Made by a program: the position numbers and the translations under genes | The notes under the pieces: model-generated | Seen by the model: the letters and a program-made list of their open reading frames with translations, nothing else | What the model was told of the DNA's origin: nothing | The model's database searches: none | Shown here: positions 1-64,000 of the stretch, piece after piece | Numbering within the stretch: the first letter of the stretch is position 1 | Layout: every line of letters begins with the position of its first letter | Source: Naegleria gruberi | Taxonomy: Eukaryota | Assembly: GCA_000004985.1 (NCBI GenBank) | Contig: GG738905.1 | Reading direction: 5' to 3' (one strand) | DNA length: 64,000 bases

Positions 1-343
1 AATGAGAGAACCAAAAAGTGGATTCTGGACAGTAGCTTCCTCATGACTTAATCTTTTCATTCTTTCCTTTCTTTATCAATCAGTTTCTAATTTCGAATAT
101 TTGTAAAATGAAAAACGAAATAGACTTGTTTAAATTGGTTTTACAACAGAAGGAGATTGATAAGTTGCAAGTAAACAATTGAATAAATGGATGACATCTA
201 ACTTATTGACAAAGTACGAGTACATTTCAAAAAGACCCTCGCTCGCACTTTCGTACAAATTCTCTTTCCTTTAAAAAGAAACTCGACACAATTAACAAAT
301 CAATAAAAAAAAAACAAACAGCAACACAATTAGAAGAAACAAG

Positions 344-1462
344 ATGAAGTATGAAAATTTAGGTAACACTGGCTTGAAAGTCTCCAAAATCTGTCTCGGA
401 TGCATGAGTTTCGGCTCACCAAAATGGTTTGATTGGGTTTTGGAAGAATCAGAATCAATGATCATTCTCAAGAAGGCCTGGGAGTTGGGAATTAACTTCT
501 TCGACACTGCCAACATTTATTCGAATGGTGAAAGTGAGAGAATTTTGGGTAAATTCATTAGGGAGAATAACATTCCGAGAGAGGAAGTTGTTATTGCCAC
601 TAAGGTTTTTGGTCCGGTTGACAAGAGTGGAGAACAAAGATTGCTATTGTTGAGTGATGATAAGAAGGTGAATACTCATGGATTGTCGAGAAAGCATATT
701 ATGCATGCTGTTGAGGAATCATTGGAAAGATTGGGAACTGATTGTAAGTAATTTTGAAAATTGCATCTCTTGGTTGACTGAATATTGTAAACAGACATTG
801 ATTTGTATATTATTCATCGTTGGGATCCAGACACTCCTATTGAAGAAACCATGGAAACTTTGCATGATTTGGTAAAATCTGGAAAGGTCAGATATATTGG
901 TGCCTCTTCAATGTTTGCTTGGCAATTTGCTAAAGCTCAACATTATGCTGATAAGAAGGGATTGACCAAATTTATTTCCATGCAAAATCTCTATCATTTA
1001 CTTTATAGAGAAGAGGAAAGAGACATGATTCCAATGTGTTTGGATCAGAAAGTTTCCTTAACTCCATACAGTCCACTTGCTAAGGGAATTTTGGCAAGAG
1101 CTCACGAATTTGTCAACTCTGAGAAAACAAGCAATGATGAGGATGATGATGAGAAATCCAAGAGAGCAAATTCAGATTTCATTCAAAAACAATTCAAAGA
1201 AACCATGACTGAAGGTGATAAGGAAAATTTGAGAAGAGTTTCAGAATTGGCTAATAAGAAGAATGTCTCACCAGCTCAAATTGCTATTGCTTGGCTATTG
1301 AAGAAACCAGGAGTTACTAGTCCTATTGTTGGTGCCACAAAAGTATCGAATATAGAATCGTCAATTGCTGCTTTGGATATTGAACTCACCCCTGAAGAAG
1401 TCAAATATTTGGATGAATCTTATACAGCTAAAGCACCTCATGCAGTTGGTGTTAGAAAGTAA
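344..1462 (+). CDS. Aldo/keto reductase of the aryl-alcohol dehydrogenase / Kv-beta-like type. Two exons, 344..743 and 795..1462, with a 51-nt phase-1 intron bounded by GTAAGT...AG.
   Basis: AKR motifs are read directly from the translation: GNTGLKVSKICLGCMSFG, FFDTANIYSNGESE, and LGTD/Y/IDLYIIHRWDP once the intron is removed. The Y codon is split t|ac across the intron. The two flanking ORFs are in compatible frames. Confidence 0.8.
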
Positions 1463-1762
1463 CGAATGAAATCGGCAATAAATTCTCATTAAAACTTGTT
1501 TGAATTTAAAGATTGAAACAGATAATTAGAAATTCCAAACTTGGCTTCCCGACTTGGAAATTCCAAGTTATCGTCATCATTAAGAAGAAAAAAAAATTGT
1601 CTTGAAATCTTTCCCAAGATTAGATTATAATTTATTTGAATCAAATTCTCTATCTGCTTAGATAACGAATCGATAGTGCTGATCATCTCTAATTTTGCTA
1701 ATAGTATCAGAGCCTCGGATCATCAATTTTAATTACCATCATCAAGTGTAACATATAACATA

Positions 1763-2558
1763 ATGACAGCACATATTCATTCGAGTGCCACTAGTAAATC
1801 ATCACTTTTTAAACGATTGGTCATTCTCACCATTGTAGTCTCCGTACTAATTTACTTGGCTTTTACTTTTAGTTTGTTCTCCGTTCCGACAAAGTTTCAA
1901 AAACAAGCTTTATCAACAACATTAGAAGCAAACTCTGCTAAACAACAACAACAACAAGAAGCAATAGTAGTAACACCAGCACAAGCAGCAACACCTGCTA
2001 AAGTTGATGAAGAAGTGAAGAAGCCTACGGGAATTGTAGTACAAACACCTGCAGCAGCCAACAAGCAAGTTGAGGAAAAACCAACAACAACAATTCAAAA
2101 AGAAGAAGAGGAACATGAGGATTTAGGAAATAGTATTCCTCCGCAACAACCTGTGCAAGATTTGAGTGGAGAAACCTATGATGATTTTATCAAATCATCA
2201 CCAAATGCATTGGTTTATGTTTTTTCACCAAGTTGTTCTCATTGCATTCAGTTTGCTCCAACTTTTGAAAAACTAGTTGTGGAATTGGGTAAAATTTATG
2301 GAGGAATAATCAATATTGGAAAGGGTATGTGAATTTTTATAATATTGACCTATGTTAACAATGATTTAACAATTATTTAACAAATTGAACTAAGTTGTTG
2401 GACCAAATCACATCAATACACTCGTGGTTCCACTGGGAGTCAGAGGTTACCCAACCTTGATGTTCTACACAAATGGAAATTTGAAATCCAAGAAGTTCTA
2501 CGAAGGAGCAAGAAAAATCCCAGAAATTTTAACATTCATCGAGAAACAAATCAAGTAG
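1763..2558 (+). CDS. Membrane-anchored thioredoxin-domain protein with a CSHC active site. Two exons, 1763..2324 and 2395..2558, with a 70-nt intron bounded by GTATGT...AG.
   Basis: There is an N-terminal hydrophobic anchor and a Q/A/P-rich linker. The thioredoxin motif FSPSCSHCIQFAP is present. The downstream exon reads GYPTLMFYTNG...IEKQIK*, typical of PDI-like domains. An ACTAAC-like branch region, ttaac, lies within the intron. Confidence 0.6.
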
Positions 2559-2840
2559 TGAAATTCTTCCAATTATTAAATTATCAATGATTAAACTATC
2601 ATGCAACAAACATGAAATTGCCATAGAGTAACACCTTGACCTATTATGTTTCTTGGATAACATAGCCGGTAAGCGGTCCATAAGAGACAACCATTTTCAA
2701 GAGCTCTTCAACGTCTTGCTGTCGAATGTCACATTAAAAAAAATAACCAAACACTTTTCTTGAACCAGCACCATTTTCAAATTAATACACAGAGAGTGTT
2801 GGTAAAAAGTTATTTCTTTCTGCATTGAAATTATCAACCT

Positions 2841-5066
2841 ATGGGAAATAAATTTGCCAAAGGTGCTAGGTTTCGTCGACCAAATCAACAAGACGAAACC
2901 TCTCAAAGAAATGATGAAGCAACCTCTCCCTCCCAATATCGTATTGTGAGTACAGAAGAAATTCAAGCCAATTCCTCTCCTTCCAATCATCATCATCATC
3001 CCAACAATAATAATTCCAATTTTTCTTCTTCTGACTCACCAACACTCCGAAAATCCAAATCAAATCGAACAAGAAGTTTGAGTACCTCCACAACAACAGG
3101 TGGTAACAATGGTAGTAGTAGTAGTGGTAGCAATAATGCTCGTTCAAGTCCAGGTACCTCTCCGACAAGTCATCATCAACGTTTCCTTCTGACCAACAAT
3201 CATACAACAACAACAACTCCAAGCCTTGCATCCTCTTCATCAACAACAACAAAAAATTCCCCGCCAAATTCTACAGTAATTTCCAATCAGAAAAAAAAGA
3301 GTGGTGTTGGCGGTTCGTTCAGGTTCCGATCATTGAGAGGGAATAATTCGGCATCGGCATCATCATCGTCTTCATCATCGAGTAAGAAGAGTAAGAAGAG
3401 TAATGAGGGAAAGCATAATGAAAAGCAACAACCTCAATTGCAATTGAATGATTCGAATTTGAATTCATCAGTGCAAAATAATCAACATCATCACCATAAT
3501 AGAACAATATCAAATGGTTCGACACATAGTGGTGCAAGTGGACATTTTCCTCTACTTTCATCATCATCGACTGGAATGATACAAACTGGTGGACATTTTC
3601 ATAGAAAAACTTCAAGTCAGCCTCCACCTAATTGGGCTACTTTTAATTATCAAAATTCTGGAAGTTTATTGTCTCCTAATGGAACTGGTAATCCATTGGT
3701 TAGTTTACAAATGTCTCCAAGTCCTTCATCATGGCAGAATAATTACTTTATCTATAATTATGCAATTTTATCATCATCAGCTCCACAACCTTCCACAGTG
3801 AATAGAAGTTTATCTAGCTCACCAATGAGTGTTTCTTCAGCTGCTTCAAGTGTTAGTAATTCGAGAGATCAATTAGTGGAATATCAATTGATGGAATTCT
3901 CACCACAACAACGATTGGTTCATGAAAAACTGAGGGCCATGTTTCCTTCCATGAAAAATGTGCCTGACTATTTCTTGGCCTATTTTTCATTGGTTCTTTC
4001 AGATGAAATAACTTTGAAGGAGACAATCTTTTCAAATGTCAGTGATATTTCATTCTACTTGGAAATGCAATCCAAGATTGAAGAATTATTCCTCGAAGAA
4101 GAGGAAAGACTCGGAAAATCACCTAGTACTTCTAGAATGGATCATTTCACTCCTAAATCACCAGCTTATCATAGTGTTACCAATGACAATCTTCTTGCGA
4201 ACACTACTGAAGATGGTGACATTAACTATTCTTCCAATTTTTTCAATTCTAATGATGCCTATGAAAATATTACCTCTAACCTAAATTTGAACGACTCATA
4301 TTCTAGTAATAACACTTCTACCGAAAAAGGTGATATTCCTTCCTCAATTATCAATTTCCAATTAGATTTCCTAAATCCTTTCCACATGATGAGCAGAAGT
4401 GAGCTCACTGTTCGCTTAATCATTCTACCAAAAATTTTCAAAAATGTTTTCTATGCAAAGACTGAAGTTGCTCAATTAATGTCGCCTGTATTTTCTACTA
4501 GAAATAATTTACACTTCCGAGATTCCTTTATTCACAACGACGAGTTTGTTGTATGTATCATGATTGGATTTTGGGTACTCGAGTACATTCCATCCTCTGG
4601 AATTATTGTACCAAAACTTATTTATGGACCATCAGAGCTATTTTCATATATACAGAGTATTCCTGTAATTGCCACTCTGAATAATAGTGATGGACACGTA
4701 ATGAGTGCACTCATTTCTACAATAGTTAAATGGAATTGTGAAAAGAAGAATCCAAACACTAACTCTATGACGTTCATTGATGACTTACTAAAGACACTAC
4801 ACATTAACTTTAAATATGCCCATAATTCAACACTTGAAAATTGGAGGAAGGGTAACTCATCTCTTGAATGGACCATACCAAATCATTACAACCTGCTAAA
4901 GGATCCTAGTGTAAACACTACTAGTTCTCGAGTTTTGAAATTCAAATCAATTGAAGATTATGAATTATCAGTGCCTAAAATTGTTCACACCCTGAGTAGT
5001 GAATTGTTAATTTCTAATGGAGGAGTTTTTGATTATCTAAGTTGTCTCCAAAAATGTTTCTCGTAA
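2841..5066 (+). CDS. Hypothetical 741-aa protein with a S/T/N/H-rich N-terminal half and a possible N-myristoylation start, MGNKFA. Single exon.
   Basis: Long uninterrupted ORF. The protein begins MG, with N-K-F-A following. The N-terminal half is low-complexity and the C-terminal ~350 aa is not. I recognise no domain. Confidence 0.5.
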   Translation: MGNKFAKGARFRRPNQQDETSQRNDEATSPSQYRIVSTEEIQANSSPSNHHHHPNNNNSNFSSSDSPTLRKSKSNRTRSLSTSTTTGGNNGSSSSGSNNARSSPGTSPTSHHQRFLLTNNHTTTTTPSLASSSSTTTKNSPPNSTVISNQKKKSGVGGSFRFRSLRGNNSASASSSSSSSSKKSKKSNEGKHNEKQQPQLQLNDSNLNSSVQNNQHHHHNRTISNGSTHSGASGHFPLLSSSSTGMIQTGGHFHRKTSSQPPPNWATFNYQNSGSLLSPNGTGNPLVSLQMSPSPSSWQNNYFIYNYAILSSSAPQPSTVNRSLSSSPMSVSSAASSVSNSRDQLVEYQLMEFSPQQRLVHEKLRAMFPSMKNVPDYFLAYFSLVLSDEITLKETIFSNVSDISFYLEMQSKIEELFLEEEERLGKSPSTSRMDHFTPKSPAYHSVTNDNLLANTTEDGDINYSSNFFNSNDAYENITSNLNLNDSYSSNNTSTEKGDIPSSIINFQLDFLNPFHMMSRSELTVRLIILPKIFKNVFYAKTEVAQLMSPVFSTRNNLHFRDSFIHNDEFVVCIMIGFWVLEYIPSSGIIVPKLIYGPSELFSYIQSIPVIATLNNSDGHVMSALISTIVKWNCEKKNPNTNSMTFIDDLLKTLHINFKYAHNSTLENWRKGNSSLEWTIPNHYNLLKDPSVNTTSSRVLKFKSIEDYELSVPKIVHTLSSELLISNGGVFDYLSCLQKCFS

Positions 5067-5230
5067 GTATTATTATTTCTAAGATATTTAATTTAATGAT
5101 TAATGTTGTATTTCATTATCTGATCAATAACATTTATAGAGAGGACTATTTCATGTTACAAACAATTAGAGCCTCATTACAATTAAAAGAATTCGCCCAC
5201 TTGAAATAAATGCAGTTCAAATTTTGTTTA

Positions 5231-6320
5231 TTAAAGCATTTGAATAGACTTGTTATATTGTTTAATTTCGTGGCACTTGACACGATTTTTCTTTTGACAT
5301 TTAATTCTAATATCAACACCTGCATGAGAAAATTTCATAGCTCTTGGTGGAACAAGTGCAACAAGATCATATCTGACCTTATTCTTCTTTGACTTGTAGA
5401 AATCCACAACTCTGGCAAATTCTGGAATGGCAGCATTAATAGTTGAAACAAATTTGGCATCGCCAGTTCTAGGTTGACCAAAAGTAATTAATTTAATCTT
5501 GGCATTCTTATAATCAACGTATTTTGATGAAACAAAGTCCAAAGCAGCAATACTAGTAACAGCAGCTCCCTAATAATAATTATTAATTTTCCAATCAAAT
5601 GTTTTAAGTAATTAAATTAAATTCCGTTATGTTGTTGTGAAAATCCAATATCCAAAAATGTTCAATGATAATTCGGATCACAAATTTATCACCATCATCC
5701 TTTCGTATAAATTCTAATAAAAAAATATAACAAACCTTTGAATGTCCAGTAAACATGACAGTGTCAACTTGATTTTCACTACTAAAAACCTTCTTTAAAG
5801 CAGCAACCAAAGTTTCCTTCAATTTCTTATAATGTTGCAAGAAACCTCTATGAACCTTTCCATTTCCATTAAAATCAGTCAACTTGAAATTAAACGAATC
5901 AGCCCAATTTTTAACATTCTTTGGTTCAACTCCTCTGAATGAAATTACAACAGTTCTAGTCAATGCATTATAATAAATTTTGAAAGAAGTTTGTGATGAA
6001 CGATGAAACTTGACAACTTTGTAATCTTTGGCATTTGGCAGGGATGAACATTTGACAATTGGAACTTGTGAAATTTTGTTATGATAAACATCTTGAGAGA
6101 AAAATCCTGCCCATTCAATATCTCTTGGACAAATAGTTTTCAATCTTCTATTCACAATTTCCATTTCCTTGTCACTATTGACAAGTGACTTGACAGTTTT
6201 TGCGACATTTTTAATCTTCTTGACAGCTTGCTTTAATTTAAGTCCTTCTACTTGTTGTGTGTAGATGGAAAACAAGGCAAGCGTGAGAAGAAGAGCAAAA
6301 ACTAATTTGTTTGCTTTCAT
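5231..6320 (-). CDS. Secreted class-3 (fungal-type) triacylglycerol lipase. Two exons, 5736..6320 and 5231..5569, with a 166-nt intron.
   Basis: Signal peptide MKANKLVFALLLTLALFSIYTQQVEG. The nucleophile elbow GHSKG (GXSXG) spans the exon junction as ...FTGHSK|GAAVTSIAALDF. Donor GTTTGT and acceptor TTATTAG are on the minus strand. Confidence 0.7.
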
Positions 6321-6755
6321 TTGTCGGTTGTGAATTTTTTTTTAAAGATAATTTTCAAGTGACCTGACAGCTGAATTTGTGATGTGAGAAAGTGTCGTTT
6401 TTTTGAGCTCTGGCCCATTACATGGATAATTGGTGATCTAGCAAGGCATGAGATTTTCATTTTACAATACAAACGAATGAGAAAAATCTATTCGAAATAT
6501 ACAAATTTCGAATAATATTATTCGAATAGTATTTTCATGAATAATTTGAAGAAATGAATGTTTTATTAGTTTCAATAATATTAATCATAATGATGAATCC
6601 TTTGTTGTTCAGACATATTGGAACAATACCTTTCGAATTCAATCATTATACATTCGTTCAATTTCCCATATTATTTTCAAAATCTTATTTCACATATTAT
6701 CTAAATTGTAACATTGTAAATGGAAACCAATTTAAATTGCAACCTAATCTCTCTA

Positions 6756-7151
6756 TTAATAAAACATATTGTAAACTTTAATATCATCCTGAGTTTCCTT
6801 TAACTCATCCTTCATGTCAGAAATAATTCTCTCTCTATATTCCTTATGTAACATTTCTGGATAGTCCAGATATTCCCTAAAATAGGAATCTTTGAGCAAA
6901 TTTTGAACCAAGACTTCACGTCCCATTCCTTCTGGATTACCGAGATAGACTGACCAGAGTCCATACTTTTTAGAATTCTTCATTAAATGATCTGGAATTT
7001 GTAGAGAATGTGCATGTTGAGAATAAACTGAATTACCATCAAAGGCAAATCCATAATATTCGGACATGTTTTTAAAATCATCACTGTCTGATTTGACTCC
7101 GTCTTGAGAGAGGAGAAAATCAAGGGCAAGTTGTTTGGTTTGTTCCATCAA
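6756..7151 (-). CDS. Hypothetical 131-aa protein; may be one exon of a larger gene.
   Basis: The ORF has non-repetitive composition. I recognise no domain. Confidence 0.3.
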   Translation of the reverse strand: MMEQTKQLALDFLLSQDGVKSDSDDFKNMSEYYGFAFDGNSVYSQHAHSLQIPDHLMKNSKKYGLWSVYLGNPEGMGREVLVQNLLKDSYFREYLDYPEMLHKEYRERIISDMKDELKETQDDIKVYNMFY

Positions 7152-7715
7152 GTGCTTTCGTTTTTTTTTAATCTACTTTCGGTTAGTATTATTAGAAAGG
7201 TTAATTTAAATGAGTTTTTTATATAGGACAATACCTTGTTTAACACTTACTAGAAAAGGAATGAAGGAGATAATGCATTTTTACCAAAAATAATCCAATC
7301 TAGATGGATAATCATTAGAAATAAACTGTTATCTCACTTTAGTTTGTTTGGATTGAATCAAATTGGAGGAATCTAATTGTTGAATAGGAAAATATCAGTT
7401 ATTTTGGACCAGCTTTCCATCATTAATGATGTGAAGAAAAAGTTCAATTGGATTAATTTTCAATTATAAATTTAGTTTACTTTCCATTAAGGTTTCTCTC
7501 TTGTCAACTGCTCATAATCATTTTAATTTCTGGCCAAACTGAATAACATATGATAAGAATGATTTCAATATTTTCTTTCCATCTTCTAGAAAGTATCCAA
7601 ATAATACTTTTCCCTTCTTTGTCAACTAACTTTTCAAAACATTGTAAAAAAAGATTCTTGTAAAAAAACATTTCAACGCTCAATTCTGTTAGTAAAAACA
7701 AACAAAAAACGAAAC

Positions 7716-8471
7716 ATGTGTTGGTCTCTCAGAGCTTCCTTGTTCTTTTCCATCCTAGGAGGATTGATGACTTTGGATCAGATTCGAAGAACACTTGCTA
7801 TTCGAAAGGAGTGGAGAGCACGGAGTATATCTCAAGTATTAATGTACCTGTCGTATACCTTGATGGAATTCCTACAATTTCTACAGTATTGGTTTGGAAT
7901 TGAAGGAACGTGTGGCACCACTTCAAATATTTTCCTGTCAATTGTGGCTCACTTTCTAATTTGGACTCAACCACTGGCACACAATTATTGGTGTTTAAGG
8001 AATACAGCGAAGGGAAGAAGTACTTTCAGATATGCTTTGTTTTGCTCCTTCTCCACCCTAATTCTGGCAAGTATCAGTTTGGCAATGGGTTATTTTCAAG
8101 TTGGTGGATTTGGTGTTGGAATTGAAAATGACAATCTGGAAGGTGTTCCAGGAAATGTTTTGGGAATTGAAATTCAAAATGTGAATACCAAATTGTGTTC
8201 AATGCAAGGACCTAATCATTTATATTGGATGTTTCCCTATCATCCAATATGGGGACATGGCATTTCGTGGTTTACTTGGTTGATGGTTGCTGCATTTCCT
8301 CATTTCTTTAGATATTCAGTTAAGGATAATGATTTCTTTGGAAAGAGTTGGGTGATGGGAAGTGTTGTCGTTGGTGGATGGTTAGTTGCCTTGGCAGTCA
8401 CTTTGACAATTGGCAATTTCCATGAGACACCTTCTTATTGGTGCCTTATTTCAGTTCCATGTTTGGTGTAG
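7716..8471 (+). CDS. Hypothetical polytopic membrane protein of 251 aa with W/F/G-rich TM segments.
   Basis: Several hydrophobic helices are read from the translation: LFFSILGGLMTL, FLSIVAHFLIW, LFCSFSTLILASISLAMGYF, VVVGGWLVALAVTLTIG. The N-terminus may lie upstream or be spliced. Confidence 0.4.
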   Translation: MCWSLRASLFFSILGGLMTLDQIRRTLAIRKEWRARSISQVLMYLSYTLMEFLQFLQYWFGIEGTCGTTSNIFLSIVAHFLIWTQPLAHNYWCLRNTAKGRSTFRYALFCSFSTLILASISLAMGYFQVGGFGVGIENDNLEGVPGNVLGIEIQNVNTKLCSMQGPNHLYWMFPYHPIWGHGISWFTWLMVAAFPHFFRYSVKDNDFFGKSWVMGSVVVGGWLVALAVTLTIGNFHETPSYWCLISVPCLV

Positions 8472-8542
8472 CCCTATGTGTCTGCATTCTTCAATCCTAA
8501 ACGATTCATTGTTCGAGAGGAATTGTATGTCAAAATGCCAAA

Positions 8543-8920
8543 GTCTTCATCTTCTGAATATGATTCAAAGAAAGTTGCCTAATTTTTGAGGGATGAGAAT
8601 TGATGGATTGAAAGCCTCCATCTCATTGAGAATGAGCATTGACAATAATAGTGGAATCATTCAATGTCGATTTGAAACTATTTCAAATAAATTTCGAGTT
8701 GGAATCTGCTACTTTTTTTAAGTGTTTGGTGATAAACGTTGGGTCAATTTGTTACTTTCCATTTTGAGGAGTCATGCAGATTTCTTGAATGAAAGTTGAA
8801 GTGAGTACCCCACTCACTAAGGTTTATTGTAAACTACACACACCAATAAATATGAAAAATTTTTGTCTGAAAAAATTTCAACACAGCAAGATGTTAAAAG
8901 ACAAGATTTACGCTCTTATT
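8543..8920 (+). repeat. Left terminal repeats of the DIRS-like element: A at 8543..8793 followed directly by B at 8794..8920.
   Basis: Near-identical copies sit at the right end in the order B' (12797..12925) then A' (12976..13240), with a 50-N gap between them. Confidence 0.75.
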
Positions 8921-9900
8921 AAAGAACACTCCAGTGATGTTATGGCTAGTATGCCTCCAAACACCATCAAGATGGTATTGGATCTACTTGGCGAAAACCC
9001 TGAAGACAAAGAAAGATGGCTAGAAATTGTTGAAGACGCAGGTGGTGCGTTATTCAACAACTTCTCAACAAAAGCAGAGGCCCAGGAATACTTTACCAAA
9101 GGTATTAAGAAGTTAGCAAAGAGTGGTAAAGTTGCTTCCACTAGAAGTAAGACTACCTCTTTGCAAGAGGCAAGCACTCCAAGTAACATGAATAAGACTT
9201 CTTCTTCATCTCAAATGGCTACCCCAAAGGTTTCTAGCGTTAGTCAGGTTAGAGAGTTCGTCCAAAAGAGAAGGATTGAAGAAACAGACGACAAGGAGTG
9301 GAAGAGAAGAGGTGTTATTCTTGACCCAGCTGATTTCCTTGAAAAGCCAGCTACTTGGAATCTCCCAAGTAGACAACAATGGGAAGAGATGAACCGCCAA
9401 ATCAACATTTTAGTGGTCGGTAAACAGGTTGAAGAAAAGGTTAAGGAAACGTTTCCGCCATTGAGTACCAATAACCAAGCATTGAAAGCAGAGTACGACA
9501 CCTTGAAAGAGGTCGCAGGAAGCGTCTACGGTGCTGCATTGTTGAACAAGGATGAGTCAGTTGCAGACAAGTTGGAGGGTGCCATTGAATATATCAAGGA
9601 GAAAGCGGTACACCTCAAGCTCGTTTCCTTCGACAAGCATCTTGCGGAGAAGGTTCGTATCATTCGTTCAGATAAGACCTGGAGAGAACAGGCTGACCTT
9701 ATTAAGGTCGCCTCCAAGTTGATGAAGGTAGAAAGTGAAGTGATTAAGAATGGAAACTTGCCAGTCATCAATAATATGACTAAAGCTGTTGAAAAGGCAA
9801 GAGATACCTATCCTGTAGCTTCCCACTGTTTCAAATGCGGAGAAGTTGGACACTTGGCAAAGAATTGCAATAAATCCACTTCCAAATACGTCTCGGTAAG
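8789..9900 (+). CDS. DIRS-like element Gag-like protein with a C-terminal CCHC zinc knuckle. This is the 5' part of the 1321-codon open frame.
   Basis: CFKCGEVGHLAKNC lies at about 9829..9870. The upstream ~340 aa are charged and helical, typical of retroelement capsid-like proteins. Confidence 0.6.
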
Positions 9901-10034
9901 TACTATTTTTCGATCCTCCAGATGCGGCAGAGATACGGGAGAGGAAACAAGCTGTTCACTCCATTTCGAATGCTTGGAAGGAGTGGAAGAGAAGAGGAGC
10001 GAAACCTTCGATAATAAGGCTCCTGAAAGAGGGT

Positions 10035-11852
10035 GTGAAAGTGCTTCCTTCAACAGGGTTCAAAAGATCAGTGGAGACAGTAAATTCAGCCAAGTTCTCA
10101 ATAAGGGAACTACAGTGGTTGGAAAGGGAGATAAATTTGCTAAAGAAGATTGGTGCATTAGAAGCTTGTCAGAATGCGGAAGTAGTGGCCAAGTTCAGAT
10201 TGGTACCAAAGGGAGAACAGTACAGATTGATTGTAGACTTGAGACCCTTAAACAAATATTGCCTCATCCCCAAATTCAAGTACAACACATTGAAGAGATT
10301 CTTAGAGTTTATTCCAGAATCTGGAACCATGTTCCTATCATCATTCGATTTGAAGTCTGGGTACCACCAGCTAAAAGTCCACAAGGACTCAAGAAAATTT
10401 TTTGCTATCAACTATTTTGGACAATTATTACAGTTTACTGTGTTGCCCTTTGGCTGGAATGGATCACCATAGAACTTCACTTTGGTAATGAATCAAGCGG
10501 TAATTTTGATGGAATCACCACTCATGCGTCTTTCCAATTATTTGGACGATGTGCAAATAGTGAATGTAGTGGAAGAAACAATAGCCGTACAGAATGTAGA
10601 AATATGCAGGGAAGATGCAAACCAGCTTGGTTTAGTGTTAGAGAGAAGAAAGAGTGTAATGAAACCAATGACAGAATTAGTAGTGTTGGGGTCATGTGTG
10701 AATATTATAACGAAGACACTATCAATGACAGAGGCTACGATAGTGAAGATTACGAATATGATAAAATCAGTACTCACGCGGATTCATTTAGGCAAAACAG
10801 TGTCGGTAAGGAAGATGAGTTCGATAAGCGGGACAGTGATTGCTTATTTGGAATGTTTTATCCCAGCAAGGGTGATGCTTGCTCCCATATTCGCCTTAAT
10901 AGCAAAAACAGTAGTGAAGTACGGATGGAAAGCTTCGGTATTCGTAAGGGATGTCAGGGTCATTCACAACCTTCAATGGATTATTGCAAATATAAGGATG
11001 TGGAATGGAAAACACTTCCAGAGGCCATCATTGGTCTATTACTTCTGGACAGATGCATCAGATTGGGGTTGGGGAGCATATTTCGAGGAGAAGGACTTGA
11101 AGATAGGTGGTCAATGGTCGGAACAAGAAAGAAAACTTCATATCCATATAAGAGAAATGTTAGCGGTGTTAAGAGCTTTGATGGAATGGAAGCATTTGTT
11201 CGAAGAGAGAAAGATCATTATTTATGTGGACAATTGGATTATCTTACACAACATTTTAAAGGGATGGGCAAAAAGCCCACTTATGAGAAGGTTAATTATG
11301 AGCTTCTGGAGAATTATATTCAGCCACAATATAACTCTATTGTCTGTGGAATGGTTACCGTCGGAAGAGAATTATATGGCAGACGGGATCAGCAGGGGGA
11401 TAATGAACGATCCCACGGATTGGGAGATGACTATTCCAGCATTTCAAAGGATTCAGAAGGAACTTCTAGTGGAAATAGGATTCGACAGATTCGCTTCCCA
11501 CGTAAGCTTCAAAGTCAAGCCTTACATGGTAAGAGAAAGAAATTTCAGAGGAGAGAAAGCAGACGCCTTCTCTACATTATGGACAGAAGAGGTTGTAAAT
11601 TTGTGTTGCGTCCCATTCAACTTAATAGGAAGAGTATTGAAACATTGCGAAGAATCAAAAGCTATAATGGTGTTGATTCATCCAGTATGGAAGAGAAGGT
11701 TTTGGTGGCCAATTCTAGAAAAGTATCGTATAAGGAGTGTATCGATGAATGGAAAGGACTTCTTTACAAAGTCCAATACAGGTCACGTAGAACCTTGCAA
11801 GAAATCTTGGCTATTAGAGGCAAGTCTGATAGATTGTCGAACTCGGAACTAA
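10035..11852 (+). CDS. DIRS-like element Pol with RT, RNase H and a methyltransferase-like domain. It lies in the +1 frame relative to gag and YR and is interrupted by an in-frame TAG at 10470..10472.
   Basis: The two frame-0 ORFs 10035..10472 and 10482..11852 are colinear with a canonical RT. The stop falls between motif B (LPFGWNGSP) and motif C (YLDDVQIV). The RNase H catalytic motifs are intact. Confidence 0.7.
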
Positions 11853-12754
11853 TTAGAATTGCCAAGGAGGTCATTAGCTCTCACAGATACAAAGAGAGCA
11901 CTGACAAGAACTACAGAAGATATTGGGTGCGCTTTATTAGATTTAACATTGAAAGAAAGGCTTGTTTTCCTCCTTCAGAAGATAATCTTATTGCTTTCCT
12001 GACGAACATGTTCCTTAAAACACCGTCAGGAAGCAACTGCAGTGCAGCATATGCTGCTATCATGGCATTTGCCAAGAAATTTAGTTTAGATCAGGGAATG
12101 CGAGGAGATAATATTCGAGAAGTTTTAAATGGAATGACTAATCTTTCAAGAGTGGCTAGTGAGAAGGAAAGAAATGCTTGGCAACTAGAATTTATTAGAA
12201 AGTGGGTGAGCATAGGTAGGAGAAGCGTGTCTGACAGAGAATTTGTATTATACACATCTATGATGATCATAGGTCTACGAACTATGTTGAGAGGAAGTGA
12301 ACTTGGTGAACTAAAGACCGAAGATGTTCAATTTCTTCGCTTGGAGAATGGTAAAATGGCAGTCAAATTGAAATGTAGAAGAGTTAAATCTAGTCAGGGT
12401 AGAATGGGTAGAATTATGTGTATAGAGAGTACAGGAAATGATTTGTGCCCAGTATCTTGGTTGAATAGGTGGATGGTGTATAGAGATCAAGGTGATTACT
12501 TATTTGGTAATAGTAAGGCTTTGACTACAATCGACATTTCGTGGATACTGAGATTTGTGGCGTCAGTTATTGGAGTAGATGGATGTTTCTCCTCTCATTC
12601 TTTAAGAATTGGAGGTGCTAATGAAGCAGCTCAAGCAGGTTTTTCTCTCGCTGCTATTCAAGCTTTAGGCAACTGGTCTTCAAATGCGGTTGACAAATAT
12701 TTCAGATCTGAGTTTTTCTATAGTAGAAACGTATCAAAAGAATTGGGTTTCTAG
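11830..12754 (+). CDS. DIRS-like element tyrosine recombinase (YR). This is the 3' part of the long frame-2 ORF.
   Basis: N-terminal SAM-like motif YRRYWVRFIRF. Box I R in LRGSELGELKTEDV. H-x-x-R in HSLRIGG. Catalytic Y in AVDKYF. Confidence 0.7.
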
Positions 12755-12796
12755 TAGGGGCTCATTGTTTTCGTATTTATTGGTGTGTAGTTGGAT

Positions 12797-13240
12797 AAAT
12801 TGAAGTGAGTACCCCACTCACTAAGGTTTATTGTAAACTACACACACCAATAAATATGAAAAATTTTTGTCTGAAAAAATTTCAACACAGCAAGATGTTA
12901 AAAGACAAGATTTACGCTCCCACCANNNNNNNNNNNNNNNNNNNNNNNNNNNNNNNNNNNNNNNNNNNNNNNNNNAAAGTCTTCATCTTCTGAATATGAT
13001 TCAAAGAAAGTTGCCTAATTTATGAGAATGGATGAGAATGGATGGATTGAAAGCATTTCATCTCATTGAGAATGAGTATTGACAATAATAGTAGAATCAT
13101 TCAATGTCGATTTGAAACTATTTCAAATAAATTTCGTTATTGCAATCTGCCACATTTTTTAAGTGTTTGGTGACAAATGTTGGTCAGTTTGTTATTTTCC
13201 ATTTTTGAGGTGTCACGCCGATTTCTTGAATGAAAGATTT
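12797..13240 (+). repeat. Right terminal repeats of the DIRS-like element, B' then A', separated by a scaffold gap.
   Basis: B' is a direct copy of 8794..8920 and A' a direct copy of 8543..8793. B' is preceded by the 19-nt inverted repeat tatttattggtgtgtagtt / aactacacacaccaataaata, which can form a hairpin. Confidence 0.7.
12926..12975. other. Assembly gap of 50 N inside the right terminal repeat of the retroelement.
   Basis: A run of N. Confidence 0.95.
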
Positions 13241-15119
13241 CTCTTGTTGAACGTGATTTCCAGATATCAAGCTAAATGAAAATCCAAATGTTGTCGATAT
13301 TCGTTGAAATTGAAAATTCATGAAGGAAAGCAACATTTCCATACAATTACAATTTGTTTCTTATCACCACTCGAGATGATCTTGTTTCATGTGATCTTTC
13401 GAATGAACTTGTGAAAGATCCTAATTACAAAAGTGAAACTGTTCAATAAAAATTACGTTAAATGCAATGTTTTAAAGATGTTGATGAATATTTCATTTAC
13501 AGTCGTCCTCAAAAGGTAATATACTGTCGAGTTCACTCATTCCCAATTACGAAAACATTTCTAATAATTCATTCAACATCCAATAGAGAATCTTCAAACT
13601 ATGAAAACATGATCTCCACAATCTCCCCATTAAGTCGAATATTCCAAACCAATTAGTACTTTGAATTAAGGGCATTTAACCTATTTGGATGCTTATTTCC
13701 CCTTAATTGGACAATTGCACTACGGTACTTCCTCAACAGTCCATTGAGATTTTTTAGATAAAATACCCAAAATTCAAGGCACCTTGAAAATAGTTTAAAG
13801 GAAGCCATGCATGTGAGATGATGAAGAAGGCATGTTTGCATGCGAAAGTTATGATGAAATCTAGTCATGTACATGTTGGTGCACATGACAGTATGTGAGA
13901 AGATTACATGTCTACTCTTTGATGTTGTAAGGGCATGTCTGAATGAAAATCCACACATTGGATGGAGATGTATGTGTGATGATAAGAGAGATACTCATCT
14001 TGATTAGATCTTTTACTTCTGCAGAGTTGGAAATAATTAAGAACTGTTTGTCAATAGTACTTACCAAGTTTTTGTTTTCCTTCATGTAATCATGGTGATG
14101 TAAATTGACATCATGTTTGTCAAGAATGAACATGAATCAAGTGTTTAGCATGGAGTGGTTGTGCGTCACTACTCCATCAACATGTGAAATTATTTCACAC
14201 CAACAAGAACAAAAGGTAATTTAGCAACAAAACACATATATGGCAAAGCACACCCCCATTATCACCAAGCAAACTGTTCTTTCAAGATGTTCCATCACCT
14301 CACTTGAATCTCGGTTAGTGGTGCTACCATTGAAAGTTGTTGATTTAAATCTTGTCCACCAAAAGATGAGAGGAAGTAGTGCGCACCTCATTGTTGCCTG
14401 GTTGGTGATGTTGTTCTTGTTGTTGAATTGGTAATAACCAACTCAAACAAACAGCCTCAACAAGAGTGCATTTCATTGCTTTGCAATTTGCTTTCTTTTT
14501 TTCTAAAGTGTTGTTCATCATCATATCGCTTAATATTTATTTTAAGAGAGTAATCAGGTGGTGTGTGATTCTTGGACTAGTAGTGCGCAGAGTGATTATT
14601 AGTATTATTATTATTAATTATAATCAATTATTTATATCTTTAAAATCATCAACACATCAAATATTTAATAAGGGTTTGAGTTGTTTCCCGCCAAAAATAT
14701 AATTGACTCTTGAAAGGGGTAGGTACCTACCTGATCATTTATTTATAATATTATTTAATATTATAATATCTAAGATCTTGCTTCGAAACTCTATCAATTG
14801 ATTTCTTTTAAATTTTTAAGAACTGTAGAATCATAAGAATTACCAAATAGAACGGACCAAAGCAAAAGAGAGTAAAATCTGCGATATATCTCAAATCACA
14901 TCCAATTTAATCTTAAGAATCCGAGATTCTATTTTTACGCCAAGTCGCTACAAGTACGGAAGTAAAGAGCCATAGAGTGAAATTTTTTTGCTATTAGATT
15001 GTGGACTCCATTGTGTTTTAGTGGTCGAGTGACAGTTTCAAAGTTATAAGAAACTCTAAAAAATTGAACACATCTCTCACTTTGAGGTTCCATTACTGAG
15101 AGAATAGTTTCGAATAATT

Positions 15120-16856
15120 ATGTCGGAAAGTGACGAATCTTCAAGGGAGGAATTGGCAACGAACAGTGTTTCGAATAGTGCTTCATCTGCTGTTGGTTAT
15201 CTACATGTGAAAATGCCCCAAACAATTCTCTCAAAACGACAAAGACCAGGCATAAACTATTCAAATCAGCAACAACACAAAAATCCATCATCAGACCCAT
15301 CACAATTTAACATTGTAGACGAAACAGACAAGACAACACTCGATGTCAATAAGAAACTAAGAAAGAAGCGAAAGAAAAATCTACCTCCATTCCTTTCGAA
15401 TACATGTCAACAACAAAAATCATCAACACCAAACAGCAGCAACGACAATTTAAATAATGGTAATAATAATGAAGAGGAAATTTTGGATTCAATCGAAGAT
15501 ATCGATCCTTCCATCAAGGTCTATGCATTCGAAAAACCACTAATGACAAGCGCTACCAATTTTAAAGATAATTACTTCATACTGACACCTGTCGTGAACA
15601 ATACTACATCTAGCACATCTAATAATGCTACTGTTAATTCTACAACTCAACATGTTTCCTCTCCATCAAGAAAATCTCAAAATCAAACTATCTCAACTAA
15701 TCCGCACCGAAAAAATTCTAGACGAAAATGTTCGTCTTCCTCCTCTTCAAACTCTTCCAATAACAATAATACTTCAGCAGCATTACTTTCGAATAATAAT
15801 CTGTCTAGTACTACTCCACATGTTGTAAATTCGACAAGTGCTGTACATGTTCATAACGCTAGGAAATCGAGTCAACAACAACAACAAGTATCACATGTGA
15901 TTATTGAGTATCCACAACAACATCAACAACAACAACTTGCAAATCAACAACAGTGTGAATTAGGTGGATATGAGAATGGTAATACGGTGTTCAAGTTTGG
16001 TAATTCCTCATCTGTTCGTGAAGTTTCTGGCATGGATAAATTGACTGAGAATCCCCTTAATGATTTTTTACAACTACAATCCTCGTTGAATAGTAATAAT
16101 GCGGGTAATAGTGGTGTGTCTTCGGCAGTTGCCTTGCTAGCATCAGTATTGGCCAATAACCAAGTTTCGAATAATGATTCGAATGGTTCATCTATGGCTT
16201 TTGATTACGATTCCATGATATCCATGTTGGATAAATTGCTTTGCAGGCAACCAAACATGTCATCTTCATCTGGTGCATCTTCATCTGATAACATGTTATA
16301 CAACATGCACAATAATAACACAACTAGTCCAACAAGTTTAGTTTCAAATACTAATCCTTCAAATCTATTCATGACAAGTGGCAACAACATGCAACATGGT
16401 ACCTCCTCCACAACATCCCAAAATCAACTCAATAATTTATCCCTTCAACTCATTTCACAAATTGTTGAACTCTTAATTCAACGATATCAACAACAATTAC
16501 AAAGCGTATTAAGCCAAAATCAAATATCGAATTCTTCATCATTGAATAATTCTCCAATTTCCAATCCAACCTCCAATTTTGTACAACATTTATTTAATCA
16601 AGATCCTCAAGTTTCGAATATTTCGACGAACCTATCTCAATATATAATGAATGCTCGATTTCCATCCAATGATGATTCGAATAATCAATTGCCACAAATG
16701 GTAGATCAGCAACAACTGAATCAGACATCCATGCAACCAAATAATGTTTCGTCCTCCTCAAACGAAACAATTTCACAACAAGACATTCTAAGGTTTATTC
16801 TCCAAAATCAACATCTTCTCTTTCCAAATTCGAATAATCAATCAAATAATCAATAA
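15120..16856 (+). CDS. Hypothetical 578-aa N/Q/S/T-rich low-complexity (prion-like) protein.
   Basis: The long ORF has poly-Q runs (QQQQQVSH, QQHQQQQLANQQQ) and poly-N/S tracts. I recognise no globular domain. Confidence 0.45.
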   Translation: MSESDESSREELATNSVSNSASSAVGYLHVKMPQTILSKRQRPGINYSNQQQHKNPSSDPSQFNIVDETDKTTLDVNKKLRKKRKKNLPPFLSNTCQQQKSSTPNSSNDNLNNGNNNEEEILDSIEDIDPSIKVYAFEKPLMTSATNFKDNYFILTPVVNNTTSSTSNNATVNSTTQHVSSPSRKSQNQTISTNPHRKNSRRKCSSSSSSNSSNNNNTSAALLSNNNLSSTTPHVVNSTSAVHVHNARKSSQQQQQVSHVIIEYPQQHQQQQLANQQQCELGGYENGNTVFKFGNSSSVREVSGMDKLTENPLNDFLQLQSSLNSNNAGNSGVSSAVALLASVLANNQVSNNDSNGSSMAFDYDSMISMLDKLLCRQPNMSSSSGASSSDNMLYNMHNNNTTSPTSLVSNTNPSNLFMTSGNNMQHGTSSTTSQNQLNNLSLQLISQIVELLIQRYQQQLQSVLSQNQISNSSSLNNSPISNPTSNFVQHLFNQDPQVSNISTNLSQYIMNARFPSNDDSNNQLPQMVDQQQLNQTSMQPNNVSSSSNETISQQDILRFILQNQHLLFPNSNNQSNNQ

Positions 16857-16988
16857 ATTGAAAGTTTGAAACTCTTCTCAAAACTTCAATAATTGTCATT
16901 GTAATCTTAATTCGCATCTTTACAATGACAAGTTCACATTTCCAATCAGCGCTGATGAACTTGCCACAAAATTTACAATAAAAAAAAA

Positions 16989-17963
16989 ATGGCATCACTT
17001 GAGGAACAGCTTTTACTTCGTCGTCAATTAATCTTCTCCAAAGTTACGGAAAAGATTGGACCTTCCCTTCCCAATGATGATAAAAAAGAGGCAAATTTAA
17101 TGATTCGGGTGGCATGTTTCGTCTATAAAAAAGATGGAGCCGATCGACATTGGAAAGACCTGTTGCAAGCCTTGACTGATACCTCACATCCTAAGGAGAG
17201 AATTATTAAGAAAGATGATCACAGTGATGGACATGAGATGATGCCTCACTTGTTGAATTTGAAAAGAGTTCAATTTGAATGTATTCAATTTGATCCGAAT
17301 GATATTGGAAATGGTCAATTGATAACTAAAAAGATACATGTTGTGTTTTGTGGAGGAGGATTGGGTCCTGCACATGCTAGTCAATTGGGAGGAAAAGGAA
17401 AGAGGGAAATTATCAAGTTCTTGGAACAGGGAGGAGGTTATATTGGATGTTGTGCTGGAGCTTATTTAGCATGTAGGTAATCTGTGATATTTATTGAATA
17501 TTCTAATATTGAATGGAATGAAAAATAGGCACAGCGTATGATGCTTCTTTAAGTTTCTGGAATTATGGATTGATTGACTATCATATTCTTGATTTGTCAA
17601 TGTGAAAACACTCCACAAGGTTCTGATATTCTCGTTTCAAACTTGAACGACTCTATTAGAAATGTCTATTACAGAAATGGACCTCTCTTTACACCAGTTA
17701 CAGATGAAAAACTTCGTGAAAAGTATTCGGGAAACAAGATTGGACAATCGATGGTTTTACAAAATTTCAAACAAGAATTCACAAAGAAGAAGGTTGATTT
17801 GGAATCCAAATCAGTCATGATCGATACTCCCTCCATAATTGCCAATCAATATGGTCAGGGAAGGGTTGTGGTGTTTAGTGCACACCCAGAAGCTTCAGAT
17901 GAACAGGTTAGAAATGAATTCAAATGTGCCTTTGTTTGGGCTTCCTCTCAATTGATTTATTGA
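16989..17963 (+). CDS. Class-I glutamine-amidotransferase-like (BPL_N/DJ-1-like fold) protein. Probably two exons, 16989..17472 and 17620..17963, joined by a 147-nt intron with GTAGGT...AG.
   Basis: Nucleophile-elbow-like GYIGCCAGAYLAC sits at the end of exon 1. The downstream exon carries GRVVVFSAHPE. Both ORFs are in frame 0, separated by a stop at 17571..17573. The proposed splice joins ...AYLAC|SDILVSNL... The intron coordinates are uncertain. Confidence 0.45.
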
Positions 17964-17973
17964 AAACACAATC

Positions 17974-18546
17974 TTAATGATTTTTTGGTAGTGTAACTGC
18001 CAATGTGATAATGACAATGAGGATGGACAGACAGACATTGAATGCCACCAATGACCAAAATGTTGATTTTGCCAATTGTCCATATTTTCTTGCTCCTCTC
18101 ACTTCATGACTTGAATATTTAAAGACAAACATGTATGGAATGCAAGCAAAGAAGGGTGTAAAGATGAAGAATACTAGAAATGAAATGACAGTAGCAATCA
18201 AAAAGGCATTCTTTGCCTTGTCAGTTTGATGTTTCTCATGAAACCAATTGTTGGTTCCAGCATTTGTGTAGGGATGTTCTTGTCTATTCACAAGAGGAGT
18301 TGAGGTTGTTTCAGCTGTTGTAGTATAAACCTGCTGTTGTTGCTGAGGAGGAATCAGATTTTGTTTCAAATTCTCATGGAATGGATGCGATGTATAATGA
18401 ATCGCTTGAGGAGGTGGAGGGATTTCTCCATTACTTGGATAGGCAGAATTACTGTACGAAGTAGAATTGACTGTTGCTTGGTAATTGGTTGGATTCATTT
18501 TTTCAAAATTTGTTTCTTCAATTTGAAATGATCTTATTTCAAACAA
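17974..18546 (-). CDS. CD225/dispanin-like small membrane protein with an N-terminal P/Q-rich tail.
   Basis: Two hydrophobic helices, FLIATVISFLVFFIFTPFFA and FWSLVAFNVCLSILIVIITLAV, flank the short loop EVRGARKYGQLAKS. The layout resembles the IFITM/PRRT family. Confidence 0.45.
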   Translation of the reverse strand: MFEIRSFQIEETNFEKMNPTNYQATVNSTSYSNSAYPSNGEIPPPPQAIHYTSHPFHENLKQNLIPPQQQQQVYTTTAETTSTPLVNRQEHPYTNAGTNNWFHEKHQTDKAKNAFLIATVISFLVFFIFTPFFACIPYMFVFKYSSHEVRGARKYGQLAKSTFWSLVAFNVCLSILIVIITLAVTLPKNH

Positions 18547-18826
18547 TTGCCTCTTTTGGAATTGTTACAAAATTGGAAATGTAATATTTTTACATTAAAA
18601 TACTCTCAAAGAAAAAGGTTTATTTTGGAGTAATTTTGGTCGTACGAAGGAAGAGGAATAAACGTAGTGGTTGTCGTCGTAGTGGAGGAAACGAAAGGAT
18701 TAAGATTCCAAAGTTCCTGCGCTTATAAGCTTTTATTCATTAATTTTCCAAATTGATTTTGAAATGATATTTGAATTAGGGGCATTGTGATGGATAATGA
18801 TGGACACACATGTGGTTTACATGTGG

Positions 18827-19376
18827 TTAGTCTTGAATGGGTTGATAGGCATGTCCTTGAGAATCATAATATTCAGGAGGAGGAGAATCTTCATATGCTG
18901 GAGGTTGTGTAGTGGTGCTCAATTGACCACTTCGTGTTTTCTCAGGAATTATTCCAAAATCTTCAGCTAACAACTCAATTGTGAGTGTTCCCTTTTGTGC
19001 ATTGTGCAAATTCAAAGTCAATTGTTGAGCTATTCCTTTTTCCAAACTGTCCAATGACACTGATGCCTTGCCAATCACATCATTCACCAATCGATCATAA
19101 TCAAAAACTTCAAAATAAATAGTTTCTATCTCAGGATTAAAATTTGAAGGTAAATCCATGTGGAAAGTGGCATTCCAATCTGGATTGCAATTCTTCTTGA
19201 TGACTTCTGTTCGTAATTGAATGGTACCGAGTTGAATTTTGACAAATGGATCTTTAAACAATTAATGGAATGTTAAACAAGATAATTTGATGAGAAATAA
19301 ACTTACCAGAAGTGCCTCCTCGATCCTTTGCATCTAAATCTCGGCAGTTAATAACTGTTAATTTGAGTTTTGGCAT
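18827..19376 (-). CDS. SRC2-like C2-domain protein, copy 1 of a tandem array. Exons 19307..19376 and 18827..19251, with a 55-nt phase-1 intron.
   Basis: Exon 1 reads MPKLKLTVINCRDLDAKDRGGTSG. Exon 2 reads DPFVKIQLGTIQLRTEVIKKNCNPDWNATFHMDLP...[10 protein letters not shown]...[15 protein letters not shown], a C2 beta-sandwich signature, followed by a P/Y/Q tail. Confidence 0.7.
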
Positions 19377-19451
19377 TTTTTTGATTGATATGACGCTTGA
19401 CTTTTGTGAAAAAGGATACATGTCGGACTAATAAGGTTTATAGTTCAACAT

Positions 19452-20294
19452 TTATTGATTATATTGTGGTGGATAACTTGGTGGTGGTGGTTGAGAATAA
19501 CCAATTGGTGGATACCCTTGAAAATTTTGATTTGGATATTGAGATTGATCTGAATATTGAGGTGGTGGTGGTTGACATTGAGATTGATCTGAATATTGGG
19601 GAGGAGGAGGTTGTGAATTGAATGAGTTATCATTTTGAGGAGGAGGTTGATTAGGAATTGGGTATTGAGGAGGTGATACAGATGATTGATTATTCGAATA
19701 GTATTGAGGTGGAGGAGGAGATGAATTGCTGCTATCGTATTGTGGAGGTGGAGGAGTGGGAGGTTGTGTGTTAAAATTATTAATATTCGAATGATTATAA
19801 TTCAATTGAGTGGCACTTCTGTTGTGAACAGATTGTTGTGTTGGCAGAGTTGGTGGTTTAATTTCTGGAATTATTCCAAAATCCTCAGCTAGTAACTCAA
19901 TGGTGAGTGTTCCTTTGTGTGCATTGTGTAAATTCAATGTCATTTGTTGAGCTATTCCTTTTTCCAAGTTGTCCAATCGAGCAGATGTCTTTCCAATCAA
20001 ATCATTTGATGAAAATCTATCATAATCATAAACATCAAAGTAAATACTTTCAAATTCTGGATCAAATTTTGCTGGCAAATCCAAATTAAAAACAGCATTC
20101 CAATCTGGGTTACAATTCTTCTTGACAATTTCAGTTTTAACTTGAAGAGTGCCAATTTTAATTTTGACAAATGGGTCTTTAAAGAGTCATGATGATTTGA
20201 TATTATGTCAACAATTTAACCTACCTGAAGTGCCACCCATATCTTTGGCATCTAAATCCCGAGCATGAATAACTGTGAGTTTGAGTTTTGGCAT
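19452..20294 (-). CDS. SRC2-like C2-domain protein, copy 2. Exons 20225..20294 and 19452..20176, with a 48-nt intron. It has a long P/Q/S/N/Y-rich tail.
   Basis: It is paralogous to copy 1: MPKLKLTVIHARDLDAKDMGGTSG | DPFVKIKIGTLQVKTEIVKKNCNPDWNAVFNLDLPAKFDPEFESIYFDVYDYDRF... The tail carries PPPPQY repeats. Confidence 0.7.
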
Positions 20295-20409
20295 TTTTTT
20301 AAAGTTGACTTGGTTTGTGATTGATGTTTAGATTCCATTATTGAAATTACAATAAATTCATTGATAAGCATTAAATTGCTAGTTTAAATTACAAATTTAT
20401 AGTACACAA

Positions 20410-21490
20410 TTATTGGAATGGTTGTGGAGGATATCCCATTTGAGGTGGGTAACCCATTTGAGGTGGGTAACCCATTTGAGGTTGTTGAGGGTAACCTTGC
20501 ATTGGCTGTTGTGGATAGCCTTGCATTGGTTGTTGAGGATAACCTTGCATTGGTGGTTGTTGTGGATAACCTTGTTGCATTTGAGGGTAACCTTGCATTG
20601 GTGGTTGTTGTGGATATTGTTGATAACCCATTTGAGGTTGTTGTTGGGGATAACCTTGCATTGGTTGTTGTTGAGGGTAGCCCATTGGTTGTTGAGGATA
20701 TCCATAACCTTGCACTCCCTGTGGTTGATAACCCATTGGTTGTTGTTGTTGTTGTTGTGGATAACCATAACCTTGAACTGGTGGACCTTGATTGAGTGGT
20801 TGTGATTGAGTAACTGATTGAGTTGGCATGGCTTGTCCAAAATCTTCAGCCAACAATTCCACAGTCAAAGTACCCAACTTGGAATATTGCAATTTGAGAT
20901 CGACACGTTGTGGTTGTCCCTTATATAAAGTTCCCAAAGCAACTGTTGCCTTACCAATAATATCATTTCCTCCAAAACGATCATAATCATAAACTTCAAA
21001 GACAGCACTTTCACTGGCTGGATTAACAGAAGGAGGCAAATCAAAGAACAAGGTTGTGTTCCATGTTGGATTGCAATTTTTGCTGATGTGATCAGTCTTT
21101 CTTTGAACGGAACCAATTGTTACTCTAACATATGGATCTAAATAGTATTAATTAATTAATATATAATGATGATGATAATGAATGATTATTAATATATATA
21201 TGAATAATATTTGTTAACCAATCACAAAATCATTGTTAATGTACAAAACAATATTAAATATATTAAAATCGATTGTACATTGTAGTTGAATAACACAAAT
21301 AATATAAGAAATATTTCATTGTTATAAGAAATTCATCATCATGGATGTAACATCACCAAAATTCATCATCATCATCACATGTAAAATTAAATCATCATCA
21401 AATTCGCATCATCAACCTACCAGAAGTACCACCAACATCCTTTCCTTCCAAATTTCTAGCAGAAATAACAGTAATCTTGAGTTTGCCCAT
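20410..21490 (-). CDS. SRC2-like C2-domain protein, copy 3. Exons 21421..21490 and 20410..21137, with an AT-rich intron of about 283 nt. The tail is made of (Q/M)GYPQQP repeats.
   Basis: [24 protein letters not shown] | [55 protein letters not shown]... The tail reads [28 protein letters not shown]. Confidence 0.65.
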
Positions 21491-21708
21491 TCTTTGTGTG
21501 TCTATTTTTTGCTAAAGTTTCCATTCCGTGTTGCTTGTTTGAGAAACTCATCGCGTTTCATGTGTTTTATAAATAAGAATGGATCGCTCATGTTCATGTG
21601 TGTATTTTTACCGCCAAAAAAAACTACAATATGAACTTTGTTTTATTCCTTACCTCTGGGGTTGATGATGGGAATGTAAAATTATAATTTAATATAACAG
21701 TTAGTTTA

Positions 21709-22080
21709 TTAAGTTTGACTTGGATGAGGAGAACCTCTCAAGTGAGGAAGAATAGTATGATGTTGGGAATGATGAGGTTTGAAATGAGAAATAATTGGTC
21801 TGATTATATGATGAGAACCAAATACTTTGAATGGTGGTTGGACGGTATCACCCGATTGTTGTGGTGTAGGAATGGAAATTTGTGGCAATTGTTCTTGTTG
21901 GACGGTATCACCTGATTGTTGAGGGGTTGGAATGGAAACTTGTGGTAATTGTTCTTGTTGGACAGTATCGCCTGATTGTTGTGGAGTTGGAATGGAAATT
22001 TGTGGAAGTTGGCAATCAACTAAACAATTGGCAATAATGAAGCATGAAATGAATAGCAAGAGAATGAGAAATTTAGTCAT
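21709..22080 (-). CDS. Small secreted protein of 123 aa with three tandem 20-aa repeats (QLPQISIPTPQQSGDTVQQE).
   Basis: Signal peptide MTKFLILLLFISCFIIANCLVDC. There are three near-perfect 60-nt repeats at the DNA level, about 21815..22000. Confidence 0.45.
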   Translation of the reverse strand: MTKFLILLLFISCFIIANCLVDCQLPQISIPTPQQSGDTVQQEQLPQVSIPTPQQSGDTVQQEQLPQISIPTPQQSGDTVQPPFKVFGSHHIIRPIISHFKPHHSQHHTILPHLRGSPHPSQT

Positions 22081-22383
22081 CTTTTTTGAAAATGTTACTA
22101 ATACCTTTTCATTCTTCCTGAATTTGAATCATTGTAATGCCAATGAACAATGTTAAATTGATATGTTTCGTTTAAGGATATTTACAGTTTAAAGATTTTT
22201 CCCAAGAGAGGATTTGGACACTTTGGTATTTTCAAGCAGATGGTAATGTTATATTTATATAGTAATTCATCTTTTGTGAAGTTAGAAATCCAACTGTTTG
22301 TGACCTCTGCGTGTTAGAAGAAGAAGGAGAACTATATAAGGAAGATAATGTATTATTTACACAATTTCAAGAAGAAATTCAAA

Positions 22384-23152
22384 TTATTGATATGGTGGAT
22401 ATCCTTGTTGAGGAGGATATTGTTGTGGTGGATATTGTTGTGGGTATCCTTGTTGTGGTGGAAAACCACCTTGTTGTGGGTATCCTTGTTCAGGAGGATA
22501 GCCATATCCTTGCATTGGAGGTTGTCCATAGTATGGTTGTTGTGGATATCCTTGTTGTGGTGGATACATTTGTTGTTGAGGGTAACCTTGTTGAGGGTAA
22601 CCTTGTTGAGGATATCCTTGTTGTTGTGGTGGAAAACCACCTTGTTGTGGATTAGTTGTGGTTTGAGTAGTAGTTGGTATGGCTTGTCCAAAATCTTCTG
22701 CCAACAATTCAACAGATAAGATTCCATTCCTTGAGTTGGCCAACCTTAAATCAACTTTTTGAGCGTGTCCTTTGTAAAGTGTTCCCAAAGCAATTGTTGC
22801 TCTTCCAATCAAGTCAGAAGATCCCAAACGATCATAATCAAAAACTTCAAAAGAAGCTGATTCTGTGGCTGGGTTGACACTTGGTGGCAAATCAAAGAAG
22901 AGAGAAGTATTCCAAGTTGGATTAGTAGTCTTGGTCAAGTGGTCAGTCTTGTGTTTAATTGTTCCAACAGAAACAACAACAAAAGGATCTATTCAGTGTT
23001 TAAAATATGATATTATTATTCAGTAGGATTATACAGATGTAAGTGTAATGATCAATGAAATTGTTTAAATAGTAACACCTACCTGATGTACCTCCAATAT
23101 CCTTTCCTTCTAAATCACGTGCAGAAATGATGGTTACTTTAAGTTTGCCCAT
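22384..23152 (-). CDS. SRC2-like C2-domain protein, copy 4. Exons 23083..23152 and 22384..22988, with a 94-nt intron (22989..23082). The tail is GYPQQ repeats.
   Basis: [24 protein letters not shown] | [55 protein letters not shown]... The tail reads [68 protein letters not shown]. Confidence 0.7.
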
Positions 23153-23496
23153 TGTTGATGATTGTTAAATTAATTGATGAACAGTGTTTGAGGTGTTTTT
23201 TTTGTTTTTAGAAATTATTGGTTTTGCAAAAGTTCCAATTTTAAATCTCAGAACGAATATTGGCAAGTTCAAAAAAGTTGCTCGCCCAATTAGATCGCCA
23301 TCAAATTAAACAATTATGGACTTTTGGGTAAATAACAAAAAATTGAAAGCAAGGTCAAGGGCATGCTTCATTGTAACAAAACTGTAGTCCTTGAGAATTA
23401 TTAATAATATAATTATTATTTTTATGTTAGAAATATTCAAAATTAAGGTATTTCCAAAAAAGTTAAGCACAATTATCAAACAAAAACAGAAAAAAA

Positions 23497-24738
23497 ATGT
23501 TCAAACACCAAGCTCAAACATTTCCCGCCAATTTTCATCAAGATGATGAAAGCGCACTAGATGATATTGAAACAACACTCTCAATACATAATAATCCATC
23601 TTGTTTTAATCATCATCAATTATTGTCTTCCGATACCATCACAATCATTGCAAGTTTCTTGCCAATTTCCGATTGGTTTTCAATGAGTGCTGTGAATGAG
23701 TGTTGGTTTCAAGCTATGCATCACGGAATGAATCATGAATGGAAGAGAATTTATTATAAGGAATGGAAATTGGATCGAATCATTGCTCATCATGACCATT
23801 TGAAACTTTATGATGAAAATGATTTAAAGATGGAAAAGGGAAAATTTAATCCTGGTAAAGGAGAAGAAGAAGAACAGCACGATGAGGAAGATAATGATCA
23901 TGATGATGATTTGAGAGGTGATGAGGAGGGAACAGTGGATTGGATGAGAGTGATTCAATACTATTTAAACAAATTACCAATCAAGACAGAAACTGTGGAG
24001 AGAGGAGAATGTTTAAACTTTTGTGAGGAGAGGAATAAGAGAATGGAATGGGAAAGTCCAATAATACAGAATGGAAAGGGAATTGTGGAGGGAGAGAATA
24101 GTTTTAGTATCTTTCAATTCTCGTTTCATGTATTGAATAGAATGAAAGAGTCGATTGAGAATTTCAAAAATATGGACGAAAGCTTGGAAGATCTGCAGCT
24201 GGAACTATTTAAACAATATAGAGTTTGTCTATTTATGGAATATTTGAGTTTGGGATTTAGACCTAGTGTAGTTTCAGATGTAGTTAATATTTGGGAAGGA
24301 ATTTATGATAATGAACCCATTCTAACATTACCTCTAGTTTCCTTTCTCTTTATACTACATCAAGACAATCCAATAGAAATCATGGAAGAGTTCATTCAGG
24401 AGGAATATGGTGAAATCTCCAATTGGATCTACGTTTCACTTTCTCAATGTCCACAAGATCGATTAGGATTCTCTCTAATTTTGAAAGAATTGGATCTCAC
24501 TAACTTTTCCTATGATTGGAATGGAAAGCTCCCTTGGTACCATCAAACTGATATCAATGAAAAGAATTTCCCACTCTACCTTGGAGTTTCCCAACATTTA
24601 GCTGATTATGAAACAAGCTACTACATGGATGATTATGACACCTCTCCATGTCGAGTCTATCATTTGAGTATTTCATGTGAATTATTGGCAACTCATCATG
24701 TCAAATTGTACAGAGAGGAAAAGATAATGAATTATTAA
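23497..24738 (+). CDS. Hypothetical 413-aa protein with an F-box-like N-terminal segment and an acidic middle.
   Basis: LSSDTITIIASFLPISDWFSMSAVNECWFQAM resembles an F-box. There is a D/E-rich stretch, EEEEQHDEEDNDHDDD. Confidence 0.45.
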   Translation: MFKHQAQTFPANFHQDDESALDDIETTLSIHNNPSCFNHHQLLSSDTITIIASFLPISDWFSMSAVNECWFQAMHHGMNHEWKRIYYKEWKLDRIIAHHDHLKLYDENDLKMEKGKFNPGKGEEEEQHDEEDNDHDDDLRGDEEGTVDWMRVIQYYLNKLPIKTETVERGECLNFCEERNKRMEWESPIIQNGKGIVEGENSFSIFQFSFHVLNRMKESIENFKNMDESLEDLQLELFKQYRVCLFMEYLSLGFRPSVVSDVVNIWEGIYDNEPILTLPLVSFLFILHQDNPIEIMEEFIQEEYGEISNWIYVSLSQCPQDRLGFSLILKELDLTNFSYDWNGKLPWYHQTDINEKNFPLYLGVSQHLADYETSYYMDDYDTSPCRVYHLSISCELLATHHVKLYREEKIMNY

Positions 24739-24874
24739 CTGTATCTCTCAGTATTCTTCAATATTTTGTAATAATAATTGCAAAGTTCTCGTGAGAAAAA
24801 TTCTGAAAAATGTAATATTCTAAAAATTCTAAAAGTAACTTCATCTCCATCAAAAACAACAACAAAAAAAAAGA

Positions 24875-25564
24875 ATGACAATTTCTAAACCACCTCCATC
24901 TTCAGGTAATAATAATACCTCAACAGGAGCAGTAGAAGAATCCATTATTTTGCAACAAGCTTTATATTGTATAGAAGATAATTATGATGTGATGATGGCC
25001 TCACCAATCACGCTCCAACTCATCTCATCAATTTGTACCAATATTGTGACTCATCCGAACGAGGAAAAGTTTAGAAAGATTAAAATTGCCAATCCAAAGT
25101 TTAATGACTTTGTGATGGGCGTTGAAGGAGCTGTAAATTTATTAATGTTGTGTGGATTTGAAATTGATGATAGTGGAGAGTATATTATTCTCAAGAAGGA
25201 GAATTTTGTTGCTAGTGATTTGAAGGATTTGATTGCTGCCATTGATATCAAGACAAAGAATAATTTAACTACACCACAAAAGCCAAGTAGTAGTAGTTCA
25301 GCATCATCAAGTGTTGTGAAACCAACTGGTAGCAGCAGTTCAGTTTCCGATGCTGAAATAGAAGAGAGAAAGAAGAAAATGATGGAAGAAAAGAAAAAGA
25401 TTCAAGCTGAAAAGGACAAAATCAAGCAACAATTGCTTGCTGATAAGGAGGAAAGAAAGCATTTGCCAACTGGTGTTTGCTCTAGAAAGACTACCAAACC
25501 AAATAGCACTTCTAAAAAGACTTTTAGAGACATTGGCGTCGAGCTCAACAAGGGAGGAGGCTGA
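24875..25564 (+). CDS. PUB (PNGase/UBA-or-UBX) domain protein with a serine-rich linker and a K/E-rich C-terminus.
   Basis: LQQALYCIEDN...HPNEEKFRKIKIANPKFNDFVMGVEGAVNLLMLCGFEI matches the PUB consensus (EEKYRKIR..N..F...V....GA.ELL...GF). The 3' end may be spliced, since the next frame continues. Confidence 0.55.
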   Translation: MTISKPPPSSGNNNTSTGAVEESIILQQALYCIEDNYDVMMASPITLQLISSICTNIVTHPNEEKFRKIKIANPKFNDFVMGVEGAVNLLMLCGFEIDDSGEYIILKKENFVASDLKDLIAAIDIKTKNNLTTPQKPSSSSSASSSVVKPTGSSSSVSDAEIEERKKKMMEEKKKIQAEKDKIKQQLLADKEERKHLPTGVCSRKTTKPNSTSKKTFRDIGVELNKGGG

Positions 25565-25910
25565 TGTTAATGGCAAGGAAGTTGAGAAAGAGATAGAATT
25601 TGATTGTTGTTCACTTGATTGGAAGAAGATTGAAAATATTTGAAATAGCTTAATTAGTATTTGAGAATCTTGATTCCAAAAAGTGATAGCATGTTTTGAG
25701 GATGACGATGTAAATGGTCAATTCAGCTTGTATTGCACCCTCAAATAGGTCAACAAGCAATCATTCACATCTGAGATCAACATGTTAAAACATGTCAAAT
25801 TTGAACTTGATTGATTTCTTTGCCTAGATATTTTAAATATCTTTTTATTAAATAATAAATTAATGATGTAAAACATTTCTACATTCCTCACACAAAGTTT
25901 AAATATCTAT

Positions 25911-26864
25911 TTACAAAGTACCGAATTGAACATAGACAGCTCTAAATTCCCATATTCTCTTCAATAAGAGACCTGCAAAACCAACAAAGATAGCACCAAT
26001 CAAGACAACAACAAGAGCCCACCAGTCAAATCCGATATGAGTTCCAAATTGAACAGCAAAATCCAAAACCAAATAAATTCCACTGAATGGAACAAGTGAA
26101 ACAATACTTGTAAACAACCACATACAAGCCAATACTAGAATAGTGTTGATATAATTCTTGTGAGTTTTCAAGAGACCAAAGAAGAATTCTTTCCTTATGA
26201 TCATTATGCATGATATTAAACCACAAGTAGCTCCAAACAAACTCATCAATGCAGCAATTACCAAACAAAAAACACTAATTCCACTAAAAAGACTCACTTG
26301 ATCATCTTCCAAATATCCGTTATCTTCATAATAATCCTCATTCTTATCATACTTTGCATGATAATCTTGCACAAAATCAATAGTCAACTTGATTTCAACA
26401 AATGACAAGATTAAAAAGATAACCGCATAAACGAAATTCAAAATTGCTGCAATCAATGGAATTAATACCCTGATAGGTTTTGGATCTCCAGCACCTCCCA
26501 CAACACTACTACTAATATCACTCTTTTCAATTGAAACTCTAATATTATCAACTGATGGTTCGGCAATTGGCTCTGTTCTTTCAACTTTTTCATCAACCGT
26601 TTCTTCATCATTAATTTTCTCCTTTTTTTCATGATAATGATCTTCGGAGGTATTATTTACTTCTTCTTCATGATGAGAAGATGATGTTGTTTCTTGTTGT
26701 ATCATTTCATCTTCCAATTCTATTGTTTCTTCGCGATAGACAGGTATTGTTGTTTGTTCTTCCTCTTCATGTTGTTCTTCATGTTGTTGTGATGATTCTT
26801 CGTTAATCACCTCATCAACCATATGACTCACAGTGTTGTTGTTGTTATTTTCATTATTGGACAT
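25911..26864 (-). CDS. Hypothetical membrane protein of 317 aa with an acidic N-terminal half and a 4-5-TM C-terminal half.
   Basis: N-terminal E/H/Q-rich region. Hydrophobic helices include LIPLIAAILNFVYAVIFLILSF, VFCLVIAALMSLFGATCGLISCIMII, ILVLACMWLFTSIVSLVPF and WWALVVVLIGAIFVGFAGLLL. Confidence 0.5.
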   Translation of the reverse strand: MSNNENNNNNTVSHMVDEVINEESSQQHEEQHEEEEQTTIPVYREETIELEDEMIQQETTSSSHHEEEVNNTSEDHYHEKKEKINDEETVDEKVERTEPIAEPSVDNIRVSIEKSDISSSVVGGAGDPKPIRVLIPLIAAILNFVYAVIFLILSFVEIKLTIDFVQDYHAKYDKNEDYYEDNGYLEDDQVSLFSGISVFCLVIAALMSLFGATCGLISCIMIIRKEFFFGLLKTHKNYINTILVLACMWLFTSIVSLVPFSGIYLVLDFAVQFGTHIGFDWWALVVVLIGAIFVGFAGLLLKRIWEFRAVYVQFGTL

Positions 26865-27162
26865 TTTTTTGCTAATTATTTTTTTTTTAAATCTTTTGTA
26901 AAATGTGTTTCAATTAATATTATTGGAGCAATGACTATTTGAGTGAGGGTTGCCAATTGGTTGTTGTGGAATGCATTGGAGAGTTGACTGCTTGTTGTGA
27001 AATGTATTGGTTTGTTGGGTCGCCCTTGTATGTAAAATAATTGTAATGATATTTTAAATCTCCGATTCAAATTCGAAACTTAGTTCTATTGGGGAATCCA
27101 AAAGATGCATTCAGAGTGATAAGTAAGATATTCAAGATCCTATTGTTTGTAAAATAAATAAT

Positions 27163-30100
27163 TTATATTCTTCTTTCACTTTGTGAGTAAGTGTTGGCAT
27201 TTCTGTTACCACCATAATTGTTTTGTTGGGAAGCATAAGGACTTTGTCTAGCTTGGGAGTATGGGCTAGTAGATGGTTGTTGATTGGATGGTTGTTGATT
27301 GTTGTTGGCAGTAGTGGAATAAGGTGATTGTTGGGCAGCAACTGTGGCAGCGTATGGACTTTGGGAGTAAGGTGATTGTTGAGGAGTTGAGGAAGCATAA
27401 GGTGATGGGGCATACGGACTTGTTTGTGGTGTAGAACTGTATGGAGACTTTTGATAATTATTGTTAGAATTGGACGAGTATGGACTATTTTGATAATTTG
27501 GAGGATTAGTTCTTTGACCTCTATCATATGAATCATCTCTTCTTTGATACCTACTATCACCACCATAATTTCTATTTTCATTTCTATTATCATTTCTATT
27601 ATCATTTCTATCAGAATAGTTGCGATTATTATTTCTATCACCAGAATAGTCTCTGTTGTATCTGTTGTTATTATCATTTCGGTTATTATCATAGTTTCTG
27701 TCAGAATTATTTCTATATGAATTATTTCTGTCATCTCTATTGTCATTTCTTTGGTAATCCCTGTTATCATTACGTTGATAATTCGATCTGTCACCTCTGT
27801 CATAATTTCTATTATCTCTGTTATCATTACGTTGATAGTTATTGTCTCCTCTATTTCTATTGTGGAAGTTGCCACTTCTTGAAAAGTCTACACGTTCTCT
27901 ATTGTTATAGTCGTGTCTGCCTCCACCTCCATTTCTTCTAAAGCTCAAATAGTTATTTCTTGGTTTACCATTCATAATATTATCAATCATTTCTCTTGAA
28001 GAGCAGAAAGTGACAGTCTTTTCACCATTTTGTCCAATTACAACTGGAACACTGCCTGAATCCAAAATTGTTGGCAACATTCTTGGAGGAAGTGTTACAT
28101 TTGGTAATAATTTGGCAATATACTTGCACTTGGATTTTTCAACCAATGGGAAATCAAAACAAGCACTAACAGCTGCAGTCTCTGCAACATCATCTAATAA
28201 ATCAGCTTTCCATGGTACCTTAACCATATCTGAAGGTGCCACCGAGAGTGGATCTTGTCTGAATGTACCTGCAACATCTTTTGATGCCTTATTAAAGTCA
28301 ACAAAGGAACTATCATCCAAATAGCATGACATGATTGAATTTTGGAGTGGATGTTCAAAGTGAACATATAGAGTAGTATTGCCTAGAGTATTTCTTTCCT
28401 TTTCCTCACTTGACAATTTAGGTTCAACAGTCTTGATGGCTGCTTGTAATTCTTCTTGATCAATGAAAGGAAGTAAGCATACACCCATCCATGTCTTGGT
28501 CTTTCCATTCAAATCAATCTTGAAATCTGTAGGGTAATAGTTAATAATTGGACTATCATCAGACAACATCAATTCACGATAACATGGAGGAAGAGCATGA
28601 GAACTTCTTGGAGGTAAAACACCCAACAATTGAGAGAAAGGTTTGTAAGGTTGACCTTTCTTAAAATTGAGACCAAGTTTTGAACTATCAACCATGGCCA
28701 TATCAGAAGCAAACGGAGCAAAATGGTAAGGATAGAACCAATCCCAAGAATCACAACCAGTATAATAATATCTAAATACCCAAACCAAACCTTCCAAATA
28801 TTTCAAAGAAACATCCCAATATTCATCAGTTCCAATATTAATATCCATCTTGTCCTTGTAATATCTTTCCTTCCATCCCTGAGAACCCAATTTCACTGTA
28901 TCAGGGAATTTTTCGGTATCAACATTCTTTGCTTCATCAAGTCTTAATTTCAAGCTATCTTGATATTGTTTGGAATCCATTTTAGAGATGGAAGATGAGG
29001 CAGCACCTTCAACCGAAGTTGTGGCTGTAGATGATGGTTCGGATGGTTGTTCCTCAGTTTCTTTTAACTTTTTTTCAACAGGAGCTTCCTCTTCCAATTC
29101 TTCATTTTCCTCCTCATCCTTTTTTCTTTTACCTAGGAATGATTTTTCAGGTGTATTTTCCAATCCTTGCTTTTTTCTGAAATCTTCATATGGATTTGTA
29201 ATGTGACCAAACTTTCCACGATGTTCTTTCAAAATTGGAACAATTTCAACACCTTCAGGTTTGTATGATTGATCCTTTCTTTCCTTTTGTTCACGCTTAC
29301 GTTGTTCTTGTTGTTTTTTAAAGTATTCTTCTCTCTTTTCTCTGACAGAGAATATTTTATCTTCATACTCTGAAACTTGTTTGAGCAGATACTGGACACG
29401 TGAAACATTGACATCACCATTTTCTGTAAGATAACCACCCATAACAGGTAAACTCTCCTTGTACAATGCAAGTAACAAGTCAATTGCACCTTCTCTAATA
29501 TCCAAAGAAGGTAAATGAGGTAAGAAATCGTTACCAACAAAGAAGCAAATAAAGACAAAATCATCCAAGCCTCTCTCAAATTCATATTGGAACGGAAGAC
29601 GATCAGTTTCTTGTAGCAATTCAATTTCCAAATATTCTCTCAGTACACTAATGTGTAAAATTTCTAATGGCTTGTATTCATAGGGATGGGCACCACTATT
29701 CTTCTTTTCCACATCATAACCCTTTCCTCCAGAATTTTTACCAAAATTGACTTTTTCTCTTAGATTGTAAAAGTATGGTTCGTGTGTTGCAAGAGCAAGC
29801 ATTGTAAGATCAGCATCCAATCCATGGATAACATGACTAGTATTTGGATTATATCCTTTCATTTCTCTTTGGGATCTAATAAAATCCATAATTTTATGTT
29901 CTCCTTCACCTGGAACATTTGCATCACTTAAAATAATTTTGACCTTTTTCCATCCTTCATCAGTGGTCAACTTCATGTGAATGAAATATCTTAGAGCTTT
30001 TCCTAGACGATACATGAAAGGAGTACCAGGAGTAATCACGTTTGAATCCCAATTATCTCCTGCAGGGTGAATTTCAAAATATTCATCCTCTTCCTCCTCC

Positions 30101-30771
30101 TGATTATTATTACTATCTTCAAATTCTTCATTGAGTGGCATATCATTATCTTCCATTAATAAACTAGCTAATTCCTTATTCTTGAAAGAAGAAAGTTTTT
30201 TCTTTTTCAAAATTCTAATTGGTTTCTCTGCAATAGAATCAATCTTTTCTGGTGGTGGTTCTAATCCACGACTAATTAATTCCTCACGTAAATCTCTTTC
30301 AACTTTCTTTTGATCTTCCATATCTTTTGCAGATTTATAACGACGAGCACGTTGTTGATTTTGTTTGGCTCTCGGAGCAGGACCATCAACAGCCATGAAT
30401 AAAACTTTTCTTGGTCTGATGGCTGCATAAATTCTCTCTACATATTCAAAGATCTTTTCATACATTTCTTCTTCTGTTTTAGGTGCTTCTTCATCTTCTG
30501 GATGGCAACAAGGGTGAATAATACCATTCATATCCAAATATAAATTATCAAATTCTTTTCCGTTAGGATTTGGTTTGGTTGTATCAATTCCTTGGGTTAC
30601 AATTCTAACAGTCTTCTTTTTAATGGTTGGTAATTGTCCATCAGCAACCTCAAAATCATCATAATTTGATGAAATTGTTGTTTTTTGTACTGTAGGTATT
30701 TCTTCAACACATTCCGATACAATATTTGGATATTTCTCTGTTAAATATCTATATAATCCTGGTACACCCAT
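27163..30771 (-). CDS. 5'-3' exoribonuclease of the XRN family (Xrn2/Rat1-like), 1202 aa, with a long RG/YD/N-rich low-complexity C-terminal tail.
   Basis: It starts MGVPGLYRYLTEKYP, as in XRN MGVPKFFRWL. The acidic catalytic-core motifs are present: LYLDMNGIIHPC, MAVDGPAPRAKQNQQRARRYK, HGLDADLTMLALATHEPYF, CFFVGNDFLPHLPSLDIREGA. Single exon. Confidence 0.85.
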   Translation of the reverse strand: MGVPGLYRYLTEKYPNIVSECVEEIPTVQKTTISSNYDDFEVADGQLPTIKKKTVRIVTQGIDTTKPNPNGKEFDNLYLDMNGIIHPCCHPEDEEAPKTEEEMYEKIFEYVERIYAAIRPRKVLFMAVDGPAPRAKQNQQRARRYKSAKDMEDQKKVERDLREELISRGLEPPPEKIDSIAEKPIRILKKKKLSSFKNKELASLLMEDNDMPLNEEFEDSNNNQEEEEDEYFEIHPAGDNWDSNVITPGTPFMYRLGKALRYFIHMKLTTDEGWKKVKIILSDANVPGEGEHKIMDFIRSQREMKGYNPNTSHVIHGLDADLTMLALATHEPYFYNLREKVNFGKNSGGKGYDVEKKNSGAHPYEYKPLEILHISVLREYLEIELLQETDRLPFQYEFERGLDDFVFICFFVGNDFLPHLPSLDIREGAIDLLLALYKESLPVMGGYLTENGDVNVSRVQYLLKQVSEYEDKIFSVREKREEYFKKQQEQRKREQKERKDQSYKPEGVEIVPILKEHRGKFGHITNPYEDFRKKQGLENTPEKSFLGKRKKDEEENEELEEEAPVEKKLKETEEQPSEPSSTATTSVEGAASSSISKMDSKQYQDSLKLRLDEAKNVDTEKFPDTVKLGSQGWKERYYKDKMDINIGTDEYWDVSLKYLEGLVWVFRYYYTGCDSWDWFYPYHFAPFASDMAMVDSSKLGLNFKKGQPYKPFSQLLGVLPPRSSHALPPCYRELMLSDDSPIINYYPTDFKIDLNGKTKTWMGVCLLPFIDQEELQAAIKTVEPKLSSEEKERNTLGNTTLYVHFEHPLQNSIMSCYLDDSSFVDFNKASKDVAGTFRQDPLSVAPSDMVKVPWKADLLDDVAETAAVSACFDFPLVEKSKCKYIAKLLPNVTLPPRMLPTILDSGSVPVVIGQNGEKTVTFCSSREMIDNIMNGKPRNNYLSFRRNGGGGRHDYNNRERVDFSRSGNFHNRNRGDNNYQRNDNRDNRNYDRGDRSNYQRNDNRDYQRNDNRDDRNNSYRNNSDRNYDNNRNDNNNRYNRDYSGDRNNNRNYSDRNDNRNDNRNENRNYGGDSRYQRRDDSYDRGQRTNPPNYQNSPYSSNSNNNYQKSPYSSTPQTSPYAPSPYASSTPQQSPYSQSPYAATVAAQQSPYSTTANNNQQPSNQQPSTSPYSQARQSPYASQQNNYGGNRNANTYSQSERRI

Positions 30772-30905
30772 GGTGATGAATATATATTATTAGAATGGTG
30801 CTGATGATCAAACGATGATGATGAAAAACAACAATCGATGACGATCAAATTTTTTTTGAACTTTTTTAATAAAATTATAAAATACTTTTGGTTCAATTAA
30901 ACGGC

Positions 30906-33900
30906 TCAAATTCTTAGCATGTTGAAAACTTCCTTCTTGAGGGAATCTAATAGGATTGGTTTGTAAATGACAGAGTCAAAACCATGACCCACTAGAGTAT
31001 CAACACTTTCCCAAGTATTGGCTGTAATGGCTAAAATTGGTGTTTGTTTTTCAGTTTCGTTTTGTTTCTCTGCTTTACGAATCATTTCACATGCTTCCTT
31101 ACCTGAAAGAATTGGCATGAAACAATCCAACAAGATAATGTCGTACTTCTTTCGTTTGTACATGTTGAAACATTCCATTCCATCACAGGCTACATCAATA
31201 TCTTTAAATCCAATAACTCTTAGCATTTTGGTGAGGATTTTCCTATTAACTGCATTATCATCTACAACAAATATTGATTTCTTACTAATGTCAGGTCGAA
31301 TAGGACTGGATGGGTGGTGAGATTCTGATCTTTCACTTGTTGGAGAGGCTGTTTCTACTCCCAAGAATGTTGGCATGCTGCCTACTTCAACAATTGATTG
31401 TCTTGGGGTACAACTGGCTTTCTTGCAATGTGCATTGTGCGGTTTCTCTTTCAACACCAAATCAGCCAAATCAACAAACTTGATCGGTTTGGTCAGGTAT
31501 GAGAAAGTTTGATGATGTCTTGTTTCTCCTCTGAATATTGAAGGAATTATCATGCAATTCAATTGTTCCACAAATCTAGTGCCTTGAATTTGAGTACAGA
31601 ACGATTCTGGGCAGAAAATCATATATTTACAGGAATGATCTGCAACATGGAGAATATTTTCAGATTCTTGAACAAAATCTGCATGAGTTTCAAAATCTTG
31701 AATAAGCACAACTCGTTTGAACAAGTTCAAATAGGAAGACAGTACTTGTCTAAAAACTGGATCCTCATCAATAATGATAATACTCAAATCTTGTGATTGA
31801 TCTTCACTTAGAACGTCCAATAAATTTTCTGGATTCAAATTAATGTGAGTTGAGGAAGAAGAGCCTTCAGAATCTGTAACTTGCTCTTGTTTGTCCATTT
31901 CTTCGAGAGGGATATAGACGTTCATTGTTGTTCCTTCTCCTACTCTTGAGTTGACAATAATCTTTCCTTCCATTTTCTCAATAATTTGCTTAGTAATATT
32001 CAATCCAAGTCCATTTCTATTGGTATTGATGAGACTACTTCCTCCATTGTTCAATTTTGTAAATTCTGATTGTTTAAAGTAGTGCTCGAATCCTTGGGTC
32101 TTTTCTTGTTTTTCTATAATGTGGAATGGTTTGAATAAACTTCCAATTTGAGACTCTGAGATACCACATCCATTATCTTGACATTCAATCTTGAGATAGA
32201 AGCAATTCTTCTTAATTTCCTCTTCTTGGAAGTGTAGTTTCAATTCCTCATCCTTTGCCTTTTTACATTTGAGCAGGACTTGACCTCCCTTAGTATACTT
32301 GATCGAATTTGAAACCAAATTCATTACAATTTGACTGATCCTCACAGAATCTCCCATTAAAAACATTGGTACTTTGGAAACATCAAAGAATGAATGTAAA
32401 GTATTCTTCTTTTCAATTGCTAATGGAGAAAATACACAAGTTATGGATTCTATCAAACACATGACATTAAATTGTTCCACCTTCAGTTTGATATTTCCAA
32501 TTTCCATTGAACTCATTTGAAGAGAAGAGGATAGGATGTGTAATAAGAGTGCCGCATTTTCATGAACATCATTAATCATTTCTGAGAAGGAAGCGTTTGA
32601 AACCATGCAATGTTTACAACTCTCTGAACAATCTTCACTCTTATAAATATTCTTAATTAATTCTACGGAACCAATAATGGCATGAAGTGGATTTCTCAAT
32701 TCATGAGATAGTGATGCAATAAATCTCGTCTTTTCATAATTTGAAACTCTTTCCTTTGCAATTTCTACTTGATGACTAGTGTACTGATTATTTTTCTCTG
32801 TCAAGTGTTTGGAGAAGAAGAAAGATCCGATTAATACTGTATTCTGAATTACAAACACTTCCAACACTTTAACATAAAAGTCTGCTCTTTCCTTCTCACT
32901 CAGTAAATCGTACCACATGTAAAAAGAAGTAAGTAAGGAAATGGTGGTGAAAGCAATCAATTGCCCACATCCAAATAATATATAACTAGACTTGTAATAA
33001 AACGACATGGACACTACAAAAATCTTAAATGTTGTAATGATATGCATAGGACTTAATGGTCCATACTTGATTTGCATTGCAATTTGTACAAAATCAGCAA
33101 GAGATATTCTCGATAAGTTAATCATGGAAAAGGCATGTAAGGTTGTAACCTTATCTAATATAATGTTCACGCCCATATGTATAAAATGTTCCACAACTAG
33201 TACTATAACGAAGAATAACGGTCCTATATCCCATGATGCTATTGCTCCAAATATAATTGGCATGATGGCCAGATAGGACCCGACTGTTGAGTGGCAACTT
33301 TGTTGTTGTTTCACTTGTTGTAAATCTACTTCGTCTTTGATCGCTGCTGATGAATTAGCACTCCCTGCTGTGGAAGATGAAGGAGATGGAGGAACTGAAT
33401 TGTTATTGGTGGTGGTAGATGAAGAATTATTAGTTGGACTATTTGAAGAGTATTTGGCCTTAATAGAAGAGGATGGCGATTCGGGGGCCATCTCTTCCTG
33501 GTTTGGCATTCTCTTCACCACAATATTGCCATTACTTGTTTGATGGTCTAATTTTCGGAAATTCTTACTTTTCATTATTGAGGCACTCATTGGTGATGAG
33601 AAATTCATATTATTTCTTATGCTATTGATGGTGCCTGATCTTCTATCCTTCTTTAATTGTTGTTGAGTGGCCACAGTGTCAAATTTGTCTTGAAGAAGTG
33701 AAGGAGGAGTTAAGGAAGGTGAAGATGTACTCGTTGTTTGTGGGGAAGAGGATGATGAGAGAAATTCATCATCTATTGCTTCCATAGTTGGTGTTGTTGC
33801 TGCATTAAAAGTGTTGTTATTATCATCTTCATCTTTATGAGGGACGGAAATTCGGATGGGAGAATTAGGTTTATAGTGATGAGAATTGTTGTTCGTTCTC

Positions 33901-34040
33901 ACTGAACCTTCTTGTTCATTATTGAAACGATCATCACCACCAATTGATGTTGTTGTTATTATATTGGAACTATTTGATTTGAAATTGGATATCAAAGATG
34001 TTGTCATGACTATGATGGCCGTGGAAGTTATCTTTTTCAA
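30906..34040 (-). CDS. Hybrid sensor histidine kinase of 1044 aa. The N-terminal region is S/T-rich and possibly extracellular or disordered, followed by TM segments, HisKA, HATPase_c and a C-terminal receiver domain.
   Basis: H-box ASLSHELRNPLHAIIGSVE. N/G boxes QIVMNLVSNSIKYT and DNGCGIS...GLGLNITKQIIEKMEG. Receiver IFVVDDNAVNRKILTKMLR...DIILLDCFMPILSGKEACEMIRK. Confidence 0.85.
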   Translation of the reverse strand: MKKITSTAIIVMTTSLISNFKSNSSNIITTTSIGGDDRFNNEQEGSVRTNNNSHHYKPNSPIRISVPHKDEDDNNNTFNAATTPTMEAIDDEFLSSSSSPQTTSTSSPSLTPPSLLQDKFDTVATQQQLKKDRRSGTINSIRNNMNFSSPMSASIMKSKNFRKLDHQTSNGNIVVKRMPNQEEMAPESPSSSIKAKYSSNSPTNNSSSTTTNNNSVPPSPSSSTAGSANSSAAIKDEVDLQQVKQQQSCHSTVGSYLAIMPIIFGAIASWDIGPLFFVIVLVVEHFIHMGVNIILDKVTTLHAFSMINLSRISLADFVQIAMQIKYGPLSPMHIITTFKIFVVSMSFYYKSSYILFGCGQLIAFTTISLLTSFYMWYDLLSEKERADFYVKVLEVFVIQNTVLIGSFFFSKHLTEKNNQYTSHQVEIAKERVSNYEKTRFIASLSHELRNPLHAIIGSVELIKNIYKSEDCSESCKHCMVSNASFSEMINDVHENAALLLHILSSSLQMSSMEIGNIKLKVEQFNVMCLIESITCVFSPLAIEKKNTLHSFFDVSKVPMFLMGDSVRISQIVMNLVSNSIKYTKGGQVLLKCKKAKDEELKLHFQEEEIKKNCFYLKIECQDNGCGISESQIGSLFKPFHIIEKQEKTQGFEHYFKQSEFTKLNNGGSSLINTNRNGLGLNITKQIIEKMEGKIIVNSRVGEGTTMNVYIPLEEMDKQEQVTDSEGSSSSTHINLNPENLLDVLSEDQSQDLSIIIIDEDPVFRQVLSSYLNLFKRVVLIQDFETHADFVQESENILHVADHSCKYMIFCPESFCTQIQGTRFVEQLNCMIIPSIFRGETRHHQTFSYLTKPIKFVDLADLVLKEKPHNAHCKKASCTPRQSIVEVGSMPTFLGVETASPTSERSESHHPSSPIRPDISKKSIFVVDDNAVNRKILTKMLRVIGFKDIDVACDGMECFNMYKRKKYDIILLDCFMPILSGKEACEMIRKAEKQNETEKQTPILAITANTWESVDTLVGHGFDSVIYKPILLDSLKKEVFNMLRI

Positions 34041-34375
34041 AATGTAACGATATTAAAATGTAATAATAAGAAGGAAATTATTGACGTTGTGTGATGGTGA
34101 GATATGTAAAGCTTTTTGTTTTTGTTGTTCATATTTAGCCCACTCACAGGGCCTTATTAAGGGTGTTGTTGCTCTTAATAAGGATAATAGATTTGCTTGA
34201 TAAACAATATTTGACGGGGTTTTGCTTCTTTTATATCCTCTCTATGTGACCAAAAAGTATATTTTTATAACAAGTTCATCTCCTGGTTCTGAACGTGTTT
34301 CTGTTGGTGAAAGAATATGAGGCAAAAAGTACAAGTTAGTAATCTGATTGCAATATAATCATATATAATAATATA

Positions 34376-35521
34376 TTATAGAATGAAACAAAGATCCTCG
34401 AACCAACCCACTCGTTGACCTGCAATCTTTTTCAATGACATTTGTTGCATTTTTAGCTTGGCCTTACATTCGAGGCCAATATATGGCGTCTTGTTCGTAA
34501 TCAATTCTGCAGTGTCTCCATCTTCAGTATTTGGATAAAAGTAGTAGATTAAATTTTGATAATTCAAATCTTTGGTGAATGGGTTGATTCGCATATCGGC
34601 AGTTGCCTTAATTTCTTCAAGTGTTCGGGCATAATTCCAAACTCTTAGTTCTGTAAAATCAGCACACATATTGACACCTTCCCACAATACAATCTTTGAA
34701 ATTAAAGAATCTTTGTCGAATGAATGTGTAGGATATTCTAAGAAATAGTCCTGATTCACTCTAACCTTGATGTTATCTTGCTCAAAGACAAGCACAAAAT
34801 GTTGCCACTGATCTGGTGCAATATAATTAATAAATCTCATATCAGTAGTATTAAAATTGATGTAAAGAGCTCCAATAGAAAGACTTAATTTGATAGAACG
34901 TGATGCTGAACAAGTAATAGTCAACAAGTCGCCACTAACATTCTGCTTAAATCTAGCCCAAAATTCAATTGTAAAATTACTCATCAAGATGGGTTCGCTC
35001 ATGTCCGTAATCTCTGATATTGGTGCTATCCTTTCCATCATATCCAAGTCAAACATATAGGAAGCATCAAATAGTTCATTTCCAATAGCCGAATAGGGTC
35101 TTCTTATTTTCCCAACAGCTTGTTTCAAACTAGATTTATACGTTAATCCCAACTTTTCTCTCACATCTTCCATATACTTTTCATCCTTCTTCATCATGGC
35201 TTGTAATAATAATTTATAAACCAATGAATCCTCACTCTCAAACAAATCATGACACATTGTATTCAAAACAGACAAGATTGGAATATAACCAACACCAGCA
35301 AACTGTAAAATCATTCCGAAAATCTCTGATGGCAACTGATCAAACCCTGTAGGCTTTCCCGAAAAGGCTTGTTTTGGTGTATGAATACTAACAAAATCCT
35401 CTAATTTTTGTATATTGTGATTGAGAGTGGGATGTTCTCTTTGGGAGGCTCTCAACATGCCGAGAGGTCCTTTCGCAAAGAGTGATTGAACAACATCTTG
35501 TTTATGATAGGAGGAAGACAT
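34376..35521 (-). CDS. F-box protein with a C-terminal concanavalin/LamG-like (Laminin_G_3) domain.
   Basis: F-box-like LPSEIFGMILQFAGVGYIPILSVLNTMCHDLF. LamG_3 hallmarks FTIEFWARF and ELRVWNYARTLEEI. Confidence 0.55.
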   Translation of the reverse strand: MSSSYHKQDVVQSLFAKGPLGMLRASQREHPTLNHNIQKLEDFVSIHTPKQAFSGKPTGFDQLPSEIFGMILQFAGVGYIPILSVLNTMCHDLFESEDSLVYKLLLQAMMKKDEKYMEDVREKLGLTYKSSLKQAVGKIRRPYSAIGNELFDASYMFDLDMMERIAPISEITDMSEPILMSNFTIEFWARFKQNVSGDLLTITCSASRSIKLSLSIGALYINFNTTDMRFINYIAPDQWQHFVLVFEQDNIKVRVNQDYFLEYPTHSFDKDSLISKIVLWEGVNMCADFTELRVWNYARTLEEIKATADMRINPFTKDLNYQNLIYYFYPNTEDGDTAELITNKTPYIGLECKAKLKMQQMSLKKIAGQRVGWFEDLCFIL

Positions 35522-35999
35522 TTTTTTATTTTTTATTTTTTTTTAAATTTATTTGATGAACTTTAATATCTAAAGTCCTAGATGAACTTTTAGAAATTGT
35601 TGATTTAAGTTTTTAATTTAAATTAAAATTTTGTAAATTGAATTGCAATTGTAAATGTAATCTTTTGTAATCAATCTTTGAGAACACCTAGAACCGAACT
35701 AACTTTATATTTATCAATACCGAGTTCTATTCGAAAGAACATTTACTTGTGAAACTATTAATAAAATGGTTTCAGATAATCATTTCAATTTTAAGAAAAT
35801 GAAAATTCATTCGAACTCTGCACCCGAACTCGAGTTTAATAAACAATTCAAGAGACTTTGTATTGGAAGTTTAGTTTGATGAAAGGAATAACCATCTCCA
35901 AGCTTAACACAAGCTGGAATTTGCCGTTGCTTAGTTACATGTCAGAACTTTATCTGTCAAAAATCATTAACAAGAGATCCCAAAATTCAACACAAAAAA

Positions 36000-38900
36000 A
36001 TGACAGCTTCAACCACAGTGTTAATATGCCTGTTGTCTTACTTGTTTCTTTCCTTCTTCTTTACTTATAACTATGCAGCCGATCAAATTTACTATTCGAA
36101 TCGTCCAACTTCACAAATGACGAAACCTTTCGTATATCAATTAGCAAGTGGTGCACCTGTTGCCCTCTCGATCAAATATTTCGATAACACAGGTGATTAC
36201 GACAATGTATACCACTTCATCCCTGACAATCCCTCAGCAAAATCCAACTTTACAATGCGTTTCTATGTTGATGGATTTTCGAATATTGCTTGGAGTGCTT
36301 TATTGACTAGTTTGGTATCTGGATGGAATTCAGTGTCGAAATGTGGAGTTTTAGTCAAGTCAAGCTTGTCTAGCTCTAGAGAATCGACCACTTCACAAAA
36401 TTCCACATTCTTTAATACACCTCTTTCCATTTCGAATAGTGATAAGTTTAATTGTGTGGTTTCGGCTAATTTTGCAAAAGCTGGATTGTTTGAAGTGTTG
36501 GTTACTCCAAAATCTAATTATGAAGAGGGTGTTTATTTATTTGAATATACTCCTGTGGCTGGTTTAACAGCTGATCAATCTTTATTTCAGGCAGAATTGG
36601 TCGTCTATTCGAAAACCACCTTTACGAAACTTGTTGGAAATCCGGTGGTTGATCCAAACAGTTTATTGGAAATTCAGGTAGCTCAACCAAGTATAATTGA
36701 TCCAACTAATCCACCAAATCTCGATAACGAAACTTCCACTTCTTACATTCCATTGAGAGATAACTTTGGAATGAATGCTATTGTTTCTTCTGCAGTTTCT
36801 AATAAGATGAATTTGATTTATACATGGCAAGTTATGAGAGTTTACAAATTGAACACTGCCATAATTGATGTCATGCCAAAAACTAACTATCTCGGTAAAT
36901 CCAATACTCTCCAAGCCATGTATCAACAAAACAGTTTAGGATACTCCTCTCTCGTTTTATCTCAAGATAAAATACTCTATGCTGATACAGCTTACAAGGT
37001 AGTGGCCTCAGTTTACTCCTCCTCTAAGACTCTCATTGCTAGAAAGATCAAATACTTGAGAACGCCACTCGATTTCTCTCCAGTCTTGTCAACTGTTGGA
37101 ACTGTTTCACCAACCATTGTCAATTTCACTGATCCACTCACTTTCAAAGTAACCTCTAATTTCAAATATAGCGACAATTCAGATGCCACTAATTTACAAT
37201 TTGCATTTGGTTATTTGGATACTTCCCTAATTAAGAGTTCTGATGTCATGAGCTTTAGTAATTTGGACAATGTTCCTTACTCGACCATTATGCAAGGATT
37301 TGTGAGGGTGACTGATTATTCCACTTCCAAAATTATTTCTTCCTACCTTCCACCAAGTTATGCTTTGGGAGAAAATCAAAAATCTTGGAAGACTCTTTTG
37401 TTTGTGAAGGATTTAAGTTTTGGAAATGTGAAAACTTATGCTTTGAATGGAGTTATTGTGAAACCAGTGGCTCTCGAGGAGATTTATCGATTTGTATTAC
37501 CTTCAGCATTTATGAGTGTTTCCATTCCACAATTGAAAGGAGTAGTTGGCTTCACAAGAAAATCCTATCAAAGCACTGCCAATTCAACACTGATTGACTT
37601 GGTTCAAAGACGTTTATTTGCTGTCATTCAGAACAAGTTGGCAACCATGACTGAAAATGATACTGACAAGTTGGCAGATCTTGCTAGAATTCTCGATATT
37701 TGGGCATACAATGCAAAGAAAACTATGGCGAATATGGTAAACACAGATGGAGATGCTATTTTCACACTCTTGTACAATTTCATTTCCATGATTAAGAAAG
37801 ATGCCAATCAAAACAAGTACACTGGTGATGTCACTTCCAAACTTCCACTTGGAATGAAGGATGGTACTGTTTTGGATATACTGACCTCTCTGTTGTCTAG
37901 TTGGATGAAAGTTTCTCAATTCAAATCGAAAACTGCATCACTTGTGAAAATGCTTTCGACTAGTATTGTTGATAGTATTTCACCAAGTGAAGAAAGAAGA
38001 TATTCAACTGATTCTATTGTATTTTCTATTAGAAAGGATTATGCTTCTAATTTTAATGGAACTACTTTAACAACTGATTCTTCATATCATTCAGTTGTCA
38101 TGCCAACTGTTTCAGTATTCAATTCAACGAAAGGTCTGTATGGAACTGAATTTGTAACCTATTTGGAAAATCCAAACAATTCCACATCATCCAGTGGTGG
38201 AAACATTACCAGTGATGTAATTTCCTTGAGATGTATCAATCCATCAGGTGATTACTTCCCTCTTAGCGAATTGACTGATCCAATTGTTTTGAATTTCAAC
38301 TTGTCCATAGCCAACATTTCAAATCCAGATTTATTGGTCTGTAAATATTGGAATGAAACTGTCAGTGATTGGTTGTCCAATGGTTGTACAAGAACTGCCC
38401 TTCTCACATACGGTGATTACTATGTAGTTGAGTGTTCCTGTGATCACACCACTCAATTTGCAACATTTGTTGAGTTTCCAACTTCAACTACCAATTTAAC
38501 TTTAGCACAAAAGCAAGCTTACTACATTTTATGGGGATTTGATATTGGAATTGGTGTCATATTTGTGATTGTGAGCTTGATAATGTTATTACTGATTTGT
38601 ATCTTTAGAAATTCACAACCTGTCAAGGCCAAGTACATTGCTCCATTTGTGGGAATGACAAGTATCTTTTTAGAATCATTGTTGAGCTATGTTGTTAAGT
38701 CATCGCTCATGATTGGTTTCACAGCAACCAACTCGACCAATATTTCATTCTATTTGAATACTATTACATATTGTTCTGCTGTTATTATTAGTGTGGCTTT
38801 CGCAGAAACAGGAGAAGATTTGGCTTCTACAGATCATTTCCTCAAAGAGTTTGTACGTTTTCCTTGTGGTATGCTTGCCCTTGGTTATCTTTACCTATTT

Positions 38901-40026
38901 CACAGGATTTTCCATTGGAAGAATTGTTCAAGAATCACTCAATTCAGACACCTCTAAGCAAATTTTCACTTCTTCCATCTATACCATAGTTACCTCGAGT
39001 TTTATGGGTGCAATTCTTCTATTCTCACTTGTTGCAGTTTCCTTAATATTCATAGTTGACTTGATTTATGCCTTTGCTGTTGAATATAGAAAACCATACA
39101 TTGATACATCAGAGATTTCAGGAACTCTTGTGGAAATGAGTGAATCTCAAAGCTCTTCTGCATTCAGCACTGATTCGAATAGCAATTCCAAGAAGAAATT
39201 CAAAGATTTGGAAAGCTTTAAAAAGGCAAAGGATATTACCATGTCTTCCATGTACAAATTCTTTGTCCAAGATGATCCTTTATTCTTCCGTTGTGAGAGT
39301 TTGCTTTTCATTTTCTGTTTGGGAGTGTTATTGATCTCGTATGTGTTTGGAATTGTTGGATTAGGTTTCTTTACACTCACTGGAAAGGCATTGAGTACAA
39401 GTGAAAGCGCATTCGAAACTTCACTCGTTATGGATATCATCAGATTAGTTCTTTCAGTTGTGTACTTTGTCTTGTACATTCTGGTCTTTGGAGATTTGTC
39501 ACTTTTGATTTACATTTTCAAATATAGAAAGTACAGAGTTTCGTCCACTTCAGGTTCCACAAGTTTTTCATCTGAATCTCGATACGACAATGAATTACAA
39601 GAAATTCTGAATGACGGCTTAGCTTATTCCTTATTCGAAAAGTTCACAGTCAAGGAATTCTCAAAGGAAAACCTCCTCTGTTACAATTCCCTACAAGAAC
39701 TCGAAGATGAAAAACAATTTTATCAAAAAGATTTGGAAAATCAAGTGAAAATGTTGGAAGAAATCATTGAAAAATATTTAACACAAACTAGTTCATTTGA
39801 AGTTAACATTCCTTCGAACACAAGAAAGAATCTCATTAATTTGATTAAATCAAAGGAAGGTCTTACAAAGGAAAATGTAAAAAAGTCGCTGGAATCTTTG
39901 AAATCTGATATTCTGGTCAACTTGACTGATACCTTCTCAAGATTTACTACTTCTCAAAGTTATGAATTTTGGACGCAAATCAAGGAAGAAAAGGAAAGAT
40001 TGATGGCAAGAAATAAAATGGTTTAA
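36000..40026 (+). CDS. Large receptor combining an extracellular region of about 790 aa, a GPS/GAIN-type autoproteolysis motif, a 7-TM domain and a C-terminal RGS domain. The frame changes from 0 to +1 near 38800..38915 through an unresolved short intron or indel.
   Basis: Signal/anchor MTASTTVLICLLSYLFLSFFF. GPS motif LVCKYWNETVSDWLSNGCTRTALLTYGDYYVVECSCDHTTQFATFVEF, ending just before TM1 (YILWGFDIGIGVIFVIVSLIMLLL). Several TM helices continue in ORF 38791..40026. RGS signature LAYSLFEKFTVKEFSKENLLCYNSLQELEDEKQF...SQSYEFW. Confidence 0.65.
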
Positions 40027-40226
40027 TGTTTAAATTCAATAAGGTATTGGCAATTATTTTTCAATAGTAAGCCAAATCTGAATGAATCAAATTTGAGATT
40101 GATTTAAAATATTCTTTAATACGGAACTGAAAAGCTAAATTTCAAGGGTGTAAATACATTGTTTTAAAGGTTGAGGTTTATTTTAAGTGTTTCTAATTAT
40201 TTACAATTAATAATCATTTTCACACT

Positions 40227-41351
40227 TTAATGCTTTCTAGGAAATGCAAATAAATATTGAGGAGGAACTGCCACTTGATATTCCAATTCATGAGCAGCTC
40301 TAATTGGCCAATAAGGATCATTCAATTCCTGTCTTCCAATTAAAACCAAATCCGCCTTTTGATCCTTAATTAAATCATTAGCAAATTGAGCATCCTTAAT
40401 TTTACCGACAGCGCCAGTTGCCAATCCATCAACTGATTTCTTGACACCTTCAGAGAATGGAACTTGATAACCTTGAACAATGGAAGTTGGGGAAAGTAAT
40501 TTGGCATTTGCATTGTTGCCACCTGAAGAACAATCCAACAAGTCAACTCCACATTTTTGTAAAATTTTGGCTAGCTCTGTAGTATCTTTCATGGTCCATC
40601 CTTCATCACCAACATATTCATCTGCTGAAATTCTCACAAATAAAGGCATTTCACTTGGAATATTCGCTCTAATTCTTTCAACTAATTCAACCAAGAATCG
40701 AATACGATTTTCGAAACATCCACCATATTCATCACTTCTCTTATTCGAAGTTTGTGAAAGAAATGAAGAAATTAAATAACCATGAGCTCCATGAATCTCA
40801 ATTAAATCAAATCCTGCCTTAATAGCTCTCTTTGCAGCATCCACAAATTGCTGAATCACCTCTTGAATTTCCACAATGGTCAACTCTGCTGGAATTCTAT
40901 GATGTTCATCGAATGCAATTGGAGATGGACCTACAACATCCCATCCTCCTTGTTCATTTGTGAGTGCTTTTCTACTATTCGCTTCCCAAAGTCTTCCTGT
41001 TGATGCCTTTCGTCCGGCATGATTCAATTGTAAACCGATATGACCTCCTTGTTCATGGGCAAATTGAACAATTTTTGACAACATGTCAACATGTTCATCT
41101 TTGTAAATTCCCAAGCAGCCTGGAGAAATTCTACCAACATCTGAAACACCAGTTGCTTCTACGATAAATAAACCTGCTCCACCGACAATTCTACTGCCAA
41201 TATGTTGGACATGCCAGAAATTAGCAAATCCATCAGTTGCTGAGTACTGACACATTGGAGAAACGACAATTCGATTCTTTAATGTTAAGCCTCTAACGGT
41301 GAATGGTTGGAAAAGTGGTGGAATGGAAAGTTCTTGTTGTTGTGTGGACAT
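40227..41351 (-). CDS. Old Yellow Enzyme-family NADH:flavin oxidoreductase (YqjM/NamA-like), 374 aa, single exon.
   Basis: PLFQPFTVRGLTLKNRIVVSPMCQYSA, HVQHIGSRIVGGAGLFIVEATGV, GLQLNHAGRKAS, GFDLIEIHGAHGYLISSFLS. Confidence 0.85.
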   Translation of the reverse strand: MSTQQQELSIPPLFQPFTVRGLTLKNRIVVSPMCQYSATDGFANFWHVQHIGSRIVGGAGLFIVEATGVSDVGRISPGCLGIYKDEHVDMLSKIVQFAHEQGGHIGLQLNHAGRKASTGRLWEANSRKALTNEQGGWDVVGPSPIAFDEHHRIPAELTIVEIQEVIQQFVDAAKRAIKAGFDLIEIHGAHGYLISSFLSQTSNKRSDEYGGCFENRIRFLVELVERIRANIPSEMPLFVRISADEYVGDEGWTMKDTTELAKILQKCGVDLLDCSSGGNNANAKLLSPTSIVQGYQVPFSEGVKKSVDGLATGAVGKIKDAQFANDLIKDQKADLVLIGRQELNDPYWPIRAAHELEYQVAVPPQYLFAFPRKH

Positions 41352-41857
41352 TTTTTTGAATTTGAATTATTGGAAAGGTTAGTTTAGGAAAATCTATTTA
41401 TTCGAAAGTCGAGTTTCAATGAGGATGCAATTATTGTGAGGTTGCATAAATAATATCATCGAATTAAACAGTTCGTAAAAGAAAGTTTACCAAAACTGTT
41501 CGAAAGATAATCGTCCAAAAGATTGTAAATCTCCAAATATAGAATTTAGGATAGTAAATTAGATATTCCACTGTTCAACAATCTAGTTCATCTTAATTAT
41601 TCGAAATCCGAATAAATGGCGTTATTTTAAATATATTCATTTTGATGAACTAGAAAACAGTTCAAAAGTAGTTTCGAATAATGTCATTCTAATTTATCCG
41701 AATCTATTTCGTATAATTTTTTTACAATGAAATTTACAGTTTTCAATATTACAGTCATGTATTTGTTAAAATTAAATTGCTTCCATACAAAACATCAATT
41801 AGAAACAGAACACCTCAGACAAGTGACATTAAATAATTATTAAAAAATTTAAAAAAA

Positions 41858-43882
41858 ATGAAAGCACCCAGCATTCGTCTACTTCTCACACTCTCCCTGG
41901 TCGGCCTCTTCTTCATCATTATTACTTTCGGATTATTTTCAAAACGTAAAGGAAATGACATTTCCGAGTCAATTACAACTGGACGTGTGGCATTAGATAA
42001 AATTGACAGCAAATCCAGCACTTCAAAACCTGCACCACCTCCACCTCCTCCTCCTCCTACCTATTGTGTATCCAATGATGTTCTTTACTTTGGTCAACTC
42101 ACACATAATGGAAATTTGAACGGACAAATGAAACGAATGTATGAAGCAGTTCATCCGAGAAGCAAGGAACCATTCTTGAAAAAGGAAAATACATTTTTCT
42201 TTACGGATATCGAACCATCTCCTTCCCATGTCTCATTCTTTTCCAGAATTACTTTAATGGCATCAAAAGGAGGGAAGGTTGGATATGATGGAGCTCAGAG
42301 ACGTTTTCTCGAGTCAATTTTTACAATGTTAGAGTTGAAGAAGGAGAGGAATGATAAACGAGTGAGATGGTTCATGTTGAGTGATGATGACCATATGAGT
42401 ATTCCTGCTAATTTGATGCGTACATTGGCAAAATATGAATTGAAATTGGAAAGAGGTGAATTGAGTGTGGATGAGCCATTAATTATTGGAAGAACACCTG
42501 AATGTAGAGCTGTTAGTGGAGGAGCTGGTGTCATCTTTAATGAAAAGGCCATTGAAGTGCTCAAGGTTAATATGGAAGAATGTATTAAGAAAGTTGGTTT
42601 ACAATGGTATGATTATACCATTTACAGATGTGTGAATGATGTTCTCACAAAGACAAAGGAGGAAAAGTGCAAGATTTTGAAACATGAAACTTCCATGCAT
42701 TGTTGTAATTACATGTATTTCTGTGATCCTTCAAGTTTTAAGGATCCACCAAATTTGAGCTGGTTCAATAGATTTAGAAAGGCAACTGGATTCCATTACC
42801 TTCAAGGAGATCACGTCAATAGGATGAAGGAGAATTTACCAGATAGTTTCTTTACAAAGATTGATAAATGCTTCCCAGTATCAGAGTTAGAGAAGGAACT
42901 TGATGGATACATGCCAAGTGTTTCATCTTCAAATAAGAATTTACGTGAAATTTTACAACAAGTTGAAAGTATGCCAGTAGTGAGGCCACCTTCACTCGAT
43001 TGGATAAAGAGTGAATCGAAACAGCAAGATGAGAGTGTTGTCTCTTTCATGACAGGTTTGATTGAAATAATCTTTAGCAATTGGGAAAATCAATTCGCAA
43101 GCAATAGAAAACCAATAGATCAAACTCTGGAGAGAAAGGACATTGCCATTGCTGTTATTCCAAGTCCCCTCATTGAATCTAGAGCTTCACTCATTGCTAG
43201 AGAATATAACATCTCATCCCAAGTTGAACTCTCTCTCAATTATTGGCAACAATCTGGATTTAATGCTCATGTATGTGAATCCACACACACTTCAAAGATT
43301 TCTCTCTATGCAGAGTGTCTGAAAAAGTCATCAACATCCTCCAAATGGACCCTAGTTGTCTCCGAATCAACAAGAATTAATTCAGATTCCCTCCTTCAAT
43401 ATTTGAAAACTTTCAGCAATTCTGCAAAGCTTTACATTGGTGGAATGCGATCAGCTCAAGAATTAATCCTATCACAATTGGAAGGAAAATCTATTGGACT
43501 TCCATTTGGAGCTCTCTTTGCTGTTAGCTCTCCATTCATTGAGGAATATTTATCCATCGCCACTACTTCTTCTACCTTGAAGGAAAGCATCATTCAGGAA
43601 CAAATCAACGATCGTCTTCTCATTCCAAATACTGGAATGATTCTGAGTGGTGGTCACTTTTTCACTCATGCACCAGAACACTACTGCACAAAAGGAATTA
43701 CAAATGTAGAGTCGTGGATTGAAATGCAAGTTCCAACCAAAGAATTGGAACCAATGACTGTGACCTTCTCTCCAACTAATAATTGTCTTGGAAGAATGAA
43801 TTCGATTAATCAATTTTTCAATAAGATTGATAAGAGTTTGCTTGGATCACCTACTGGCATTAACCATAATTGTTTTGAATAA
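41858..43882 (+). CDS. Type-II-anchored Fringe-like (GT31-like, DxD-type) glycosyltransferase, 674 aa.
   Basis: N-terminal TM LLLTLSLVGLFFIIITFGLF, proline tract PPPPPPPP, DDD motif in WFMLSDDDHMSIPANL. Family assignment is tentative. Confidence 0.5.
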   Translation: MKAPSIRLLLTLSLVGLFFIIITFGLFSKRKGNDISESITTGRVALDKIDSKSSTSKPAPPPPPPPPTYCVSNDVLYFGQLTHNGNLNGQMKRMYEAVHPRSKEPFLKKENTFFFTDIEPSPSHVSFFSRITLMASKGGKVGYDGAQRRFLESIFTMLELKKERNDKRVRWFMLSDDDHMSIPANLMRTLAKYELKLERGELSVDEPLIIGRTPECRAVSGGAGVIFNEKAIEVLKVNMEECIKKVGLQWYDYTIYRCVNDVLTKTKEEKCKILKHETSMHCCNYMYFCDPSSFKDPPNLSWFNRFRKATGFHYLQGDHVNRMKENLPDSFFTKIDKCFPVSELEKELDGYMPSVSSSNKNLREILQQVESMPVVRPPSLDWIKSESKQQDESVVSFMTGLIEIIFSNWENQFASNRKPIDQTLERKDIAIAVIPSPLIESRASLIAREYNISSQVELSLNYWQQSGFNAHVCESTHTSKISLYAECLKKSSTSSKWTLVVSESTRINSDSLLQYLKTFSNSAKLYIGGMRSAQELILSQLEGKSIGLPFGALFAVSSPFIEEYLSIATTSSTLKESIIQEQINDRLLIPNTGMILSGGHFFTHAPEHYCTKGITNVESWIEMQVPTKELEPMTVTFSPTNNCLGRMNSINQFFNKIDKSLLGSPTGINHNCFE

Positions 43883-43919
43883 ACTATTCGATAAACAAAT
43901 GCCAAAGTATTAAAGTTTT

Positions 43920-45260
43920 TTATGTTTCGAATATGGTTTTGTGTTTGATATATAGCTCTCTGAGAATCATATCTTGTGGTGTCCACTCTTCGACGCCACT
44001 GGGATTCTTATAGACCATTAAATCACGTACAAGCATTAAATTATGTTGCAATACCATCATAGTTTCGTCTGGAATACTTTCCAATATTGAAAATTTTGAA
44101 TAGTCCAACAATGAAGCACATCCACCGTAATCATGTGATGCTATCGTTGTGAAAAGTAATGGATAACACATCCTTGAAAATAGGGTAATAAAACAACGTC
44201 AGCTTGGTCACCTGGTACTGAAATTTTCTTATAGGAATAGTAGAGAACTGCATCCATGGTAAAACAATATTTTCCATTCAATTTCTCGCCACAGTGTTTG
44301 TGTTGTAAGTATTGTTCATTTTGCTTGAATTCGTGTACATAAATCTTTGGCCATTTCTTTCCAACAGCCCTTCCATAAACCGAAAGTAAATTAATTCTCT
44401 GATCGAAAGAAGATGAAGAGGTAATGAAGGAAGGTAATGACTTTCACATTGCATCTTGGATGCTTGACTCCATTCGTTTGGATTATTTTTCGAAGAACTA
44501 AAGTTGAAAGTATGCATATTCCTTGGATTGGTTGCCATAACTTCCAATTCGTGTATTCTAACGAGTTGATGTTGTATGTATTTGATGGATTCTTCTATTT
44601 TGGCATTTTGAGAAGATTGAAAGAAAAAAGGGAGAACATTCAGCGATTTTCAAGGCGTGGACAGCAATGGGCATGTAGTTTGAGAGGATTGGTTTTGAAA
44701 TCCCATTGGACGAAACTTTTGAAACTCCTTTACAACTCCATAAACTTCTCTACTAGATGCGAATATCAACCATGGATTATTTCTACTCATTGTAATTTGT
44801 TTCATCAACACTTGTGTGTTGATATCTTGACATGTGTCTTTTTCCAACTCACACCACATGACAATGACACCTCTCACGTTTGAATTGTTGAAGATTTCTC
44901 TTAAGATCAACTCATCTCTCATATCGCCTTGAATGTATTCAATTTGGTTGACATGTTCTTTCGCAAATTGAGTTTCTTCTTGAACTATTGGATGAGCATC
45001 GAGCACAATAATTTTGGAGAAGAATGGTTGGGATGTCTTTTCTGATATGAGAGCATGTAAAAGTGGATAACCAACATTTCCAGCACCAATCATTAATAGG
45101 GTTGAAGGAACATCCTTTAGTCCACTTTCGTCTAATTCTGAACTAGTGGAAAGAGAGGTTTCTATGACTGCTTGTTTCTTCTTATTAAATATACCCAATA
45201 ATATGGTATTAACGTAGAGAGAGCAACAGAGCAAAACTATTAGAAGAAGTTGTTTTTTCA
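43920..45260 (-). CDS. NAD-dependent sugar-nucleotide epimerase/dehydratase (UDP-glucuronate decarboxylase-like) with an N-terminal membrane anchor. Multi-exon; intron positions not resolved.
   Basis: Anchor LLLIVLLCCSLYVNTILLGIF. Rossmann motif LLMIGAGNVGYPLLHAL. ASSREVYG (S..YG). Downstream ORFs 44278..44547 and 43920..44171 appear to continue the protein. Confidence 0.45.
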
Positions 45261-45747
45261 TTTTGTTTTGTGTGATGTTTACAAATACGAAAGCAGTTGC
45301 TTTGAACGAAATTGTGTCGATGGGGCTCACTAAGATTGAACTTATCAAAAATCGTCTCAAACCCTATACTATCCCCTCCATATATAAACCATTTCTAAAG
45401 AAAGAAAGGAAAATTACTTTAAAATTTTTTAAACTTACCCAATCTGCAATTATAATTTACTGGAATAGATGAACAGCCATGAAATTCGTATTTCAACATA
45501 TACTTCACGCAGCACTTGCTACATAGAAAATATGTGGAAGGGAAGAAACAGAAGCAAACATGAGAGTTTGTGCCAGCTCAGTTTCGTATAAAGATTCAAA
45601 CACAGTAATCACAACCCAAAAGTAGTCAATTTCCAATAAATTGTATTTGGTTATTGTTTTGTTGTTGTTATAATATGCTGTAACAACTACAATTTATTGG
45701 AATTTTCAAATTTCATTGTTTTTTTATTATTTTTAAATTTCGAATTG

Positions 45748-47583
45748 TTATAAATTAATCTTGAAAACCTCAATTTCCTTAACTTTGAAATTATTTCTTG
45801 TTCCACCATGTAAATAATTTCCAGCTTGTTGACTTCCTTCCACAATTCCCTCAGGCAATTCGAAAGATCCTCCAAGATTCGAATAAGAATAATCACCTGT
45901 AGCACTCTCATTGCAAATATACAAATCACAAGGAAATCCATACGAAACTGAATAAATATCTCTCATGAGTACTGAATTACTTTGTTTTCCATTTTGAAGT
46001 TTTAACACTTTCAATTCTAGTTGACCATTTACATCAATTACCTTAAAAAGGAAGACAGATTCATCTGGAAAGTAGGTTGCATTTTCTGGTGATTGCCAAC
46101 TAACAGATGTGTAGCCTCCAAATATATTACCATGTTCAGATTTGATTAGTGACAGAGTTGGACCTTTGTTGTCACATTTTTCATGGAAGTTTTTCGCACT
46201 AAATCCATCTCTGGTAGCTCTATAAAGAAGTTCGATAGTTGGCTTGCTTTTTGTGAGAGAAATGAGATTTCTGATTAGGTTTTTGTCTGTAATTAGTTTC
46301 GAATTGATATGTTCGAAACTAGATGAATCATATTCGCAACCATTCCAATTGCATTGATCAAAGAATGTATTAATAAATGAAAATCTAATCAAATTTTGAT
46401 TGGAAAGGTCAATATTTTGGAAACGAATGTCCTTAATTTCTCTCGTTTCGAATAATGAAAAATCAATAAGGCAAGAATCGAATATATTTCCTTCATAAGG
46501 TGATAAATCTCTCAATGAATTTCTAAAATCAATTCTCTTGAATGTGCATTGTTGAAATTTGGCTTTGAGATTGAAATCCATTTCTTCAAATACTGATTGG
46601 TTGAATTGACAATTGACAGCTTCAAAACCAGGCACATGAAGCTTCTTGAAATGAGTTCCTTTGATGATACAGTTTGATAACTTTGAATTAGTTAAATTAC
46701 TTTCCCAAATAATTGCCTTTGTCAAGTCAACTGAGTCAAAATCAATATTTTCCAAATTAGAATTTGACAAGTTACAGCATGAGAGATCACTGTTCGGTAA
46801 TATTGCTCTTTTAAATGAAGAACGAGTAATACTTGAGTGGGCTAAAGTAGTTCTTGTCAAATCACAACCTTCAAAATTACATTCTACCAAGCAGCAATTT
46901 TTCAAAGTGGCATTTGACATGTTGCAACCACTAAAAACACTTCCTTTCAAATTGGATCTATCTAAAACAATACCACGTAAATCCATTCCACTAAAATTAC
47001 AATTAGTAAATGTGCAATCTGTCAAATTAGCTTTTGCCAATTTTAGCTTTCTCATGTCATAACTGTTTAACCAAACTTTATGCTGAGTTGATTGCATCAT
47101 TTGGATGAATTCTTTCATGGTAATTGGATTGTAATTGTGTGATTCCTGTTTTAGTAATTTTGAAAAGTTGAACATTTGACAGGTGCAGAGAAATTCCTGT
47201 TTGATGTCACTTGTGATTTCACCAACAATTTTAAACTTTAACCAATTGTAAAGTAATTTGAAAATCTTCGGATCACAATCTATGAAAATTGGTTGATTGG
47301 CATTTGACAGTTGACCAGAAATTATTTTACCAAATTCATTGGCTGGTTCTATTGGATTGTTAATAAAAGTGGTTACGGAAACAGTAAAGAGAGTTCCGCC
47401 AACATTCAGAGTAATTGGATCACTCATATGGTTTCCAATACCTTTAGTTTGATTAGTTTCATAATATTCTACTCTTTCATAATTAGTCAATGATTTACTT
47501 TGATCAACAAAATTTTGATTAGTATTGTTTGGTTCTTTCATTTTTTTGAAACTTGTTTTTTGAAATTGATCTCTACAATTCAT
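45748..47583 (-). CDS. BTB/T1 (KCTD-like) protein with pentapeptide repeats and a C-terminal TLDc domain, 611 aa.
   Basis: BTB/T1 ITLNVGGTLFTVSVTTF...KIFKLLYNWLKFK. Pentapeptide repeats LTDCTFTNCNFSGMDLRGIVLDRSNLKGSVFSGCNMSNATLKNCCLVECNFEGCDL. TLDc-like region TLSLIKSEHGNIFGGYTSVSW...FLFKV. The BTB-pentapeptide layout resembles KCTD9. Confidence 0.65.
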   Translation of the reverse strand: MNCRDQFQKTSFKKMKEPNNTNQNFVDQSKSLTNYERVEYYETNQTKGIGNHMSDPITLNVGGTLFTVSVTTFINNPIEPANEFGKIISGQLSNANQPIFIDCDPKIFKLLYNWLKFKIVGEITSDIKQEFLCTCQMFNFSKLLKQESHNYNPITMKEFIQMMQSTQHKVWLNSYDMRKLKLAKANLTDCTFTNCNFSGMDLRGIVLDRSNLKGSVFSGCNMSNATLKNCCLVECNFEGCDLTRTTLAHSSITRSSFKRAILPNSDLSCCNLSNSNLENIDFDSVDLTKAIIWESNLTNSKLSNCIIKGTHFKKLHVPGFEAVNCQFNQSVFEEMDFNLKAKFQQCTFKRIDFRNSLRDLSPYEGNIFDSCLIDFSLFETREIKDIRFQNIDLSNQNLIRFSFINTFFDQCNWNGCEYDSSSFEHINSKLITDKNLIRNLISLTKSKPTIELLYRATRDGFSAKNFHEKCDNKGPTLSLIKSEHGNIFGGYTSVSWQSPENATYFPDESVFLFKVIDVNGQLELKVLKLQNGKQSNSVLMRDIYSVSYGFPCDLYICNESATGDYSYSNLGGSFELPEGIVEGSQQAGNYLHGGTRNNFKVKEIEVFKINL

Positions 47584-48127
47584 TCTACATTTCCAACATG
47601 GCTGTGAAACACAAATTTATTTACAAAATTAATTTCACACCAATGGAAGATGGAATTTCTTCATTTGAAATCTCTCCAATCAACAACAATACTGAACCAC
47701 TCCTCGCCAATCTCACATTCCTTCAATACCACTGCTCTCAACACTCAACTGTAACAAGATATCAATGGAAATTGAATAAAAATTCGAAACGTGATTGTAA
47801 ACTTTGAAAAAACATTTCATGATCGGAAGCTTGATTCACCATGATGTTTACAAACTGTAGTTGTTGTAAGAAGATAATAGAATTCATACGCTAATTAAAT
47901 GATTGGTTAGAAAGTCCTCCGTACTATTATAATCCGATAACACATTTCCTTTCTTGATCTATTTGGCTAAATGGGTAAATTTAATACCAAACTGTTAAAA
48001 AGATCATGTAATTGATTGAATCATCTCCACAAATTTCACACACCATTTTCTATAAAGCAACAAGTCAGCAGAAACAACAACAACACAATTCAAAATTTTT
48101 GAATAAATTAAATATTATATTTTACAA

Positions 48128-48904
48128 TTAATGAGTGAGCATACAAGTTCTGGCCTTTGATTGATCATTAGAGAATCCAAAAACTGAAACAACAGTTTCA
48201 GCAGCTTGCTTTCTATCATAAATACAAGTAACAATCAAATCCAATGCCTTCATCTTATCATTATCAAATCCAAAAACTCTCAAAACAGAAGCAGCTTCAG
48301 TTGAGCTCATTTGACCAATATTGTTAGTTTGCTTCAATTGAGTCAATGCCTTAACCTTATCATTATCAAAACCGAACAAATTCAAAATGGTGACCAAATC
48401 AGCACCACTGACTGGACAACATTGAGATGAGGAGTAAGTTTGAACTGCCTTGACCTTATCATTGTCGAATGAAGCATTTCTGCAGGCAGCAATAATTTGT
48501 TGAGCCAAAGCACCACTGCTCATTTGTGGTTGTGGAGAGAATCCAGAGGTTGTGGTAGTTGTGGTTGTGGAGAAACTGGCATTAACAGTTGGTTGTTGGT
48601 GATATTGAGGTTGACCGTATTGTTGTTGAGGTGGGACGTTCATATTAACACCAAATCCTGGCATATTCATGGAAACACCCATTTGTGGTTGTTGTTGGTA
48701 TTGTGGTTGACCGAAAGATTGTGGTTGACCGTATGGTTGTTGAGTTGGAACATTCATATTGACACCGAATCCTGGCATATTCATGGAAACACCAACTTGT
48801 GGTTGACCATAAGGTTGATTTGGTTGCATATTCATATTAACACCCATTTGTGGTTGACCATATGGTGGTTGATTAGGAGTACCCATGCCAAAGTTAAAAT
48901 TCAT
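48128..48904 (-). CDS. Protein with a (P/Q/G/M)-rich N-terminal half and four C-terminal DUF4476-like repeats (FGFDNDKVKA...).
   Basis: The likely start is MNFNFGMGTPNQ. Repeats: ASFDNDKVKAVQ, FGFDNDKVKALTQL, FGFDNDKMKALDLI, FGFSNDQSKART. Confidence 0.5.
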   Translation of the reverse strand: MNFNFGMGTPNQPPYGQPQMGVNMNMQPNQPYGQPQVGVSMNMPGFGVNMNVPTQQPYGQPQSFGQPQYQQQPQMGVSMNMPGFGVNMNVPPQQQYGQPQYHQQPTVNASFSTTTTTTTSGFSPQPQMSSGALAQQIIAACRNASFDNDKVKAVQTYSSSQCCPVSGADLVTILNLFGFDNDKVKALTQLKQTNNIGQMSSTEAASVLRVFGFDNDKMKALDLIVTCIYDRKQAAETVVSVFGFSNDQSKARTCMLTH

Positions 48905-49335
48905 TTTTGTGTGATTTGATTTGATTGTTGGACTCGAATGAGTTGTTGATTTGTTTTTTTTACTGTTGTGTGATCTTGTTGTGAAGAGATATTTATTATG
49001 CGTCCACTGTAATATCAATCGGCTTGTGTGTTACTTGCAATTCACATTACAGTGGTTGCATACAGGTCACCACATGGGAGTATGTAACATTGGTTATTGA
49101 CTCAAGTCATTGGTTATTGTAAAATATGACAGATTACTGTGCTCGGAGGGTAAAACACATCGGGTAGTGAATAGCGAGCGCGATGAAACTCCTCTTACAT
49201 TGAATTACAAATAAATATTAAATAATTTATGATAGATATCGAGATTTAACACTCCATTGCGGAATGTGGTACTAGAACTGACATGTTGGTTGAGTAGAAA
49301 ATTCCACTACAGAACTGGAATAGGTTGATAAAAAA

Positions 49336-52300
49336 TTAGAATCGATTAGATGAGGTAATTAGTAATTCCAAAGCTTCAACCCAATCACTACGATCTTCTT
49401 CTGAGGCAGCATTGAAAACAAATGTTCTATTGAGGGTTGATAATTTAAAGCAATTAGCCCTTCCGGCTTCCTTTTCAATTTCAGGTGCCATTTGAATACG
49501 TGTTCCTCTGAGTGCAACACTCTTAATTGGTTTTGGATCTCCTTGATTCTTATAATAGGAAAGCTGGTATTGGTTTGCTTTACCACCTTCGAGTGGTTCA
49601 AGTGCCATGAAACGCTTCTTCCACGATTTGAATCCACCACCTTGTTTAATCAAGTAACCATTCTTGTTCTTTGCCTTTTCAAATTTCAAATCTGATGAAC
49701 CACCACTACTGAGAATTGATTCACTTCTCGATTTGTTTGATGAAATGGAACCAATAGCAGATCCTCTCACACTCGTCTTTACAACAGCAGATCTGCCAGT
49801 GGTGGTTGAGGATGAAGCTGAACTACCACCCGACTTTTCTGAACCCATGAGTGGATTAATTGTAACTGTAAATTCAGGTTCATAATCAACATCGTCAGAC
49901 ACAGATGAAGTTATTGATGAATTAGCAGTAGAAGATGAGGTAGTCATTGGATTTGAAGCAACAACAGTTGTACGGAGACGAACTGTGGCACGTTTCTTTT
50001 GGGTTGTTTTGGTTTCATCATCATTTGAAGAGTGGGAAGTGAACATTCCACGAGACTTGTTTGGAGAACTCAATTGAATATCATCTTCATAGTAATCAGT
50101 GGATTCCTCTGAGAATGATGAAGTACTTCCTCTACTGATGTTGTTGGTATTACTATTATTGGTGTCATTATTAGATGTGGCACTTGTTGGAGGAGGAGAG
50201 GTCATAATGATGGAACCACTTGTACCAATAACACGGGAATTAGTAGGAGTGGAAGGTGATGGTGATTGGTTGTTTGAAGCTTGTTGTGGAGTTGTGTTTG
50301 GAGTGGCAGCTTCAGTTGGTGGTTTTACAACAACAGTTCTCCTCACTACACGAACAATCTTCTTTGGTGCACCAGTTCCATTTTCATCAGTTTCACCACT
50401 AATGGATGGACGAGGTTGTGAATTTTCAGGTGGAAGAGCAACATGTTTTGGTTCTGAAAGTCTTGGTTGTTGTTGTTCTGGTTCAGTTGGTTTGACTTTC
50501 TCTGGTTCTTTCTGTACAACAACTGGTTTGGCTTTTGCAAGTTCTTCCTTTTCCTTCTCGAGGGTTGCAACTTTTTGCTCTTGTTCAAGTTTTTCACGCA
50601 TGACACTTTGAAGTTGTTTCTTTAATTCTTCAACTTCAGAGGTGAGCTCAGAAACAGTAGAATTCAAGACATAAACTTGCTCTTCAGTTTGTTTGATTGA
50701 TTTTTGGCTATCCTTTTCCAATTTTTCATATTTTGATTTGTATTGAGAAAGTTCCTTCTCCAACTTTTTAGCATGATCATTGGCAGAGTCAAACTTGCCT
50801 TCCAATTCAGCTTTGGAGACTTCAAATTCATCCTCCTTGTCTCTCAATTGTTGCTCCAAATCATTGATGGTGTTTTGCTTTTCTTCCATTTGATCTGAAA
50901 TTTCCATAATTTCATTTTGTAAGGTGAGCTTTTCTTGCTTTTGTTTCTTGACTGCTTCCTCCAAATCTTGTTGATACTTCTTTTGGAGTTCTTCAATTGT
51001 TACATTCTTTTGGTTTTCAATTTCAGAAATCTTTCTTTCTTGTTGCTTGATTTGTTGACAGTGCTTTTCATTAATTTCCTTGATCTTTTCATTGGTTTCA
51101 ATTTCGAATTGAGTTTCAACACGTTTACGCTCATCTTCAACAGCCTTATTCTTTTCCAATTCTAAGGAGCTCTTTGTTTGTTGGATAAGAATTTGGGATT
51201 TTTGTCGTTCTTCCTTCAAGGAAATGTCCAATTCCTCAGCCTTGGTCTTGGCTTCACTCCATTCATTTTTGATAGCAGCAATTTCACTCTCCTTGTCTTC
51301 AATCTTCTTTTCGGCTTGAGACGTTTTTTCTGCTTGTTCAGAGACAAGTTTTTTCACTTGAGAAACTTCCAATTCGTGAGCAGATTTCAAAGTTTGTTCA
51401 AGAGTTTCCAATTCCTTCTTGTGTGAAACTTTGAGTTGGTTGGTGGTTTCAACTTGAACTTCCAAATCTGATTTGACAGAACTCAATTCCTGTTGGGTTG
51501 ATTGAAGACTTGCCTTGGTTGTTGCTACCAGTTCCTTCTCATTTTGGAGATCCTTCTTGATTTGATCACGTTCTTCAACCAATTTTTGGTATTGACTCTC
51601 CTTCTCAGAGATGATAGAATTCAATGATTCAATCTTGGTTTGAAGTTCCTTACGTTCTACATTGAATGATTCGACACTAGAGAGATTTGAAGTAACCATT
51701 GAGTTCTTATCTGATAATTCCTGCTCCAATTTACTCTTTGTAGTTTCGAGAGCAGTAACCTTTTCTTCGTAGGTTGTTTTGATGGTTTCCAATTCTGACT
51801 TGGATTCTCTCAATTTCTTTTCAGCGGCCTCAAGATCTTGAGTTAACTTGTCAATCTTTCCTTGAGCATTGGATTTTTCTTCAGACATATTCTTGTTAAA
51901 CTCATCTTGCAACAATTGAACTTGTTGTTGGTGTTGTTTTTGTTGGGAGATTTTTTCACTTTCAAAAGTCTTTTCCAATTTTTCTTTTGACTTTTCGGCA
52001 GCTTCCAAACTGGCAACAGCCTGTTCATGCTTTTGCTTCCATTCTAAGAGTTCTGCAGTTTCAGTGGCGAGCTTACCCTTGATTGTTTCAAGTTCTTCAG
52101 AAATGGATTCCTTCTCCTTACCAATCTTTTCCAAATTGTGTTGTAAGCTGGCAATTTCTTGTTGGAGCTGATTCTTTTGTTTAAGTTTTTCATCTTCCAA
52201 TTGAGTGACTGTTTCTGAAAGTTCCTTGATTCTTTGCAAGTTTGTGTTATTTTGACTGTCGAGAGCTGTTGATGATTCAACATTCTTTTCTTGCAAGTTA

Positions 52301-55300
52301 TTGATTTGTTGTTGGAGTAAATTAGCTTCCTCAGCTTTGGTCTTGAGTTTGTTCTCTGTATTGCTCAACTGCTCTTGCAAGGAGATGATATTTTGTTTGT
52401 ATTCACTTTCCTTCTTGGAAGCCTCTTCTAAACTTGTCTTGATTTGAGTAATTGTACTCTCTGACTTGACCTTTTCAGTAGTGAGGGTTTCATTTTGCTT
52501 TTCAGCTCTTTCAGCACGATCACGAAGTTTGATAGCTTCTTCCTTCTTTTGTGAGAGTTGGGATGAGAGATCTTCAATTTCTTTCTTGAGCTCAGTGTTG
52601 CTGTTAGTCAAGTTTTCAATAGCAATTGAATTTTCTGAGATTTTAGCATTCAAGATTTGAATTTCCTTATTCTTTTCTTCAATTGTCTTTTCGAGTTTGG
52701 AAATTGATTCTTGGGAGGATGAAAACTTTCTCTCCAAATCAGAAACCTTGGATTGTTCTTCGGAGAGCTTGGTTTCACTCTCTTTGAGTTTAGTTTCTAG
52801 AGAGGACTTTTCAGACTTAAGAGTGGAAATTTCTTGTTCCTTTGTTGAAATTGTATTTTGCAAGGTTGAAATAGATTCCTTTCCACTTTCAATACTCTTG
52901 TTGAGAGCTTCAATTTCCTTCTCCTTTGTAGCGATTTGGTTGTTAAGAGTATCAATAGAGGTCTTATTTTGTGAGATGGTTGTTTCCAAATCCTTCTTCA
53001 ACTTTCTTTCTTCCTCTAATTGATTTTCAACATTTTCCAAATCTGATTTAGATTGTTTGAGGTTGTCCTTCAAGGTATTAATGTTATTCTTGAATTGTTC
53101 AACTTGATTACCCAAATCGTCGTTTTCCTTTTGAATGGTCGAAATCTTTAACGATGATTCTTGTTCTTGCTTTTCTAAATTTACAATCTTGAGAGACAAT
53201 TCGCTGGCAGCTTGCTTTTGCTTGTCAAGTTCTTGTTTGAGGTTGTTCTTTTCCTCTAGTGTCTTGTTCATATCATCCTTCAATTTGGAAATTTCCTTCT
53301 TGGCTTCTTCTAATTGGTTATTGATACGAGTCATGTTCTTTTCATTTTCAATTTGAATGAGAGAGAGTTGATTCTTGGCTGTTTCAATAATGGATGGTCC
53401 CATAGTATCAAAAAGAGCGCTTTGGGCAGCTGTACACAGTTGCTTGACATCAGTTGTGAGTTTTTCTCTAACTTCAGCTTTAGCACGTTTAATTTGTTTG
53501 GAGAGAAGTACAATCTTGGAGGAAACAGATACCTTATATGATTCATGATTAGATTCAAGCTTTTTCTTTTGTTCTGAGAGGTTTTCAACTTCTTTCAACT
53601 TTTCAGAGATGGTATTGTTCAATGTTTGTAATTCCTCGATTTGTTTCTTAATCAAATTTTCATCATCACTATTCTTCTTTTTCAACTCTTGTTCTGACAA
53701 TTTAATGGCATTCAATTGAGTTTGAAGAAGTTCGATTTGATCCTTCAAGGATGTATTGACTTGATTCAATGATTGATATTGAGATGACAATTCTTCTAAG
53801 TTGCCTTGGAGCGTCTTAATTTGTTGTTTTTGAGCATGATATTCCTTCTCAGTTTCTTGCAATTTCTTCAAATCAGTAGCAACAGATGCTGTTATTTTTA
53901 ACAATTTCAATAATTCAATTCAATTAATAATAATATACTTACAAATCAATTGATCGGCTGTGTTATCAATAGTCTTGGTGATTTGTTCTACAGGTACATT
54001 ATCTTGTTTGTCGGAGACTTTTTCGTTTGCACCTTCTTCTGATTCAGTTCCATAAGGTGTTAAATTTTCAGATTTTACACCCCTGATTACAACATTCTTC
54101 AATGTTGAATCAGCAAACTCTAAATTGTCTGTTGTAAACTGAGCAGCATGTGGAATGGCAGGAGAACAATTTACAACTGTTGTTGTACAAGTGTTGTGCA
54201 ATGAACGAGAATAGAGAATAGCAGATAAACTCGAAGAATAGAATTGACTATCATCTTCTTGTGCCTTTGGATCATTAATCAATGTGCACAAATCATAGAA
54301 GGTCAAGTGACCATTTTCCAATTCTTCCATTTCTTCTTCAGAGACACCAACCAATGGAGATTCCAAATCTATAACAGTTAATTTGCTGTTGACTACCTTT
54401 TGCTTATTATTGTCCTTTTGTTGCACAGTTAATTCTACAAATAAGTTGGAGGCAAACTTGGTTTCCTTCTTTACCTTTTCCAATTTTCTCTTTCCGATAC
54501 AAGATGCCAAAATTTCCAACAATTCATCATCAGCACCAACATATTGTTCAATCAGGCCATTAATTTCAATCTCTTGAGTTTCTTCCTGAAGTAAACATTC
54601 CAAACCATTGAATTCTTTAATAATTAAAAAATTATTCAAAAATCCAGGATGATATGTTATTGTTGTTGTTGTTGTTGAAGAAGAAGAAGAATATTCCGAG
54701 ATGAATTATATTATCAGGATGAAGTAAATTTGTTTTTTACAGTAAATTTTAAAAACAAACAAAAAGGGCGCCAAACAATTAAAACATGTAAAATAATGAC
54801 TTACCTTCAGAGCCTTGTTGTTGCACGTGAGTTTCATTCAACAAATCGCAAATAATACCACTTCCACTCCAAACCTCATAGACACTCACCTTGATAGTAA
54901 ATTCCAAACTCTCATCACTCTCCACAATAGCATCAAATACACCTCTAACAAAACGAGGTAAAACACCATCATTTTCCTTTTCTTCTTGCCAATCAATGAT
55001 AGAGGCTGGATTAACAGCTTCCGAACCAAACATGGTGAAGGTTTTACCAGACTTTGGTGGAGCTCCCCATGAGAGGAAGGTTACATTCTTACCAGACATG
55101 AAGGTGGAAATCATAGGCTTGGCTACTTCATCATATATTTCCTGTTGAGAGGTGTTCATGTTGAAAACACGATCAAATTGATACTCTTTAGGTTGTTCCA
55201 CACCATACTATAGTATTATTGTTATTGTTGTTAGCATTATTATTATTTAGTAGCATATGTTGGAGAAAAGAGATGAAGGAGAAATTATTGTTCATAGTAT

Positions 55301-55640
55301 AAGAGTTCCACATCATCAATAATTATATTAAATAGTAGTAAAATTGTGTTCATTTCATCATCGTACGACATTAAAACATAATCATCACCATTAAATACAA
55401 ATTTCATAACGATTTGAGCATGATCGGACATTTTGGATGCATTATAATTTCATCATAATAATTATTAATACAAGTGAATTAATTCACTTTGCTTACCTTC
55501 AACAATAACTTTTTACCAGACTTGTGAAAAGCAGCACAACATTTTGTAGCATCTTCTTTGACTGCTGTTGGTGGATCAATGGCTAACACATGAGGCCTGA
55601 AACGAATGAAAAGTCTGAGTTTTTCATCCGATGTTGCCAT
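49336..55640 (-). CDS. Divergent kinesin-3-like gene. A motor domain with degenerate ATPase motifs is followed by a coiled coil of about 1200 aa, a S/T/P-rich region and a C-terminal PH domain. Four exons at about 55499..55640, 54782..55210, 53925..54612 and 49336..53908.
   Basis: Exon 1 reads MATSDEKLRLFIRFRPH. Exon 2 reads YQFDRVFNMNTSQQEIYDEV...GKNVTFLSWGAPPKSGKTFTMFG...GVLPRFVRGVF...VSVYEVWSGSGIICDLL. Exon 3 reads KLTVIDLESPLVG and HLTFYDLCTL. Exon 4 has heptad-rich Q/E/K/L sequence and a PH domain (YLIKQGGGFKSWKKRFMAL...FKLSTLNRTFVFNAASEEDRSDWVEALE). Donors GTAAGC/GTAAGT; splice phases are consistent. Confidence 0.7.
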
Positions 55641-56136
55641 GTCTATCTGTCAATTTAAATTTTTTTAGATGAAAGGTGTGCTTGACAAGTGTTGTGCGAA
55701 TGAGTATCAGGTTATTTGATGACAATGAACAAGCTTGACAAGCAGATCTAAAAAAACATCAACACACACCAGACAAGTGATAGAGATCTCTTGTGTGAAA
55801 ACAATTGGATGTGATGAGTTTACAAGATGTGCAAATTGTAAATATAATTAATATTGATTATTTAAATATTGTTGTAGCCATGAAGGTTCATAAAAACGGA
55901 ATAATATTATTACCTTAATTTTAAAATGTTACAAGATTGTGACATTAATGTTCCGAAAGAGAAATTTCTCTTTGGCTTGATATCTGGCTGTATTAATATG
56001 ATATTTAATAATAATTAATATATTAATACACAATTTTAAGATGTTGGAATTAATTTTTATTCTTGATGTTCAATGTATTAGATAATTGGAAAGCAACAAA
56101 CAGGAACCAAGATTTAAAACTGTAAAATTTAATTAT

Positions 56137-57645
56137 TTATTTTCTATTTTCAATTTTCCTCTTGATGGTTGTGAGGATTTTTCTCTTTTCTTTCAATTGT
56201 TGTTCATACACAACCTTAAATCGATGATGAGTGTCCATCATCAAGACACACATTTCACATTCTACAATTTCGAACAGATTTTCAGGCAATGATTCATTCT
56301 CTCCCTTTGCAAAATAATCTAAAGATTGTTTGACATTATCAGCAATTTGTTTGCTAGTATTGACAGATCGTTCACCTCTAACATCCAAAAAGTCTGTGTG
56401 TATCTCAAATGCAATCTCAAACTTTTTCTTTTCAATATCGTATAAATCCTTTTCTGTGAAACCCTTCTTACCCTTTTTCTTCTTGGATGCATCTTCATTA
56501 CTTGAGGTTGTGGTTTCAGAGAATTGGTCAGATCCACTCAAAATGTCAGTATCGTAAAGGAAGACTTGAATCTCAAAGCTCCTCTCACACAACTTTTTGT
56601 AATCACTAATCTTTTCAAGGAGTAAAAAGTTTTCTTCACTTCTTTCAATTTTACAAAATTCTTTGAATTTCTCACTAAGAGCTGGATCATTGATTGTGTC
56701 CATCAGCATATACTTTTTGACTTGTCTCAGTTGCTTTTCCTTGGTTGTATCTTTTCTAACTGAAAGCGCGATATAAGCAACCAACACTGGAATCACAATG
56801 ACCATAGACACAACAAGGATAATGAGTGAGATGAGGGTTGTGGCCAAGTCTTCATCTGCAATCAGATTTTGCATGTTAATAACATAATCCAAAACTGGTT
56901 GAACTTCTTCGGGATATCCGGCCAAATAGTATTGATAAAGTGATGAATCAAGTGTATTGATAGCTTGAGTATAATTGGATGCTCTCACCATATCTACAAC
57001 TGATAGCTCTACCTTGACAGCTTTTCTTGATCTAACATCTTCTCTGCTCATATTATTTCTTTTAGAATAGACAACATTGTCTGGAACGGAGACAAGTAAC
57101 ACATTGAGCACCTCGTAATACTTATCATGATAGGTCATGAATAAATCAGTATATTGAAGAGAAAGTGTTCTATTGTATTCTGAAACAGCAGAAACTCTAC
57201 AAGAGAGCTTCATCAAATCTCTATAGTAGCTTGCGTCTGTTTGCAATACTTGCACATTGTTGTACAAATTGGTGACAATCGAATAGTTAACAGAAATAGC
57301 TGCCAACAATAAACAGAATGCTACTGTACTGATGGATAGAGCAATCATACTTGTAAGCTTCAAACAGTTCAGCTCCAAGATACCACAACATGTGTGAATT
57401 TTGAAAGCCTTGTTATAGAATTTGGTTACAGATGATGAACGTGGAGTTTTCAATGATGATGGGAGTGACTTTTGTTTGTGAATTGAATCTCTTTTGGCCA
57501 TTTGATTATCTATATCAACGATATCAATGGTTGTTTGGCTTGTCAATGAAGTCAAATTGGAACCTGTTGGTGGTGAGACAATCTTCATTTCGTAAGACAC
57601 ATGTTGGCTGGTGTCAATATTCTCAGAGGAGGAGATGTTTGTCAT
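56137..57645 (-). CDS. RGS-domain membrane protein: TM1, an extracellular sensor-like domain of about 170 aa, TM2, then a cytoplasmic RGS domain. 502 aa.
   Basis: TM1 MIALSISTVAFCLLLAAISV. TM2 LISLIILVVSMVIVIPVLVAYIAL. RGS signature DPALSEKFKEFCKIERSEENFLLLEKISDYKKL. Confidence 0.65.
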   Translation of the reverse strand: MTNISSSENIDTSQHVSYEMKIVSPPTGSNLTSLTSQTTIDIVDIDNQMAKRDSIHKQKSLPSSLKTPRSSSVTKFYNKAFKIHTCCGILELNCLKLTSMIALSISTVAFCLLLAAISVNYSIVTNLYNNVQVLQTDASYYRDLMKLSCRVSAVSEYNRTLSLQYTDLFMTYHDKYYEVLNVLLVSVPDNVVYSKRNNMSREDVRSRKAVKVELSVVDMVRASNYTQAINTLDSSLYQYYLAGYPEEVQPVLDYVINMQNLIADEDLATTLISLIILVVSMVIVIPVLVAYIALSVRKDTTKEKQLRQVKKYMLMDTINDPALSEKFKEFCKIERSEENFLLLEKISDYKKLCERSFEIQVFLYDTDILSGSDQFSETTTSSNEDASKKKKGKKGFTEKDLYDIEKKKFEIAFEIHTDFLDVRGERSVNTSKQIADNVKQSLDYFAKGENESLPENLFEIVECEMCVLMMDTHHRFKVVYEQQLKEKRKILTTIKRKIENRK

Positions 57646-58260
57646 GGTTGTGTTTTTTTGTTAAGTGAAAAAAGCCAAAGGTAAAACCTTTTGAACTAGT
57701 TGAAACCAGTTGTTGGATTCGAGGAAAGTCAGTCATTTTTTTCGTTTAAACCCCACTTGATAACCTCTTACTATTTCAAGCAATTATGCCCCTTGTCGCT
57801 TTTGACTTGTAGATAATATTGGTGTCAAGAATCGAAGTGGACACAAACATGTAAGAGGTAGGTGTGACTATGAGTCTCTTCTTTGAGAAAATCTAACGCA
57901 ATGAATGCTATTTTGAACGTTACTTGGTGTTATCTGCTCTGAAATTCAAAATCCAAATTTGTAAACAATCATCAAAGATAATAAAATATTATTTTCATTG
58001 TCTCGGAGTAACTGAAAGTTGGTCTCATGATTGGTGTGGTGCTTCCAAAGTAGTTGATTTGCATCATTGTATCATTTTCGAATCCATCAACATGTGCAAC
58101 AAATTGATGCCAATGCCAGACCTATTGCATCTCGTGAATGAGTTGATGAAACATCTCATATTGAGTGTTATCAAAAGAACCTGTTCATCACCCAAAGTAT
58201 TGGAAATATTCAAAGTAGCAAGAGGAACCACTATTTGAAAATTCGTTTCATATTCAAAAT

Positions 58261-58700
58261 TTCAAGAATATAAGCTGCGGATTAAACAATTGTGTATGAT
58301 TTGCATTTTTTAAAATCAAAAGAACATGTTTTGGCGGGAAGCTTGGTAATTGGTTTATTGGACTAAATTTCACGCAATAAATCATCTTCATCAGGAGATT
58401 CATCTAGCCACTGAGATTCATCTACCTTATTCCTTTTTTTTTNNNNNNNNNNNNNNNNNNNNNNNNNNNNNNNNNNNNNNNNNNNNNNNNNNGCGGATTA
58501 ACAATTGTGTATGATTTGCATTTTTTTAAAATCAAAAGAAAATGCTTTGGCGGGAAGCTTATTGGACTAAATTTCACACAATAAATCATCTTCATCAGGA
58601 GATTTACTTGTTCATTTGGAAATTCATCGAGCCACATCAGTTCTGAGGTTGGAGACAACTTGGGAACCTGTGGTGCTGCAGTCTCTCTACCTTATTACTT
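58261..58700. repeat. Local tandem duplication of about 180-230 bp flanking a scaffold gap, immediately 3' of the tRNA-Asn gene.
   Basis: 58261..58443 (gcggattaaacaattgtgtatgatttgc ... ctaccttattcctttttttt) is repeated at 58493..58700 (gcggattaacaattgtgtatgatttgc ... ctaccttattactttttttgtg) with a few indels. Confidence 0.7.
58444..58492. other. Assembly gap of 49 N.
   Basis: A run of N. Confidence 0.95.
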
Positions 58701-58733
58701 TTTTTGTGTTTGGATTCTGTCATAAAAAGGTAA

Positions 58734-58805
58734 ATATCAGGGAAGGAGTTGAACCTCCGCCGAATCGTTAACAGCGACTCATGCTTACCACTACACTACC
58801 TGAAA
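58734..58805 (-). tRNA. tRNA-Asn (anticodon GUU), 72 nt. It may be slightly degenerate, with one U-U mismatch at acceptor pair 2-71.
   Basis: Minus-strand sequence TTTCAGG TA GTGT AGTGGTAA GCAT G AGTCG CTGTTAA CGATT CGGC GGAGG TTCAACT CCTTC CCTGATA T. This gives U8, A14, G18G19, A21, a T-loop TTCAACT with G53/C61, U33 and A37. A T-rich run (CCTTTTT), Pol III terminator-like, follows. Confidence 0.6.
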
Positions 58806-59090
58806 TACCCCATCAAAGCTCTAAAAATTCTGAGCTAATTGACAAATTTAATTTTAGTACTGAGAGTTCCATTTGCAGAATTTAATAAACTTACTTTAAA
58901 TTGCCAAGTGTATTAAGAAACGAACAAACTAGACTGTTACAGGGCAGAATTCGGTGCTGTATCTTTGCAATTGTTGATGTCAAGAAGCTAAAATATATTT
59001 GGTAAATCACTCTTTACCTTACAGAATGCTGGAATGACTTGTTATAAAATATTAAATTAAAAGATATTCGAAATATAATACATTTTATGG

Positions 59091-60107
59091 TTATCTTCTT
59101 ATTAAAGGTAAAGTTGTGGCAACTTTTTCGTCCAATTCCCTTTCGTCATCATCGTCTTCATCACATTTCTTTTCCTTAACATTGATACGATCAGGAGTAC
59201 TTGGAGTGGAGGATGTGGATGGCACTGAACTTGGTTGCTTCTTGGCAAAAACAACTTGAACGAGACCCATAGTAATCTTATAGAACCAGAAAATATTTAA
59301 AATACAAATTGAACCAATCATTAGAGTTACAAGAATAATCCAACCAAGTGGGAATGAACACCAAGTTTCAGAATCTTCCCAAACCAAATGTGGTATGTAA
59401 AAGCAGAATGAAATTCTAACAATACCGAATGTCAACCACATCAAGATGCCATTATAAGCATATAATTTGGAATCTTTCATATTGCATTTAGAAAAGAAAT
59501 ATCTTTGATTCACAAAAGGTGTAGAAATTTCAGTAAACATCATGATAACCATCAATACTATGCATTTTTCCCAGACAGCACTTCCAAGCAATGCAACTAT
59601 TGAAATAGAATGGTGGAGAACTGTTTCCATACCTCCCAGGTGAGGATAATTTCTTGCAACAATGTACAAGTCATATAAAAAGTAGCCAACACAATAGCCA
59701 ATCAAGAAAATGCATGAACGATCGGAAAGTGACAAAATTCCAACGTTAGGGGATGGCAGATAAACAAATACGATACAGTACAATGAAATTAGTGAAGAAA
59801 GAATTGCATGAATATTAGAAACAATTCTACTATTCCATTCTCTTCTTTCTTTTTCCTCGCCAAAAATCTTCTTCTTAAAAGTAGTGCTATATTTCTTTGA
59901 AAACCAATCTGATCCGTAAGCATACATTAGAGAGTGAAAGATTAAACTCAAAACACTCATCACAGGAAGTAATAAACCAAAATTCTGAGGAGGATGGTCT
60001 GGTGTTGAGAAAACACCCTCGTTGACATACCAACTCCATCTATTAACAAAACTACTTAATAATCCATTCTTACTATCGATAAATCCACAAACTGCTGCAG
60101 AAGACAT
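59091..60107 (-). CDS. TLC-domain (TRAM/LAG1/CLN8; TLCD/TMEM56-like) polytopic membrane protein, 338 aa, single exon.
   Basis: There are six or more TM helices. The conserved HH is in METVLHHSISIVALLG. An acidic C-terminus ends KKCDEDDDDERELDEK. Confidence 0.6.
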   Translation of the reverse strand: MSSAAVCGFIDSKNGLLSSFVNRWSWYVNEGVFSTPDHPPQNFGLLLPVMSVLSLIFHSLMYAYGSDWFSKKYSTTFKKKIFGEEKERREWNSRIVSNIHAILSSLISLYCIVFVYLPSPNVGILSLSDRSCIFLIGYCVGYFLYDLYIVARNYPHLGGMETVLHHSISIVALLGSAVWEKCIVLMVIMMFTEISTPFVNQRYFFSKCNMKDSKLYAYNGILMWLTFGIVRISFCFYIPHLVWEDSETWCSFPLGWIILVTLMIGSICILNIFWFYKITMGLVQVVFAKKQPSSVPSTSSTPSTPDRINVKEKKCDEDDDDERELDEKVATTLPLIRR

Positions 60108-61823
60108 TTTACAATATATTGGACGTTATAGTCAGTCAAGAACGAGAGGATTAAATTGATCAGGAGAATAGAACTGATTCGGAAAATCTCTAAAGATCAA
60201 CCAATATATATTCAATACTACCACTACAAATGAGAGTGTAATTGCACACAACGAGCTTGCACTTCTAGAAAGCTTGTTGTTATTGTTGTGAAAGCAGAAG
60301 AATATTCTCTGTTGCAACTTTTTTCAAAGGCTTGCTGAAAAAAAGTGAAGTGAATTTTTTTTTGAGTCGAAACAGCCCAACAACTTTCGGCTGTGTGGTC
60401 ACCACTCGCATTCGAAACAAGGAAGAAAAGCTTTGATTTTTTGCATGGTCGATTTCCGCTACCTTCAGATGAGACGCAAAAAAGATTCGATCTTATTCGA
60501 AGAGGATCACCGTCAATTTGTCAAGTTTCAACTGTCAAGATGATCTATTCGAATCCATTTTTGAAAAAAATTAAAGCATTACTATTATTTAAAACATGAT
60601 AATATTATTATTGGCGAGTTGGTAGATTGCTGATCAACAAGATTGGAGTGGTTGATTGTCAAAAACCGTAATGTAGTTTGTTGTGGAAATGTTGAAAAAT
60701 ATTCGAATCGTGAGTTGGAAGAATCTCAGTTTAGTTGAAAGTTCGTAAAAGTTCGGAATATACTCTCCATTCCAACACAGAAACACTTGGGTTTTGTAAT
60801 GGAAATAATTTTCTTCTTTTTTCATGAAGCCTCATCTATGCCCAAATCGGGAATTGAATATTTATTGTTATTATTATTTTATTATTGTGGAGTGTTTTAT
60901 ACACTGTGTAAGAGGAGATGAAACAATTACTGTACAAATATCTTGTAATTATTGATGAGGAGAAACAACATCCTTCTCCGCGGAATAAACCAAGAATCAA
61001 ATAATTTACAAAAAAAAAATAAACAACAACAACTTCATCAAGAAGAGGGTTCCATCATCAACACATGCTTCTAAGTAATCACTGCGACTTCCAAAGTAAA
61101 ATCCTTCCGATCCTTTGCAGCAACAATTAAAGCACTAGGAGTTAGTGGGATTGGAAGTAAATGTTTGTCTACAAAAATCGTCAAACTAATTTATTTTGAA
61201 TAATAGCATCACCAAACTGTATCCATCTTCTTTTAGCTTTTGATTTCTATTGTCTATTAGCTTTATATCTTGTTGGTGTTTGTTGGCTTGTTTATACTAT
61301 CATTTCCAGACATGTGGAGATTCAAATGTATTGTCATCACTAATTCATAACAATTTGAAATGACTACCAAGTGATTACTTACTATTATTCATTGGATTGA
61401 TAGAGAATATTTTGAATAAGGTTTACCATAGTATTTGGAATAGGATTGTAATAATTTGATTGATATTACTTCTGCTACCATCATAATTGTTTTAACATTC
61501 ATCACCACCAATCTAATCTTTGATTGAGTAGAATTGTCATCATCTAATATACTTCTGTGTACTCAATAAAAGGAGAATACCTCTACTCATCATCACTACT
61601 GATATTTATCATCATTTTGGAATATTTCAATTATAGTAACTGGGCTACATCTCACCAATAGTAATAGTAGTAGTATTGCTTAATGGTGATTCTTCTCGGA
61701 ATGAATAATAGTAGTTTTCTATCATCGGAAAATTCAAACTTCTAATCATCATTACGCTGGAATTCATCATAGTTTGATTAATTTTGAAAATACACTCAAG
61801 TAGTTCATCATCCTCCAAACTTT

Positions 61824-62100
61824 CTAATTTGATGAATTAGAGAACCCAAAACTGACATTATAATTTTGTGAATCGAGTGGATTAGGCTCAAGCATAAGGA
61901 ATAGAACACCAACAAAGAAATCCTTCAATCCCATAGTTGGTTTGAATAAATACCGCAAGTTCAAATCCACCAAACCATTTTCATCAATATTCGGATGCCA
62001 AATTCTAGTTTTACAAATAATGTTAGGTGCTTTATGAGGATATTCATGAGGAATGATCAATTCAAATTCACGTGGATGATTCTTCCATATTCCTTCACTT
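61824..62100 (-). CDS. Ubiquitin-conjugating-enzyme-fold protein lacking the catalytic cysteine (UEV/AKTIP-like). Only the 3' exon or exons are seen; upstream exons are unresolved.
   Basis: PSEGIWKNHPREFELIIPHEYPHKAPNIICKTRIWHPNIDENGLVDLNLRYLFKPTMGLKDFFVGVLFLMLEPNPLDSQN aligns with the UBC core (...YPFKPP.V.F.T.IYHPNI...G.ICLDIL...W.P......VL.SI.SLL.EPNP.DPLN). D occupies the position of the active-site C. Confidence 0.45.
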
Positions 62101-62633
62101 GGAATTACAACAAAAACAAAACAATGGTAATAGTAATCTTATCCAATTGATTTAGGAGTGGTTTCTATTTTTTTGTAATTAAAACGATGCATAGCCAATC
62201 GAAGGACGGAAGATTTTTTTTCAAAGAAAATGGTGTGTAAATTTACGCAAGCCAAATTTTCTTAGGAAGACAGTTAATAAGATGAATGTATTTAATAGAT
62301 GGAAACATAATATAAGAAAGAAAGATAATTATAATATGTAGCAATACACTGATAGAATAGTTTTGTCTTTTTTTATCGCTTCAACTGCTTTATTATTTGA
62401 GAAAATCAATAAACATAGGCGCTGAATTTTTTTCTCACTGATTCTGAGCTTTCGGCAAACGTTCGGCAAGAATGATTTGGAAATTTTGAAATTGGAAATT
62501 GTTCTACACATGTTTTATAATATATTGCAGACTGTATGTTCCATCGGCATGAAAGATGGTTTACAACGAACTGTTCAAAATATTGATATGTTTTTTTAAT
62601 TATAAAATTTATTTTTATTTTCAAAATTAAAAA

Positions 62634-63119
62634 ATGCCAGAAACGGACAATCAGTTAATTTATGATGCTGATTATGATGTTAAAGAAATTTTACCAACAA
62701 TTTTACTTCCCGAGGCAGTTAGTAAAACAATTTTAGGAAGAATTACAAATATTATTAAAATTAAAATTACCAACACAAAAGATGAGTGGAAAGGATGTGT
62801 TTTCCTTCACGAGTTTAGGATGACACATAATCAGCATTTTGAAGGTGATCGTAGAGTAATATTATTAAATAATTTGGGACATATTGAAATGGCCTATCTT
62901 CCCGGAATCATCCAAGAAGATATGTTACGGAAATTGGAAACGGTTTATGAAAATCATAGTACAGATTTTACACATGTTACTCCGATTGCTGGTACATGGA
63001 ATAGATATGGTAACTGCATTAAAGAGTCTAAACGTGCAACAGAAAAGGAAAAGAATATATTATCTGAATTGGCATCTATTTGTGGAGTATTAGTTAAACA
63101 TATTGTATCATCATTTTCT
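62634..63119 (+). CDS. Hypothetical protein, 162 aa or more, truncated by a scaffold gap.
   Basis: The ORF has complex composition and runs into the N-run at 63120. I recognise no domain. Confidence 0.3.
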
Positions 63120-63169
63120 NNNNNNNNNNNNNNNNNNNNNNNNNNNNNNNNNNNNNNNNNNNNNNNNNN
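63120..63169. other. Assembly gap of 50 N.
   Basis: A run of N. Confidence 0.95.
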
Positions 63170-63352
63170 GTAGAAAAATTCTAATTTAAAAATACTATAT
63201 TTCATATATTTTTTTAAAAAAATAATTTATTTTTTAATTTATAGTGAGTTTTACGGACTTTTATTTAATCATTTTACCATTGATTCTTTATGAATTTTAA
63301 AATTTTGAATTGACAATAAATTTTTATTTGTTAAATGCTACATTTTAACTAT

Positions 63353-63889
63353 TTATTTTCTTTTTTTATTCTTTCTTCTTATTGGCTTGACTATTTCTTC
63401 TTCTTCTTCTTCTTCACTCTCTTCCTCTCCATATATTACAATATTTACATTTTCATCTTCTTCTTCTTCATCATCATCATTATTATCATTATAAATTATT
63501 TCAACTCTTTCATCTTCTTCATCTTCTTCAAATTCTTCTAATTCATCTTCTTCATCCTCTTTATCATCATAAATTACAATATCTTCATCTTCTTCTTCTT
63601 CTCCATCATATTCTTCTTCTTCTTCTTCAACTTGTTCATCTCTATCTTTTCTAATTTTTCTAATTTTAATTATTTCAAATACTTCTTCATCTTCTTCTAT
63701 ATTTTCATCTTGTTCATCATAATTTTCATCTTGTTCATCATAATTTTCTTCTTCTTCTTCTAATCCAATTTCTTTTCTCAAATTAATATCATTTAAGGTT
63801 CCATTAATCTTGGCAATATTTAATCTATGAATCATCATTTTCTTTAAATGAGTATTCTTTCTTTCCATTTTAACAATCTCTCTTTCCAT
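63353..63889 (-). CDS. Subtelomeric highly acidic (E/D-rich) protein of 178 aa with a basic C-terminal tail (RRKNKKRK).
   Basis: The ORF reads MEREIVKMERKNTHLKK, then long E/D tracts, then IVKPIRRKNKKRK. The underlying DNA is a GAA/GAT-rich simple sequence, so it may be real or a chance ORF. Confidence 0.35.
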   Translation of the reverse strand: MEREIVKMERKNTHLKKMMIHRLNIAKINGTLNDINLRKEIGLEEEEENYDEQDENYDEQDENIEEDEEVFEIIKIRKIRKDRDEQVEEEEEEYDGEEEEDEDIVIYDDKEDEEDELEEFEEDEEDERVEIIYNDNNDDDEEEEDENVNIVIYGEEESEEEEEEEIVKPIRRKNKKRK

Positions 63890-63918
63890 TCTTTTCTTTA
63901 ATTCTGCTTCAATTTTAA

Positions 63919-64000
63919 TAAATTGAGGGGTTTGGGTTTGGGGTTGGGGTTGGGGTTGGGTTGGGTTTGGGTTTGGGTTTGGGTTTGGGTTTGGGTTTGG
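63919..64000 (+). repeat. Telomeric repeat array at the window end. GGGGTT and GGGTTT hexamers are mixed on the + strand (G-rich strand 5'->3' toward the end).
   Basis: The sequence reads gaggggtttgggtttggggttggggttggggttgggttgggtttgggtttgggtttgggtttgggtttgggtttgg and continues to the last base of the window. Confidence 0.8.

What the first reader, a model, noticed from the sequence alone, without database searches (positions are those of the whole stretch)
8543..13240. Intact-looking DIRS-like tyrosine-recombinase retrotransposon with an unusual A-B ... B-A direct-repeat architecture
The element carries every DIRS-group hallmark: gag-CCHC, RT, RNase H, an MT-like domain, and a YR with the R..HxxR..Y catalytic residues. 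Its terminal repeats are neither LTRs (A-B ... A-B) nor the inverted ITRs of DIRS-1. On the left, repeat A (about 250 bp) is followed by B (about 127 bp). On the right, B' directly follows the YR stop and A' comes after a 50-N gap. All copies are direct. This looks like a variant of the split direct repeats of PAT/Ngaro-type elements, or an unresolved junction of two copies. This family and its termini may be undescribed in this genome.
Basis: partly seen in the sequence, partly recalled or inferred. Interest (0 to 1): 0.6.

Follow-up and report, generated by a model that had tools for sequence, protein, structure and literature searches.

The report
Naegleria DIRS-type retrotransposon, misassembled flank
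This is a recent, nearly intact tyrosine-recombinase retrotransposon in Naegleria gruberi, and its odd "A-B ... B-A" repeats are most likely an assembly artefact: "A" is host DNA, apparently written twice across a scaffold gap, and the element's own repeats fit the known split-direct-repeat pattern.

Summary
The proposed architecture is not.

- **Source.** The window is Naegleria gruberi NEG-M.
- **Repeat A is host DNA.** A (8540-8795) begins with the last 13 codons and stop of the host DUF5765 gene (7716-8582).
- **A' is probably the other allele.** A' (12976-13236) starts exactly at the edge of the 50-N gap. It differs from A at 25 of 263 aligned positions, while B and B' are 120/120 identical. 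A second gap in the window (58443-58492) shows the same diverged duplication. A' is therefore most likely the empty-site allele of a heterozygous insertion, placed after the gap by the assembler.
- **The element proper.** It starts at 8796 and is a DIRS-order retrotransposon with gag-CCHC, RT, RNase H, an MT-like domain and YR.
- **Its termini fit split direct repeats.** A1 = 8796-8915, B1 = about 12755-12799, A2 = 12800-12919. B2 is not in the assembled sequence. Relatives from N. lovaniensis and a metagenome contig support this layout.
- **Not intact.** RT carries an in-frame TAG at 10470-10472.
- **Side observations.** A conserved hairpin of about 95 nt spans the B1|A2 junction. Gag and YR share one 1321-codon frame that overprints all of pol.

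DIRS-like sequences were already reported in N. gruberi in 2011. Interest is low to moderate.

The parts
7716..8582 (+). Host gene NAEGRDRAFT_81526 (DUF5765 family). It is annotated as 251 aa because of an in-frame TAG at 8469-8471. The same frame continues to the TAA at 8580-8582, matching 287-aa relatives.
   Evidence: Exact match to EFC38710. Pfam DUF5765. The 287-aa relatives P0012 and P0013 end in ...KKVA. ENA contig L002 has TTG where the window has TAG.
8540..8795 (+). It is host DNA: the last 13 codons plus stop of the host gene (8540-8582) and 213 nt of its 3' flank. It sits on the haplotype that carries the insertion.
   Evidence: Alignment with L002 and with A'. Coding part 43/43 identical to A'; flank has 16 mismatches and 9 gap columns in 220.
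8796..8915 (+). It contains a small hairpin (8800-8818), an AATAAA, and the first 25 nt of gag counted from the ATG at 8891.
   Evidence: 120/120 identical to 12800-12919. The repeat starts exactly where homology between A and A' ends.
8891..9898 (+). Gag-like region with a CCHC zinc knuckle (about 9824-9871). This frame stays open as far as 12754.
   Evidence: Pfam zf-CCHC, E = 1.3e-5. ORF 8789-12754.
9900..11852 (+). pol frame: RT (about 10209-10550, YLDD), RNase H (about 11022-11237) and an MT-like domain (about 11412-11732). It is interrupted by an in-frame TAG at 10470-10472 and has no ATG before the RT core.
   Evidence: Pfam RVT_1 and RT_RNaseH. 54% identity to P0023 over 531 aa. The MT region aligns to the Dam-hit stretch of P0022. 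Stop position.
11702..12754 (+). Tyrosine recombinase: SAM-like N-domain (about 11858-12079) and catalytic domain (about 12257-12700), with the stop at 12752-12754. It is in the same frame as gag.
   Evidence: Pfam Phage_integrase E = 3.8e-10 and Phage_int_SAM_4. R, HxxR and Y are invariant in alignment A3.
12755..12799 (+). Proposed B1 of the split direct repeat. The right boundary is firm and the left boundary is uncertain. 12768-12792 is an imperfect inverted copy of 12838-12862 and 8834-8858.
   Evidence: Inverted repeats I2 and I3. Homologous segment in N. lovaniensis L001 (11368-11407) is repeated exactly at 12084-12123. The motifs CTCATTGTT.TCG and TTGGATAAA are shared with L006 and L007.
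12768..12862 (+). Long hairpin spanning the B1|A2 junction: 25-nt outer arms, an inner 7-bp stem across the junction, and an apical stem-loop AGTGAGT-ACCCC-ACTCACT.
   Evidence: DNA fold -25.4 kcal/mol, z = -7.7. Equivalent hairpins in L001 (z = -6.2) and L005 (z = -4.85) have different sequences.
12800..12919 (+). It is A2, the internal copy of the left terminal repeat.
   Evidence: 120/120 identical to 8796-8915.
12920..12975 (.). Six unexplained bases (CCACCA) followed by the 50-N scaffold gap. The remaining right end of the element (spacer and B2) is expected here but is not assembled.
   Evidence: No second copy of B1 anywhere in the window. CCACCA is not the start of B1. The complete relative L009 has a spacer of about 102 nt between A2 and B2.
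12976..13236 (+). It is a second, diverged copy of the host gene's 3' end and flank, running straight into host downstream sequence. It is best read as the empty-site allele placed after the gap.
   Evidence: It begins at the first base after the gap. It encodes the same 13 codons and stop. The same signature appears at gap 58443-58492.

Best explanation
A DIRS-order, structurally PAT-like retrotransposon inserted 213 nt downstream of a host DUF5765 gene on one haplotype of diploid N. gruberi NEG-M.

**Element layout.** The element begins at 8796 and has split-direct-repeat termini.
- A1 is 8796-8915.
- The coding region carries gag, then pol (RT-RNase H-MT) in another frame, then YR in the gag frame.
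- B1 is about 12755-12799 and A2 is 12800-12919.
- An unassembled spacer and B2 should follow.

**Origin of A and A'.** A' is the same host flank from the empty haplotype. The assembler could not merge the two alleles, wrote them in series and put 50 N between them.

**Mechanism, inferred from DIRS-order biology.**
1. A transcript that lacks the extreme ends is reverse-transcribed.
2. The internal B1-A2 junction supplies the template that restores and joins the ends.
3. The tyrosine recombinase inserts the circular DNA without a target-site duplication.

In this Naegleria clade B is also complementary to the interior of A. The 3' end (B2) could therefore pair with the 5' end (A1) of a single strand and bring the termini together. 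This copy carries a nonsense codon in RT, so it probably cannot supply its own RT.
For: **A and A' are host DNA.**
- Window ORFs are exact N. gruberi proteins.
- 8540-8582 and 12976-13018 both encode KSSSSEYDSKKVA*, the C-terminus seen in 287-aa relatives and in ENA contig L002. The flank of L002 also aligns to A and A'.

**The duplication is an artefact.**
- A' starts at the first base after the gap.
- A and A' differ at 25 of 263 columns, against 0 of 120 for B and B'.
- At the second 50-N gap, the post-gap contig again starts with an 86%-identical copy of the pre-gap end, with SNPs and a 12-nt indel.
- Naegleria is described as a heterozygous diploid (PMC9928731).

**Identity of the element.** Pfam and homology results.

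**Split-direct-repeat layout.**
- A1 and A2 are identical, and A2 abuts B1.
- In N. lovaniensis L001 a 40-nt segment right after the YR stop is repeated exactly 716 nt downstream. Its right boundary is homologous to the start of the window's A2.
- L009 is a complete relative with gag-CCHC, RT, a weak Dam hit and YR. It has A1=A2 (166 nt) and B1=B2 (91 nt), both 100% identical. It also has a spacer between A2 and B2, and its A repeat ends a few codons into gag, as here.
- The literature defines split direct repeats as A1 ... B1-A2-B2 and PAT-like elements as MT plus such repeats (PMC9210276, PMC4157794).

**Hairpin.**
Against: - B2 is not in the assembled sequence, so B1=B2 cannot be shown for this copy.
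- The six bases after A2 (CCACCA) match neither B1 nor gag.
- No read-level data or second assembly was available to prove that A and A' lie on different haplotypes.
- 9.5% divergence is high for alleles.
- PMC3266345 assigned the N. gruberi sequences to DIRS1-like, not PAT-like, by similarity.
- No reference-based RT or YR phylogeny could be run.
- The relatives that support the layout are 26-54% identical, and L001 is 5'-truncated.
Confidence: 0.8

Rival explanations
1. The A-B ... B-A arrangement is the true terminal structure of a new kind of DIRS-group element, with A as part of the element.
For: A and A' are direct repeats that flank B and B' symmetrically.
Against: - A begins inside the coding sequence of a host gene that exists without the element in another strain's contig and in a paralogue.
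- A and A' are 9.5% diverged while B and B' are identical.
- The 'start' of A' is just a contig edge.
- Relatives show no such outer repeat.
Confidence: 0.02
2. A and A' are a real duplication of at least 256 bp of host DNA on one chromosome. It is either an old tandem duplication into whose junction the element inserted, or a duplication made during insertion.
For: The scaffold as deposited places both copies on one molecule. No reads were available to contradict it.
Against: - A duplication made at insertion should be as identical as B and B' (0/120 against 25/263, p = 7e-5).
- An old tandem duplication requires the element to have landed exactly at the unit boundary.
- The same pattern at an unrelated gap points to assembler behaviour.
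- Tyrosine-recombinase integration makes no target duplication (PMC3266345).
Confidence: 0.1
3. The element is DIRS1-like in the strict sense. B' plus the preceding inverted segment is the internal complementary region, and an inverted right terminal repeat is hidden in the gap.
For: - N. gruberi sequences were assigned to DIRS1-like by similarity (PMC3266345).
- There is a long pol/YR ORF overlap, a DIRS1-like hallmark.
- 12768-12824 is roughly the reverse complement of the first 67 nt of the element.
Against: - That complementarity is imperfect (a mismatch, an indel and G-T pairs) and offset from the terminus, whereas ICRs are exact complements of the ends (PMC7192593).
- The exact repeats here are direct (120/120).
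- No inverted copy of the left end exists in the assembled sequence.
- L009, a relative with MT, is an unambiguous split-direct-repeat element.
Confidence: 0.07

Closest known systems
PAT-like elements (PAT1 of Panagrellus redivivus and relatives; DIRS order)
   Same: - gag, RT-RNase H-MT and YR coding content.
- Split direct repeats with A1 at the 5' end and B1-A2 after the YR.
- Direct, exact repeat copies.
   Different: - B2 was not observed in this copy.
- Phylogenetic placement with PAT references was not tested.
- There is a long pol/YR ORF overlap, and the B1|A2 junction hairpin was seen only in the three Naegleria-clade copies. I found no published description of such a hairpin in the papers read.
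DIRS1-like elements (DIRS-1 of Dictyostelium discoideum)
   Same: - Same domain set including MT.
- Long overlap between the YR ORF and pol.
- Internal sequence complementary to a terminal repeat.
- Presumed tyrosine-recombinase integration of a circular intermediate without target duplication.
   Different: - No inverted terminal repeats were found.
- The internal complementarity is imperfect and lies inside the repeat, not at its ends.
- The exact repeats are direct.
Ngaro / VIPER elements
   Same: A1 ... B1-A2-B2 split direct repeats located downstream of the YR.
   Different: Ngaro and VIPER lack the MT domain and usually lack ORF overlaps (PMC3266345). This element has both.
DIRS1-like sequences reported in Naegleria gruberi (Piednoël et al. 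2011, PMC3266345)
   Same: Same genome and same element order. This copy is probably one of the 7 sequences in 6 families they detected.
   Different: Those sequences were described as carrying too many frameshifts or indels for phylogeny, and I found no description of their termini. This copy has a single stop in pol and resolvable left and internal repeats.

Membership tests
DIRS order (tyrosine-recombinase retrotransposons) | Reverse transcriptase and RNase H of the Ty3/Gypsy-like type | tested here: met
   Pfam RVT_1 and RT_RNaseH. YLDD motif present. 54% identity over 531 aa to P0023.
DIRS order (tyrosine-recombinase retrotransposons) | Tyrosine recombinase (R...HxxR...Y) instead of a DDE integrase, and no aspartic protease | tested here: met
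   Phage_integrase and SAM-like hits. Catalytic residues invariant. No integrase or protease family hit in the pol pieces or in the 1287-aa gag/YR-frame translation.
DIRS order (tyrosine-recombinase retrotransposons) | No target-site duplication | not testable with these tools
   The right element/host junction lies in the unassembled gap.
PAT-like (DIRS order, MT plus split direct repeats) | Methyltransferase-like domain after RNase H | tested here: met
   No direct Pfam hit. However, pol aa 314-420 aligns to residues 514-620 of P0022, which hit Pfam Dam at E = 1.9e-7. Many relatives also carry PF05869.
PAT-like (DIRS order, MT plus split direct repeats) | A1 = A2: the left terminal repeat is copied directly after the coding region | tested here: met
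   8796-8915 matches 12800-12919 at 120/120.
PAT-like (DIRS order, MT plus split direct repeats) | B1 = B2: the segment preceding A2 is repeated at the right terminus | tested here: inconclusive
   No second copy in the assembled window, and the expected position is the gap. It is met in relatives L001 (40/40) and L009 (91/91).
PAT-like (DIRS order, MT plus split direct repeats) | RT/YR clusters with PAT reference elements in a phylogeny | not tested
   No named reference sequences were obtainable with the tools. Published similarity tests placed the N. gruberi sequences nearer to DIRS1-like (PMC3266345).
DIRS1-like (strict sense) | Inverted terminal repeats | tested here: not met
   No inverted copy of the left end exists in the assembled sequence, apart from one 21-25-nt imperfect arm. 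The gap could still hide sequence.
DIRS1-like (strict sense) | Internal complementary region exactly complementary to both extremities | tested here: not met
   12768-12792 pairs with the interior of the repeat (8834-8858), with a mismatch and an indel.
DIRS1-like (strict sense) | Long overlap of the YR ORF with pol (present in about half of described members) | tested here: met
   0 stops in the gag/YR frame over 650 pol codons, against 31-39 expected. The minimum was 16 in 20,000 shuffles.
Ngaro / VIPER | Absence of the MT domain | tested here: not met
   An MT-like domain is present.
LTR retrotransposon | Two complete LTRs at the extremities, a DDE integrase and a protease | tested here: not met
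   No integrase or protease hits. The repeat includes the gag start and is preceded by a 45-nt segment that behaves as B1.

The most novel reading that the evidence does not exclude
Naegleria-clade DIRS-order elements may use a hybrid end-joining device. The split-repeat segment B is complementary to the interior of A, forming a conserved hairpin of about 95 nt over the B1|A2 junction. In a linear single strand this would let the 3' end (B2) pair with the 5' end (A1) and position the termini for circularisation. That would combine the split-direct-repeat logic with the ICR logic. They may also express Gag and YR from one frame that overprints the whole of pol.
Probability: 0.3. Interest if true: 0.5.

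Novelty: new member of a known kind. Interest (0 to 1): 0.25.

Why it matters
- **It removes a false lead.** The unusual repeat architecture is best explained by a heterozygous insertion and how the draft assembly handled it.
- **It shows a reusable signature in this assembly.** A post-gap contig that begins with a diverged copy of upstream sequence marks the artefact, and the pattern recurs in this window.
- **It defines the element's structure.** This copy gives the clearest view so far of a DIRS-order element in Heterolobosea. It is nearly intact, recently inserted and probably polymorphic. It has split direct repeats where published similarity tests implied DIRS1-like affinity.
- **It points to experiments.** The conserved junction hairpin and the complete gag/YR-over-pol overlap are testable leads on how these elements rejoin their ends and express their proteins.

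Tried and rejected
- **Other copies in the window.** Self-BLAST found none.
- **Public metagenome contigs.** A protein-pattern scan with a YR alignment found no confirmed relative. An exact 24-mer from the left repeat had no match.
- **YR homologue search.** It returned only 10 relatives and none above 51% identity, so no second copy of this family was reachable.
- **Paralogue look-up.** The contig for the N. gruberi paralogue P0013 is not on record.
- **Related contigs L003 and L004.** They proved to be degenerate fragments next to a kinase gene and gave no information on termini.
- **Short intron after gag.** A GTAAGT...CAG intron (9896-9921 or 9896-9930) was considered as the link from gag to pol and rejected, because both versions give the wrong frame (reasoned).
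- **Origin of CCACCA.** Its only other occurrence is at 10364 inside RT, and its reverse complement occurs only at 11703.
- **Consensus fold of the three junction hairpins.** It failed because MAFFT could not align them. Only the single-sequence folds are used.
- **Junction hairpin in L009.** Not significant, so the hairpin is not a general feature of split-direct-repeat elements.
- **LTR reading of B and B'.** Rejected on domain content and on the repeat containing the gag start.
Full report
**Source and observation**

Several window ORFs are exact matches to Naegleria gruberi NEG-M proteins EFC38710 to EFC38715 on a 290,827-bp scaffold. The window has 34% G+C and three N runs of exactly 50.

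- A 8540-8795 matches A' 12976-13236 at 90.5% over 262 columns.
- B 8796-8915 matches B' 12800-12919 at 120/120 identical.
- All copies are direct.

The domains are real as well.
- zf-CCHC, RVT_1, RT_RNaseH, Phage_integrase and an N-terminal SAM-like domain all hit.
- R, HxxR and Y are invariant in a six-sequence YR alignment.
- The MT-like region aligns to the part of a relative that hits Pfam Dam.

**What A really is**

The ORF just upstream (7716-8471) is the annotated 251-aa protein NAEGRDRAFT_81526, a DUF5765 family member. Its 90% cluster contains 287-aa proteins that continue for 36 more residues and end in ...KKVA.

An ENA metagenome contig from a close strain (L002) carries the intact 287-aa gene. 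It has TTG where the window has TAG (8469-8471). The reading frame then runs to a TAA that corresponds to window 8580-8582.

The first 43 nt of A are therefore the last 13 codons and stop of a host gene. The rest of A is that gene's 3' flank, which also aligns to L002. A' encodes the same 13 codons and stop, then the same flank, and then runs into unrelated host sequence.

**Why A is probably present twice only in the assembly**

- **Contig edge.** A' begins at the very first base after the 50-N gap, so its 'left boundary' is a contig edge.
- **Unequal divergence.** A and A' are identical over the 43 coding bases. They differ at 16 mismatches and 9 gap columns in the 220-column flank. B and B' have no difference in 120 (Fisher p = 7e-5). 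A duplication created by the insertion should be as young as the element's own repeats.
- **Same pattern at another gap.** At 58443-58492 the post-gap contig starts with an 86%-identical copy of the last ~165 nt of the pre-gap contig. It shows SNPs and a 12-nt indel. This is what an assembler produces when two diverged alleles overlap but cannot be merged.
- **Biology.** Naegleria is described as a heterozygous diploid (PMC9928731).

The simplest reading is a heterozygous insertion.
- Contig 1 is the filled allele: gene, A, then the element as far as its internal repeat.
- Contig 2 is the empty allele: A', then downstream host sequence.
- The scaffolder placed them in series.

This step is an inference. 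No reads were available to confirm it.

**The element proper**

Homology between A and A' ends at 8795/13236. The B/B' identity begins at 8796/12800. The element therefore starts at 8796 with TTGAAGTGAG.

After the YR stop (12752-12754) come 45 nt (12755-12799), then the exact copy of the first 120 nt. Six bases (CCACCA) and the gap follow.

This is the 5' part of the published split-direct-repeat layout, A1 ... B1-A2-B2 (PMC9210276; PMC4157794).
- A1 = 8796-8915.
- B1 = about 12755-12799.
- A2 = 12800-12919.
- B2 is unassembled, and no second B1 copy exists in the window.

**Support from relatives**

- **N. lovaniensis L001 (YR 43% identical).** A 40-nt segment starting 8 nt after the YR stop recurs exactly 716 nt downstream. 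Its right boundary is homologous to the start of the window's A2...ACAACAAA|TTCGGTAG... against ...GGATAAA|TTGAAGTG..., both followed by A[CT]T[AG]AGGTTT[AG]TTGTAA.
- **L006 and L007 (46-54% identical).** They share the post-stop motif CTCA[TA]TGTT[TA]TCG. L006 also shares TTGGATAAA at the B1 end.
- **L009 (pol 26% identical; gag-CCHC, RT, a weak Dam hit and YR).** It is a complete split-direct-repeat element.
  - A1 4974-5139 equals A2 9348-9513, and B1 9258-9348 equals B2 9616-9706, all at 100% identity.
  - Its A repeat ends 13 nt into gag. Here the A repeat ends 25 nt into gag.
  - About 102 unique bases separate A2 from B2.

The spacer in L009 offers a plausible explanation for the CCACCA after the window's A2. 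That point remains unresolved.

**Classification**

- MT plus split direct repeats is the structural definition of PAT-like elements.
- Ngaro and VIPER are excluded because an MT-like domain is present.
- No inverted terminal repeat was found.
- The internal complementary stretch is imperfect and pairs with the interior of the repeat, not its ends. ICRs are exact complements of the ends (PMC7192593). The strict DIRS1-like layout is therefore not met.
- Piednoël et al. (PMC3266345) already reported 7 DIRS-like sequences in 6 families in N. gruberi. They assigned them to DIRS1-like by similarity and called them too damaged for phylogeny. I found no description of their termini.
- I could not run a reference phylogeny.

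**State of this copy**

- pol (frame 0, open from 9900 to 11852) has one in-frame TAG at 10470-10472, inside LPFGWNGSP*NFT. Relatives have Tyr (L003) or Phe (L006) at that position. The copy is therefore not intact.
- pol has no ATG before the RT core. It must be reached from the gag frame by a frameshift or a similar event. This was not resolved.
- The identical A1 and A2, together with the apparent heterozygosity, indicate a recent insertion.

**Two side observations**

1. **Complete ORF overlap.**
   - The gag/YR frame has no stop across all 650 pol codons, against 31-39 expected. The minimum was 16 in 20,000 codon-order or synonymous shuffles.
   - Gag and YR therefore lie in one 1321-codon ORF that overprints pol.
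   - Long pol/YR overlaps are a known DIRS1-like trait (PMC3266345). Here the overlap covers all of pol.
   - Relatives L007, L001 and L003 also show long overlaps.
2. **Junction hairpin.**
   - 12768-12862 folds into a hairpin of about 95 nt across the B1|A2 junction, at -25.4 kcal/mol and z = -7.7.
   - L001 (z = -6.2) and L005 (z = -4.85) form equivalent hairpins from different sequences.
   - L009 does not.
   - B is thus complementary to the interior of A, so B2 at the 3' end could pair with A1 at the 5' end of a single-stranded intermediate and align the termini.
   - This is an inference by analogy with the experimentally supported role of the ICR in DIRS-1 (PMC7192593).

**Verdict**

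The DIRS-order identity is supported. The A-B ... B-A architecture is best explained as an assembly artefact laid over an ordinary split-direct-repeat element.

This is a new, well-preserved member of a known kind in a genome where such elements were already noted. Interest is low to moderate, carried mainly by the junction hairpin and the complete ORF overlap.

Noticed in passing
window 8469-8471: The host DUF5765 gene NAEGRDRAFT_81526 has an in-frame TAG where a close environmental strain has TTG. The annotated protein is therefore 251 aa instead of 287. This is either a real nonsense allele on the insertion-bearing haplotype or a sequencing error.
   Followed up: partly
window 58277-58400 vs 58493-58604 (gap 58443-58492): The contig after this 50-N gap starts with an 86%-identical copy of the end of the contig before it, with SNPs and a 12-nt indel. 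This looks like an unmerged allelic overlap, the same artefact as at the element.
   Followed up: yes
window 8789-12754 vs 9900-11852: The gag and YR domains lie in one 1321-codon open frame that overlaps the entire pol frame. It has 0 stops where 31-39 are expected. How pol is translated is unclear, since there is no ATG before the RT core.
   Followed up: partly
L001 10017-12123 (N. lovaniensis) and L005 2240-3517 (ENA contig): Both loci hold only the end of the MT region, the YR and the right-end repeats, next to ordinary host genes. They may be 5'-truncated copies or a distinct YR-only derivative. In L001 the 676 nt between the two 40-nt repeats contain GGGATGCCT-rich tandem repeats.
   Followed up: partly
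L006 167-2719 (JGI contig, protein P0023): In this 54%-identical relative, one ORF runs from gag-CCHC for about 100 codons in the frame equivalent to the window's gag/YR frame, and then continues in the RT frame. This hints at a frameshift region near window 10170-10240, or at an indel in that contig.
   Followed up: no
window 12920-12925: The six bases CCACCA between the A2 repeat and the gap match neither B1 nor gag. They may be the start of an A2-B2 spacer, or a poor-quality contig end.
   Followed up: partly
window 50001-54000: There is a strong negative AT skew (about -0.31) over the region of a 1524-codon minus-strand ORF (49336-53910). It was not examined.
   Followed up: no

Follow-up and report, generated by a model that had tools for sequence, protein, structure and literature searches.

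A reading frame overprinted on pol is kept free of stop codons by selection in a DIRS-order retrotransposon of Naegleria gruberi

A stretch of 64,000 nt from the Naegleria gruberi genome (contig GG738905.1), referred to below as the window, carries a retrotransposon in which one reading frame (frame 2, defined as 1-based position mod 3 = 2) runs without a stop from gag, over the whole of Pol, into the tyrosine recombinase (YR). This openness is clearly not due to chance and is maintained by selection. The segment of frame 2 that is overprinted on Pol (X) has no conservation beyond that imposed by Pol, no Pfam family and no homologues other than those in sister elements, and selection is thus concluded to act on openness and not on sequence. 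The reading that is favoured here, by a modest degree, is that the long frame is the gag ORF fused to the N-terminally extended YR ORF of a PAT-like element, with X acting as a translational bridge between the two.

The element is a DIRS-order retrotransposon (gag / RT-RNase H-MT / YR) with direct terminal repeats, and one copy of its family from the Naegleria genome was included in the analysis. The aspartic protease and integrase (rve) families are absent from the Pfam matches, a tyrosine recombinase being present in place of a DDE integrase. The GC content of the element is 0.40 and that of the remainder of the window 0.34, so the value of about 33% in the initial annotation does not describe the element. 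The 5′ direct terminal repeat (A1 or Q1; 8796..8915, + strand) is 99% identical to its 3′ copy (A2 or Q2; 12797..12919, + strand), which starts 42 nt past the YR stop. A 21-nt segment inside the 5′ repeat (8838-8858) has its complement at 12768-12788 (inverted pairs I3/I4). A scaffold gap of 50 N (12926..12975) lies just 3′ of A2 and masks the sequence beyond, including B2 if the repeat is a split direct repeat. A further repeat, P1 (256 nt; 8540..8795, + strand), is 90% identical to P2 (12976-13236); since P2 ends exactly at the point where the element starts in the left copy, P is probably flank or target and not part of the element.

Frame 2 is bounded by TGA at 8786 and TAG at 12752 with no stop between them, giving an ORF of 1321 codons (3966 nt; 8789..12754), and the placement of gag at its 5′ end and YR at its 3′ end, as first described, was confirmed by ORF analysis and Pfam. 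The gag part (8789..9895, + strand) is 24% identical to the gag part of a related element, L001, and contains a CCHC zinc knuckle (Pfam zf-CCHC; aa 346-361, 9824-9871). Its in-frame ATGs are located at 8789 (the first), 8852 and 8891, and the last of these, inside the 5′ repeat, is the probable gag start. The YR proper (11792..12754, + strand, frame 2) was recognised by Pfam, by the motifs LRGSE, HSLR and DKYF and by 47% identity to the L001 YR. Its catalytic domain (12257-12700, aa 1157-1304) matched Phage_integrase with 37.4 bits, and its SAM-like N-terminal domain (11858-12079, aa 1024-1097) matched Phage_int_SAM_4 with 21.7 bits, under the 27-bit cut-off of that family. The recognised YR domains all begin directly past the Pol stop, and the YR proper shares just the final ~60 nt of the Pol ORF.

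Pol is encoded separately in frame 0 (9900..11852, + strand) and consists of an N-terminal conserved region, RT, RNase H and an MT-like domain. It covers the same nucleotides as frame 2, as had been proposed, and the start suggested earlier (10035) is replaced by 9900, from which the frame is open. RT (~10209-10700, with YLDD) matched RVT_1 with 29.4 bits on the fragment preceding an in-frame TAG, just short of the 29.6 cut-off, and RNase H (~11040-11237) matched Pfam RT_RNaseH with 32.4 bits. Pol is 54% identical to P0001, which itself matches RVT_1 with 71 bits, and 53% identical to P0002. Its RT and RNase H are of the Ty3/gypsy-related type expected for the DIRS order. The Pfam search of Pol gave no direct match for the MT-like domain (~11415-11762), where Pol residues can be aligned to P0003 over its PF05869 (Dam) region; the alignment takes in the DRF...PF and WxP motifs, and the NPPF motif reads CVPF here.

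Pol is not intact here, its RT being interrupted by an in-frame TAG (10470..10472, + strand, Pol frame) between LPFGWNGSP and YLDD, at a position occupied by Phe or Tyr in relatives. The frame-2 codons over this triplet are sense codons (ATA GAA). The TAG probably arose from a Tyr codon by nonsense mutation, judging from the codons available: TAC to TAG is one step, and TAT at 10470 would give a frame-2 stop (T/AA). Since it lies inside RT, the present copy is probably RT-dead and not autonomous. A ciliate-type code (TAG = Gln) was considered for this codon and rejected, because the host is a Naegleria, whose ORFs extend to 1524 codons when read with the standard code, and because of the Phe or Tyr of the relatives.

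The avoidance of stops in frame 2 was estimated by permutation of the synonymous codons of Pol, with the protein and the codon usage preserved. The shuffled sequences carried 30.8 ± 3.9 stops in frame 2 and never fewer than 12 (20,000 shuffles), against an observed number of 0. Among Pol codons preceding a codon that starts with AA, AG or GA, 0/193 end in T, versus 133/456 elsewhere (probability ~1.25e-29). The openness is frame-specific, frame 1 having 84 stops along this stretch of 650 codons.

The same frame was then compared in 11 related elements from metagenomes (27-57% Pol identity). The Pol -1 frame is stop-free across Pol and into YR in 7/11 of them and has a normal stop density in 4/11. 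The open frame is present in the sister lineages (L001, L002/3 and L017; 53-57% Pol identity) and in distant elements (L004/5, L006, L009 and L012; 27-30% Pol identity), where the open X-YR frames have 990-1294 codons; it is in each case Pol -1 and in each case runs into YR. Frame-2 stops in related copies had been named in the initial annotation as evidence that would tell against it; the sister copies all turned out to lack such stops, as did several of the more distant elements. The elements with the expected stop density (L007, L008, L010/11 and L013-16) indicate that the composition of Pol alone is no explanation for the openness, and these four group together in the Pol tree. The open-frame trait is all-or-none and old. 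Scans of metagenome contigs with the Pol alignment, and then with YR, gave no confirmed loci. When the whole 1321-aa ORF served as query, a word-indexed protein search returned nothing at E<=1e-5, which is uninformative because the same search missed the relatives that were found by the Pol query and exhaustive search.

In the undecayed elements (the window element, L004, L006, L009 and L012), the open frame reaches back at least to the gag end (5/5); in L012 it starts 40 nt ahead of the gag stop. The in-frame gag-X layout of the window element is also found in L001, when two deletions affecting both frames are allowed for, and in protein P0177, and X-YR is out of frame with gag in L004, L006 and L012. 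YR might be translated from internal AUGs in X, through reinitiation, leaky scanning or a subgenomic RNA, yielding alternative N-terminal extensions in place of a Gag fusion. The 11 in-frame ATGs of X in the window are consistent with this, as are the metagenome gene callers, which start X-YR proteins inside X (P0175, P0178). Openness back to gag would be unneeded for such a route, yet the gag end is reached in all the undecayed elements, and the first 1.1 kb of the open frame of L012 is without an ATG. Moreover, under the scanning model a ribosome would be unlikely to pass dozens of AUGs before initiating 1-3 kb along a eukaryotic mRNA, and expression of YR in this way is considered rather unlikely.

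X comprises 630 codons in the Pol -1 frame (9902..11791, + strand, frame 2), which are stop-free and encode no recognisable domain. The database search of this middle segment that had been suggested at the outset gave no Pfam family at E<=5 and, among 1.84 billion representative proteins, five matches, all of them X-frame calls of sister elements (phmmer, E = 1e-11 to 1e-16). Purifying selection would be expected at the amino-acid level in both frames if X were folded or sequence-specific, for example as a recombinase module for multimerisation or for binding DNA or RNA; the detection of the sister sequences by phmmer and the persistence of the open frame between lineages that share just 27-30% Pol identity would fit such dual coding. 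However, the phmmer similarity is what the conservation of Pol by itself would force, and the amino-acid identity of the X frame is equal to or lower than that of the closed control frame in 10/10 pairs, with synonymous divergence saturated in all. At conserved Pol residues, four-fold sites do not exceed the background of ~0.3, which is also the level in the non-overlapped YR and gag, although saturation makes this a weak test. Compared with Pol, X has a lower hydrophobicity and more R, S, G and C, a composition that an overprinted frame would be expected to have. With pairs that are saturated, weak constraint on X may exist, and true dual coding is judged to be unlikely. The selection on both frames that had been proposed is supported as stop avoidance in frame 2 and not as dual coding. 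In RNA viruses and retroviruses, overprinted genes likewise occupy a second frame on an older enzyme gene, with homologues restricted to a clade and a less hydrophobic composition. Viral overprinted proteins normally show an amino-acid constraint of their own, in contrast to X, which is conserved in openness alone. The literature search found no paper with a dual-coding or overprinting reading of the DIRS overlap.

The frame could also be kept open for RNA surveillance, ribosomes in the gag frame having to avoid an early stop (NMD) and YR being expressed by another route. Retroelements with an early gag stop are known to need protection from NMD, and in the window element and the L001/P0177 family the gag frame does continue until the coding region ends on its 3′ side. 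But gag is terminated by its own stop in L004, L006, L009 and L012, and their separate X-YR frame is still stop-free, so that openness does not follow the gag frame; and since the open frame ends in YR every time, YR expression is indicated. Surveillance is accordingly regarded as quite improbable. Chance, base composition or an assembly artefact, for which the purine-rich coding strand (positive GC and AT skew) and the gapped scaffold might be cited, can practically be dismissed in view of the shuffles, none with fewer than 12 stops, the analytic probability of ~1e-29, the 84 stops of frame 1, and the same frame being open in independent assemblies and of normal stop density in four relatives.

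Openness with a drifting sequence, ending in YR and reaching back to gag in the undecayed elements, restricts the possible mechanisms to those that give ribosomes access to YR. Under the bridge reading, ribosomes would start at the gag AUG of a single full-length RNA, keep their frame and cross X to give Gag-X-YR, and YR would be synthesised, and probably also recruited, as part of a Gag fusion, comparable to the delivery of Pol by Gag-Pol. We infer the production of Gag-X-YR from the layout, the stop avoidance, its recurrence among relatives and the non-conservation of X. If this were the default product, YR and Gag would be made in equal molar amounts; integration enzymes are not usually made at such a level, and this counts against the bridge. 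As X-YR lies out of the gag frame in L004, L006 and L012, a general bridge model needs a putative separate recoding event in each of these lineages.

The first 143 codons of the Pol frame are devoid of ATG, although conservation with L001 extends into the N-terminal part of Pol. For this reason Pol would be produced as a Gag-Pol fusion, reached by shifting the frame by +1. The switch is placed tentatively within 9900..9930 (+ strand): frame 0 opens at 9900, after TAA at 9897, and the conserved Pol sequence (EIRER...) is under way by 9930. Ribosomes would change frame within the ~25 nt at 9900-9925 (AUU UUU CGA), near 9908. Frame 2 reads AUU UUU CGA at this junction, with a T5 run (9906-9910) followed by CGA, which is uncommon in host ORFs (3.4 per thousand codons) and not the rarest codon; L001 has a T4 run in the equivalent place and TTT TGT instead of UUU CGA. 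The geometry (a +1 relation, a span of 25 nt, UUU CGA and a Pol without its own AUG) matches +1 frameshifting, and both the site and the kind of shift are put forward as a weak candidate. The initial annotation had offered a Gag-X-YR product and frameshift-based expression as alternatives; both are probably true, for different products.

Splicing and deletion were also considered as entries into Pol. An intron from GTAAGT at 9896 (GT at 9896 to CAG at 9921) would be only 26 nt long and would enter frame 1, which is closed; a 22-nt intron (GTACT...CAG) would reach frame 0 and is implausibly short; and the homologous L001 sequence yields introns of 53 or 30 nt with the wrong frames. Deletion or splicing between exact 20-nt repeats (9293 and 9978) would fuse gag and Pol in frame, and was judged unlikely because the N-terminal Pol segment conserved with L001 would be lost and the 3′ splice context is purine-rich.

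Programmed +1 frameshifting between Gag and Pol is known from Ty1 (CUU AGG C) and Ty3 (GCG AGU U). The window element resembles them in its short gag/pol overlap, in a Pol that is +1 of gag without its own AUG, and in the candidate combination of a slippery codon with an uncommon Arg codon (UUU CGA). It differs in that its heptamer is not a known one and in that the zero frame runs 950 further codons into a recombinase.

The overlap itself is an already described hallmark, and the element is not a new class of system. A 'long ORF overlap' was described in half of 28 DIRS1-like elements by Piednoël et al. 2011 (PMC3266345), including Dictyostelium DIRS-1, RoDIRS1, MciDIRS1, PblDIRS1, AmDIRS1/2, TnDIRS1a, XtDIRS2/3 and others; in these the YR ORF extends upstream over pol, with the recombinase domains only in the essentially non-overlapping 3′ end. 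The window element is in this state, frame 2 being open over all of Pol and the YR domains lying past the Pol stop, and the contrast that had been drawn with the classic DIRS-1 does not hold, whole-pol overlap being common in that survey (PMC3266345) and present in 7/11 of the relatives examined here. The two sets are alike in gag, in the RT-RNase H-MT pol, in YR, in the extension of the YR ORF over pol and in the mixed distribution of the trait (about half in PMC3266345 versus 7/11 here). They are unlike in their termini, since DIRS1-like elements have ITRs and an internal complementary region, whereas direct repeats and one 21-nt inverted segment were found in the window element, a right ITR past the gap being possible. 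A second difference is that the extended YR ORF of the window element is also continuous with gag, as a single ORF of 1321 codons, a layout for which no mention was found in the literature covered.

PAT-like (Pat1-like) elements have split direct repeats (A1...B1-A2-B2), an MT domain and a zinc-finger Gag (Szitenberg et al. 2014, PMC4157794). The window element is similar to them in its CCHC Gag, its MT-like domain and the position of its direct repeats, A1 and A2 lying on either side of the coding region and A2 following YR. Of the split repeats it shows A1 and A2 (99% identity); no B1 was recognised, and B2 would fall in the 50-N gap. Among the relatives with the open frame, L006 has the full A1...B1-A2-B2 pattern and L012 has 149-nt ITRs.

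DIRS-type elements are, to our knowledge, among the least understood retrotransposons, and we know of no established account of how three products are translated from their one RNA. The remark of a long ORF overlap is here quantified as strong, ancient and all-or-none selection for an open Pol -1 frame in which the amino acids drift. The bridge model predicts a Gag-X-YR protein of ~150 kDa and a +1 shift at 9908. It is possible, and suggested tentatively, that in a large and ancient portion of the DIRS order YR is made solely as the C-terminus of a giant fusion whose overprinted middle of ~600 residues is unconstrained, and that in the Naegleria family Gag-X-YR is the default product and Pol is recoded (+1). 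The longest ORF in such elements should not be annotated as 'the' polyprotein. If the model is true, these elements would have a distinctive way of expressing a gene that lies 3′ on a single capped RNA in a eukaryote, and X would be an unusually long coding stretch that is selected to be open and not for its sequence.

The stops in the three plus-strand frames were mapped over the region 8400 to 13400 of the window. Frame 2 (1-based position mod 3 = 2) contained no stop from 8786 to 12752 and holds a 1321-codon ORF (8789..12754, + strand), frame 0 was open from 9900 to 11852 except for a single TAG at 10470, and frame 1 contained many stops. By Pfam, a CCHC zinc knuckle (residues 346-361), a phage-integrase SAM-like domain (residues 1024-1097) and a catalytic tyrosine-recombinase (YR) domain (residues 1157-1304) were placed in the 1321-codon ORF, and RVT_1 and RT_RNaseH in frame 0. 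The C-terminal region of Pol aligns to a Dam-like methyltransferase region (PF05869) found in distant relatives, and the recognised YR domains begin directly after the Pol stop. The stop map and the Pfam hits agree with the initial annotation in that a stop-free frame 2 of 1321 codons carries gag at its 5' end and YR at its 3' end with Pol in frame 0, and the gag, Pol and YR layout bears out its identification of a DIRS-type overlap. The Pol frame, then given from 10035, opens at 9900, and the GC content, then given as about 33%, is 40% for the element versus 34% elsewhere in the window.

For frame 2 to acquire a stop within Pol, a T-ending Pol codon must be followed by a codon starting with AA, AG or GA. 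As the null model, synonymous codons were permuted within Pol with the protein and the codon usage kept (20,000 shuffles). No frame-2 stop over Pol was observed versus 30.8 ± 3.9 in the shuffles (minimum 12), and T-ending codons occupied 0 of 193 at-risk positions versus 133 of 456 elsewhere (about 1e-29). Over the same region frame 1 contained 84 stops versus 75 expected, so the effect is frame-specific. The selection is sensitive to the reading frame and so must involve translation, and the open frame is real, non-random and selected.

The constraint on X, the 630 frame-2 codons (9902..11791) overprinted on Pol, was estimated from Pol-guided codon alignments of 10 pairs whose Pol sequences are 0.27 to 0.68 identical, in each of which X-frame identity, closed-control-frame identity and four-fold sites at conserved Pol residues were compared. 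Four-fold-site identity (0.20-0.34) equals that of the non-overlapped YR and gag. The amino-acid identity of X (0.14 to 0.41) never exceeded that of the control frame (0.14 to 0.41) in the 10 pairs; the selection on both frames proposed in the initial annotation is borne out only in a weak sense, as stop avoidance. No Pfam family was found for X, even at E<=5, and an exhaustive phmmer search with X of 1.84 billion representative proteins returned five matches, all X-frame gene calls of sister elements. X is lower in hydrophobicity than Pol and contains more R, S, G and C. The sole detectable constraint on X is the lack of stops, every comparison being at saturated divergence, and given that saturation a weak constraint on X is possible.

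The in-frame Pol TAG (10470-10472) is located upstream of YLDD and aligns with Phe or Tyr of relatives, because of which the RT of the window copy is, judged from the sequence, most likely dead. TAT at this position is barred by frame 2, in which the junction of T with the following AA would create a stop, and this ban fits the general pattern of stop avoidance. The nonsense codon spares the overlapping gag-X-YR frame, and a copy with the TAG could give Gag and YR in trans, with RT from other copies.

With Pol as the query, two proteins were matched at 53-54% identity and about forty at 23-29%, many of them with RVT_1 and Dam hits. Contigs of 11 distinct related elements, including metagenome contigs (L numbers), were compared. 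Among the sister lineages, the Pol -1 frame contained 0 stops versus 30 expected in L001 and 0 versus 24 expected in L002/L003, an outcome in favour of the open frame, against which the initial annotation would have counted frame-2 stops in other copies. X-YR is unbroken in a single frame in the sister L017, and the metagenome protein P0177 has gag-CCHC-X-YR (C-terminus) all in one frame. L001 and L002 are decayed copies; relative to the window, L001 has 7-nt and 1-nt deletions, each shifting Pol and X together, and with the deletions allowed for it has the window's layout (gag, X and YR sharing a frame, with Pol at +1).

Among the more distant relatives, the open X-YR frame extends over 1294 codons in L004/5, 1023 in L006, at least 1073 in L009 and 990 in L012, each with 0 frame-X stops over Pol versus 14-22 expected. 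No open X-YR frame is present in L007, L008, L010/11 and L013-16, with 82, 52, 34 and 61 frame-X stops over Pol versus 80, 61, 53 and 69 expected, respectively. The long overlap is therefore an all-or-none trait, present in 7 of the 11 elements; the four elements without it cluster in a crude neighbour-joining tree of Pol. Classical termini with 149-nt perfect inverted terminal repeats were found in L012 and the full A1...B1-A2-B2 split-direct-repeat pattern (1-55/4276-4330 and 4153-4185/4441-4473) in L006, so the overlap occurs with both types of termini. L004 has direct terminal repeats at 67-193 and 4605-4731, and within each of L004 and L006 the paired direct terminal repeats are 100% identical. 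A run of nine G at the gag end of L012 (2620-2640), just inside the point at which the overlapping X-YR frame opens, is a possible slippage site for entry to the recombinase frame.

In the window element, a 120-nt direct repeat covers the gag start (8796-8915), and its 3' copy (12797-12919; 99% identical) is located 42 nt past the YR stop. No inverted terminal repeats were found in the window element, whose 3' repeat is adjoined by a scaffold gap (12926-12975), one of three runs of exactly 50 N (the others at 58443-58492 and 63120-63169); as this gap directly follows the repeat, the assembly lacks the element's true 3' end. The layout resembles that of the split-direct-repeat (PAT-like) elements in the DIRS order, the deciding part being hidden by the gap. 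Upstream of the element, a block of 256 nt (8540-8795) is found again past the gap at 12976-13236 (90% identical, with small indels), and its right copy stops at exactly the position that, on the left, marks the start of the element (…GAATGAAAG). The block is probably flank or target sequence outside the element; it looks like a duplicated flank, a copy of the empty site, or diverged haplotypes or repeats joined in the assembly, and less like an LTR. Just upstream of the 3' repeat, 21 nt (12768-12788) are the reverse complement (95%) of 8838-8858 and 12842-12862, which fall inside the two direct-repeat copies; at the 3' end of the RNA or cDNA this segment could pair into a hairpin whose loop spans 53 nt, a predicted structure that recalls the internal complementary regions known from DIRS elements.

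The host genes named in the window are mostly long unbroken ORFs and encode an XRN 5'-3' exoribonuclease (27163-30771, - strand; 67% identical to Naegleria lovaniensis and 60% to N. fowleri), a hybrid histidine kinase with a receiver domain (30906-34040, - strand), a GPS-motif protein (36000-40026, + strand) and a pentapeptide-repeat and TLDc protein (45748-47583, - strand). The ORF of the GPS-motif protein overlaps the next ORF (38791-40026), possibly owing to an intron or a frameshift. The XRN identities place the host in Naegleria, and the GC content and scaffold gaps make N. gruberi the probable species.

In the window family, the X-YR frame is continuous with gag, and a ribosome starting at the gag AUG would produce, without any recoding, a Gag-X-YR protein of about 150 kDa. 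Pol would be entered from gag by a shift into the +1 frame at some point from 9900 to about 9925, because the first 143 codons of the Pol frame include no ATG, yet the N-terminal Pol segment EIRER..A.HSISN.W is conserved with L001. Frame 2 reads AUU UUU CGA at this site, CGA is an uncommon codon in the host (3.4 per thousand), and a T run is also found at the equivalent position of L001. An exact 20-nt repeat, AAGGAGTGGAAGAGAAGAGG, is present at 9293-9312 and 9978-9997 (spacing 685 nt, 1 mod 3) and encodes KEWKRRG in gag (frame 2) and again in the Pol N-terminus (frame 0). An in-frame gag-Pol fusion at about gag residue 175, made between these copies via a deletion, a template switch or GT(9312)...AG(9996) splicing, is probably not the normal route, as the conserved Pol N-terminal segment would be lost.

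Piednoël et al. 2011 (PMC3266345) stated that the pol/YR overlap 'may be considerable', with the catalytic domain in the non-overlapping 3' end, and recorded a 'long ORF overlap' in half of 28 annotated DIRS1-like elements, including 5/5 fungal elements and D. discoideum DIRS1-2 and no mollusc elements; reviews on D. discoideum DIRS-1 and Xenopus elements make the same statements in general terms. The central feature has therefore already been described. The literature search found neither a study that treats the overlap as a frame under selection yet not conserved in sequence nor the in-frame gag-X-YR layout.

The window feature is a DIRS-type overlap, unexceptional within that group. The open frame ends in YR in every case. 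It never begins within Pol, and in all five undecayed elements (the window, L004, L006, L009 and L012) it extends back at least as far as the gag 3' end; in the decayed L002, with a frameshift allowed for, it begins about 100 nt past the gag stop, at the Pol start. The L012 frame is open from 40 nt ahead of the gag stop, and its first 1.1 kb are free of ATG codons. These three regularities, the end in YR, the lack of a start in Pol and the case of L012, point to translational access to YR as the role of the open frame.

Follow-up and report, generated by a model that had tools for sequence, protein, structure and literature searches.

A GPS-bearing 7TM-RGS receptor gene of Naegleria gruberi with a deletion and frameshift between TM3 and TM4 in the assembled copy

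Within the 64,000-nucleotide stretch of DNA analysed here (the window), which is Naegleria gruberi nuclear DNA, two overlapping reading frames raise the question of whether they encode a single receptor and, if so, of what kind. The ORF list gives ORF1 at 36000..38957 (985 aa, frame 0) and ORF2 at 38791..40026 (411 aa, frame 1). The start listed for ORF2, a GTG, results from the ORF finder's use of the bacterial code, and no ATG of this ORF precedes TM5. A preliminary description had read the two frames as one receptor gene with a signal peptide, an ectodomain, a GPS motif, membrane helices and an RGS domain, and all of these were present where it had placed them. The GPS, 7TM and RGS modules are genuine, but the gene as assembled is not intact: it occupies two frames, has no credible joining intron and lacks about 32 codons. 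The interval 36000..40026 corresponds to a public "predicted protein [Naegleria gruberi]" (P0001; 1325 aa, 99% identical, Pfam GPS and RGS). With a probability of roughly 0.7, we conclude that the locus is an N. gruberi paralogue of the heterolobosean "7TM RGS" receptor-GAP family in its GAIN/GPS form, and that the copy as assembled is disrupted.

The features of the extracellular part, and the stop codon of its frame, are as follows.
36000..36077, + strand: start codon (first ATG of ORF1) and putative signal peptide, aa 1-26, MTASTTVLICLLSYLFLSFFFTYNYA (hydropathy peak 2.0 at aa 3-21; putative cleavage position)
36078..36941, + strand: N-terminal ectodomain, aa 27-314 (AlphaFold pLDDT <50 over aa 16-219, 230-246 and 283-312)
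36942..37469, + strand: beta-sandwich ectodomain region, FN3/REJ-like, aa 315-490 (AlphaFold beta strands, pLDDT 60-90)
37473..37976, + strand: GAIN subdomain A, helical, aa 492-659 (helices in the AlphaFold model of the window protein)
37989..38474, + strand: GAIN subdomain B, beta sandwich including the GPS, aa 664-825 (strands E664-825, pLDDT 70-90)
38337..38462, + strand: GPS motif, aa 780-821, C-x2-W-x6-W-x4-C-x15-C-x-C-x-H-T|T-x-F (Pfam PF01825)
38448..38450 / 38451..38453, + strand: predicted autoproteolysis site, T817 / T818 (from the GPS motif)
38955..38957, + strand: ORF1 stop codon, frame 0 (ORF list)

The hydrophobic N-terminus, MTASTTVLICLLSYLFLSFFFTYNYA|AD, was judged a putative signal peptide by eye and hydropathy only, and the ectodomain, with 14 N-glycosylation sequons, extends to the predicted cleavage site 817/818. 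Residues 27-314 gave no match in a Pfam search, and the N. lovaniensis orthologue was the only relative to align in the N-terminal ectodomain (34% identity over aa 112-454). For aa 315-490, the Foldseek matches were FnIII and macroglobulin-type beta-sandwich arrays, and a weak BLASTP match (E=0.03) was obtained to the REJ-positive part of paralogue P0017. Pfam gave no REJ match in the window protein at E<=1, and profile and structure searches detected no EGF or lectin modules in its own ectodomain.

The modelled ectodomain matched the GAIN domain of BAI3 (4dlo_B) with a Foldseek E of 7.4e-11, and further GAIN matches were to BAI2 (8oek), latrophilin-1/CL1 (4dlq), ADGRL3 and GPR126 (range E=7e-11 to 5e-8). 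The GPS sequence, CKYWNETVSDWLSNGCTRTALLTYGDYYVVECSCDHTTQFATF, lies about 20 residues before TM1 and scored 27.5 bits against PF01825 (cutoff 22.5; E=4.7e-6). The GPS/GAIN assignment made earlier was thus borne out both by a profile score above the cutoff and by AlphaFold/Foldseek matches to adhesion GPCRs. Just upstream of TM1, CSCDHTTQF at aa 812-820 fits C.C.H[TA][TS].F, and the strand directly after the T817|T818 site, TQFATFVEF, is Stachel-like, resembling the Stachel consensus TxFAxLM. C781, W791, G795, C796, C812, C814, H816, T817, T818, F820 and F823 were invariant in 29 family members, and the family profile from the GPS through TM1, including the Stachel-like strand, aligned to ADGRL3, ADGRD1 and ADGRG2, and also to ADGRG6. 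The motif had been called canonical, which does not hold for the residue preceding the predicted cleavage; this is Thr in the whole family (H-T|T), whereas the canonical residue is Leu (H-L|T/S). His(-2) and Thr(+1) are invariant. Family receptors may undergo autoproteolysis at the GPS and use the strand behind it as a Stachel.

The membrane and cytoplasmic part runs across both frames.
38520..38606, + strand: TM1, aa 841-869 (hydropathy 3.35; model helix 835-868), followed by the basic loop RNSQPVKAK
38634..38720, + strand: TM2, aa 879-907 (model helix 881-909; aligns with family TM2)
38742..38801, + strand: N-terminal half of TM3, aa 915-934, ISFYLNTITYCSAVIISVAF, truncated relative to all relatives (tblastn; family alignment)
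38802..38836, + strand: lesion, a net 95-nt deletion plus a frameshift from frame 0 to frame 1, best placed at 38811 with the exact breakpoint uncertain within the range (orthologue comparison)
38812..38850, + strand: ICL2 remnant, frame 1, EKIWLLQIISSKS, aligning with family K..L[KR]..TSK (tblastn, phmmer, alignment)
38851..38919, + strand: TM4, frame 1, LYVFLVVCLPLVIFTYFTGFSIG (hydropathy 2.26; aligns with TM4 of 17 displayed relatives)
38977..39075, + strand: TM5 (hydropathy 2.83; family alignment)
39076..39297, + strand: long ICL3 (74 aa, 11 K/R) with conserved DPLFFR at its end (D, F and R of DPLxFR invariant in the alignments)
39298..39372, + strand: TM6 (hydropathy 2.79)
39424..39519, + strand: TM7, then basic KYRKYR (hydropathy 2.47)
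39595..39966, + strand: RGS box, ORF2 aa 269-392, with EFSKEN, EVN and DTFSRF at G-alpha contact positions (Pfam PF00615)
40024..40026, + strand: stop codon of the frame-1 reading frame (ORF list)

Hydropathy analysis confirmed the membrane helices as seven hydrophobic segments, of which TM1-3 lie in frame 0, with TM3 truncated, and TM4-7 in frame 1. The window gene does not hold seven complete helices in one reading frame, and no credible intron connects the frames. TM4 is needed for an N-out/C-in topology, and the positive-inside rule is satisfied only when it is retained. Structure comparison assigned the 7TM bundle to the GPCR fold. In the profile searches, GPS and RGS scored above their cutoffs but Pfam 7tm_2 (secretin/adhesion type) did not, and class B2 membership of the bundle could not be demonstrated. 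The resemblance to metazoan adhesion GPCRs (class B2; ADGRB2/3, ADGRL1/3, ADGRE5/CD97, ADGRG1) is partial. These receptors share with the family the GAIN fold (Foldseek E down to 7e-11), the GPS Cys/Trp pattern, His-x-Thr at the cleavage site, the Stachel-like TxFAxF strand just before TM1 and profile similarity through TM1. Unlike them, the window family has a 7TM region not recognisably of the secretin/adhesion type, Thr instead of Leu at position -1, a C-terminal RGS box in place of the usual tail and no HormR domain.

The RGS box, which contains FEKFTVKEFSKENLLCYNSLQ, scored 36.5 bits against PF00615 (cutoff 23.9; E=6.9e-9) and matched the solved structures of RGS6 (E=3.7e-5) and RGS10 (E=7e-5) with EFSKEN, EVN and DTFSRF in register, so that the RGS signature reported earlier stands. 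The family profile matched RGS10 at 1.3e-14, and a model of the orthologue gave TM-scores of 0.65-0.80 on target against RGS1, 8, 16 and 9. At the contact positions, E, E, N, N, D, T and R do not vary among family members, and their motifs presumably correspond to RGS4 S85/E87/N88, N128 and D163/R167. Both the GPS and the RGS matches are far beyond chance. The window also contains a 2TM-RGS gene at 56137..57645, which encodes a few-helix, TM-anchored RGS protein.

A phmmer search with the frame-1 translation returned 304 relatives at E<=1e-3. The top match, at 56% identity and E=8e-118, was the "RGS domain-containing protein" of N. lovaniensis; the match in Willaertia had E=1.6e-46. The motif C.C.H[TA][TS].F preceded the 7TM region in 57 of the best 150 representative matches, all 12 members tested were positive for Pfam GPS and RGS, and named GPS-7TM-RGS members occur in N. 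gruberi, N. lovaniensis and Willaertia magna. Intact relatives carry the modules in exactly the proposed order in one polypeptide. EGF and lectin modules are found in the ectodomains of paralogues, and REJ lies upstream of GAIN/GPS in P0005 (61.9 bits) and P0017 (28.4 bits; Pfam), an arrangement shared with Polycystin-1/PKDREJ, in which REJ and GAIN/GPS are followed by membrane helices. The family differs from those proteins in having seven helices (orthologue model), not eleven, and an RGS box at its end; no Pfam match to PLAT or PKD_channel was found in the window protein or the family members tested. These data identify the domains and place the locus in the GPS-bearing 7TM-RGS family.

The architecture had been considered uncommon, and this view is not supported: it belongs to a large paralogous family in Naegleria and Willaertia and was already published for N. 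fowleri (PMC9283941). That species has 28 "7TM RGS" proteins, and in several of them the ectodomain contains GPS, EGF and lectin modules (PMC9283941). Those with a GPS (Nf 7TM RGS1-4 and relatives; Bosch et al. 2022, J Biol Chem, PMC9283941) come from the same genus and have the same module order, their EGF/lectin modules recur in paralogues of the window protein, and the RGS contact residues are conserved. In contrast to them, the window copy lacks 32 TM3/ICL2 codons, is frameshifted and has only the REJ/FN3-like beta region in its ectodomain. The new point is the lesion at the junction.

An intron at 38800..38915 had been the simple expectation for this junction; what the orthologue comparison revealed there was a deletion and a frameshift, not a splice site. 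By tblastn, the orthologue segment LNTITYVSSIIVSVAFCVT aligned to 38754..38810 in frame 0 and the segment beginning KKISFYRWISSKKLYV to 38812..38934 in frame 1. The frame switch thus falls between 38810 and 38812, and 32 orthologue residues (VLTFVIQVVRYQLMRRMYAFMSDENLDDQHVD) have no counterpart. The phmmer matches aligned to frame 1 from about nt 38800-38812, and in the DNA alignment 187 nt of the window (38751..38937) faced 282 nt of the orthologue. From the TM3 Asn to the TSK motif, the window has 29 aa, compared with 55-86 (median 59) in 57 relatives, and the same gap is visible in the multiple alignment of the family. What the lesion removes is the cytoplasmic half of TM3 plus ICL2, and with them the conserved [QEN]xxR[YF] motif; a motif at the cytoplasmic end of TM3 was present in 57/57 relatives (52 as [QEN]xxR[YFH], 5 as xxRY) and absent in the window. 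ORF1 shows no family homology from about 38811 to 38957, where an unspliced mRNA would end. The alignment fits a single 95-nt deletion, or an in-frame deletion of ~72 to 96 nt with a small frameshifting indel. Relative to the orthologue and 57 paralogues, the locus carries a deletion and a frameshift. The orthologue encodes TM1 to RGS in one uninterrupted exon.

The likeliest reading is a copy or allele that was disrupted only recently and may be a pseudogene. Because the downstream frame of 411 codons is still open, the lesion must have arisen very recently, giving a null allele or young pseudogene, unless it is a defect of the assembly. Flanking frames fully open over 985 and 411 codons (2.9 kb and 1.2 kb), in a genome of 34% GC, are unusual unless a pseudogene is very young, and they fit an artefact of assembly or haplotype equally well. 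They also speak for an intact gene in the organism, in which the 95-nt gap and frameshift would be an assembly or consensus error or belong to one haplotype, and the product would have about 1370 aa, as in the N. lovaniensis orthologue. All diagnostic GPS, TM4-7 and RGS residues are kept, and across aa 112-1340 the lesion is the only frameshift or stop relative to the orthologue. However, loss of 95 nt is atypical of a consensus error. The motif loss and the frameshift coincide at one spot, which makes a single real deletion the simplest explanation. No alternative N. gruberi sequence was recovered, and the public model needed an invented intron, indicating that the annotators' data held the same sequence. 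Our searches likewise found no independent N. gruberi DNA or RNA confirming the deletion in the organism as opposed to the assembly. An intact gene is possible but unlikely in our estimation.

An intact member of the family is one polypeptide, with a signal peptide and a variable adhesive ectodomain (REJ/FN3-like, PKD, EGF or lectin), then a GAIN domain whose GPS (H-T|T) is positioned for autoproteolysis, which would leave a Stachel-like strand, and then a seven-helix bundle of GPCR fold and a cytoplasmic RGS box. This box would speed GTP hydrolysis on G-alpha subunits, and the protein would therefore work as a receptor-GAP. An extracellular or mechanical cue at the ectodomain or GAIN domain would change the ability of the tethered RGS box to switch off G-alpha, combining the logic of AtRGS1 with a sensor of the adhesion-GPCR type. 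As assembled, the window copy cannot yield such a protein: the lesion puts TM4-TM7 and the RGS box into the other frame, and a ribosome starting at the ATG at 36000 would reach the stop codon ending at 38957 and make an ectodomain-GAIN-TM1-3 fragment without RGS. Arabidopsis AtRGS1 and the Trichomonas 7TM-RGS proteins are alike in architecture, with seven helices and then a cytoplasmic RGS box, as in the window family. AtRGS1 has a short N-terminus and is not known to carry a GAIN/GPS domain or large ectodomain. For these proteins, receptor control of GTP hydrolysis on self-activating G-alpha has been proposed (PMC9283941, PMC3971589). GAP activity toward Nf G-alpha 2/3/5/7 was demonstrated for the RGS boxes of Nf 7TM RGS2-4, and this biochemistry on the N. 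fowleri paralogues favours a receptor-GAP of the AtRGS1 type (PMC9283941). By analogy with these paralogues, the window family would have GAP activity, and a ligand may control it.

The preliminary description had instead suggested a self-terminating GPCR, in which the 7TM region would act as a GEF upon exposure of the tethered agonist and its own RGS box would shut the same G-alpha off. The 7TM region has a genuine GPCR fold, a GAIN domain and Stachel-like TxFAxF strand are present, and the family keeps an RY motif at the cytoplasmic end of TM3, the position at which class A receptors have their E/DRY switch. Moreover, N. fowleri has slow-exchanging G-alpha subunits whose activation would depend on a GEF and which bind 7TM-RGS boxes as well (PMC9283941). 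However, no 7TM-RGS protein is known to have GEF activity. In the paradigm published for AtRGS1, Trichomonas and N. fowleri, G-alpha is self-activating and is regulated through GAP activity (PMC9283941). The bundle is not demonstrably class B2, and the window copy has lost exactly the TM3-ICL2 segment that a GEF needs. We consider a self-terminating receptor improbable.

The public model would avoid a lesion by splicing out a 49-nt intron to make the 1325-aa P0001.
38857..38905, + strand: 49-nt "intron" of P0001 (GTTTTC...CACAG), rejected as an annotation artefact (GT-AG test; TM4 loss)
This is the deposited annotation, the GT-AG borders exist and the splice yields a single long ORF; it is the only GT-AG pair yielding ...DHFLKEFVR|FSIGRIVQ of P0001. 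However, the removed segment is hydrophobic and in frame 1 matches TM4 of the orthologue and 17 displayed relatives residue for residue, and the frame is restored by deleting this conserved helix. With six helices, the product would have its RGS box on the extracellular side, along with the K/R-rich ICL3 and the KYRKYR tail. The donor GTTTTC is non-consensus and the intron body has 41% GC, whereas another candidate intron of the window starts with GTAAGT and is AT-rich in its body. The N. lovaniensis orthologue has no intron anywhere from TM1 to RGS, and the frame-0 stretch AETGEDLASTDHFLKEFVR of the P0001 model has no clear family counterpart. The annotated intron is incorrect, and production of P0001 is very unlikely. 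Hardly any credence attaches to a functional split or truncated locus, with ORF1 as a secreted or anchored GAIN-3TM decoy or adhesion molecule or ORF2 as a separate 4TM-RGS protein: both ORFs are intact and few-helix TM-anchored RGS proteins such as the 2TM-RGS gene lie in the same window, but ORF2 has only the artefactual GTG ahead of TM5, promoter and transcript support are lacking, and no family member among the sequences examined has a split architecture.

The disrupted copy remains the preferred reading. Were the frameshift alone an error, a shortened yet functional receptor would be conceivable. There is a slim chance that the frameshift is an assembly error while the loss of 30-32 codons is real and in frame, and the locus would then encode an N. 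gruberi variant of a GAIN/Stachel-gated receptor-GAP that has lost the "RY" switch of TM3 together with most of ICL2. In a wider view, an adhesion-type GAIN module with its tethered agonist would have been combined in Heterolobosea with a non-class-B bundle of GPCR fold and an RGS box, giving a mechanosensitive "off-switch" receptor with an evolutionary origin separate from that of metazoan adhesion GPCRs.

The window is AT-rich eukaryotic DNA (33-37% GC), and the receptor locus within it (36000..40026, plus strand) contains two overlapping open reading frames at the coordinates reported in the preliminary description, ORF1 (36000..38957, frame 0, 985 aa) and ORF2 (38791..40026, frame 1, 411 aa). 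A homologous-protein search with the 1341-aa composite of both retrieved a single protein with 99% identity, P0001, the public 1325-aa model of this locus ("predicted protein [Naegleria gruberi]"), which carries precomputed Pfam GPS and RGS matches. No receptor paralogues were found elsewhere within the 64-kb window. The surrounding features were as follows.

27163..30771: XRN exonuclease, neighbour gene
30906..34040, minus strand: hybrid histidine kinase (HisKA, HATPase_c and receiver domains), two genes upstream of the receptor
40227..41351: OYE flavin oxidoreductase, neighbour gene
41858..43882: Fringe-like glycosyltransferase, neighbour gene
45748..47583, minus strand: BTB, pentapeptide-repeat, TLDc protein, downstream of the receptor
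53889..53942, minus strand: candidate 54-nt in-frame intron (GTAAGT...AACAG), very AT-rich and stop-containing, from ORF continuity only

The candidate intron joins ORFs 53920..54639 and 49336..53910, which encode a coiled-coil and PH protein. At 56137..57645 (minus strand), a 502-aa ORF has TM helices at aa 101-119 and 271-289 around a loop of ~150 aa, followed by an RGS-like box (starting FKEFCKIERSEENF) that scores 21.3 bits against Pfam RGS, just below the cutoff of 23.9; the window thus holds another membrane-anchored RGS gene at a distance of 16 kb from the receptor locus. A 1321-aa ORF at 8789..12754 (plus strand, with an overlapping ORF at 10482..11852) lies where GC is raised (0.40 versus about 0.33). 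It has a CCHC zinc knuckle at aa 346-361 and ends in a tyrosine recombinase domain (Phage_integrase, 37 bits) with a SAM-like N-domain, which suggests a mobile element of the tyrosine-recombinase kind, either DIRS/Ngaro-like or Crypton-like. Tandem paralogous ORFs, five as read from the translations, occupy 17974..22938 (minus strand), in step with GC skew that is strongly positive over 18-24 kb. By reading of the sequences alone, each apparently has a conserved C2-like N-terminal part (...FEV[FY]DYDR...GTLT[IV]ELLAEDFG), and three end in long P/Q/G/Y-rich low-complexity tails with QGYPQQ repeats.

Pfam searches of the receptor ORFs identified GPS at ORF1 aa 780-821 (27.5 bits; cutoff 22.5) and RGS at ORF2 aa 269-392 (36.5 bits; cutoff 23.9); the 7tm profile that the preliminary description had proposed alongside them gained no support, as the ORFs matched no Pfam 7TM family. 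AlphaFold modelling of the frame-0 product from a 29-sequence alignment (mean pLDDT 63) predicted a block of helices across aa 492-659, followed by a beta sandwich spanning aa 664-825 (pLDDT 70-90). Foldseek matched this model to the GAIN domains of the adhesion GPCRs BAI3 (7.4e-11), BAI2 (8.1e-11) and latrophilin-1 (1.2e-8), and further to those of ADGRL3, GPR126, CD97 and GPR56. The GPS pattern is C-x2-W-x6-W-x4-C-x15-C-x-C-x-H-T|T-x-F. In the aligned relatives the His and the +1 Thr are invariant, and position -1 is Thr in all of them, where the canonical adhesion-GPCR GPS has Leu. A family profile aligned through the GPS, the next strand and TM1 to ADGRL3 (4.9e-7), ADGRD1, ADGRF1, ADGRG2 and ADGRG6, and at its C-terminus to RGS10 (1.3e-14), RGS17, RGS4 and others. 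The receptor RGS box by itself matched RGS6 (3.7e-5) and RGS10 (7e-5), in alignments where EFSKEN, EVN and DTFSRF line up with the motifs that contact G-alpha.

Hydropathy analysis, with frame 1 read from ~38848, gave a signal-peptide-like N-terminus and seven membrane segments. With seven helices the loops satisfy the positive-inside rule (ICL1 RNSQPVKAK; 11 K/R in ICL3; a tail beginning KYRKYR), and N-glycosylation sequons fall in ECL1 (two) and the ectodomain (14). With GPS and RGS above their Pfam cutoffs, a GAIN fold and seven segments, the modules recognized initially are genuine. The seven-helix region of the family is a GPCR-fold bundle; compared with GPCR structures, it scored 18.9 for GABA-B2, 18.2 for GPR156, 17.5 for Smoothened and 17.4 for GPR158, followed by CB2 (17.3), FZD4 (16.8), PTH2R (16.3) and the ADGRL3 7TM (15.9). 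These comparisons show that the GAIN/GPS/Stachel module is of adhesion-GPCR type, but they give no basis for placing the seven-helix bundle in class B.

In the N. lovaniensis orthologue, the region from TM1 to the RGS domain lies inside a single uninterrupted exon (6266..8626 of locus L001, from PYSW02000020.1). By tblastn, its segment LNTITYVSSIIVSVAFCVT maps to 38754..38810 in frame 0 and the segment starting KKISFYRWISSKKLYV maps to 38812..38934 in frame 1, and the intervening 32 residues, VLTFVIQVVRYQLMRRMYAFMSDENLDDQHVD, have no match anywhere in the window. At the DNA level, 282 nt in the orthologue correspond to 187 nt in the window, a difference of 95 nt (2 mod 3). Beyond nt ~38800-38812 it is frame 1 to which homologues align. 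In 57 relatives, 55-86 aa (median 59) separate the TM3 Asn from the TSK motif, and this interval always includes an RY motif; at the receptor locus it measures 29 aa and has no RY motif. The breakpoint lies within 38802..38836, and the data fit either one event of 95 nt or a deletion that kept the frame together with a small indel. On the assembled sequence, no intact family member can be made from the receptor locus: a ribosome starting at 36000 would stop at 38957, past TM3 and a tail without family homology, and so before TM4-7 and the RGS domain. The initial observation is confirmed in part, for the modules and not for the intactness of the assembled gene, and its interpretation is likewise partly supported.

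Only a 49-nt intron at 38857..38905 (GTTTTC...CACAG) reproduces P0001, with the junction ...DHFLKEFVR|FSIGRIVQ. This splice deletes SLYVFLVVCLPLVIFTYFTG, which in frame 1 aligns to TM4 of the orthologue and of all relatives displayed, and the intron looks unlike the AT-rich, 54-nt GTAAGT candidate at 53942..53889 (minus strand), itself derived from ORF continuity alone. We rejected the 49-nt intron because it removes conserved TM4, because the orthologue has none between TM1 and RGS and because its donor is atypical. P0001 is wrong: an invented intron conceals that the 7TM core carries a deletion and is frameshifted, and the result is a topologically impossible six-helix protein. Every stop-free GT/GC-AG join of frame 0 to frame 1 was also enumerated. 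None of the 135 combinations keeps TM3 and TM4 with plausible length and signals, and none repairs the lesion; those ending at 38832 (40 or 52 nt) or 38791 (76 or 130 nt) lose further helices. All were rejected because the orthologue is intronless in this region. We likewise rejected +1 frameshifting by the ribosome at the end of ORF1 (CTC TAA G), since it would retain the non-homologous frame-0 tail and lose conserved TM4. The proposed joining site near 38800..38915 holds no plausible intron; relative to the orthologue, it carries a deletion and frameshift.

Downstream of the lesion a 411-codon frame is still open in a genome of 34% GC, the chance of which under neutrality is estimated from base composition at ~1e-13. 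Therefore, either the lesion arose very recently, in a null allele or a young pseudogene, or it does not exist in the organism. We favour a single real deletion, with a probability of roughly 0.6 to 0.7, because the frameshift falls exactly where the conserved motif is lost. Less likely is an artefact of assembly or haplotype, which would also leave the downstream frame open. Exact-protein look-ups of P0001, ORF1 and ORF2 and a 26-mer scan of metagenome contigs returned no independent N. gruberi sequence. The small remaining probability goes to a functional variant or to P0001 being correct, the latter at the cost of TM4. In practice, the analysis corrects how this mis-modelled and apparently disrupted locus is read; in counting or cloning N. 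gruberi 7TM-RGS proteins it should be taken as disrupted, or re-sequenced.

A phmmer search of 1.84 billion representatives with the frame-1 translation returned 304 matches at E<=1e-3, so that the search for orthologues suggested at the outset yielded the N. lovaniensis protein and a large family. Named members come from N. lovaniensis, N. gruberi and Willaertia magna, and the others from metagenome or Logan contigs. Pfam GPS and RGS were matched in 12/12 members scanned and a Pfam 7TM family in 0/12. The aligned relatives show the conserved RY motif at the TM3 end to be a feature of the family itself. Paralogue ectodomains contain REJ, PKD, EGF and B-lectin modules; that of the receptor has only a REJ/FN3-like beta region, and its REJ assignment is kept as a lead because the match is weak (E=0.03). 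Two queries of the protein index were uninformative for the family: a 12-sequence profile recovered only P0002, the 860-aa N. lovaniensis model, and P0003, missing P0001 itself, and a TM1-TM5 query gave zero matches. The N. lovaniensis orthologue is apparently divided into two gene models (4640..5965 and 6001..8629 of locus L001); the upstream model (441 aa) aligns to aa 112-454 of the receptor ectodomain, and P0002 starts within the GAIN region. The true orthologue is probably ~1300 aa or more.

Bosch et al. 2022 (PMC9283941) counted 28 7TM-RGS proteins in N. fowleri; "a number" of these bear GPS motifs together with EGF/lectin ectodomains, described there as "reminiscent of the adhesion GPCRs". 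7TM-RGS architectures occur in many bikonts (De Mendoza et al. 2014, PMC3971589). The GAIN/GPS-7TM-RGS architecture is therefore not novel. Described initially as uncommon, it is already known in Naegleria, P0001 is already public with GPS and RGS annotation, and 57 of the best 150 of our 304 matches carry C.C.H[TA][TS].F ahead of a 7TM region and an RGS box.

For intact members, domain order and folds are demonstrated here, and GAP activity only for paralogous N. fowleri RGS boxes, those of Nf 7TM RGS2-4 being GAPs for Nf G-alpha 2/3/5/7, self-activating subunits included (PMC9283941). We propose that the GAIN domain would undergo autoproteolysis at H-T|T, with the TQFATFVEF strand as putative Stachel. 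Engagement or shedding of the ectodomain may then alter the 7TM conformation, which in turn would alter how readily the tethered RGS box reaches G-alpha-GTP. Intact members would thus be receptor-GAPs of the AtRGS1 type. That a member is both GEF and GAP, the "self-terminating GPCR" of the preliminary description, is improbable, even with the GPCR fold of the bundle, the RY motif and the slow-exchange G-alpha subunits present in Naegleria in its favour. An adhesion-type GAIN domain combined with a bundle of unassigned class and an RY motif makes it a sharper question whether family members act purely as receptor-GAPs or activate G proteins as well.

What the first reader, a model, noticed from the sequence alone, without database searches (positions are those of the whole stretch)
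49336..55640. Kinesin-3-like gene with degenerate P-loop, switch I and switch II, a coiled coil of about 1200 aa and a C-terminal PH domain
The N-terminus aligns with kinesin motors (IRFRPH; FDRVF...QEEIYDEV; VSVYEV...DLL; HLTFYDL). The P-loop has an insertion (GAPPKSGKT instead of GQTGSGKT). Switch I, normally NxxSSRSH, is unrecognisable (KFASN). Switch II, normally DLAGSE, reads DLESPL. This predicts an ATPase-dead pseudokinesin. The motor / coiled-coil / PH layout recalls Unc104/KIF1, but the stalk is mostly a myosin-tail-like heptad coiled coil. This may be a microtubule-anchored scaffold rather than a motor.
Basis: partly seen in the sequence, partly recalled or inferred. Interest (0 to 1): 0.55.

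Follow-up and report, generated by a model that had tools for sequence, protein, structure and literature searches.

The report
Dead kinesin head with PH tail
This Naegleria gruberi gene encodes a 1923-residue protein: a kinesin-fold head that has lost its ATP-hydrolysis motifs and its basic microtubule-binding surface, a coiled coil of about 1100 residues, and a lipid-binding PH domain. It belongs to a small conserved family of heterolobosean amoebae, derives from a kinesin-1-like rather than a kinesin-3 motor, and has not been studied functionally.

Summary
A four-exon minus-strand gene (55640..49336; GT-AG introns of 289, 190 and 54 nt) encodes 1923 aa. It has a kinesin motor domain (Pfam E 6e-37), a heptad coiled coil of about 1100 aa, a disordered stretch of about 300 aa, and a PH domain (E 4e-19).

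The P-loop is one residue too long (GAPPKSGKT). Switch I is gone. Switch II reads DLESPL. All three motifs lie inside uninterrupted exons, so no gene-model repair can restore them.

This is not decay. An orthologue in a second species keeps the same introns and motifs. The head is the best-conserved part (81% identity, against 53% for the stalk). Homologues with the same layout occur in Willaertia magna and in three environmental eukaryotes.

Two parts of the interpretation fail. The head resembles kinesin-1, not kinesin-3: there is no FHA domain and no K-loop, and the PH is TAPP1/DAPP1-like. The microtubule interface is acidic (net -11; head pI 4.7) and lacks R278/K281/R284. Interphase Naegleria amoebae also have no microtubules. 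A microtubule anchor is therefore unlikely.

Best reading: a dimeric, catalytically dead tether bound to 3-phosphoinositide membranes. It is probably Naegr_71914, listed as a "divergent KISc-PH" kinesin in 2010 and never characterised.

The parts
55497..55640 (-). Exon 1 (res 1-48). Start codon at 55640. Carries the RFRP adenine-pocket motif (55593-55604) and the family-specific KCCAAFHKSGKKLLLK.
   Evidence: The same exon end (…LLLK|YG) occurs in the orthologue on L002 and in L003.
55208..55496 (-). Intron 1, 289 nt, GTAAGC..TAG, phase 0.
   Evidence: Nucleotide identity to the orthologue is 0.61, close to the 5' flank (0.59), against 0.70-0.78 in exons.
54805..55207 (-). Exon 2 (res 49-182). 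Holds FDRVF, the elongated P-loop GAPPKSGKT (55040-55066) and VSVYEV..DLL.
   Evidence: The exon-2 ORF also occurs as P0020 in an ENA contig (99% identity in the table).
54615..54804 (-). Intron 2, 190 nt, GTAAGT..AAG, phase 1.
   Evidence: The position and phase are the same in L002.
53943..54614 (-). Exon 3 (res 183-406). Holds the switch I remnant KKETKFASNLF (54439-54471), the switch II remnant DLESPL (54352-54369), the acidic alpha4-like segment (54277-54345), the alpha5 remnant FYSSSLSAILYSRSLHN (54193-54243), the neck-linker-like TLKNVVIRGVKSEN (54064-54105) and an acidic linker.
53889..53942 (-). Intron 3, 54 nt, GTAAGT..CAG, phase 1.
   Evidence: The position and phase are the same in L001/L002.
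49336..53888 (-). Exon 4 (res 407-1923 plus stop). Holds most of the coiled coil, the disordered region and the PH domain.
50572..53976 (-). Heptad coiled coil, res ~396-1512 (about 1117 aa, one proline; crosses intron 3).
   Evidence: 3.5-residue periodicity scan. Pfam finds only weak, sub-threshold coiled-coil matches here.
49672..50571 (-). Disordered region rich in S, T, N and P, res ~1513-1812. Two short basic motifs are conserved in the orthologue: KKIVRVVRRTVVV (50326-50364) and KKRATVRLRTTVV (49960-49998).
49357..49665 (-). C-terminal PH domain (res 1815-1917) carrying the beta1-beta2 signature K-x-G-x6-K-x-R-F (GYLIKQGGGFKSWKKRF, 49609-49659).
   Evidence: Pfam E 3.7e-19. Closest solved sequences are TAPP1 and DAPP1. 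The AF2 model (pLDDT 79) best matches 1eaz and 1fao.

Best explanation
The gene encodes a catalytically dead kinesin-fold protein of about 217 kDa, a pseudokinesin. It belongs to a small family that has so far been named only in vahlkampfiid Heterolobosea (Naegleria and Willaertia).

Shown: the protein has a kinesin-fold head of about 360 aa, a neck-linker-like segment, a heptad coiled coil of about 1100 aa, a disordered spacer of about 300 aa and a C-terminal PH domain. The head lacks switch I (SSRSH) and lacks the Gly and Glu of switch II (DxxGxE). It is nevertheless the most strongly conserved part of the protein.

Inferred:
(i) The coiled coil makes a parallel dimer, giving a rod of roughly 150-170 nm.
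(ii) The PH domains attach the tail to membranes rich in PI(3,4)P2 or PI(3,4,5)P3.
(iii) The heads cannot hydrolyse ATP. They are strongly acidic and have lost the basic tubulin-contact residues, so they probably no longer bind microtubules in the canonical way.
(iv) The heads instead serve as a conserved binding module for a partner that is not yet known.

The protein would then act as a long membrane-anchored tether or scaffold rather than as a transporter. The head most probably derives from a kinesin-1-like motor, and the PH domain was acquired independently of the kinesin-3 (Unc104/KIF1) PH domain.
For: Gene model and motifs. Kinesin and PH domains.

Loss of catalytic motifs across the family: alignment A1. 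The switch II sequences are DLESPL, DLEASQ, DLDSER, DLQSHL and DTEEKD, and SSRSH is absent in all six members. GK[ST] and the switch II Asp are kept.

Not an artefact or a pseudogene: the orthologue reconstructed from L001/L002 has identical intron positions and phases and the same degenerate motifs. The head is 81% identical with pN 0.12 while synonymous sites are saturated (pS 0.71). The stalk is 53% identical, the disordered region 42% and the PH domain 61%.

Family and architecture: an exhaustive phmmer search found P0004/P0018 (head, coiled coil, PH), P0006 of Willaertia magna (head, coiled coil, PH), P0005, P0008 and P0010. Locus L003 has the exon 1 motif, a head ORF and a 707-aa coiled-coil plus PH ORF.

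Fold: the AF2 model of the Willaertia head has pLDDT 82 and pTM 0.86. Its best PDB match is kinesin-1 1mkj (E 1.5e-27, TM 0.76-0.80).

Kinesin-1-like, not kinesin-3. No FHA domain.

Acidic microtubule interface: the switch II cluster has net charge -11, and -3 to -12 across the family, against 0 to +3 in canonical kinesins. Head pI is 4.5-4.8, against 6.7-9.1. KIF5B R278, K281 and R284 correspond to S, L and I.

No interphase microtubules in Naegleria.

PH domain: closest in sequence and in fold to the 3-phosphoinositide binders TAPP1 and DAPP1, and K, K-x-R and Y align with their ligand-binding residues.
Against: There is no expression, localisation or biochemical evidence of any kind.

The charge and residue arguments for loss of microtubule binding are heuristic. 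Naegleria tubulins are themselves divergent, and the mitotic ones are reported to have reduced negative charge density. A conserved basic segment (HKSGKKLLLK, loop-2 region) remains in the head.

The family keeps GK[ST], RFRP and the switch II Asp, so nucleotide binding, and a nucleotide-dependent function, is not excluded.

PH lipid specificity cannot be read reliably from sequence.

Best-hit ranking to kinesin-1 is not a phylogeny. Kinesin-1 lies close to the family consensus and attracts divergent sequences.

Confidence: 0.55

Rival explanations
1. Rigor-type microtubule anchor. The dead head binds microtubules statically, as reported for Cos2 or KIF26. In flagellates it would link cortical or rootlet microtubules to the plasma membrane through the PH domain.
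For: The kinesin fold is intact and under strong constraint. A conserved basic loop-2-like segment persists. Atypical kinesins that bind microtubules independently of ATP are known, for example Cos2 (cited in PMC2867816). Naegleria builds cytoplasmic microtubules when it differentiates into flagellates, and its tubulins are divergent.
Against: The principal tubulin-binding element, L11-alpha4-L12-alpha5, has net charge -11 and has lost every basic contact residue. The whole head has pI about 4.7 in all family members. Amoebae, the proliferating stage, have no interphase microtubules.
Confidence: 0.2
2. Nucleotide-binding but non-hydrolysing switch. The head still binds ATP or ADP through the retained GK[ST], RFRP and switch II Asp, and uses the nucleotide as a structural cofactor or conformational switch for partner binding.
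For: GK[ST] is kept in all five members that cover the P-loop region. Canonical G-x4-GKT spacing holds in three of the four lineages. RFRP, the aromatic residue after GKT and the switch II Asp are kept.
Against: In both Naegleria sequences the P-loop carries a one-residue insertion with two prolines (GAPPKSGKT). This should distort the phosphate-binding loop. Switch I serines that coordinate Mg2+ are missing.
Confidence: 0.25
3. Still an active, unconventional motor that hydrolyses ATP with substitute residues.
For: Only the retained GKT and the neck-linker-like sequence TLKNVVIRGVKSEN.
Against: The switch II Gly and Glu and the switch I Ser-Ser-Arg are missing throughout the family. By established kinesin enzymology (own knowledge) these residues are required for gamma-phosphate sensing and for the catalytic salt bridge. 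The microtubule interface is acidic.
Confidence: 0.03
4. Gene-model artefact or decaying pseudogene.
For: None beyond the unusual motifs.
Against: The spliced frame is continuous with a single stop. Intron positions and phases are conserved in a second species, and exons are better conserved than introns. The head has pN 0.12 with saturated pS. The same degenerate motifs and architecture occur in Willaertia and in three further lineages. No canonical motif is encoded anywhere in the window.
Confidence: 0.02

Closest known systems
Kinesin-1 (KIF5 / conventional kinesin heavy chain) motor domain
   Same: It is the best match by sequence for the window head (E 2e-21) and for the family profile (E about 1e-40), and by fold for the Willaertia homologue (1mkj, TM 0.76-0.80). 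Both have an N-terminal head, a neck-linker-like sequence and a long dimerising coiled coil.
   Different: The P-loop is elongated. Switch I is absent. Switch II lacks Gly and Glu. The alpha4/alpha5 tubulin contacts are replaced by acidic or neutral residues. The tail ends in a PH domain rather than the kinesin-1 cargo and autoinhibition tail. Phylogenetic membership was not established.
Kinesin-3 Unc104/KIF1A (motor-FHA-coiled coil-PH)
   Same: The overall idea of an N-terminal kinesin head with a C-terminal PH domain that binds membranes.
   Different: No FHA domain and no lysine-rich K-loop. Kinesin-3 structures are absent from the top hits. The PH domain is closest to TAPP1 and DAPP1, and no kinesin PH appears among the hits. 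N. gruberi has its own kinesin-3 genes. Wickstead et al. had already concluded that KISc-PH architectures arose more than once (suppl. 6).
Known atypical or non-motor kinesin-like proteins: Drosophila Cos2, C. elegans VAB-8, yeast Smy1, plant KAC1/KAC2, vertebrate KIF26
   Same: In all of these a kinesin fold is retained while motor function is lost or doubtful. KAC1 and KAC2 have no microtubule-binding activity and act with actin (PMC3402901). Cos2 may have no motor activity (PMC2867816). That KIF26 lacks ATPase activity is my own knowledge.
   Different: No specific homology to any of them was seen. The architecture (dead head, coiled coil of about 1100 aa, disordered spacer, PH) and the taxon (Heterolobosea) are different. 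Cos2 and KIF26 still bind microtubules, whereas here the interface is acidic.
TAPP1 C-terminal PH and DAPP1 PH domains (3-phosphoinositide binders)
   Same: They are the closest solved PH domains in sequence (E 5e-9 and 1e-8) and in fold (1eaz TM 0.69/0.82; 1fao). They share the KQG..K.WK.R(F/W/Y)F beta1-beta2 signature and the beta3 Tyr.
   Different: Only 27-33% identity. Lipid specificity is untested. The protein context is completely different.

Membership tests
Kinesin superfamily (motor-domain fold) | Significant match to the kinesin motor domain profile over its full length | tested here: met
   PF00225 E 5.7e-37, 127.9 bits against a cut-off of 29.3, model positions 25-323 of 327. 136 PDB kinesin sequences match at E<=0.01.
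Kinesin superfamily (motor-domain fold) | Three-dimensional kinesin fold | tested here: met
   Tested on the Willaertia homologue only. AF2 pLDDT 82 and pTM 0.86; Foldseek 1mkj E 1.5e-27, TM 0.76-0.80. The window protein itself could not be submitted because it is spliced.
Catalytically competent kinesin motors | P-loop GQTxxGK[ST] (G-x4-GK[ST]) | tested here: not met
   GAPPKSGKT, which is G-x5-GKT with two prolines. Other family members keep the G-x4-GKT spacing but not GQT.
Catalytically competent kinesin motors | Switch I NxxSSRSH | tested here: not met
   Replaced by KKETKFASNLF. Deleted or unrecognisable in all family members.
Catalytically competent kinesin motors | Switch II DxxGxE (DLAGSE) | tested here: not met
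   DLESPL. The Asp is kept, and the Gly and Glu are lost in all six members.
Catalytically competent kinesin motors | Basic tubulin-contact residues in L11/alpha4/L12/alpha5 (KIF5B K237, K252, K256, R278, K281, R284) | tested here: not met
   All are non-basic in the alignment. The segment has net charge -11 against 0 to +3. Actual microtubule binding is not testable here.
Kinesin-3 (Unc104/KIF1) | FHA domain after the neck | tested here: not met
   No FHA hit on the full-length protein at E<=0.001.
Kinesin-3 (Unc104/KIF1) | Lysine-rich K-loop in loop 12 | tested here: not met
   The loop 12 equivalent is NDPKAQEDDSQ, which is acidic.
Kinesin-3 (Unc104/KIF1) | Motor domain groups with kinesin-3 | tested here: not met
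   No kinesin-3 among the best 60 PDB sequence hits for the protein or the family profile, nor among the best 50 fold hits. This is a similarity ranking only; no tree was built.
Kinesin-1 | Motor domain groups with kinesin-1 in a phylogeny, plus the kinesin-1 tail | tested here: inconclusive
   Kinesin-1 is the best hit by every measure. No phylogeny was possible because the N. gruberi kinesin-1 sequences were not retrievable. The tail is a PH domain, not a kinesin-1 tail.
PH domain (PF00169), 3-phosphoinositide-binding class | PH fold | tested here: met
   PF00169 E 3.7e-19. AF2 model pLDDT 79 with seven strands and a C-terminal helix; best match 1eaz.
PH domain (PF00169), 3-phosphoinositide-binding class | Beta1-beta2 basic signature K-x-small-x(6-11)-[RK]-x-R-hydrophobic (motif recalled from my own knowledge) | tested here: met
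   K-Q-G-GGFKSW-K-K-R-F. The same pattern is present in the orthologue, P0018 and P0006, and is partial in L003 (H-R-R). Lipid binding itself is not testable here.
Heterolobosean 'dead head, coiled coil, PH' family (defined here) | Head with GK[ST] kept, switch I lost, DL[EDQ]S-type switch II and a [FY][FY]xxSLxxLL[YF]SR alpha5 remnant, followed by a coiled coil and a C-terminal PH with YYKN.GD.KPIK | tested here: met
   Alignments A1, A2 and A4. Architecture confirmed in P0018, P0006 and L003.

The most novel reading that the evidence does not exclude
A kinesin fold has been exapted for a job that has nothing to do with microtubules. In amoebae that have no interphase microtubules, an acidic, hydrolysis-dead head is the most constrained part of a 217-kDa dimer. 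That dimer is held on PI(3,4)P2/PIP3 membranes, such as pseudopods, phagocytic cups or macropinocytic cups. The head binds a new partner, for example a basic cytoskeletal or membrane protein, possibly gated by bound nucleotide. This would be a heterolobosean counterpart of plant KAC or yeast Smy1, but coupled to phosphoinositide signalling.
Probability: 0.35. Interest if true: 0.7.

Novelty: new variant of a known kind. Interest (0 to 1): 0.5.

Why it matters
Pseudoenzymes derived from cytoskeletal motors are rare. Each known case (Cos2, KIF26, KAC, Smy1) revealed an unexpected use of the motor fold.

Here the dead head is the most conserved domain of a very large protein. It is preserved across at least Naegleria and Willaertia, in organisms whose growing cells have no cytoplasmic microtubules. 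It is joined to a PH domain of the class that reads PI3K signalling. That makes two questions directly testable with a single recombinant domain: whether a kinesin head can be retained for a microtubule-independent function, and what that function is.

The result also corrects the family assignment from kinesin-3 to kinesin-1-like with an independently acquired PH domain. It gives a defined family and gene model for a sequence that the 2010 kinesin census set aside as too divergent to classify.

The genus includes the pathogen N. fowleri, so a lineage-specific cortical scaffold could be of practical interest. That last point is speculative.

Tried and rejected
I used exon 3 for the search, and the Willaertia homologue for the model.

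2. The word-indexed homology search was nearly blind for this query. It gave 3 hits with the protein and 17 with the family profile, mostly canonical kinesins, and missed P0004 and P0006.

3. N. gruberi's own records are mostly missing from the collections. My 1923-aa model, the XRN ORF, the exon-4 ORF and three neighbouring ORFs were not found by exact look-up. Only the flavin oxidoreductase ORF matched (XP_002671524.1), and that match identified the species. The annotated model and accession of this gene therefore could not be retrieved.

4. The afdb50 fold library, which might have named the UniProt entry, was not installed.

5. A literature search for neighbouring accession numbers found nothing. 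Searches for 'pseudokinesin' and for Naegleria + kinesin + pleckstrin found nothing relevant. The supplements of the Naegleria microtubule-regulator preprint are not held, so its expression classes could not be consulted. PMC1221362, the paper on the PH motif, is not held.

6. I first suspected a dictyostelid origin from base composition and Q/N-rich neighbouring proteins. This was rejected: the XRN gene is 76% identical to N. lovaniensis, and there is an exact N. gruberi match.

7. dN/dS could not be given as a number for most regions because synonymous sites are saturated. I report pN and amino-acid identity instead.
Full report
**Source and gene model.** The window is Naegleria gruberi. The ORF at 40230-41351 (-) is identical to XP_002671524.1 / NAEGRDRAFT_81529. 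The XRN exonuclease gene in the window is 76% identical to N. lovaniensis and 72% to N. fowleri.

The finding's coordinates are exactly the stop and the start codon of a minus-strand gene. Reading the strand and assembling the ORFs gives four exons: 55640-55497, 55207-54805, 54614-53943 and 53888-49336. They are joined by GT..AG introns of 289, 190 and 54 nt in phases 0, 1 and 1. The product is a continuous 1923-codon frame with one terminal stop, about 217 kDa.

**Observation.**
- Pfam finds a full-length kinesin motor domain (PF00225, E 5.7e-37, residues 39-352, model positions 25-323 of 327) and a C-terminal PH domain (PF00169, E 3.7e-19).
- Aligned with kinesin-1 and with canonical kinesins, the P-loop is GAPPKSGKT. 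That is one residue longer than GQTxxGKT and contains two prolines.
- Switch I (NxxSSRSH) is replaced by KKETKFASNLF.
- Switch II (DLAGSE) reads DLESPL. It keeps only the Asp.
- A 3.5-residue hydrophobic periodicity with a single proline runs from about residue 396 to 1512. The coiled coil is therefore about 1100 aa rather than 1200.
- It is followed by a disordered stretch of about 300 aa rich in S, T, N and P, and then the PH domain.

**Can a better gene model restore the motifs? No.**
- The P-loop lies in the middle of exon 2. Both switch remnants lie in the middle of exon 3.
- No GQTxxGK[ST], SSRSH or DLAGSE is encoded in any frame of the 64-kb window.
- A second species carries an orthologue of 1979 aa, found on contigs L001 (ENA) and L002 (Logan). 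It is probably another Naegleria; the contigs have 37% GC. Its introns are at exactly the same codon positions and phases, and it has the same GAPPKSGKT, KFASNLF and DLESPL.
- Exons are 70-78% identical at the nucleotide level. Introns and the 5' flank are 48-61% identical, close to what unrelated AT-rich DNA gives.

**Is it decaying? No.** Between the two species the head is the best-conserved part of the protein. It is 81% identical in amino acids, with pN 0.12 while synonymous sites are saturated at pS 0.71. The coiled coil is 53% identical, the disordered region 42% and the PH domain 61%. The degenerate switch II / alpha4 / alpha5 stretch itself is 75-88% identical.

**A family.** An exhaustive phmmer search of 1.84 billion representative proteins with exon 3 gave only 15 hits. 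Below the orthologue came:
- P0004/P0018, from an environmental metagenome, 40% identical, 1301 and 1378 aa;
- P0005, 32% identical;
- P0006, 29% identical, KAL9656503.1 of Willaertia magna, 1193 aa;
- weaker hits including P0008 and P0010;
- ordinary kinesins at E>1e-5.

P0018 and P0006 have the same layout of head, coiled coil and PH domain. The locus of P0010 (L003) encodes the family's exon 1 motif ending in ...GKKVLIK. It also encodes a head ORF and a 707-aa coiled-coil plus PH ORF.

All members lack SSRSH. Their switch II reads DLEASQ, DLDSER, DLQSHL or DTEEKD. All members that cover the region keep GK[ST], with canonical G-x4 spacing outside Naegleria. All keep a characteristic alpha5 remnant, [FY][FY]xxSLxxLL[YF]SR, in place of PYRDSKLTRLLQDS.

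Loss of catalytic motifs is therefore ancestral to the family. The one-residue P-loop insertion is a later change specific to Naegleria.

An AlphaFold model of the Willaertia head (pLDDT 82, pTM 0.86) is a kinesin fold. Its best PDB match is human kinesin-1 with docked neck linker (1mkj, E 1.5e-27, TM 0.76-0.80).

**Not kinesin-3.**
- The window head matches kinesin-1 chains best (E 2e-21), then KIF11 and KIF4.
- The family profile does the same: kinesin-1 at about 1e-40, KIF11 at about 1e-37 and KIF4 at about 1e-31.
- So does the fold search.
- The best canonical hit of the profile in the big protein collection is a protein with all canonical kinesin motifs from the fungus Coemansia spiralis (P0022).
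- No kinesin-3 structure appears in any of these top lists, although many exist (that many exist is my own knowledge).
- There is no FHA domain. The loop 12 equivalent is acidic rather than a K-loop.
- The PH domain is closest in sequence and in predicted fold to TAPP1 (1eaz) and DAPP1 (1fao), followed by SKAP55, pleckstrin, PLEKHA7, Grp1 and Akt. No kinesin PH appears.

Caveat: best-hit ranking is not a phylogeny, and kinesin-1 lies near the superfamily consensus.

**Literature.** Supplementary table 3 of Wickstead, Gull and Richards 2010 (PMC2867816) lists the N. gruberi kinesins. Exactly one has the architecture KISc-PH: Naegr_71914. It is marked 'divergent', family 'ND', with HMM score -61. 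Sequences scoring below 100 were left out of their tree. This is very probably the present gene, but I could not retrieve sequence 71914 to prove it.

The same table lists canonical kinesin-3 genes (Naegr_39261, and Naegr_80962 with an FHA domain) and kinesin-1 genes (Naegr_33335, Naegr_72809). Their supplement 6 already argued that KISc-PH architectures arose independently in unrelated kinesins.

I found no paper that describes the degenerate motifs, the family or a function.

**Does the head still bind microtubules?** Probably not in the canonical way.
- In the alignment the equivalents of KIF5B K237, K240, K252, K256, R278, K281 and R284 are L, V, E, L, S, L and I.
- The segment from the switch II Asp to the GGN Asn is L11-alpha4-L12-alpha5, the main tubulin-binding element. 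Its net charge is -11 in the window protein and -3 to -12 in the family, against 0 and +3 in two canonical kinesins.
- The whole head has pI 4.5-4.8 and net charge -18 to -22 in the four members that cover most of the head (net -12 in the shorter P0005 fragment), against pI 6.7-9.1. The microtubule surface is itself acidic (own knowledge).
[quoted passage not shown] These appear only in the spindle and in flagellates (bioRxiv 10.1101/2024.01.08.573270).

Caveats: a conserved basic segment (HKSGKKLLLK) remains in the loop-2 region. Naegleria mitotic tubulins are also reported to be less negatively charged.

**The PH domain.** Its beta1-beta2 region, GYLIKQGGGFKSWKKRF, aligns with TAPP1 (KQGAVMKNWKRRYF) and DAPP1 (KQGGLVKTWKTRWF). 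The beta3 Tyr and a following basic residue are also conserved. It fits the signature K-x-small-x(6-11)-[RK]-x-R-hydrophobic that is associated with 3-phosphoinositide binding (own knowledge). The orthologue, P0018 and P0006 share the signature, and L003 shares it in part. I infer binding to PI(3,4)P2 or PIP3, with moderate confidence.

**Mechanism proposed.** Shown: the architecture, the loss of catalytic motifs, the constraint on the head, and the family. Inferred: a parallel coiled-coil dimer whose PH tails sit on 3-phosphoinositide membranes. Its two acidic, hydrolysis-dead heads act as a conserved binding module for an unknown partner. The protein would be a long tether or scaffold.

Whether the head still binds nucleotide is open. 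GK[ST], RFRP and the switch II Asp are retained, but the Naegleria P-loop is distorted.

The nearest functional analogues are:
- plant KAC1 and KAC2, kinesin-14-like proteins with no microtubule binding that act with actin (PMC3402901);
- yeast Smy1;
- Drosophila Cos2;
- KIF26 (own knowledge).

**Verdict.** The 'pseudokinesin' reading is supported. The kinesin-3 label and the microtubule-anchor idea are not. The thing is a new variant of a known kind, a degenerate kinesin-like protein. It defines a conserved heterolobosean family with an unusual architecture. It was catalogued as 'divergent' in 2010 but never analysed. Interest is moderate (0.5).

Noticed in passing
window 8789-12754 (+), with an overlapping ORF at 10482-11852 (+): A 1321-aa ORF with a CCHC zinc knuckle, an integrase SAM-like domain and a tyrosine-recombinase (Phage_integrase) domain. 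A second-frame ORF carries reverse-transcriptase RNase H. GC rises to 0.40 here against 0.31-0.36 in the flanks. This looks like a DIRS-like tyrosine-recombinase retrotransposon.
   Followed up: partly
window 49960-49998 and 50326-50364 (-), inside the disordered tail of the same protein: Two short basic, beta-prone motifs, KKIVRVVRRTVVV and KKRATVRLRTTVV, are almost invariant between the two species although the surrounding region is only about 40% identical. They are candidate linear motifs of unknown function.
   Followed up: no
window 54439-54490 (-), res ~225-241: At the position of switch I, the two Naegleria sequences carry a lysine-rich insertion (GKRKLEKVKKETK). Three of the other four family members (P0018, P0006, P0010) have a deletion there, and P0005 has a different insertion. 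This is a lineage-specific basic loop next to the former nucleotide pocket.
   Followed up: no
window 55497-55560 (-), and L003 9716-9910: A family-specific N-terminal motif, KCCAAFHKSGKKLLLK|YG, is conserved from Naegleria to Willaertia. The first intron lies directly after ...LLK in both Naegleria-like sequences and in the distant environmental member L003. No genomic sequence was available to check the intron in Willaertia. The region has low confidence in the structure model.
   Followed up: partly
window 38791-40026 (+) and 56137-57645 (-): Two RGS-domain genes lie within 17 kb. The second is a weak RGS match (E 4e-4) in a 502-aa protein and is the immediate upstream neighbour of the pseudokinesin. 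A GPS-motif protein lies at 36000-38957.
   Followed up: no
window 48128-49018 (-): The immediate downstream neighbour is a Q/P-rich protein. It has repeated 'QPYGQPQ / GVNMNM' units and two DUF4476 repeats (FGFDNDKVKA...).
   Followed up: no
window 27163-30771, 30906-34040, 40227-41351, 45748-47583 (all -): Other genes identified: an XRN 5'-3' exoribonuclease, a hybrid histidine kinase with a receiver domain, an OYE-type flavin oxidoreductase (identical to XP_002671524.1), and a pentapeptide-repeat plus TLDc protein.
   Followed up: partly
search collections: N. gruberi's own protein records are largely absent from the searchable protein and gene-position collections, while those of N. lovaniensis, N. 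fowleri and Willaertia are present. The missing annotated Naegleria orthologues in the exhaustive search may therefore reflect how the library was built, not biology.
   Followed up: partly

What the first reader, a model, noticed from the sequence alone, without database searches (positions are those of the whole stretch)
63919..64000. Chromosome end: telomere made of mixed GGGGTT and GGGTTT units
The window ends in an uninterrupted array of about 80 nt with three or more GGGGTT units, then GGGTT, then six or more GGGTTT units. Mixed G4T2/G3T3 telomeres are characteristic of very few lineages, classically Paramecium. But the genes here use the standard code with 50-280 nt introns, so this is not a ciliate macronucleus. 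That makes the repeat a useful taxonomic clue. It also suggests a telomerase with an imprecise or dual-register template in this organism.
Basis: seen in the sequence. Interest (0 to 1): 0.5.

Follow-up and report, generated by a model that had tools for sequence, protein, structure and literature searches.

The report
Naegleria gruberi TTTGGG chromosome-end telomere
The window ends in a genuine-looking telomere of the amoeba Naegleria gruberi, built on the TTTGGG unit already proposed for this species in 2013, and the few TTGGGG units sit in one block near the inner junction, so this is an ordinary, already known feature and not a Paramecium-like mixed telomere.

Summary
A pure G/T array fills window 63927-64000 (74 nt). 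It occurs once in the window, is far above chance, and has the G-rich strand running 5'->3' into the end, which is telomere polarity. The host is Naegleria gruberi NEG-M: a window ORF is 100% identical to an N. gruberi predicted protein on a 290,827-bp record. It is not a ciliate. Fulneckova et al. 2013 (PMC3622300) already named TTTGGG as the candidate N. gruberi telomere, from scaffold ends of this same draft assembly. The "mixed G4T2/G3T3" reading is not supported. The array is [G] 2x GGGTTT, 3x GGGGTT, one 5-nt GGGTT that shifts the register, then 6x pure GGGTTT to the end. The variants form one proximal block, and the distal half is uniform. Paramecium telomeres are random mixtures produced by misincorporation at one template position. 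The layout here fits the usual degenerate telomere-proximal zone better. With only 12 units the statistics are weak (P 0.008-0.07), and I could not retrieve other N. gruberi ends. Seven environmental contigs ending in TTTGGG arrays show a pure repeat from the junction outward. No telomerase RNA or template-like motif lies in the window. Verdict: already known, low interest.

The parts
63927..64000 (+). Telomeric G-strand array, 74 nt of G/T only, cut mid-unit by the end of the window
   Evidence: period 6, 12.3 copies, unique in the window, 7 matches against 0.34 expected by chance.
63927..63939 (+). Junction units: G (either flank or an extra G) followed by 2x GGGTTT
   Evidence: The first G-run has 4 G, so the unit can be read as GGGGTTT or as flank G + GGGTTT.
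63940..63957 (+). Block of 3 contiguous GGGGTT variant units
   Evidence: These units are in the same hexamer register as the two preceding GGGTTT units.
63958..63962 (+). Single 5-nt unit GGGTT that shifts the hexamer register by -1
   Evidence: the phase of G-run starts changes from 0 to 5 at this point.
63963..64000 (+). Distal uniform tract: 6x GGGTTT + GG, the canonical N. gruberi unit
   Evidence: It matches the TTTGGG candidate telomere of N. gruberi.
63353..63889 (-). Last ORF before the telomere (178 aa, very acidic). It is transcribed away from the end, its ATG is 37 nt from the first repeat unit, and its frame stays open through the telomere. Context only; it may not be a real gene.
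   Evidence: No Pfam family, no homologue, no exact product on record.
63120..63169 (.). 50-N assembly gap. The telomere sits on an 831-bp terminal contig joined to the rest of the scaffold only by scaffolding.

Best explanation
This is the telomere at one end of a Naegleria gruberi NEG-M draft-genome scaffold. The canonical unit is TTTGGG (G-strand GGGTTT). It is presumably added to the 3' end by telomerase, copying an RNA template that carries about 1.5 copies of CCCAAA. The outer, uniform GGGTTT tract is the part that telomerase keeps renewing. The first ~36 nt next to unique DNA (2x GGGTTT, 3x GGGGTT, one GGGTT) is a degenerate proximal zone: units altered by point change or slippage, or by occasional telomerase error, that persist because the innermost repeats are rarely eroded and resynthesised. 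Shown here: the sequence, its position, its polarity, its uniqueness, the species identity, and the block-wise layout of the variants. Inferred: synthesis by telomerase, the origin of the variants, and that the window end is the physical scaffold and chromosome end.
For: The array is pure G/T, 74 nt, terminal, with the G-strand 5'->3' towards the end. It is far above chance and unique in 64 kb. The species is N. gruberi: TLC-domain ORF 59094-60107(-) is 100% identical over 100% of its length to an N. gruberi predicted protein on a 290,827-bp record, and the OYE ORF has its best named hits in Naegleria and Willaertia. TTTGGG was already listed as the candidate N. gruberi telomere, found at scaffold ends of the draft assembly. 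All non-canonical units lie within the first six units, and the last six are pure (P=0.0076; P=0.03 under the alternative parse, and P=0.018 for the three G4T2 units being contiguous and proximal). A 5-nt unit breaks the hexamer register, which a single-position misincorporation cannot produce. An array that begins 74 nt before an arbitrarily placed window end would be a roughly 0.1% coincidence, so the window end is most likely the scaffold end (inference). Seven environmental contigs ending in TTTGGG in telomeric polarity are pure from the junction outward, which shows that a TTTGGG-templating enzyme need not produce TTGGGG.
Against: Only one end and 12 units were available, so the clustering tests are weak (P 0.008-0.07, depending on parse and test). 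I could not retrieve the NCBI scaffold, so the claim that the array is at the scaffold end rests on inference plus the 2013 report. The telomere-bearing 831-bp contig is attached through an N-gap (63120-63169), and no independent sequence confirms that link. The N. gruberi repeat has never been confirmed experimentally (the 2013 paper calls it a 'candidate'). I did not verify TERT or a telomerase RNA in N. gruberi. The environmental contigs are from unidentified organisms, not Naegleria.
Confidence: 0.8

Rival explanations
1. A Paramecium-like variable telomere: N. gruberi telomerase is intrinsically imprecise at one template position, or uses two templates or registers, and synthesises both TTGGGG and TTTGGG.
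For: Both hexamers are present in one uninterrupted array. They differ at exactly the position that varies in Paramecium, GGG[G/T]TT. The sample is too small to exclude a mixture with long runs.
Against: In Paramecium the mixture is random. Here the three GGGGTT units are contiguous and proximal, and the distal six units are pure. The GGGTT 5-mer and the possible GGGGTTT 7-mer do not fit a one-position substitution model. The 2013 survey recorded the N. gruberi repeat simply as TTTGGG. The terminal TTTGGG arrays in metagenomes are pure.
Confidence: 0.1
2. Not a true chromosome end: either an interstitial telomere-like microsatellite cut by the window boundary, or a small telomeric contig attached to the wrong scaffold.
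For: Internal (GGGTTT)5+ microsatellites are common in environmental DNA; most of the 120 stretches are internal. The last 831 bp are joined only across an N-gap. The full scaffold could not be fetched.
Against: The polarity is the telomeric one. The array touches the window end exactly, which is improbable for an arbitrary cut. The unit equals the repeat seen at scaffold ends of this assembly by others. There is no other copy in 64 kb. Even if the contig were mis-scaffolded, it would still be a telomere, only of another chromosome end.
Confidence: 0.06
3. A healed break: the telomere was added de novo inside or just upstream of a gene, and the irregular first units are the scar of the initial addition.
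For: There is no subtelomeric repeat. The last ORF's ATG is only 37 nt from the first unit, and its reading frame stays open through the telomere.
Against: The ORF has no homologues and no domain, so truncation cannot be shown. Much of it is a (TTC)n-like low-complexity tract that may not be coding. CCCAAA-type repeats contain no stop codon in that frame, so an open frame through the array is expected by construction.
Confidence: 0.04

Closest known systems
Candidate TTTGGG telomere of Naegleria gruberi (Fulneckova et al. 2013, Genome Biol Evol, PMC3622300)
   Same: Same species and same draft assembly, and the same unit at a sequence end. All six distal units are GGGTTT, as are 7 or 8 of the 12 complete units depending on how the first G is read.
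   Different: Nothing essential. The main text of that paper does not mention the proximal TTGGGG, 5-nt or 7-nt variant units seen at this end, and its supplementary table S5 was not available to me.
Paramecium macronuclear telomeres (random TTGGGG/TTTGGG mixtures from misincorporation at one telomerase RNA template position; cited in bioRxiv 10.1101/2025.11.06.686955 / PMC13085455)
   Same: The same two hexamers occur, differing at the same position.
   Different: Here the variants form one proximal block and are not randomly interspersed. A 5-nt unit breaks the (GGG[GT]TT)n register. The distal half is pure TTTGGG. The organism is a heterolobosean with the standard genetic code, not a ciliate.
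Degenerate telomere-proximal variant repeats, for example TTGGGG/TGAGGG/TCAGGG at the base of human telomeres (from general knowledge, not tested here)
   Same: Variant units are concentrated next to the unique DNA, with homogeneous canonical repeats distally.
   Different: The zone here is tiny (about 36 nt), and only one end was seen. The total telomere length is unknown, because a Sanger draft assembly retains only the first repeats.
Tetrahymena-type TTGGGG telomeres
   Same: The three variant units are exactly TTGGGG.
   Different: TTGGGG is the minority here and is absent from the distal part.

Membership tests
Telomerase-type terminal minisatellite telomere | Tandem short T/G-rich units (TxGy) | tested here: met
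   Period 6, 12.3 copies, 95% matches. The 74 nt contain only G and T.
Telomerase-type terminal minisatellite telomere | [quoted passage not shown] | tested here: met
   GGGTTT is on the + strand at the right-hand end of the window.
Telomerase-type terminal minisatellite telomere | Located at the physical end of the chromosome or scaffold | tested here: inconclusive
   The array runs to the last base of the window. The full 290,827-bp record could not be fetched. That the window end is the scaffold end is an inference from the improbability of an arbitrary cut, plus the 2013 report.
Telomerase-type terminal minisatellite telomere | Same repeat at the other chromosome ends of the same genome | not testable with these tools
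Fulneckova 2013 reports TTTGGG as the candidate from scaffold ends.
Telomerase-type terminal minisatellite telomere | Telomerase (TERT plus an RNA with a complementary template) present, and the repeat synthesised in vitro (TRAP) or Bal31-sensitive | not testable with these tools
   No telomerase RNA family is found in the window. The only CCCAAA-permuted 9-mer is one chance hit inside the XRN coding region at 28778. The literature searches found no Naegleria telomerase RNA or TERT study.
Paramecium-type variable telomere | Whole array conforms to (GGG[G/T]TT)n, with variation at a single position only | tested here: not met
   The array splits into two runs (63928-63957 and 63963-63998) separated by a 5-nt GGGTT unit that shifts the register.
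Paramecium-type variable telomere | The two hexamers are randomly interspersed along the telomere | tested here: inconclusive
   The three G4T2 units are contiguous and proximal, and the distal six units are pure G3T3. P ranges from 0.008 to 0.07 depending on parse and test. This leans against the feature, but n is only 12 units.
Paramecium-type variable telomere | Host is a ciliate (Paramecium) with a reassigned genetic code and a macronuclear genome | tested here: not met
   100% identity to an N. gruberi protein. Long standard-code ORFs run throughout the window.
N. gruberi TTTGGG candidate telomere (2013) | Species is N. gruberi and the unit is TTTGGG at a sequence end | tested here: met

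The most novel reading that the evidence does not exclude
N. gruberi telomerase may genuinely synthesise TTGGGG alongside TTTGGG, through low fidelity at one template position or through two telomerase RNA variants in this highly heterozygous, possibly polyploid strain. That would be a convergent, non-ciliate counterpart of the Paramecium variable telomere, in a lineage whose telomerase RNA is still unknown.
Probability: 0.08. Interest if true: 0.4.

Novelty: already known. Interest (0 to 1): 0.12.

Why it matters
It matters little beyond bookkeeping. The array marks one real chromosome or scaffold end of N. gruberi and agrees with the published candidate repeat. That is useful for judging assembly completeness, and as the template motif (CCCAAA, about 1.5 copies) to search for the still-undescribed heterolobosean telomerase RNA. 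The proximal TTGGGG block is a minor detail that long-read data could put in context. It would become interesting only if it recurred distally at many ends.

Tried and rejected
1. My first guess from ORF composition was a dictyostelid. I rejected it after the homology searches.

2. A ciliate origin is rejected: the genes use the standard code, and one protein is 100% identical to an N. gruberi protein.

3. I tried to fetch the N. gruberi scaffold, or other ends, through exact-protein look-ups. Only short ENA metagenome contigs of a 92-97% related strain came back. None reaches the telomere.

4. The homology search with the terminal ORF, meant to find the orthologous end or to show truncation, returned nothing. 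Pfam also found nothing.

5. The metagenome scan for (GGGTTT)5 gave mostly internal microsatellites from unrelated, often high-GC, organisms. Eight arrays lie at a contig end in telomeric polarity with AT-rich or moderate-GC flanks. L017's array stops 9 nt short of the contig end, so I set it aside. L119 looks archaeal-like from its ORFs, so its terminal repeat may not be a telomere. None resembles the window, so these contigs serve only as a loose comparator.

6. An Rfam scan and a template-motif search for a telomerase RNA in the window found none.

7. Literature searches for Naegleria telomerase RNA, TERT or long-read telomere descriptions found nothing beyond the 2013 survey. Its supplementary table S5 is not held.

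Full report
**Observation.** The last 74 bases of the window (63927-64000) contain only G and T. Parsed by G-runs, the array is GGGGTTT, GGGTTT, GGGGTT x3, GGGTT, GGGTTT x6, then GG, where the window ends. The first G may belong to the flank (…AAATTGA|G), in which case the first unit is a plain GGGTTT. Tandem Repeats Finder reports period 6, 12.3 copies and 95% matches. GGGTTTGGGTTT with up to one mismatch occurs 7 times, all inside the array, against 0.34 expected from dinucleotide shuffles, and 0 of 100 shuffles reach 7. Neither strand carries the repeat anywhere else in the 64 kb.

**Organism.** The window is 34% G+C and contains three 50-N gaps, so it comes from a scaffolded draft assembly. 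An Old Yellow Enzyme ORF has its best named hits in Naegleria gruberi (85%), N. lovaniensis (67%) and Willaertia (60%). The TLC-domain ORF at 59094-60107(-) is 100% identical over its whole length to a 'predicted protein [Naegleria gruberi]' located on a 290,827-bp record. The window is therefore N. gruberi NEG-M (assembly ACER00000000, 784 scaffolds; table quoted). It is a heterolobosean amoeboflagellate with the standard genetic code, not a ciliate.

**What is known.** Fulneckova et al. 2013 (PMC3622300) state that no telomere information accompanied the N. gruberi genome paper. [quoted passage not shown] So the repeat at the end of this window is the published candidate, from the same assembly. 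It has not been confirmed experimentally. I found no paper in the library on a Naegleria telomerase RNA, on TERT, or on long-read telomere structure. The N. fowleri nanopore paper does not mention telomeres at all.

**Is it a chromosome end?** The polarity is correct: the G-rich strand runs 5'->3' into the end. The array reaches the final base of the window. If the window boundary were arbitrary, the chance of it falling inside the only such array in 64 kb would be about one in a thousand, so the window end is most likely the scaffold end. That is an inference. I could not fetch the NCBI record, because exact-protein look-ups returned only short ENA metagenome contigs of a related strain. One further caveat: the array lies on an 831-bp terminal contig joined to the scaffold across the N-gap at 63120-63169, and nothing I could retrieve spans that gap. 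By contrast, the related-strain contig L122 does span the gap at 58443-58492.

[quoted passage not shown] I tested the array against that definition.
- It does not fit a single (GGG[GT]TT)n register. It splits into 63928-63957 (2x G3T3, then 3x G4T2) and 63963-63998 (6x G3T3), separated by a 5-nt GGGTT unit that shifts the phase.
- The G4T2 units are not interspersed. They form one contiguous block in the proximal half.
- The distal half is uniform TTTGGG.

Exact combinatorial tests gave the following results:
- P=0.0076 that all five non-canonical units fall within the first six positions.
- P=0.03 under the parse that assigns the first G to the flank.
- P=0.018 that the three G4T2 hexamers are both contiguous and proximal.
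- P=0.067 on a runs test.

With twelve units these values are suggestive, not decisive. The layout is what is generally seen at the base of telomeres: inner repeats are rarely turned over and accumulate variants, while the outer tract reflects what telomerase currently makes. That last point comes from general knowledge, for example of human proximal variant repeats.

**Related sequences.** Most are internal microsatellites in unrelated, often high-GC, DNA. Seven contigs end exactly in the array in the telomeric orientation, with AT-rich or moderate-GC flanks: five from one project (JAESGV01: L009, L058, L061, L074, L098), plus L012 and L119. In all seven the repeat is pure GGGTTT from the first unit next to unique DNA. 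The only exception is two aberrant units at the very tip of L012, probably read-end error.
- The JAESGV01 contigs carry long standard-code ORFs of eukaryotic type and share nothing with the window.
- L119 looks archaeal-like from its ORFs and may not be a telomere at all.

These contigs show that TTTGGG caps occur in at least one other AT-rich environmental eukaryote, and that such ends need not contain TTGGGG. They are not Naegleria and cannot settle the question.

**Surroundings.** There is no subtelomeric repeat. The last ORF (63353-63889, minus strand, 178 aa, extremely acidic) starts 37 nt from the first telomere unit, and its frame stays open through the repeat. It has no Pfam domain, no homologue and no exact product on record. 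Much of it is (TTC)n-like low complexity. I therefore cannot say whether it is a real gene, or whether the telomere truncates it. An open frame through CCCAAA repeats is expected in any case, because that frame (Pro-Asn) has no stop codon. No telomerase RNA family and no template-like CCCAAA-permuted motif of significance occurs in the window.

**Mechanism.** Most likely (confidence about 0.8), this is an N. gruberi chromosome-end telomere maintained by telomerase copying a CCCAAA-type template. It would have a short degenerate proximal zone holding a three-unit TTGGGG block and one slipped 5-nt unit. The sequence, position, polarity, uniqueness, species and block-wise layout are shown. Telomerase involvement and the origin of the variants are inferred. 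The rivals are:
- a genuinely imprecise, Paramecium-like enzyme (about 0.1);
- an internal or mis-scaffolded array (about 0.06);
- a healed break (about 0.04).

**Verdict.** The feature is already known as the published candidate repeat for this species and assembly. Interest is low.

Noticed in passing
window 8540-13236: A tyrosine-recombinase retroelement (DIRS/Ngaro-like). ORF 8789-12754(+) has a zf-CCHC knuckle and a C-terminal phage-integrase domain. An overlapping frame, 10482-11852, has RT-RNaseH. The element is flanked by split direct repeats: A 8540-8795 = 12976-13236 and B 8793-8915 = 12797-12919. An N-gap (12926-12975) lies inside the right-hand repeat.
   Followed up: partly
window 40227-41351 (-): An intact 374-aa Old Yellow Enzyme ORF with no exact product on record. 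Its best N. gruberi protein match is only 85% identical, so it appears to be unannotated in the NEG-M protein set. Outside Heterolobosea its best hits are bacterial (53-56% identity), which hints at an old lateral transfer into the Naegleria/Willaertia lineage.
   Followed up: partly
window 63353-63889 (-): The terminal, very acidic 178-aa ORF has its ATG 37 nt from the first telomere unit, and its reading frame stays open through the telomere. It has no homologues and no domains, so it may be a spurious ORF over a (TTC)n-like tract or an orphan subtelomeric gene.
   Followed up: partly
window 58733-58806 (-): A tRNA-Asn (GTT). It is the only Rfam or ARAGORN RNA hit in the window.
   Followed up: yes
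L001 (vs window 39112-41787) and L122 (vs window 58296-61066): ENA metagenome ERZ929261 (PRJEB11402) contains contigs 97% and 92% identical in DNA to this N. gruberi region, so a close relative of NEG-M occurs in that environmental sample. Relative to L001, the window carries about 256 extra bases between 41312 and 41569. L122 spans the assembly gap at 58443-58492.
   Followed up: partly
L009, L058, L061, L074, L098 (JAESGV01 contigs), plus L012: Several contigs of one metagenome project end in pure (TTTGGG)n arrays in telomeric polarity, with AT-rich flanks and long standard-code eukaryote-type ORFs. This is an unidentified environmental eukaryote that shares the N. gruberi-type telomere repeat.
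   Followed up: partly
window 20435-22629: A dense set of coding-type tandem repeats (periods 15, 18, 24, 27, 48 and 60; for example 21837-22005, period 60, 2.8 copies, 89% matches), rich in TTG/GGT units. This is probably a repetitive Gln/Pro-rich protein encoded on the minus strand.
   Followed up: no
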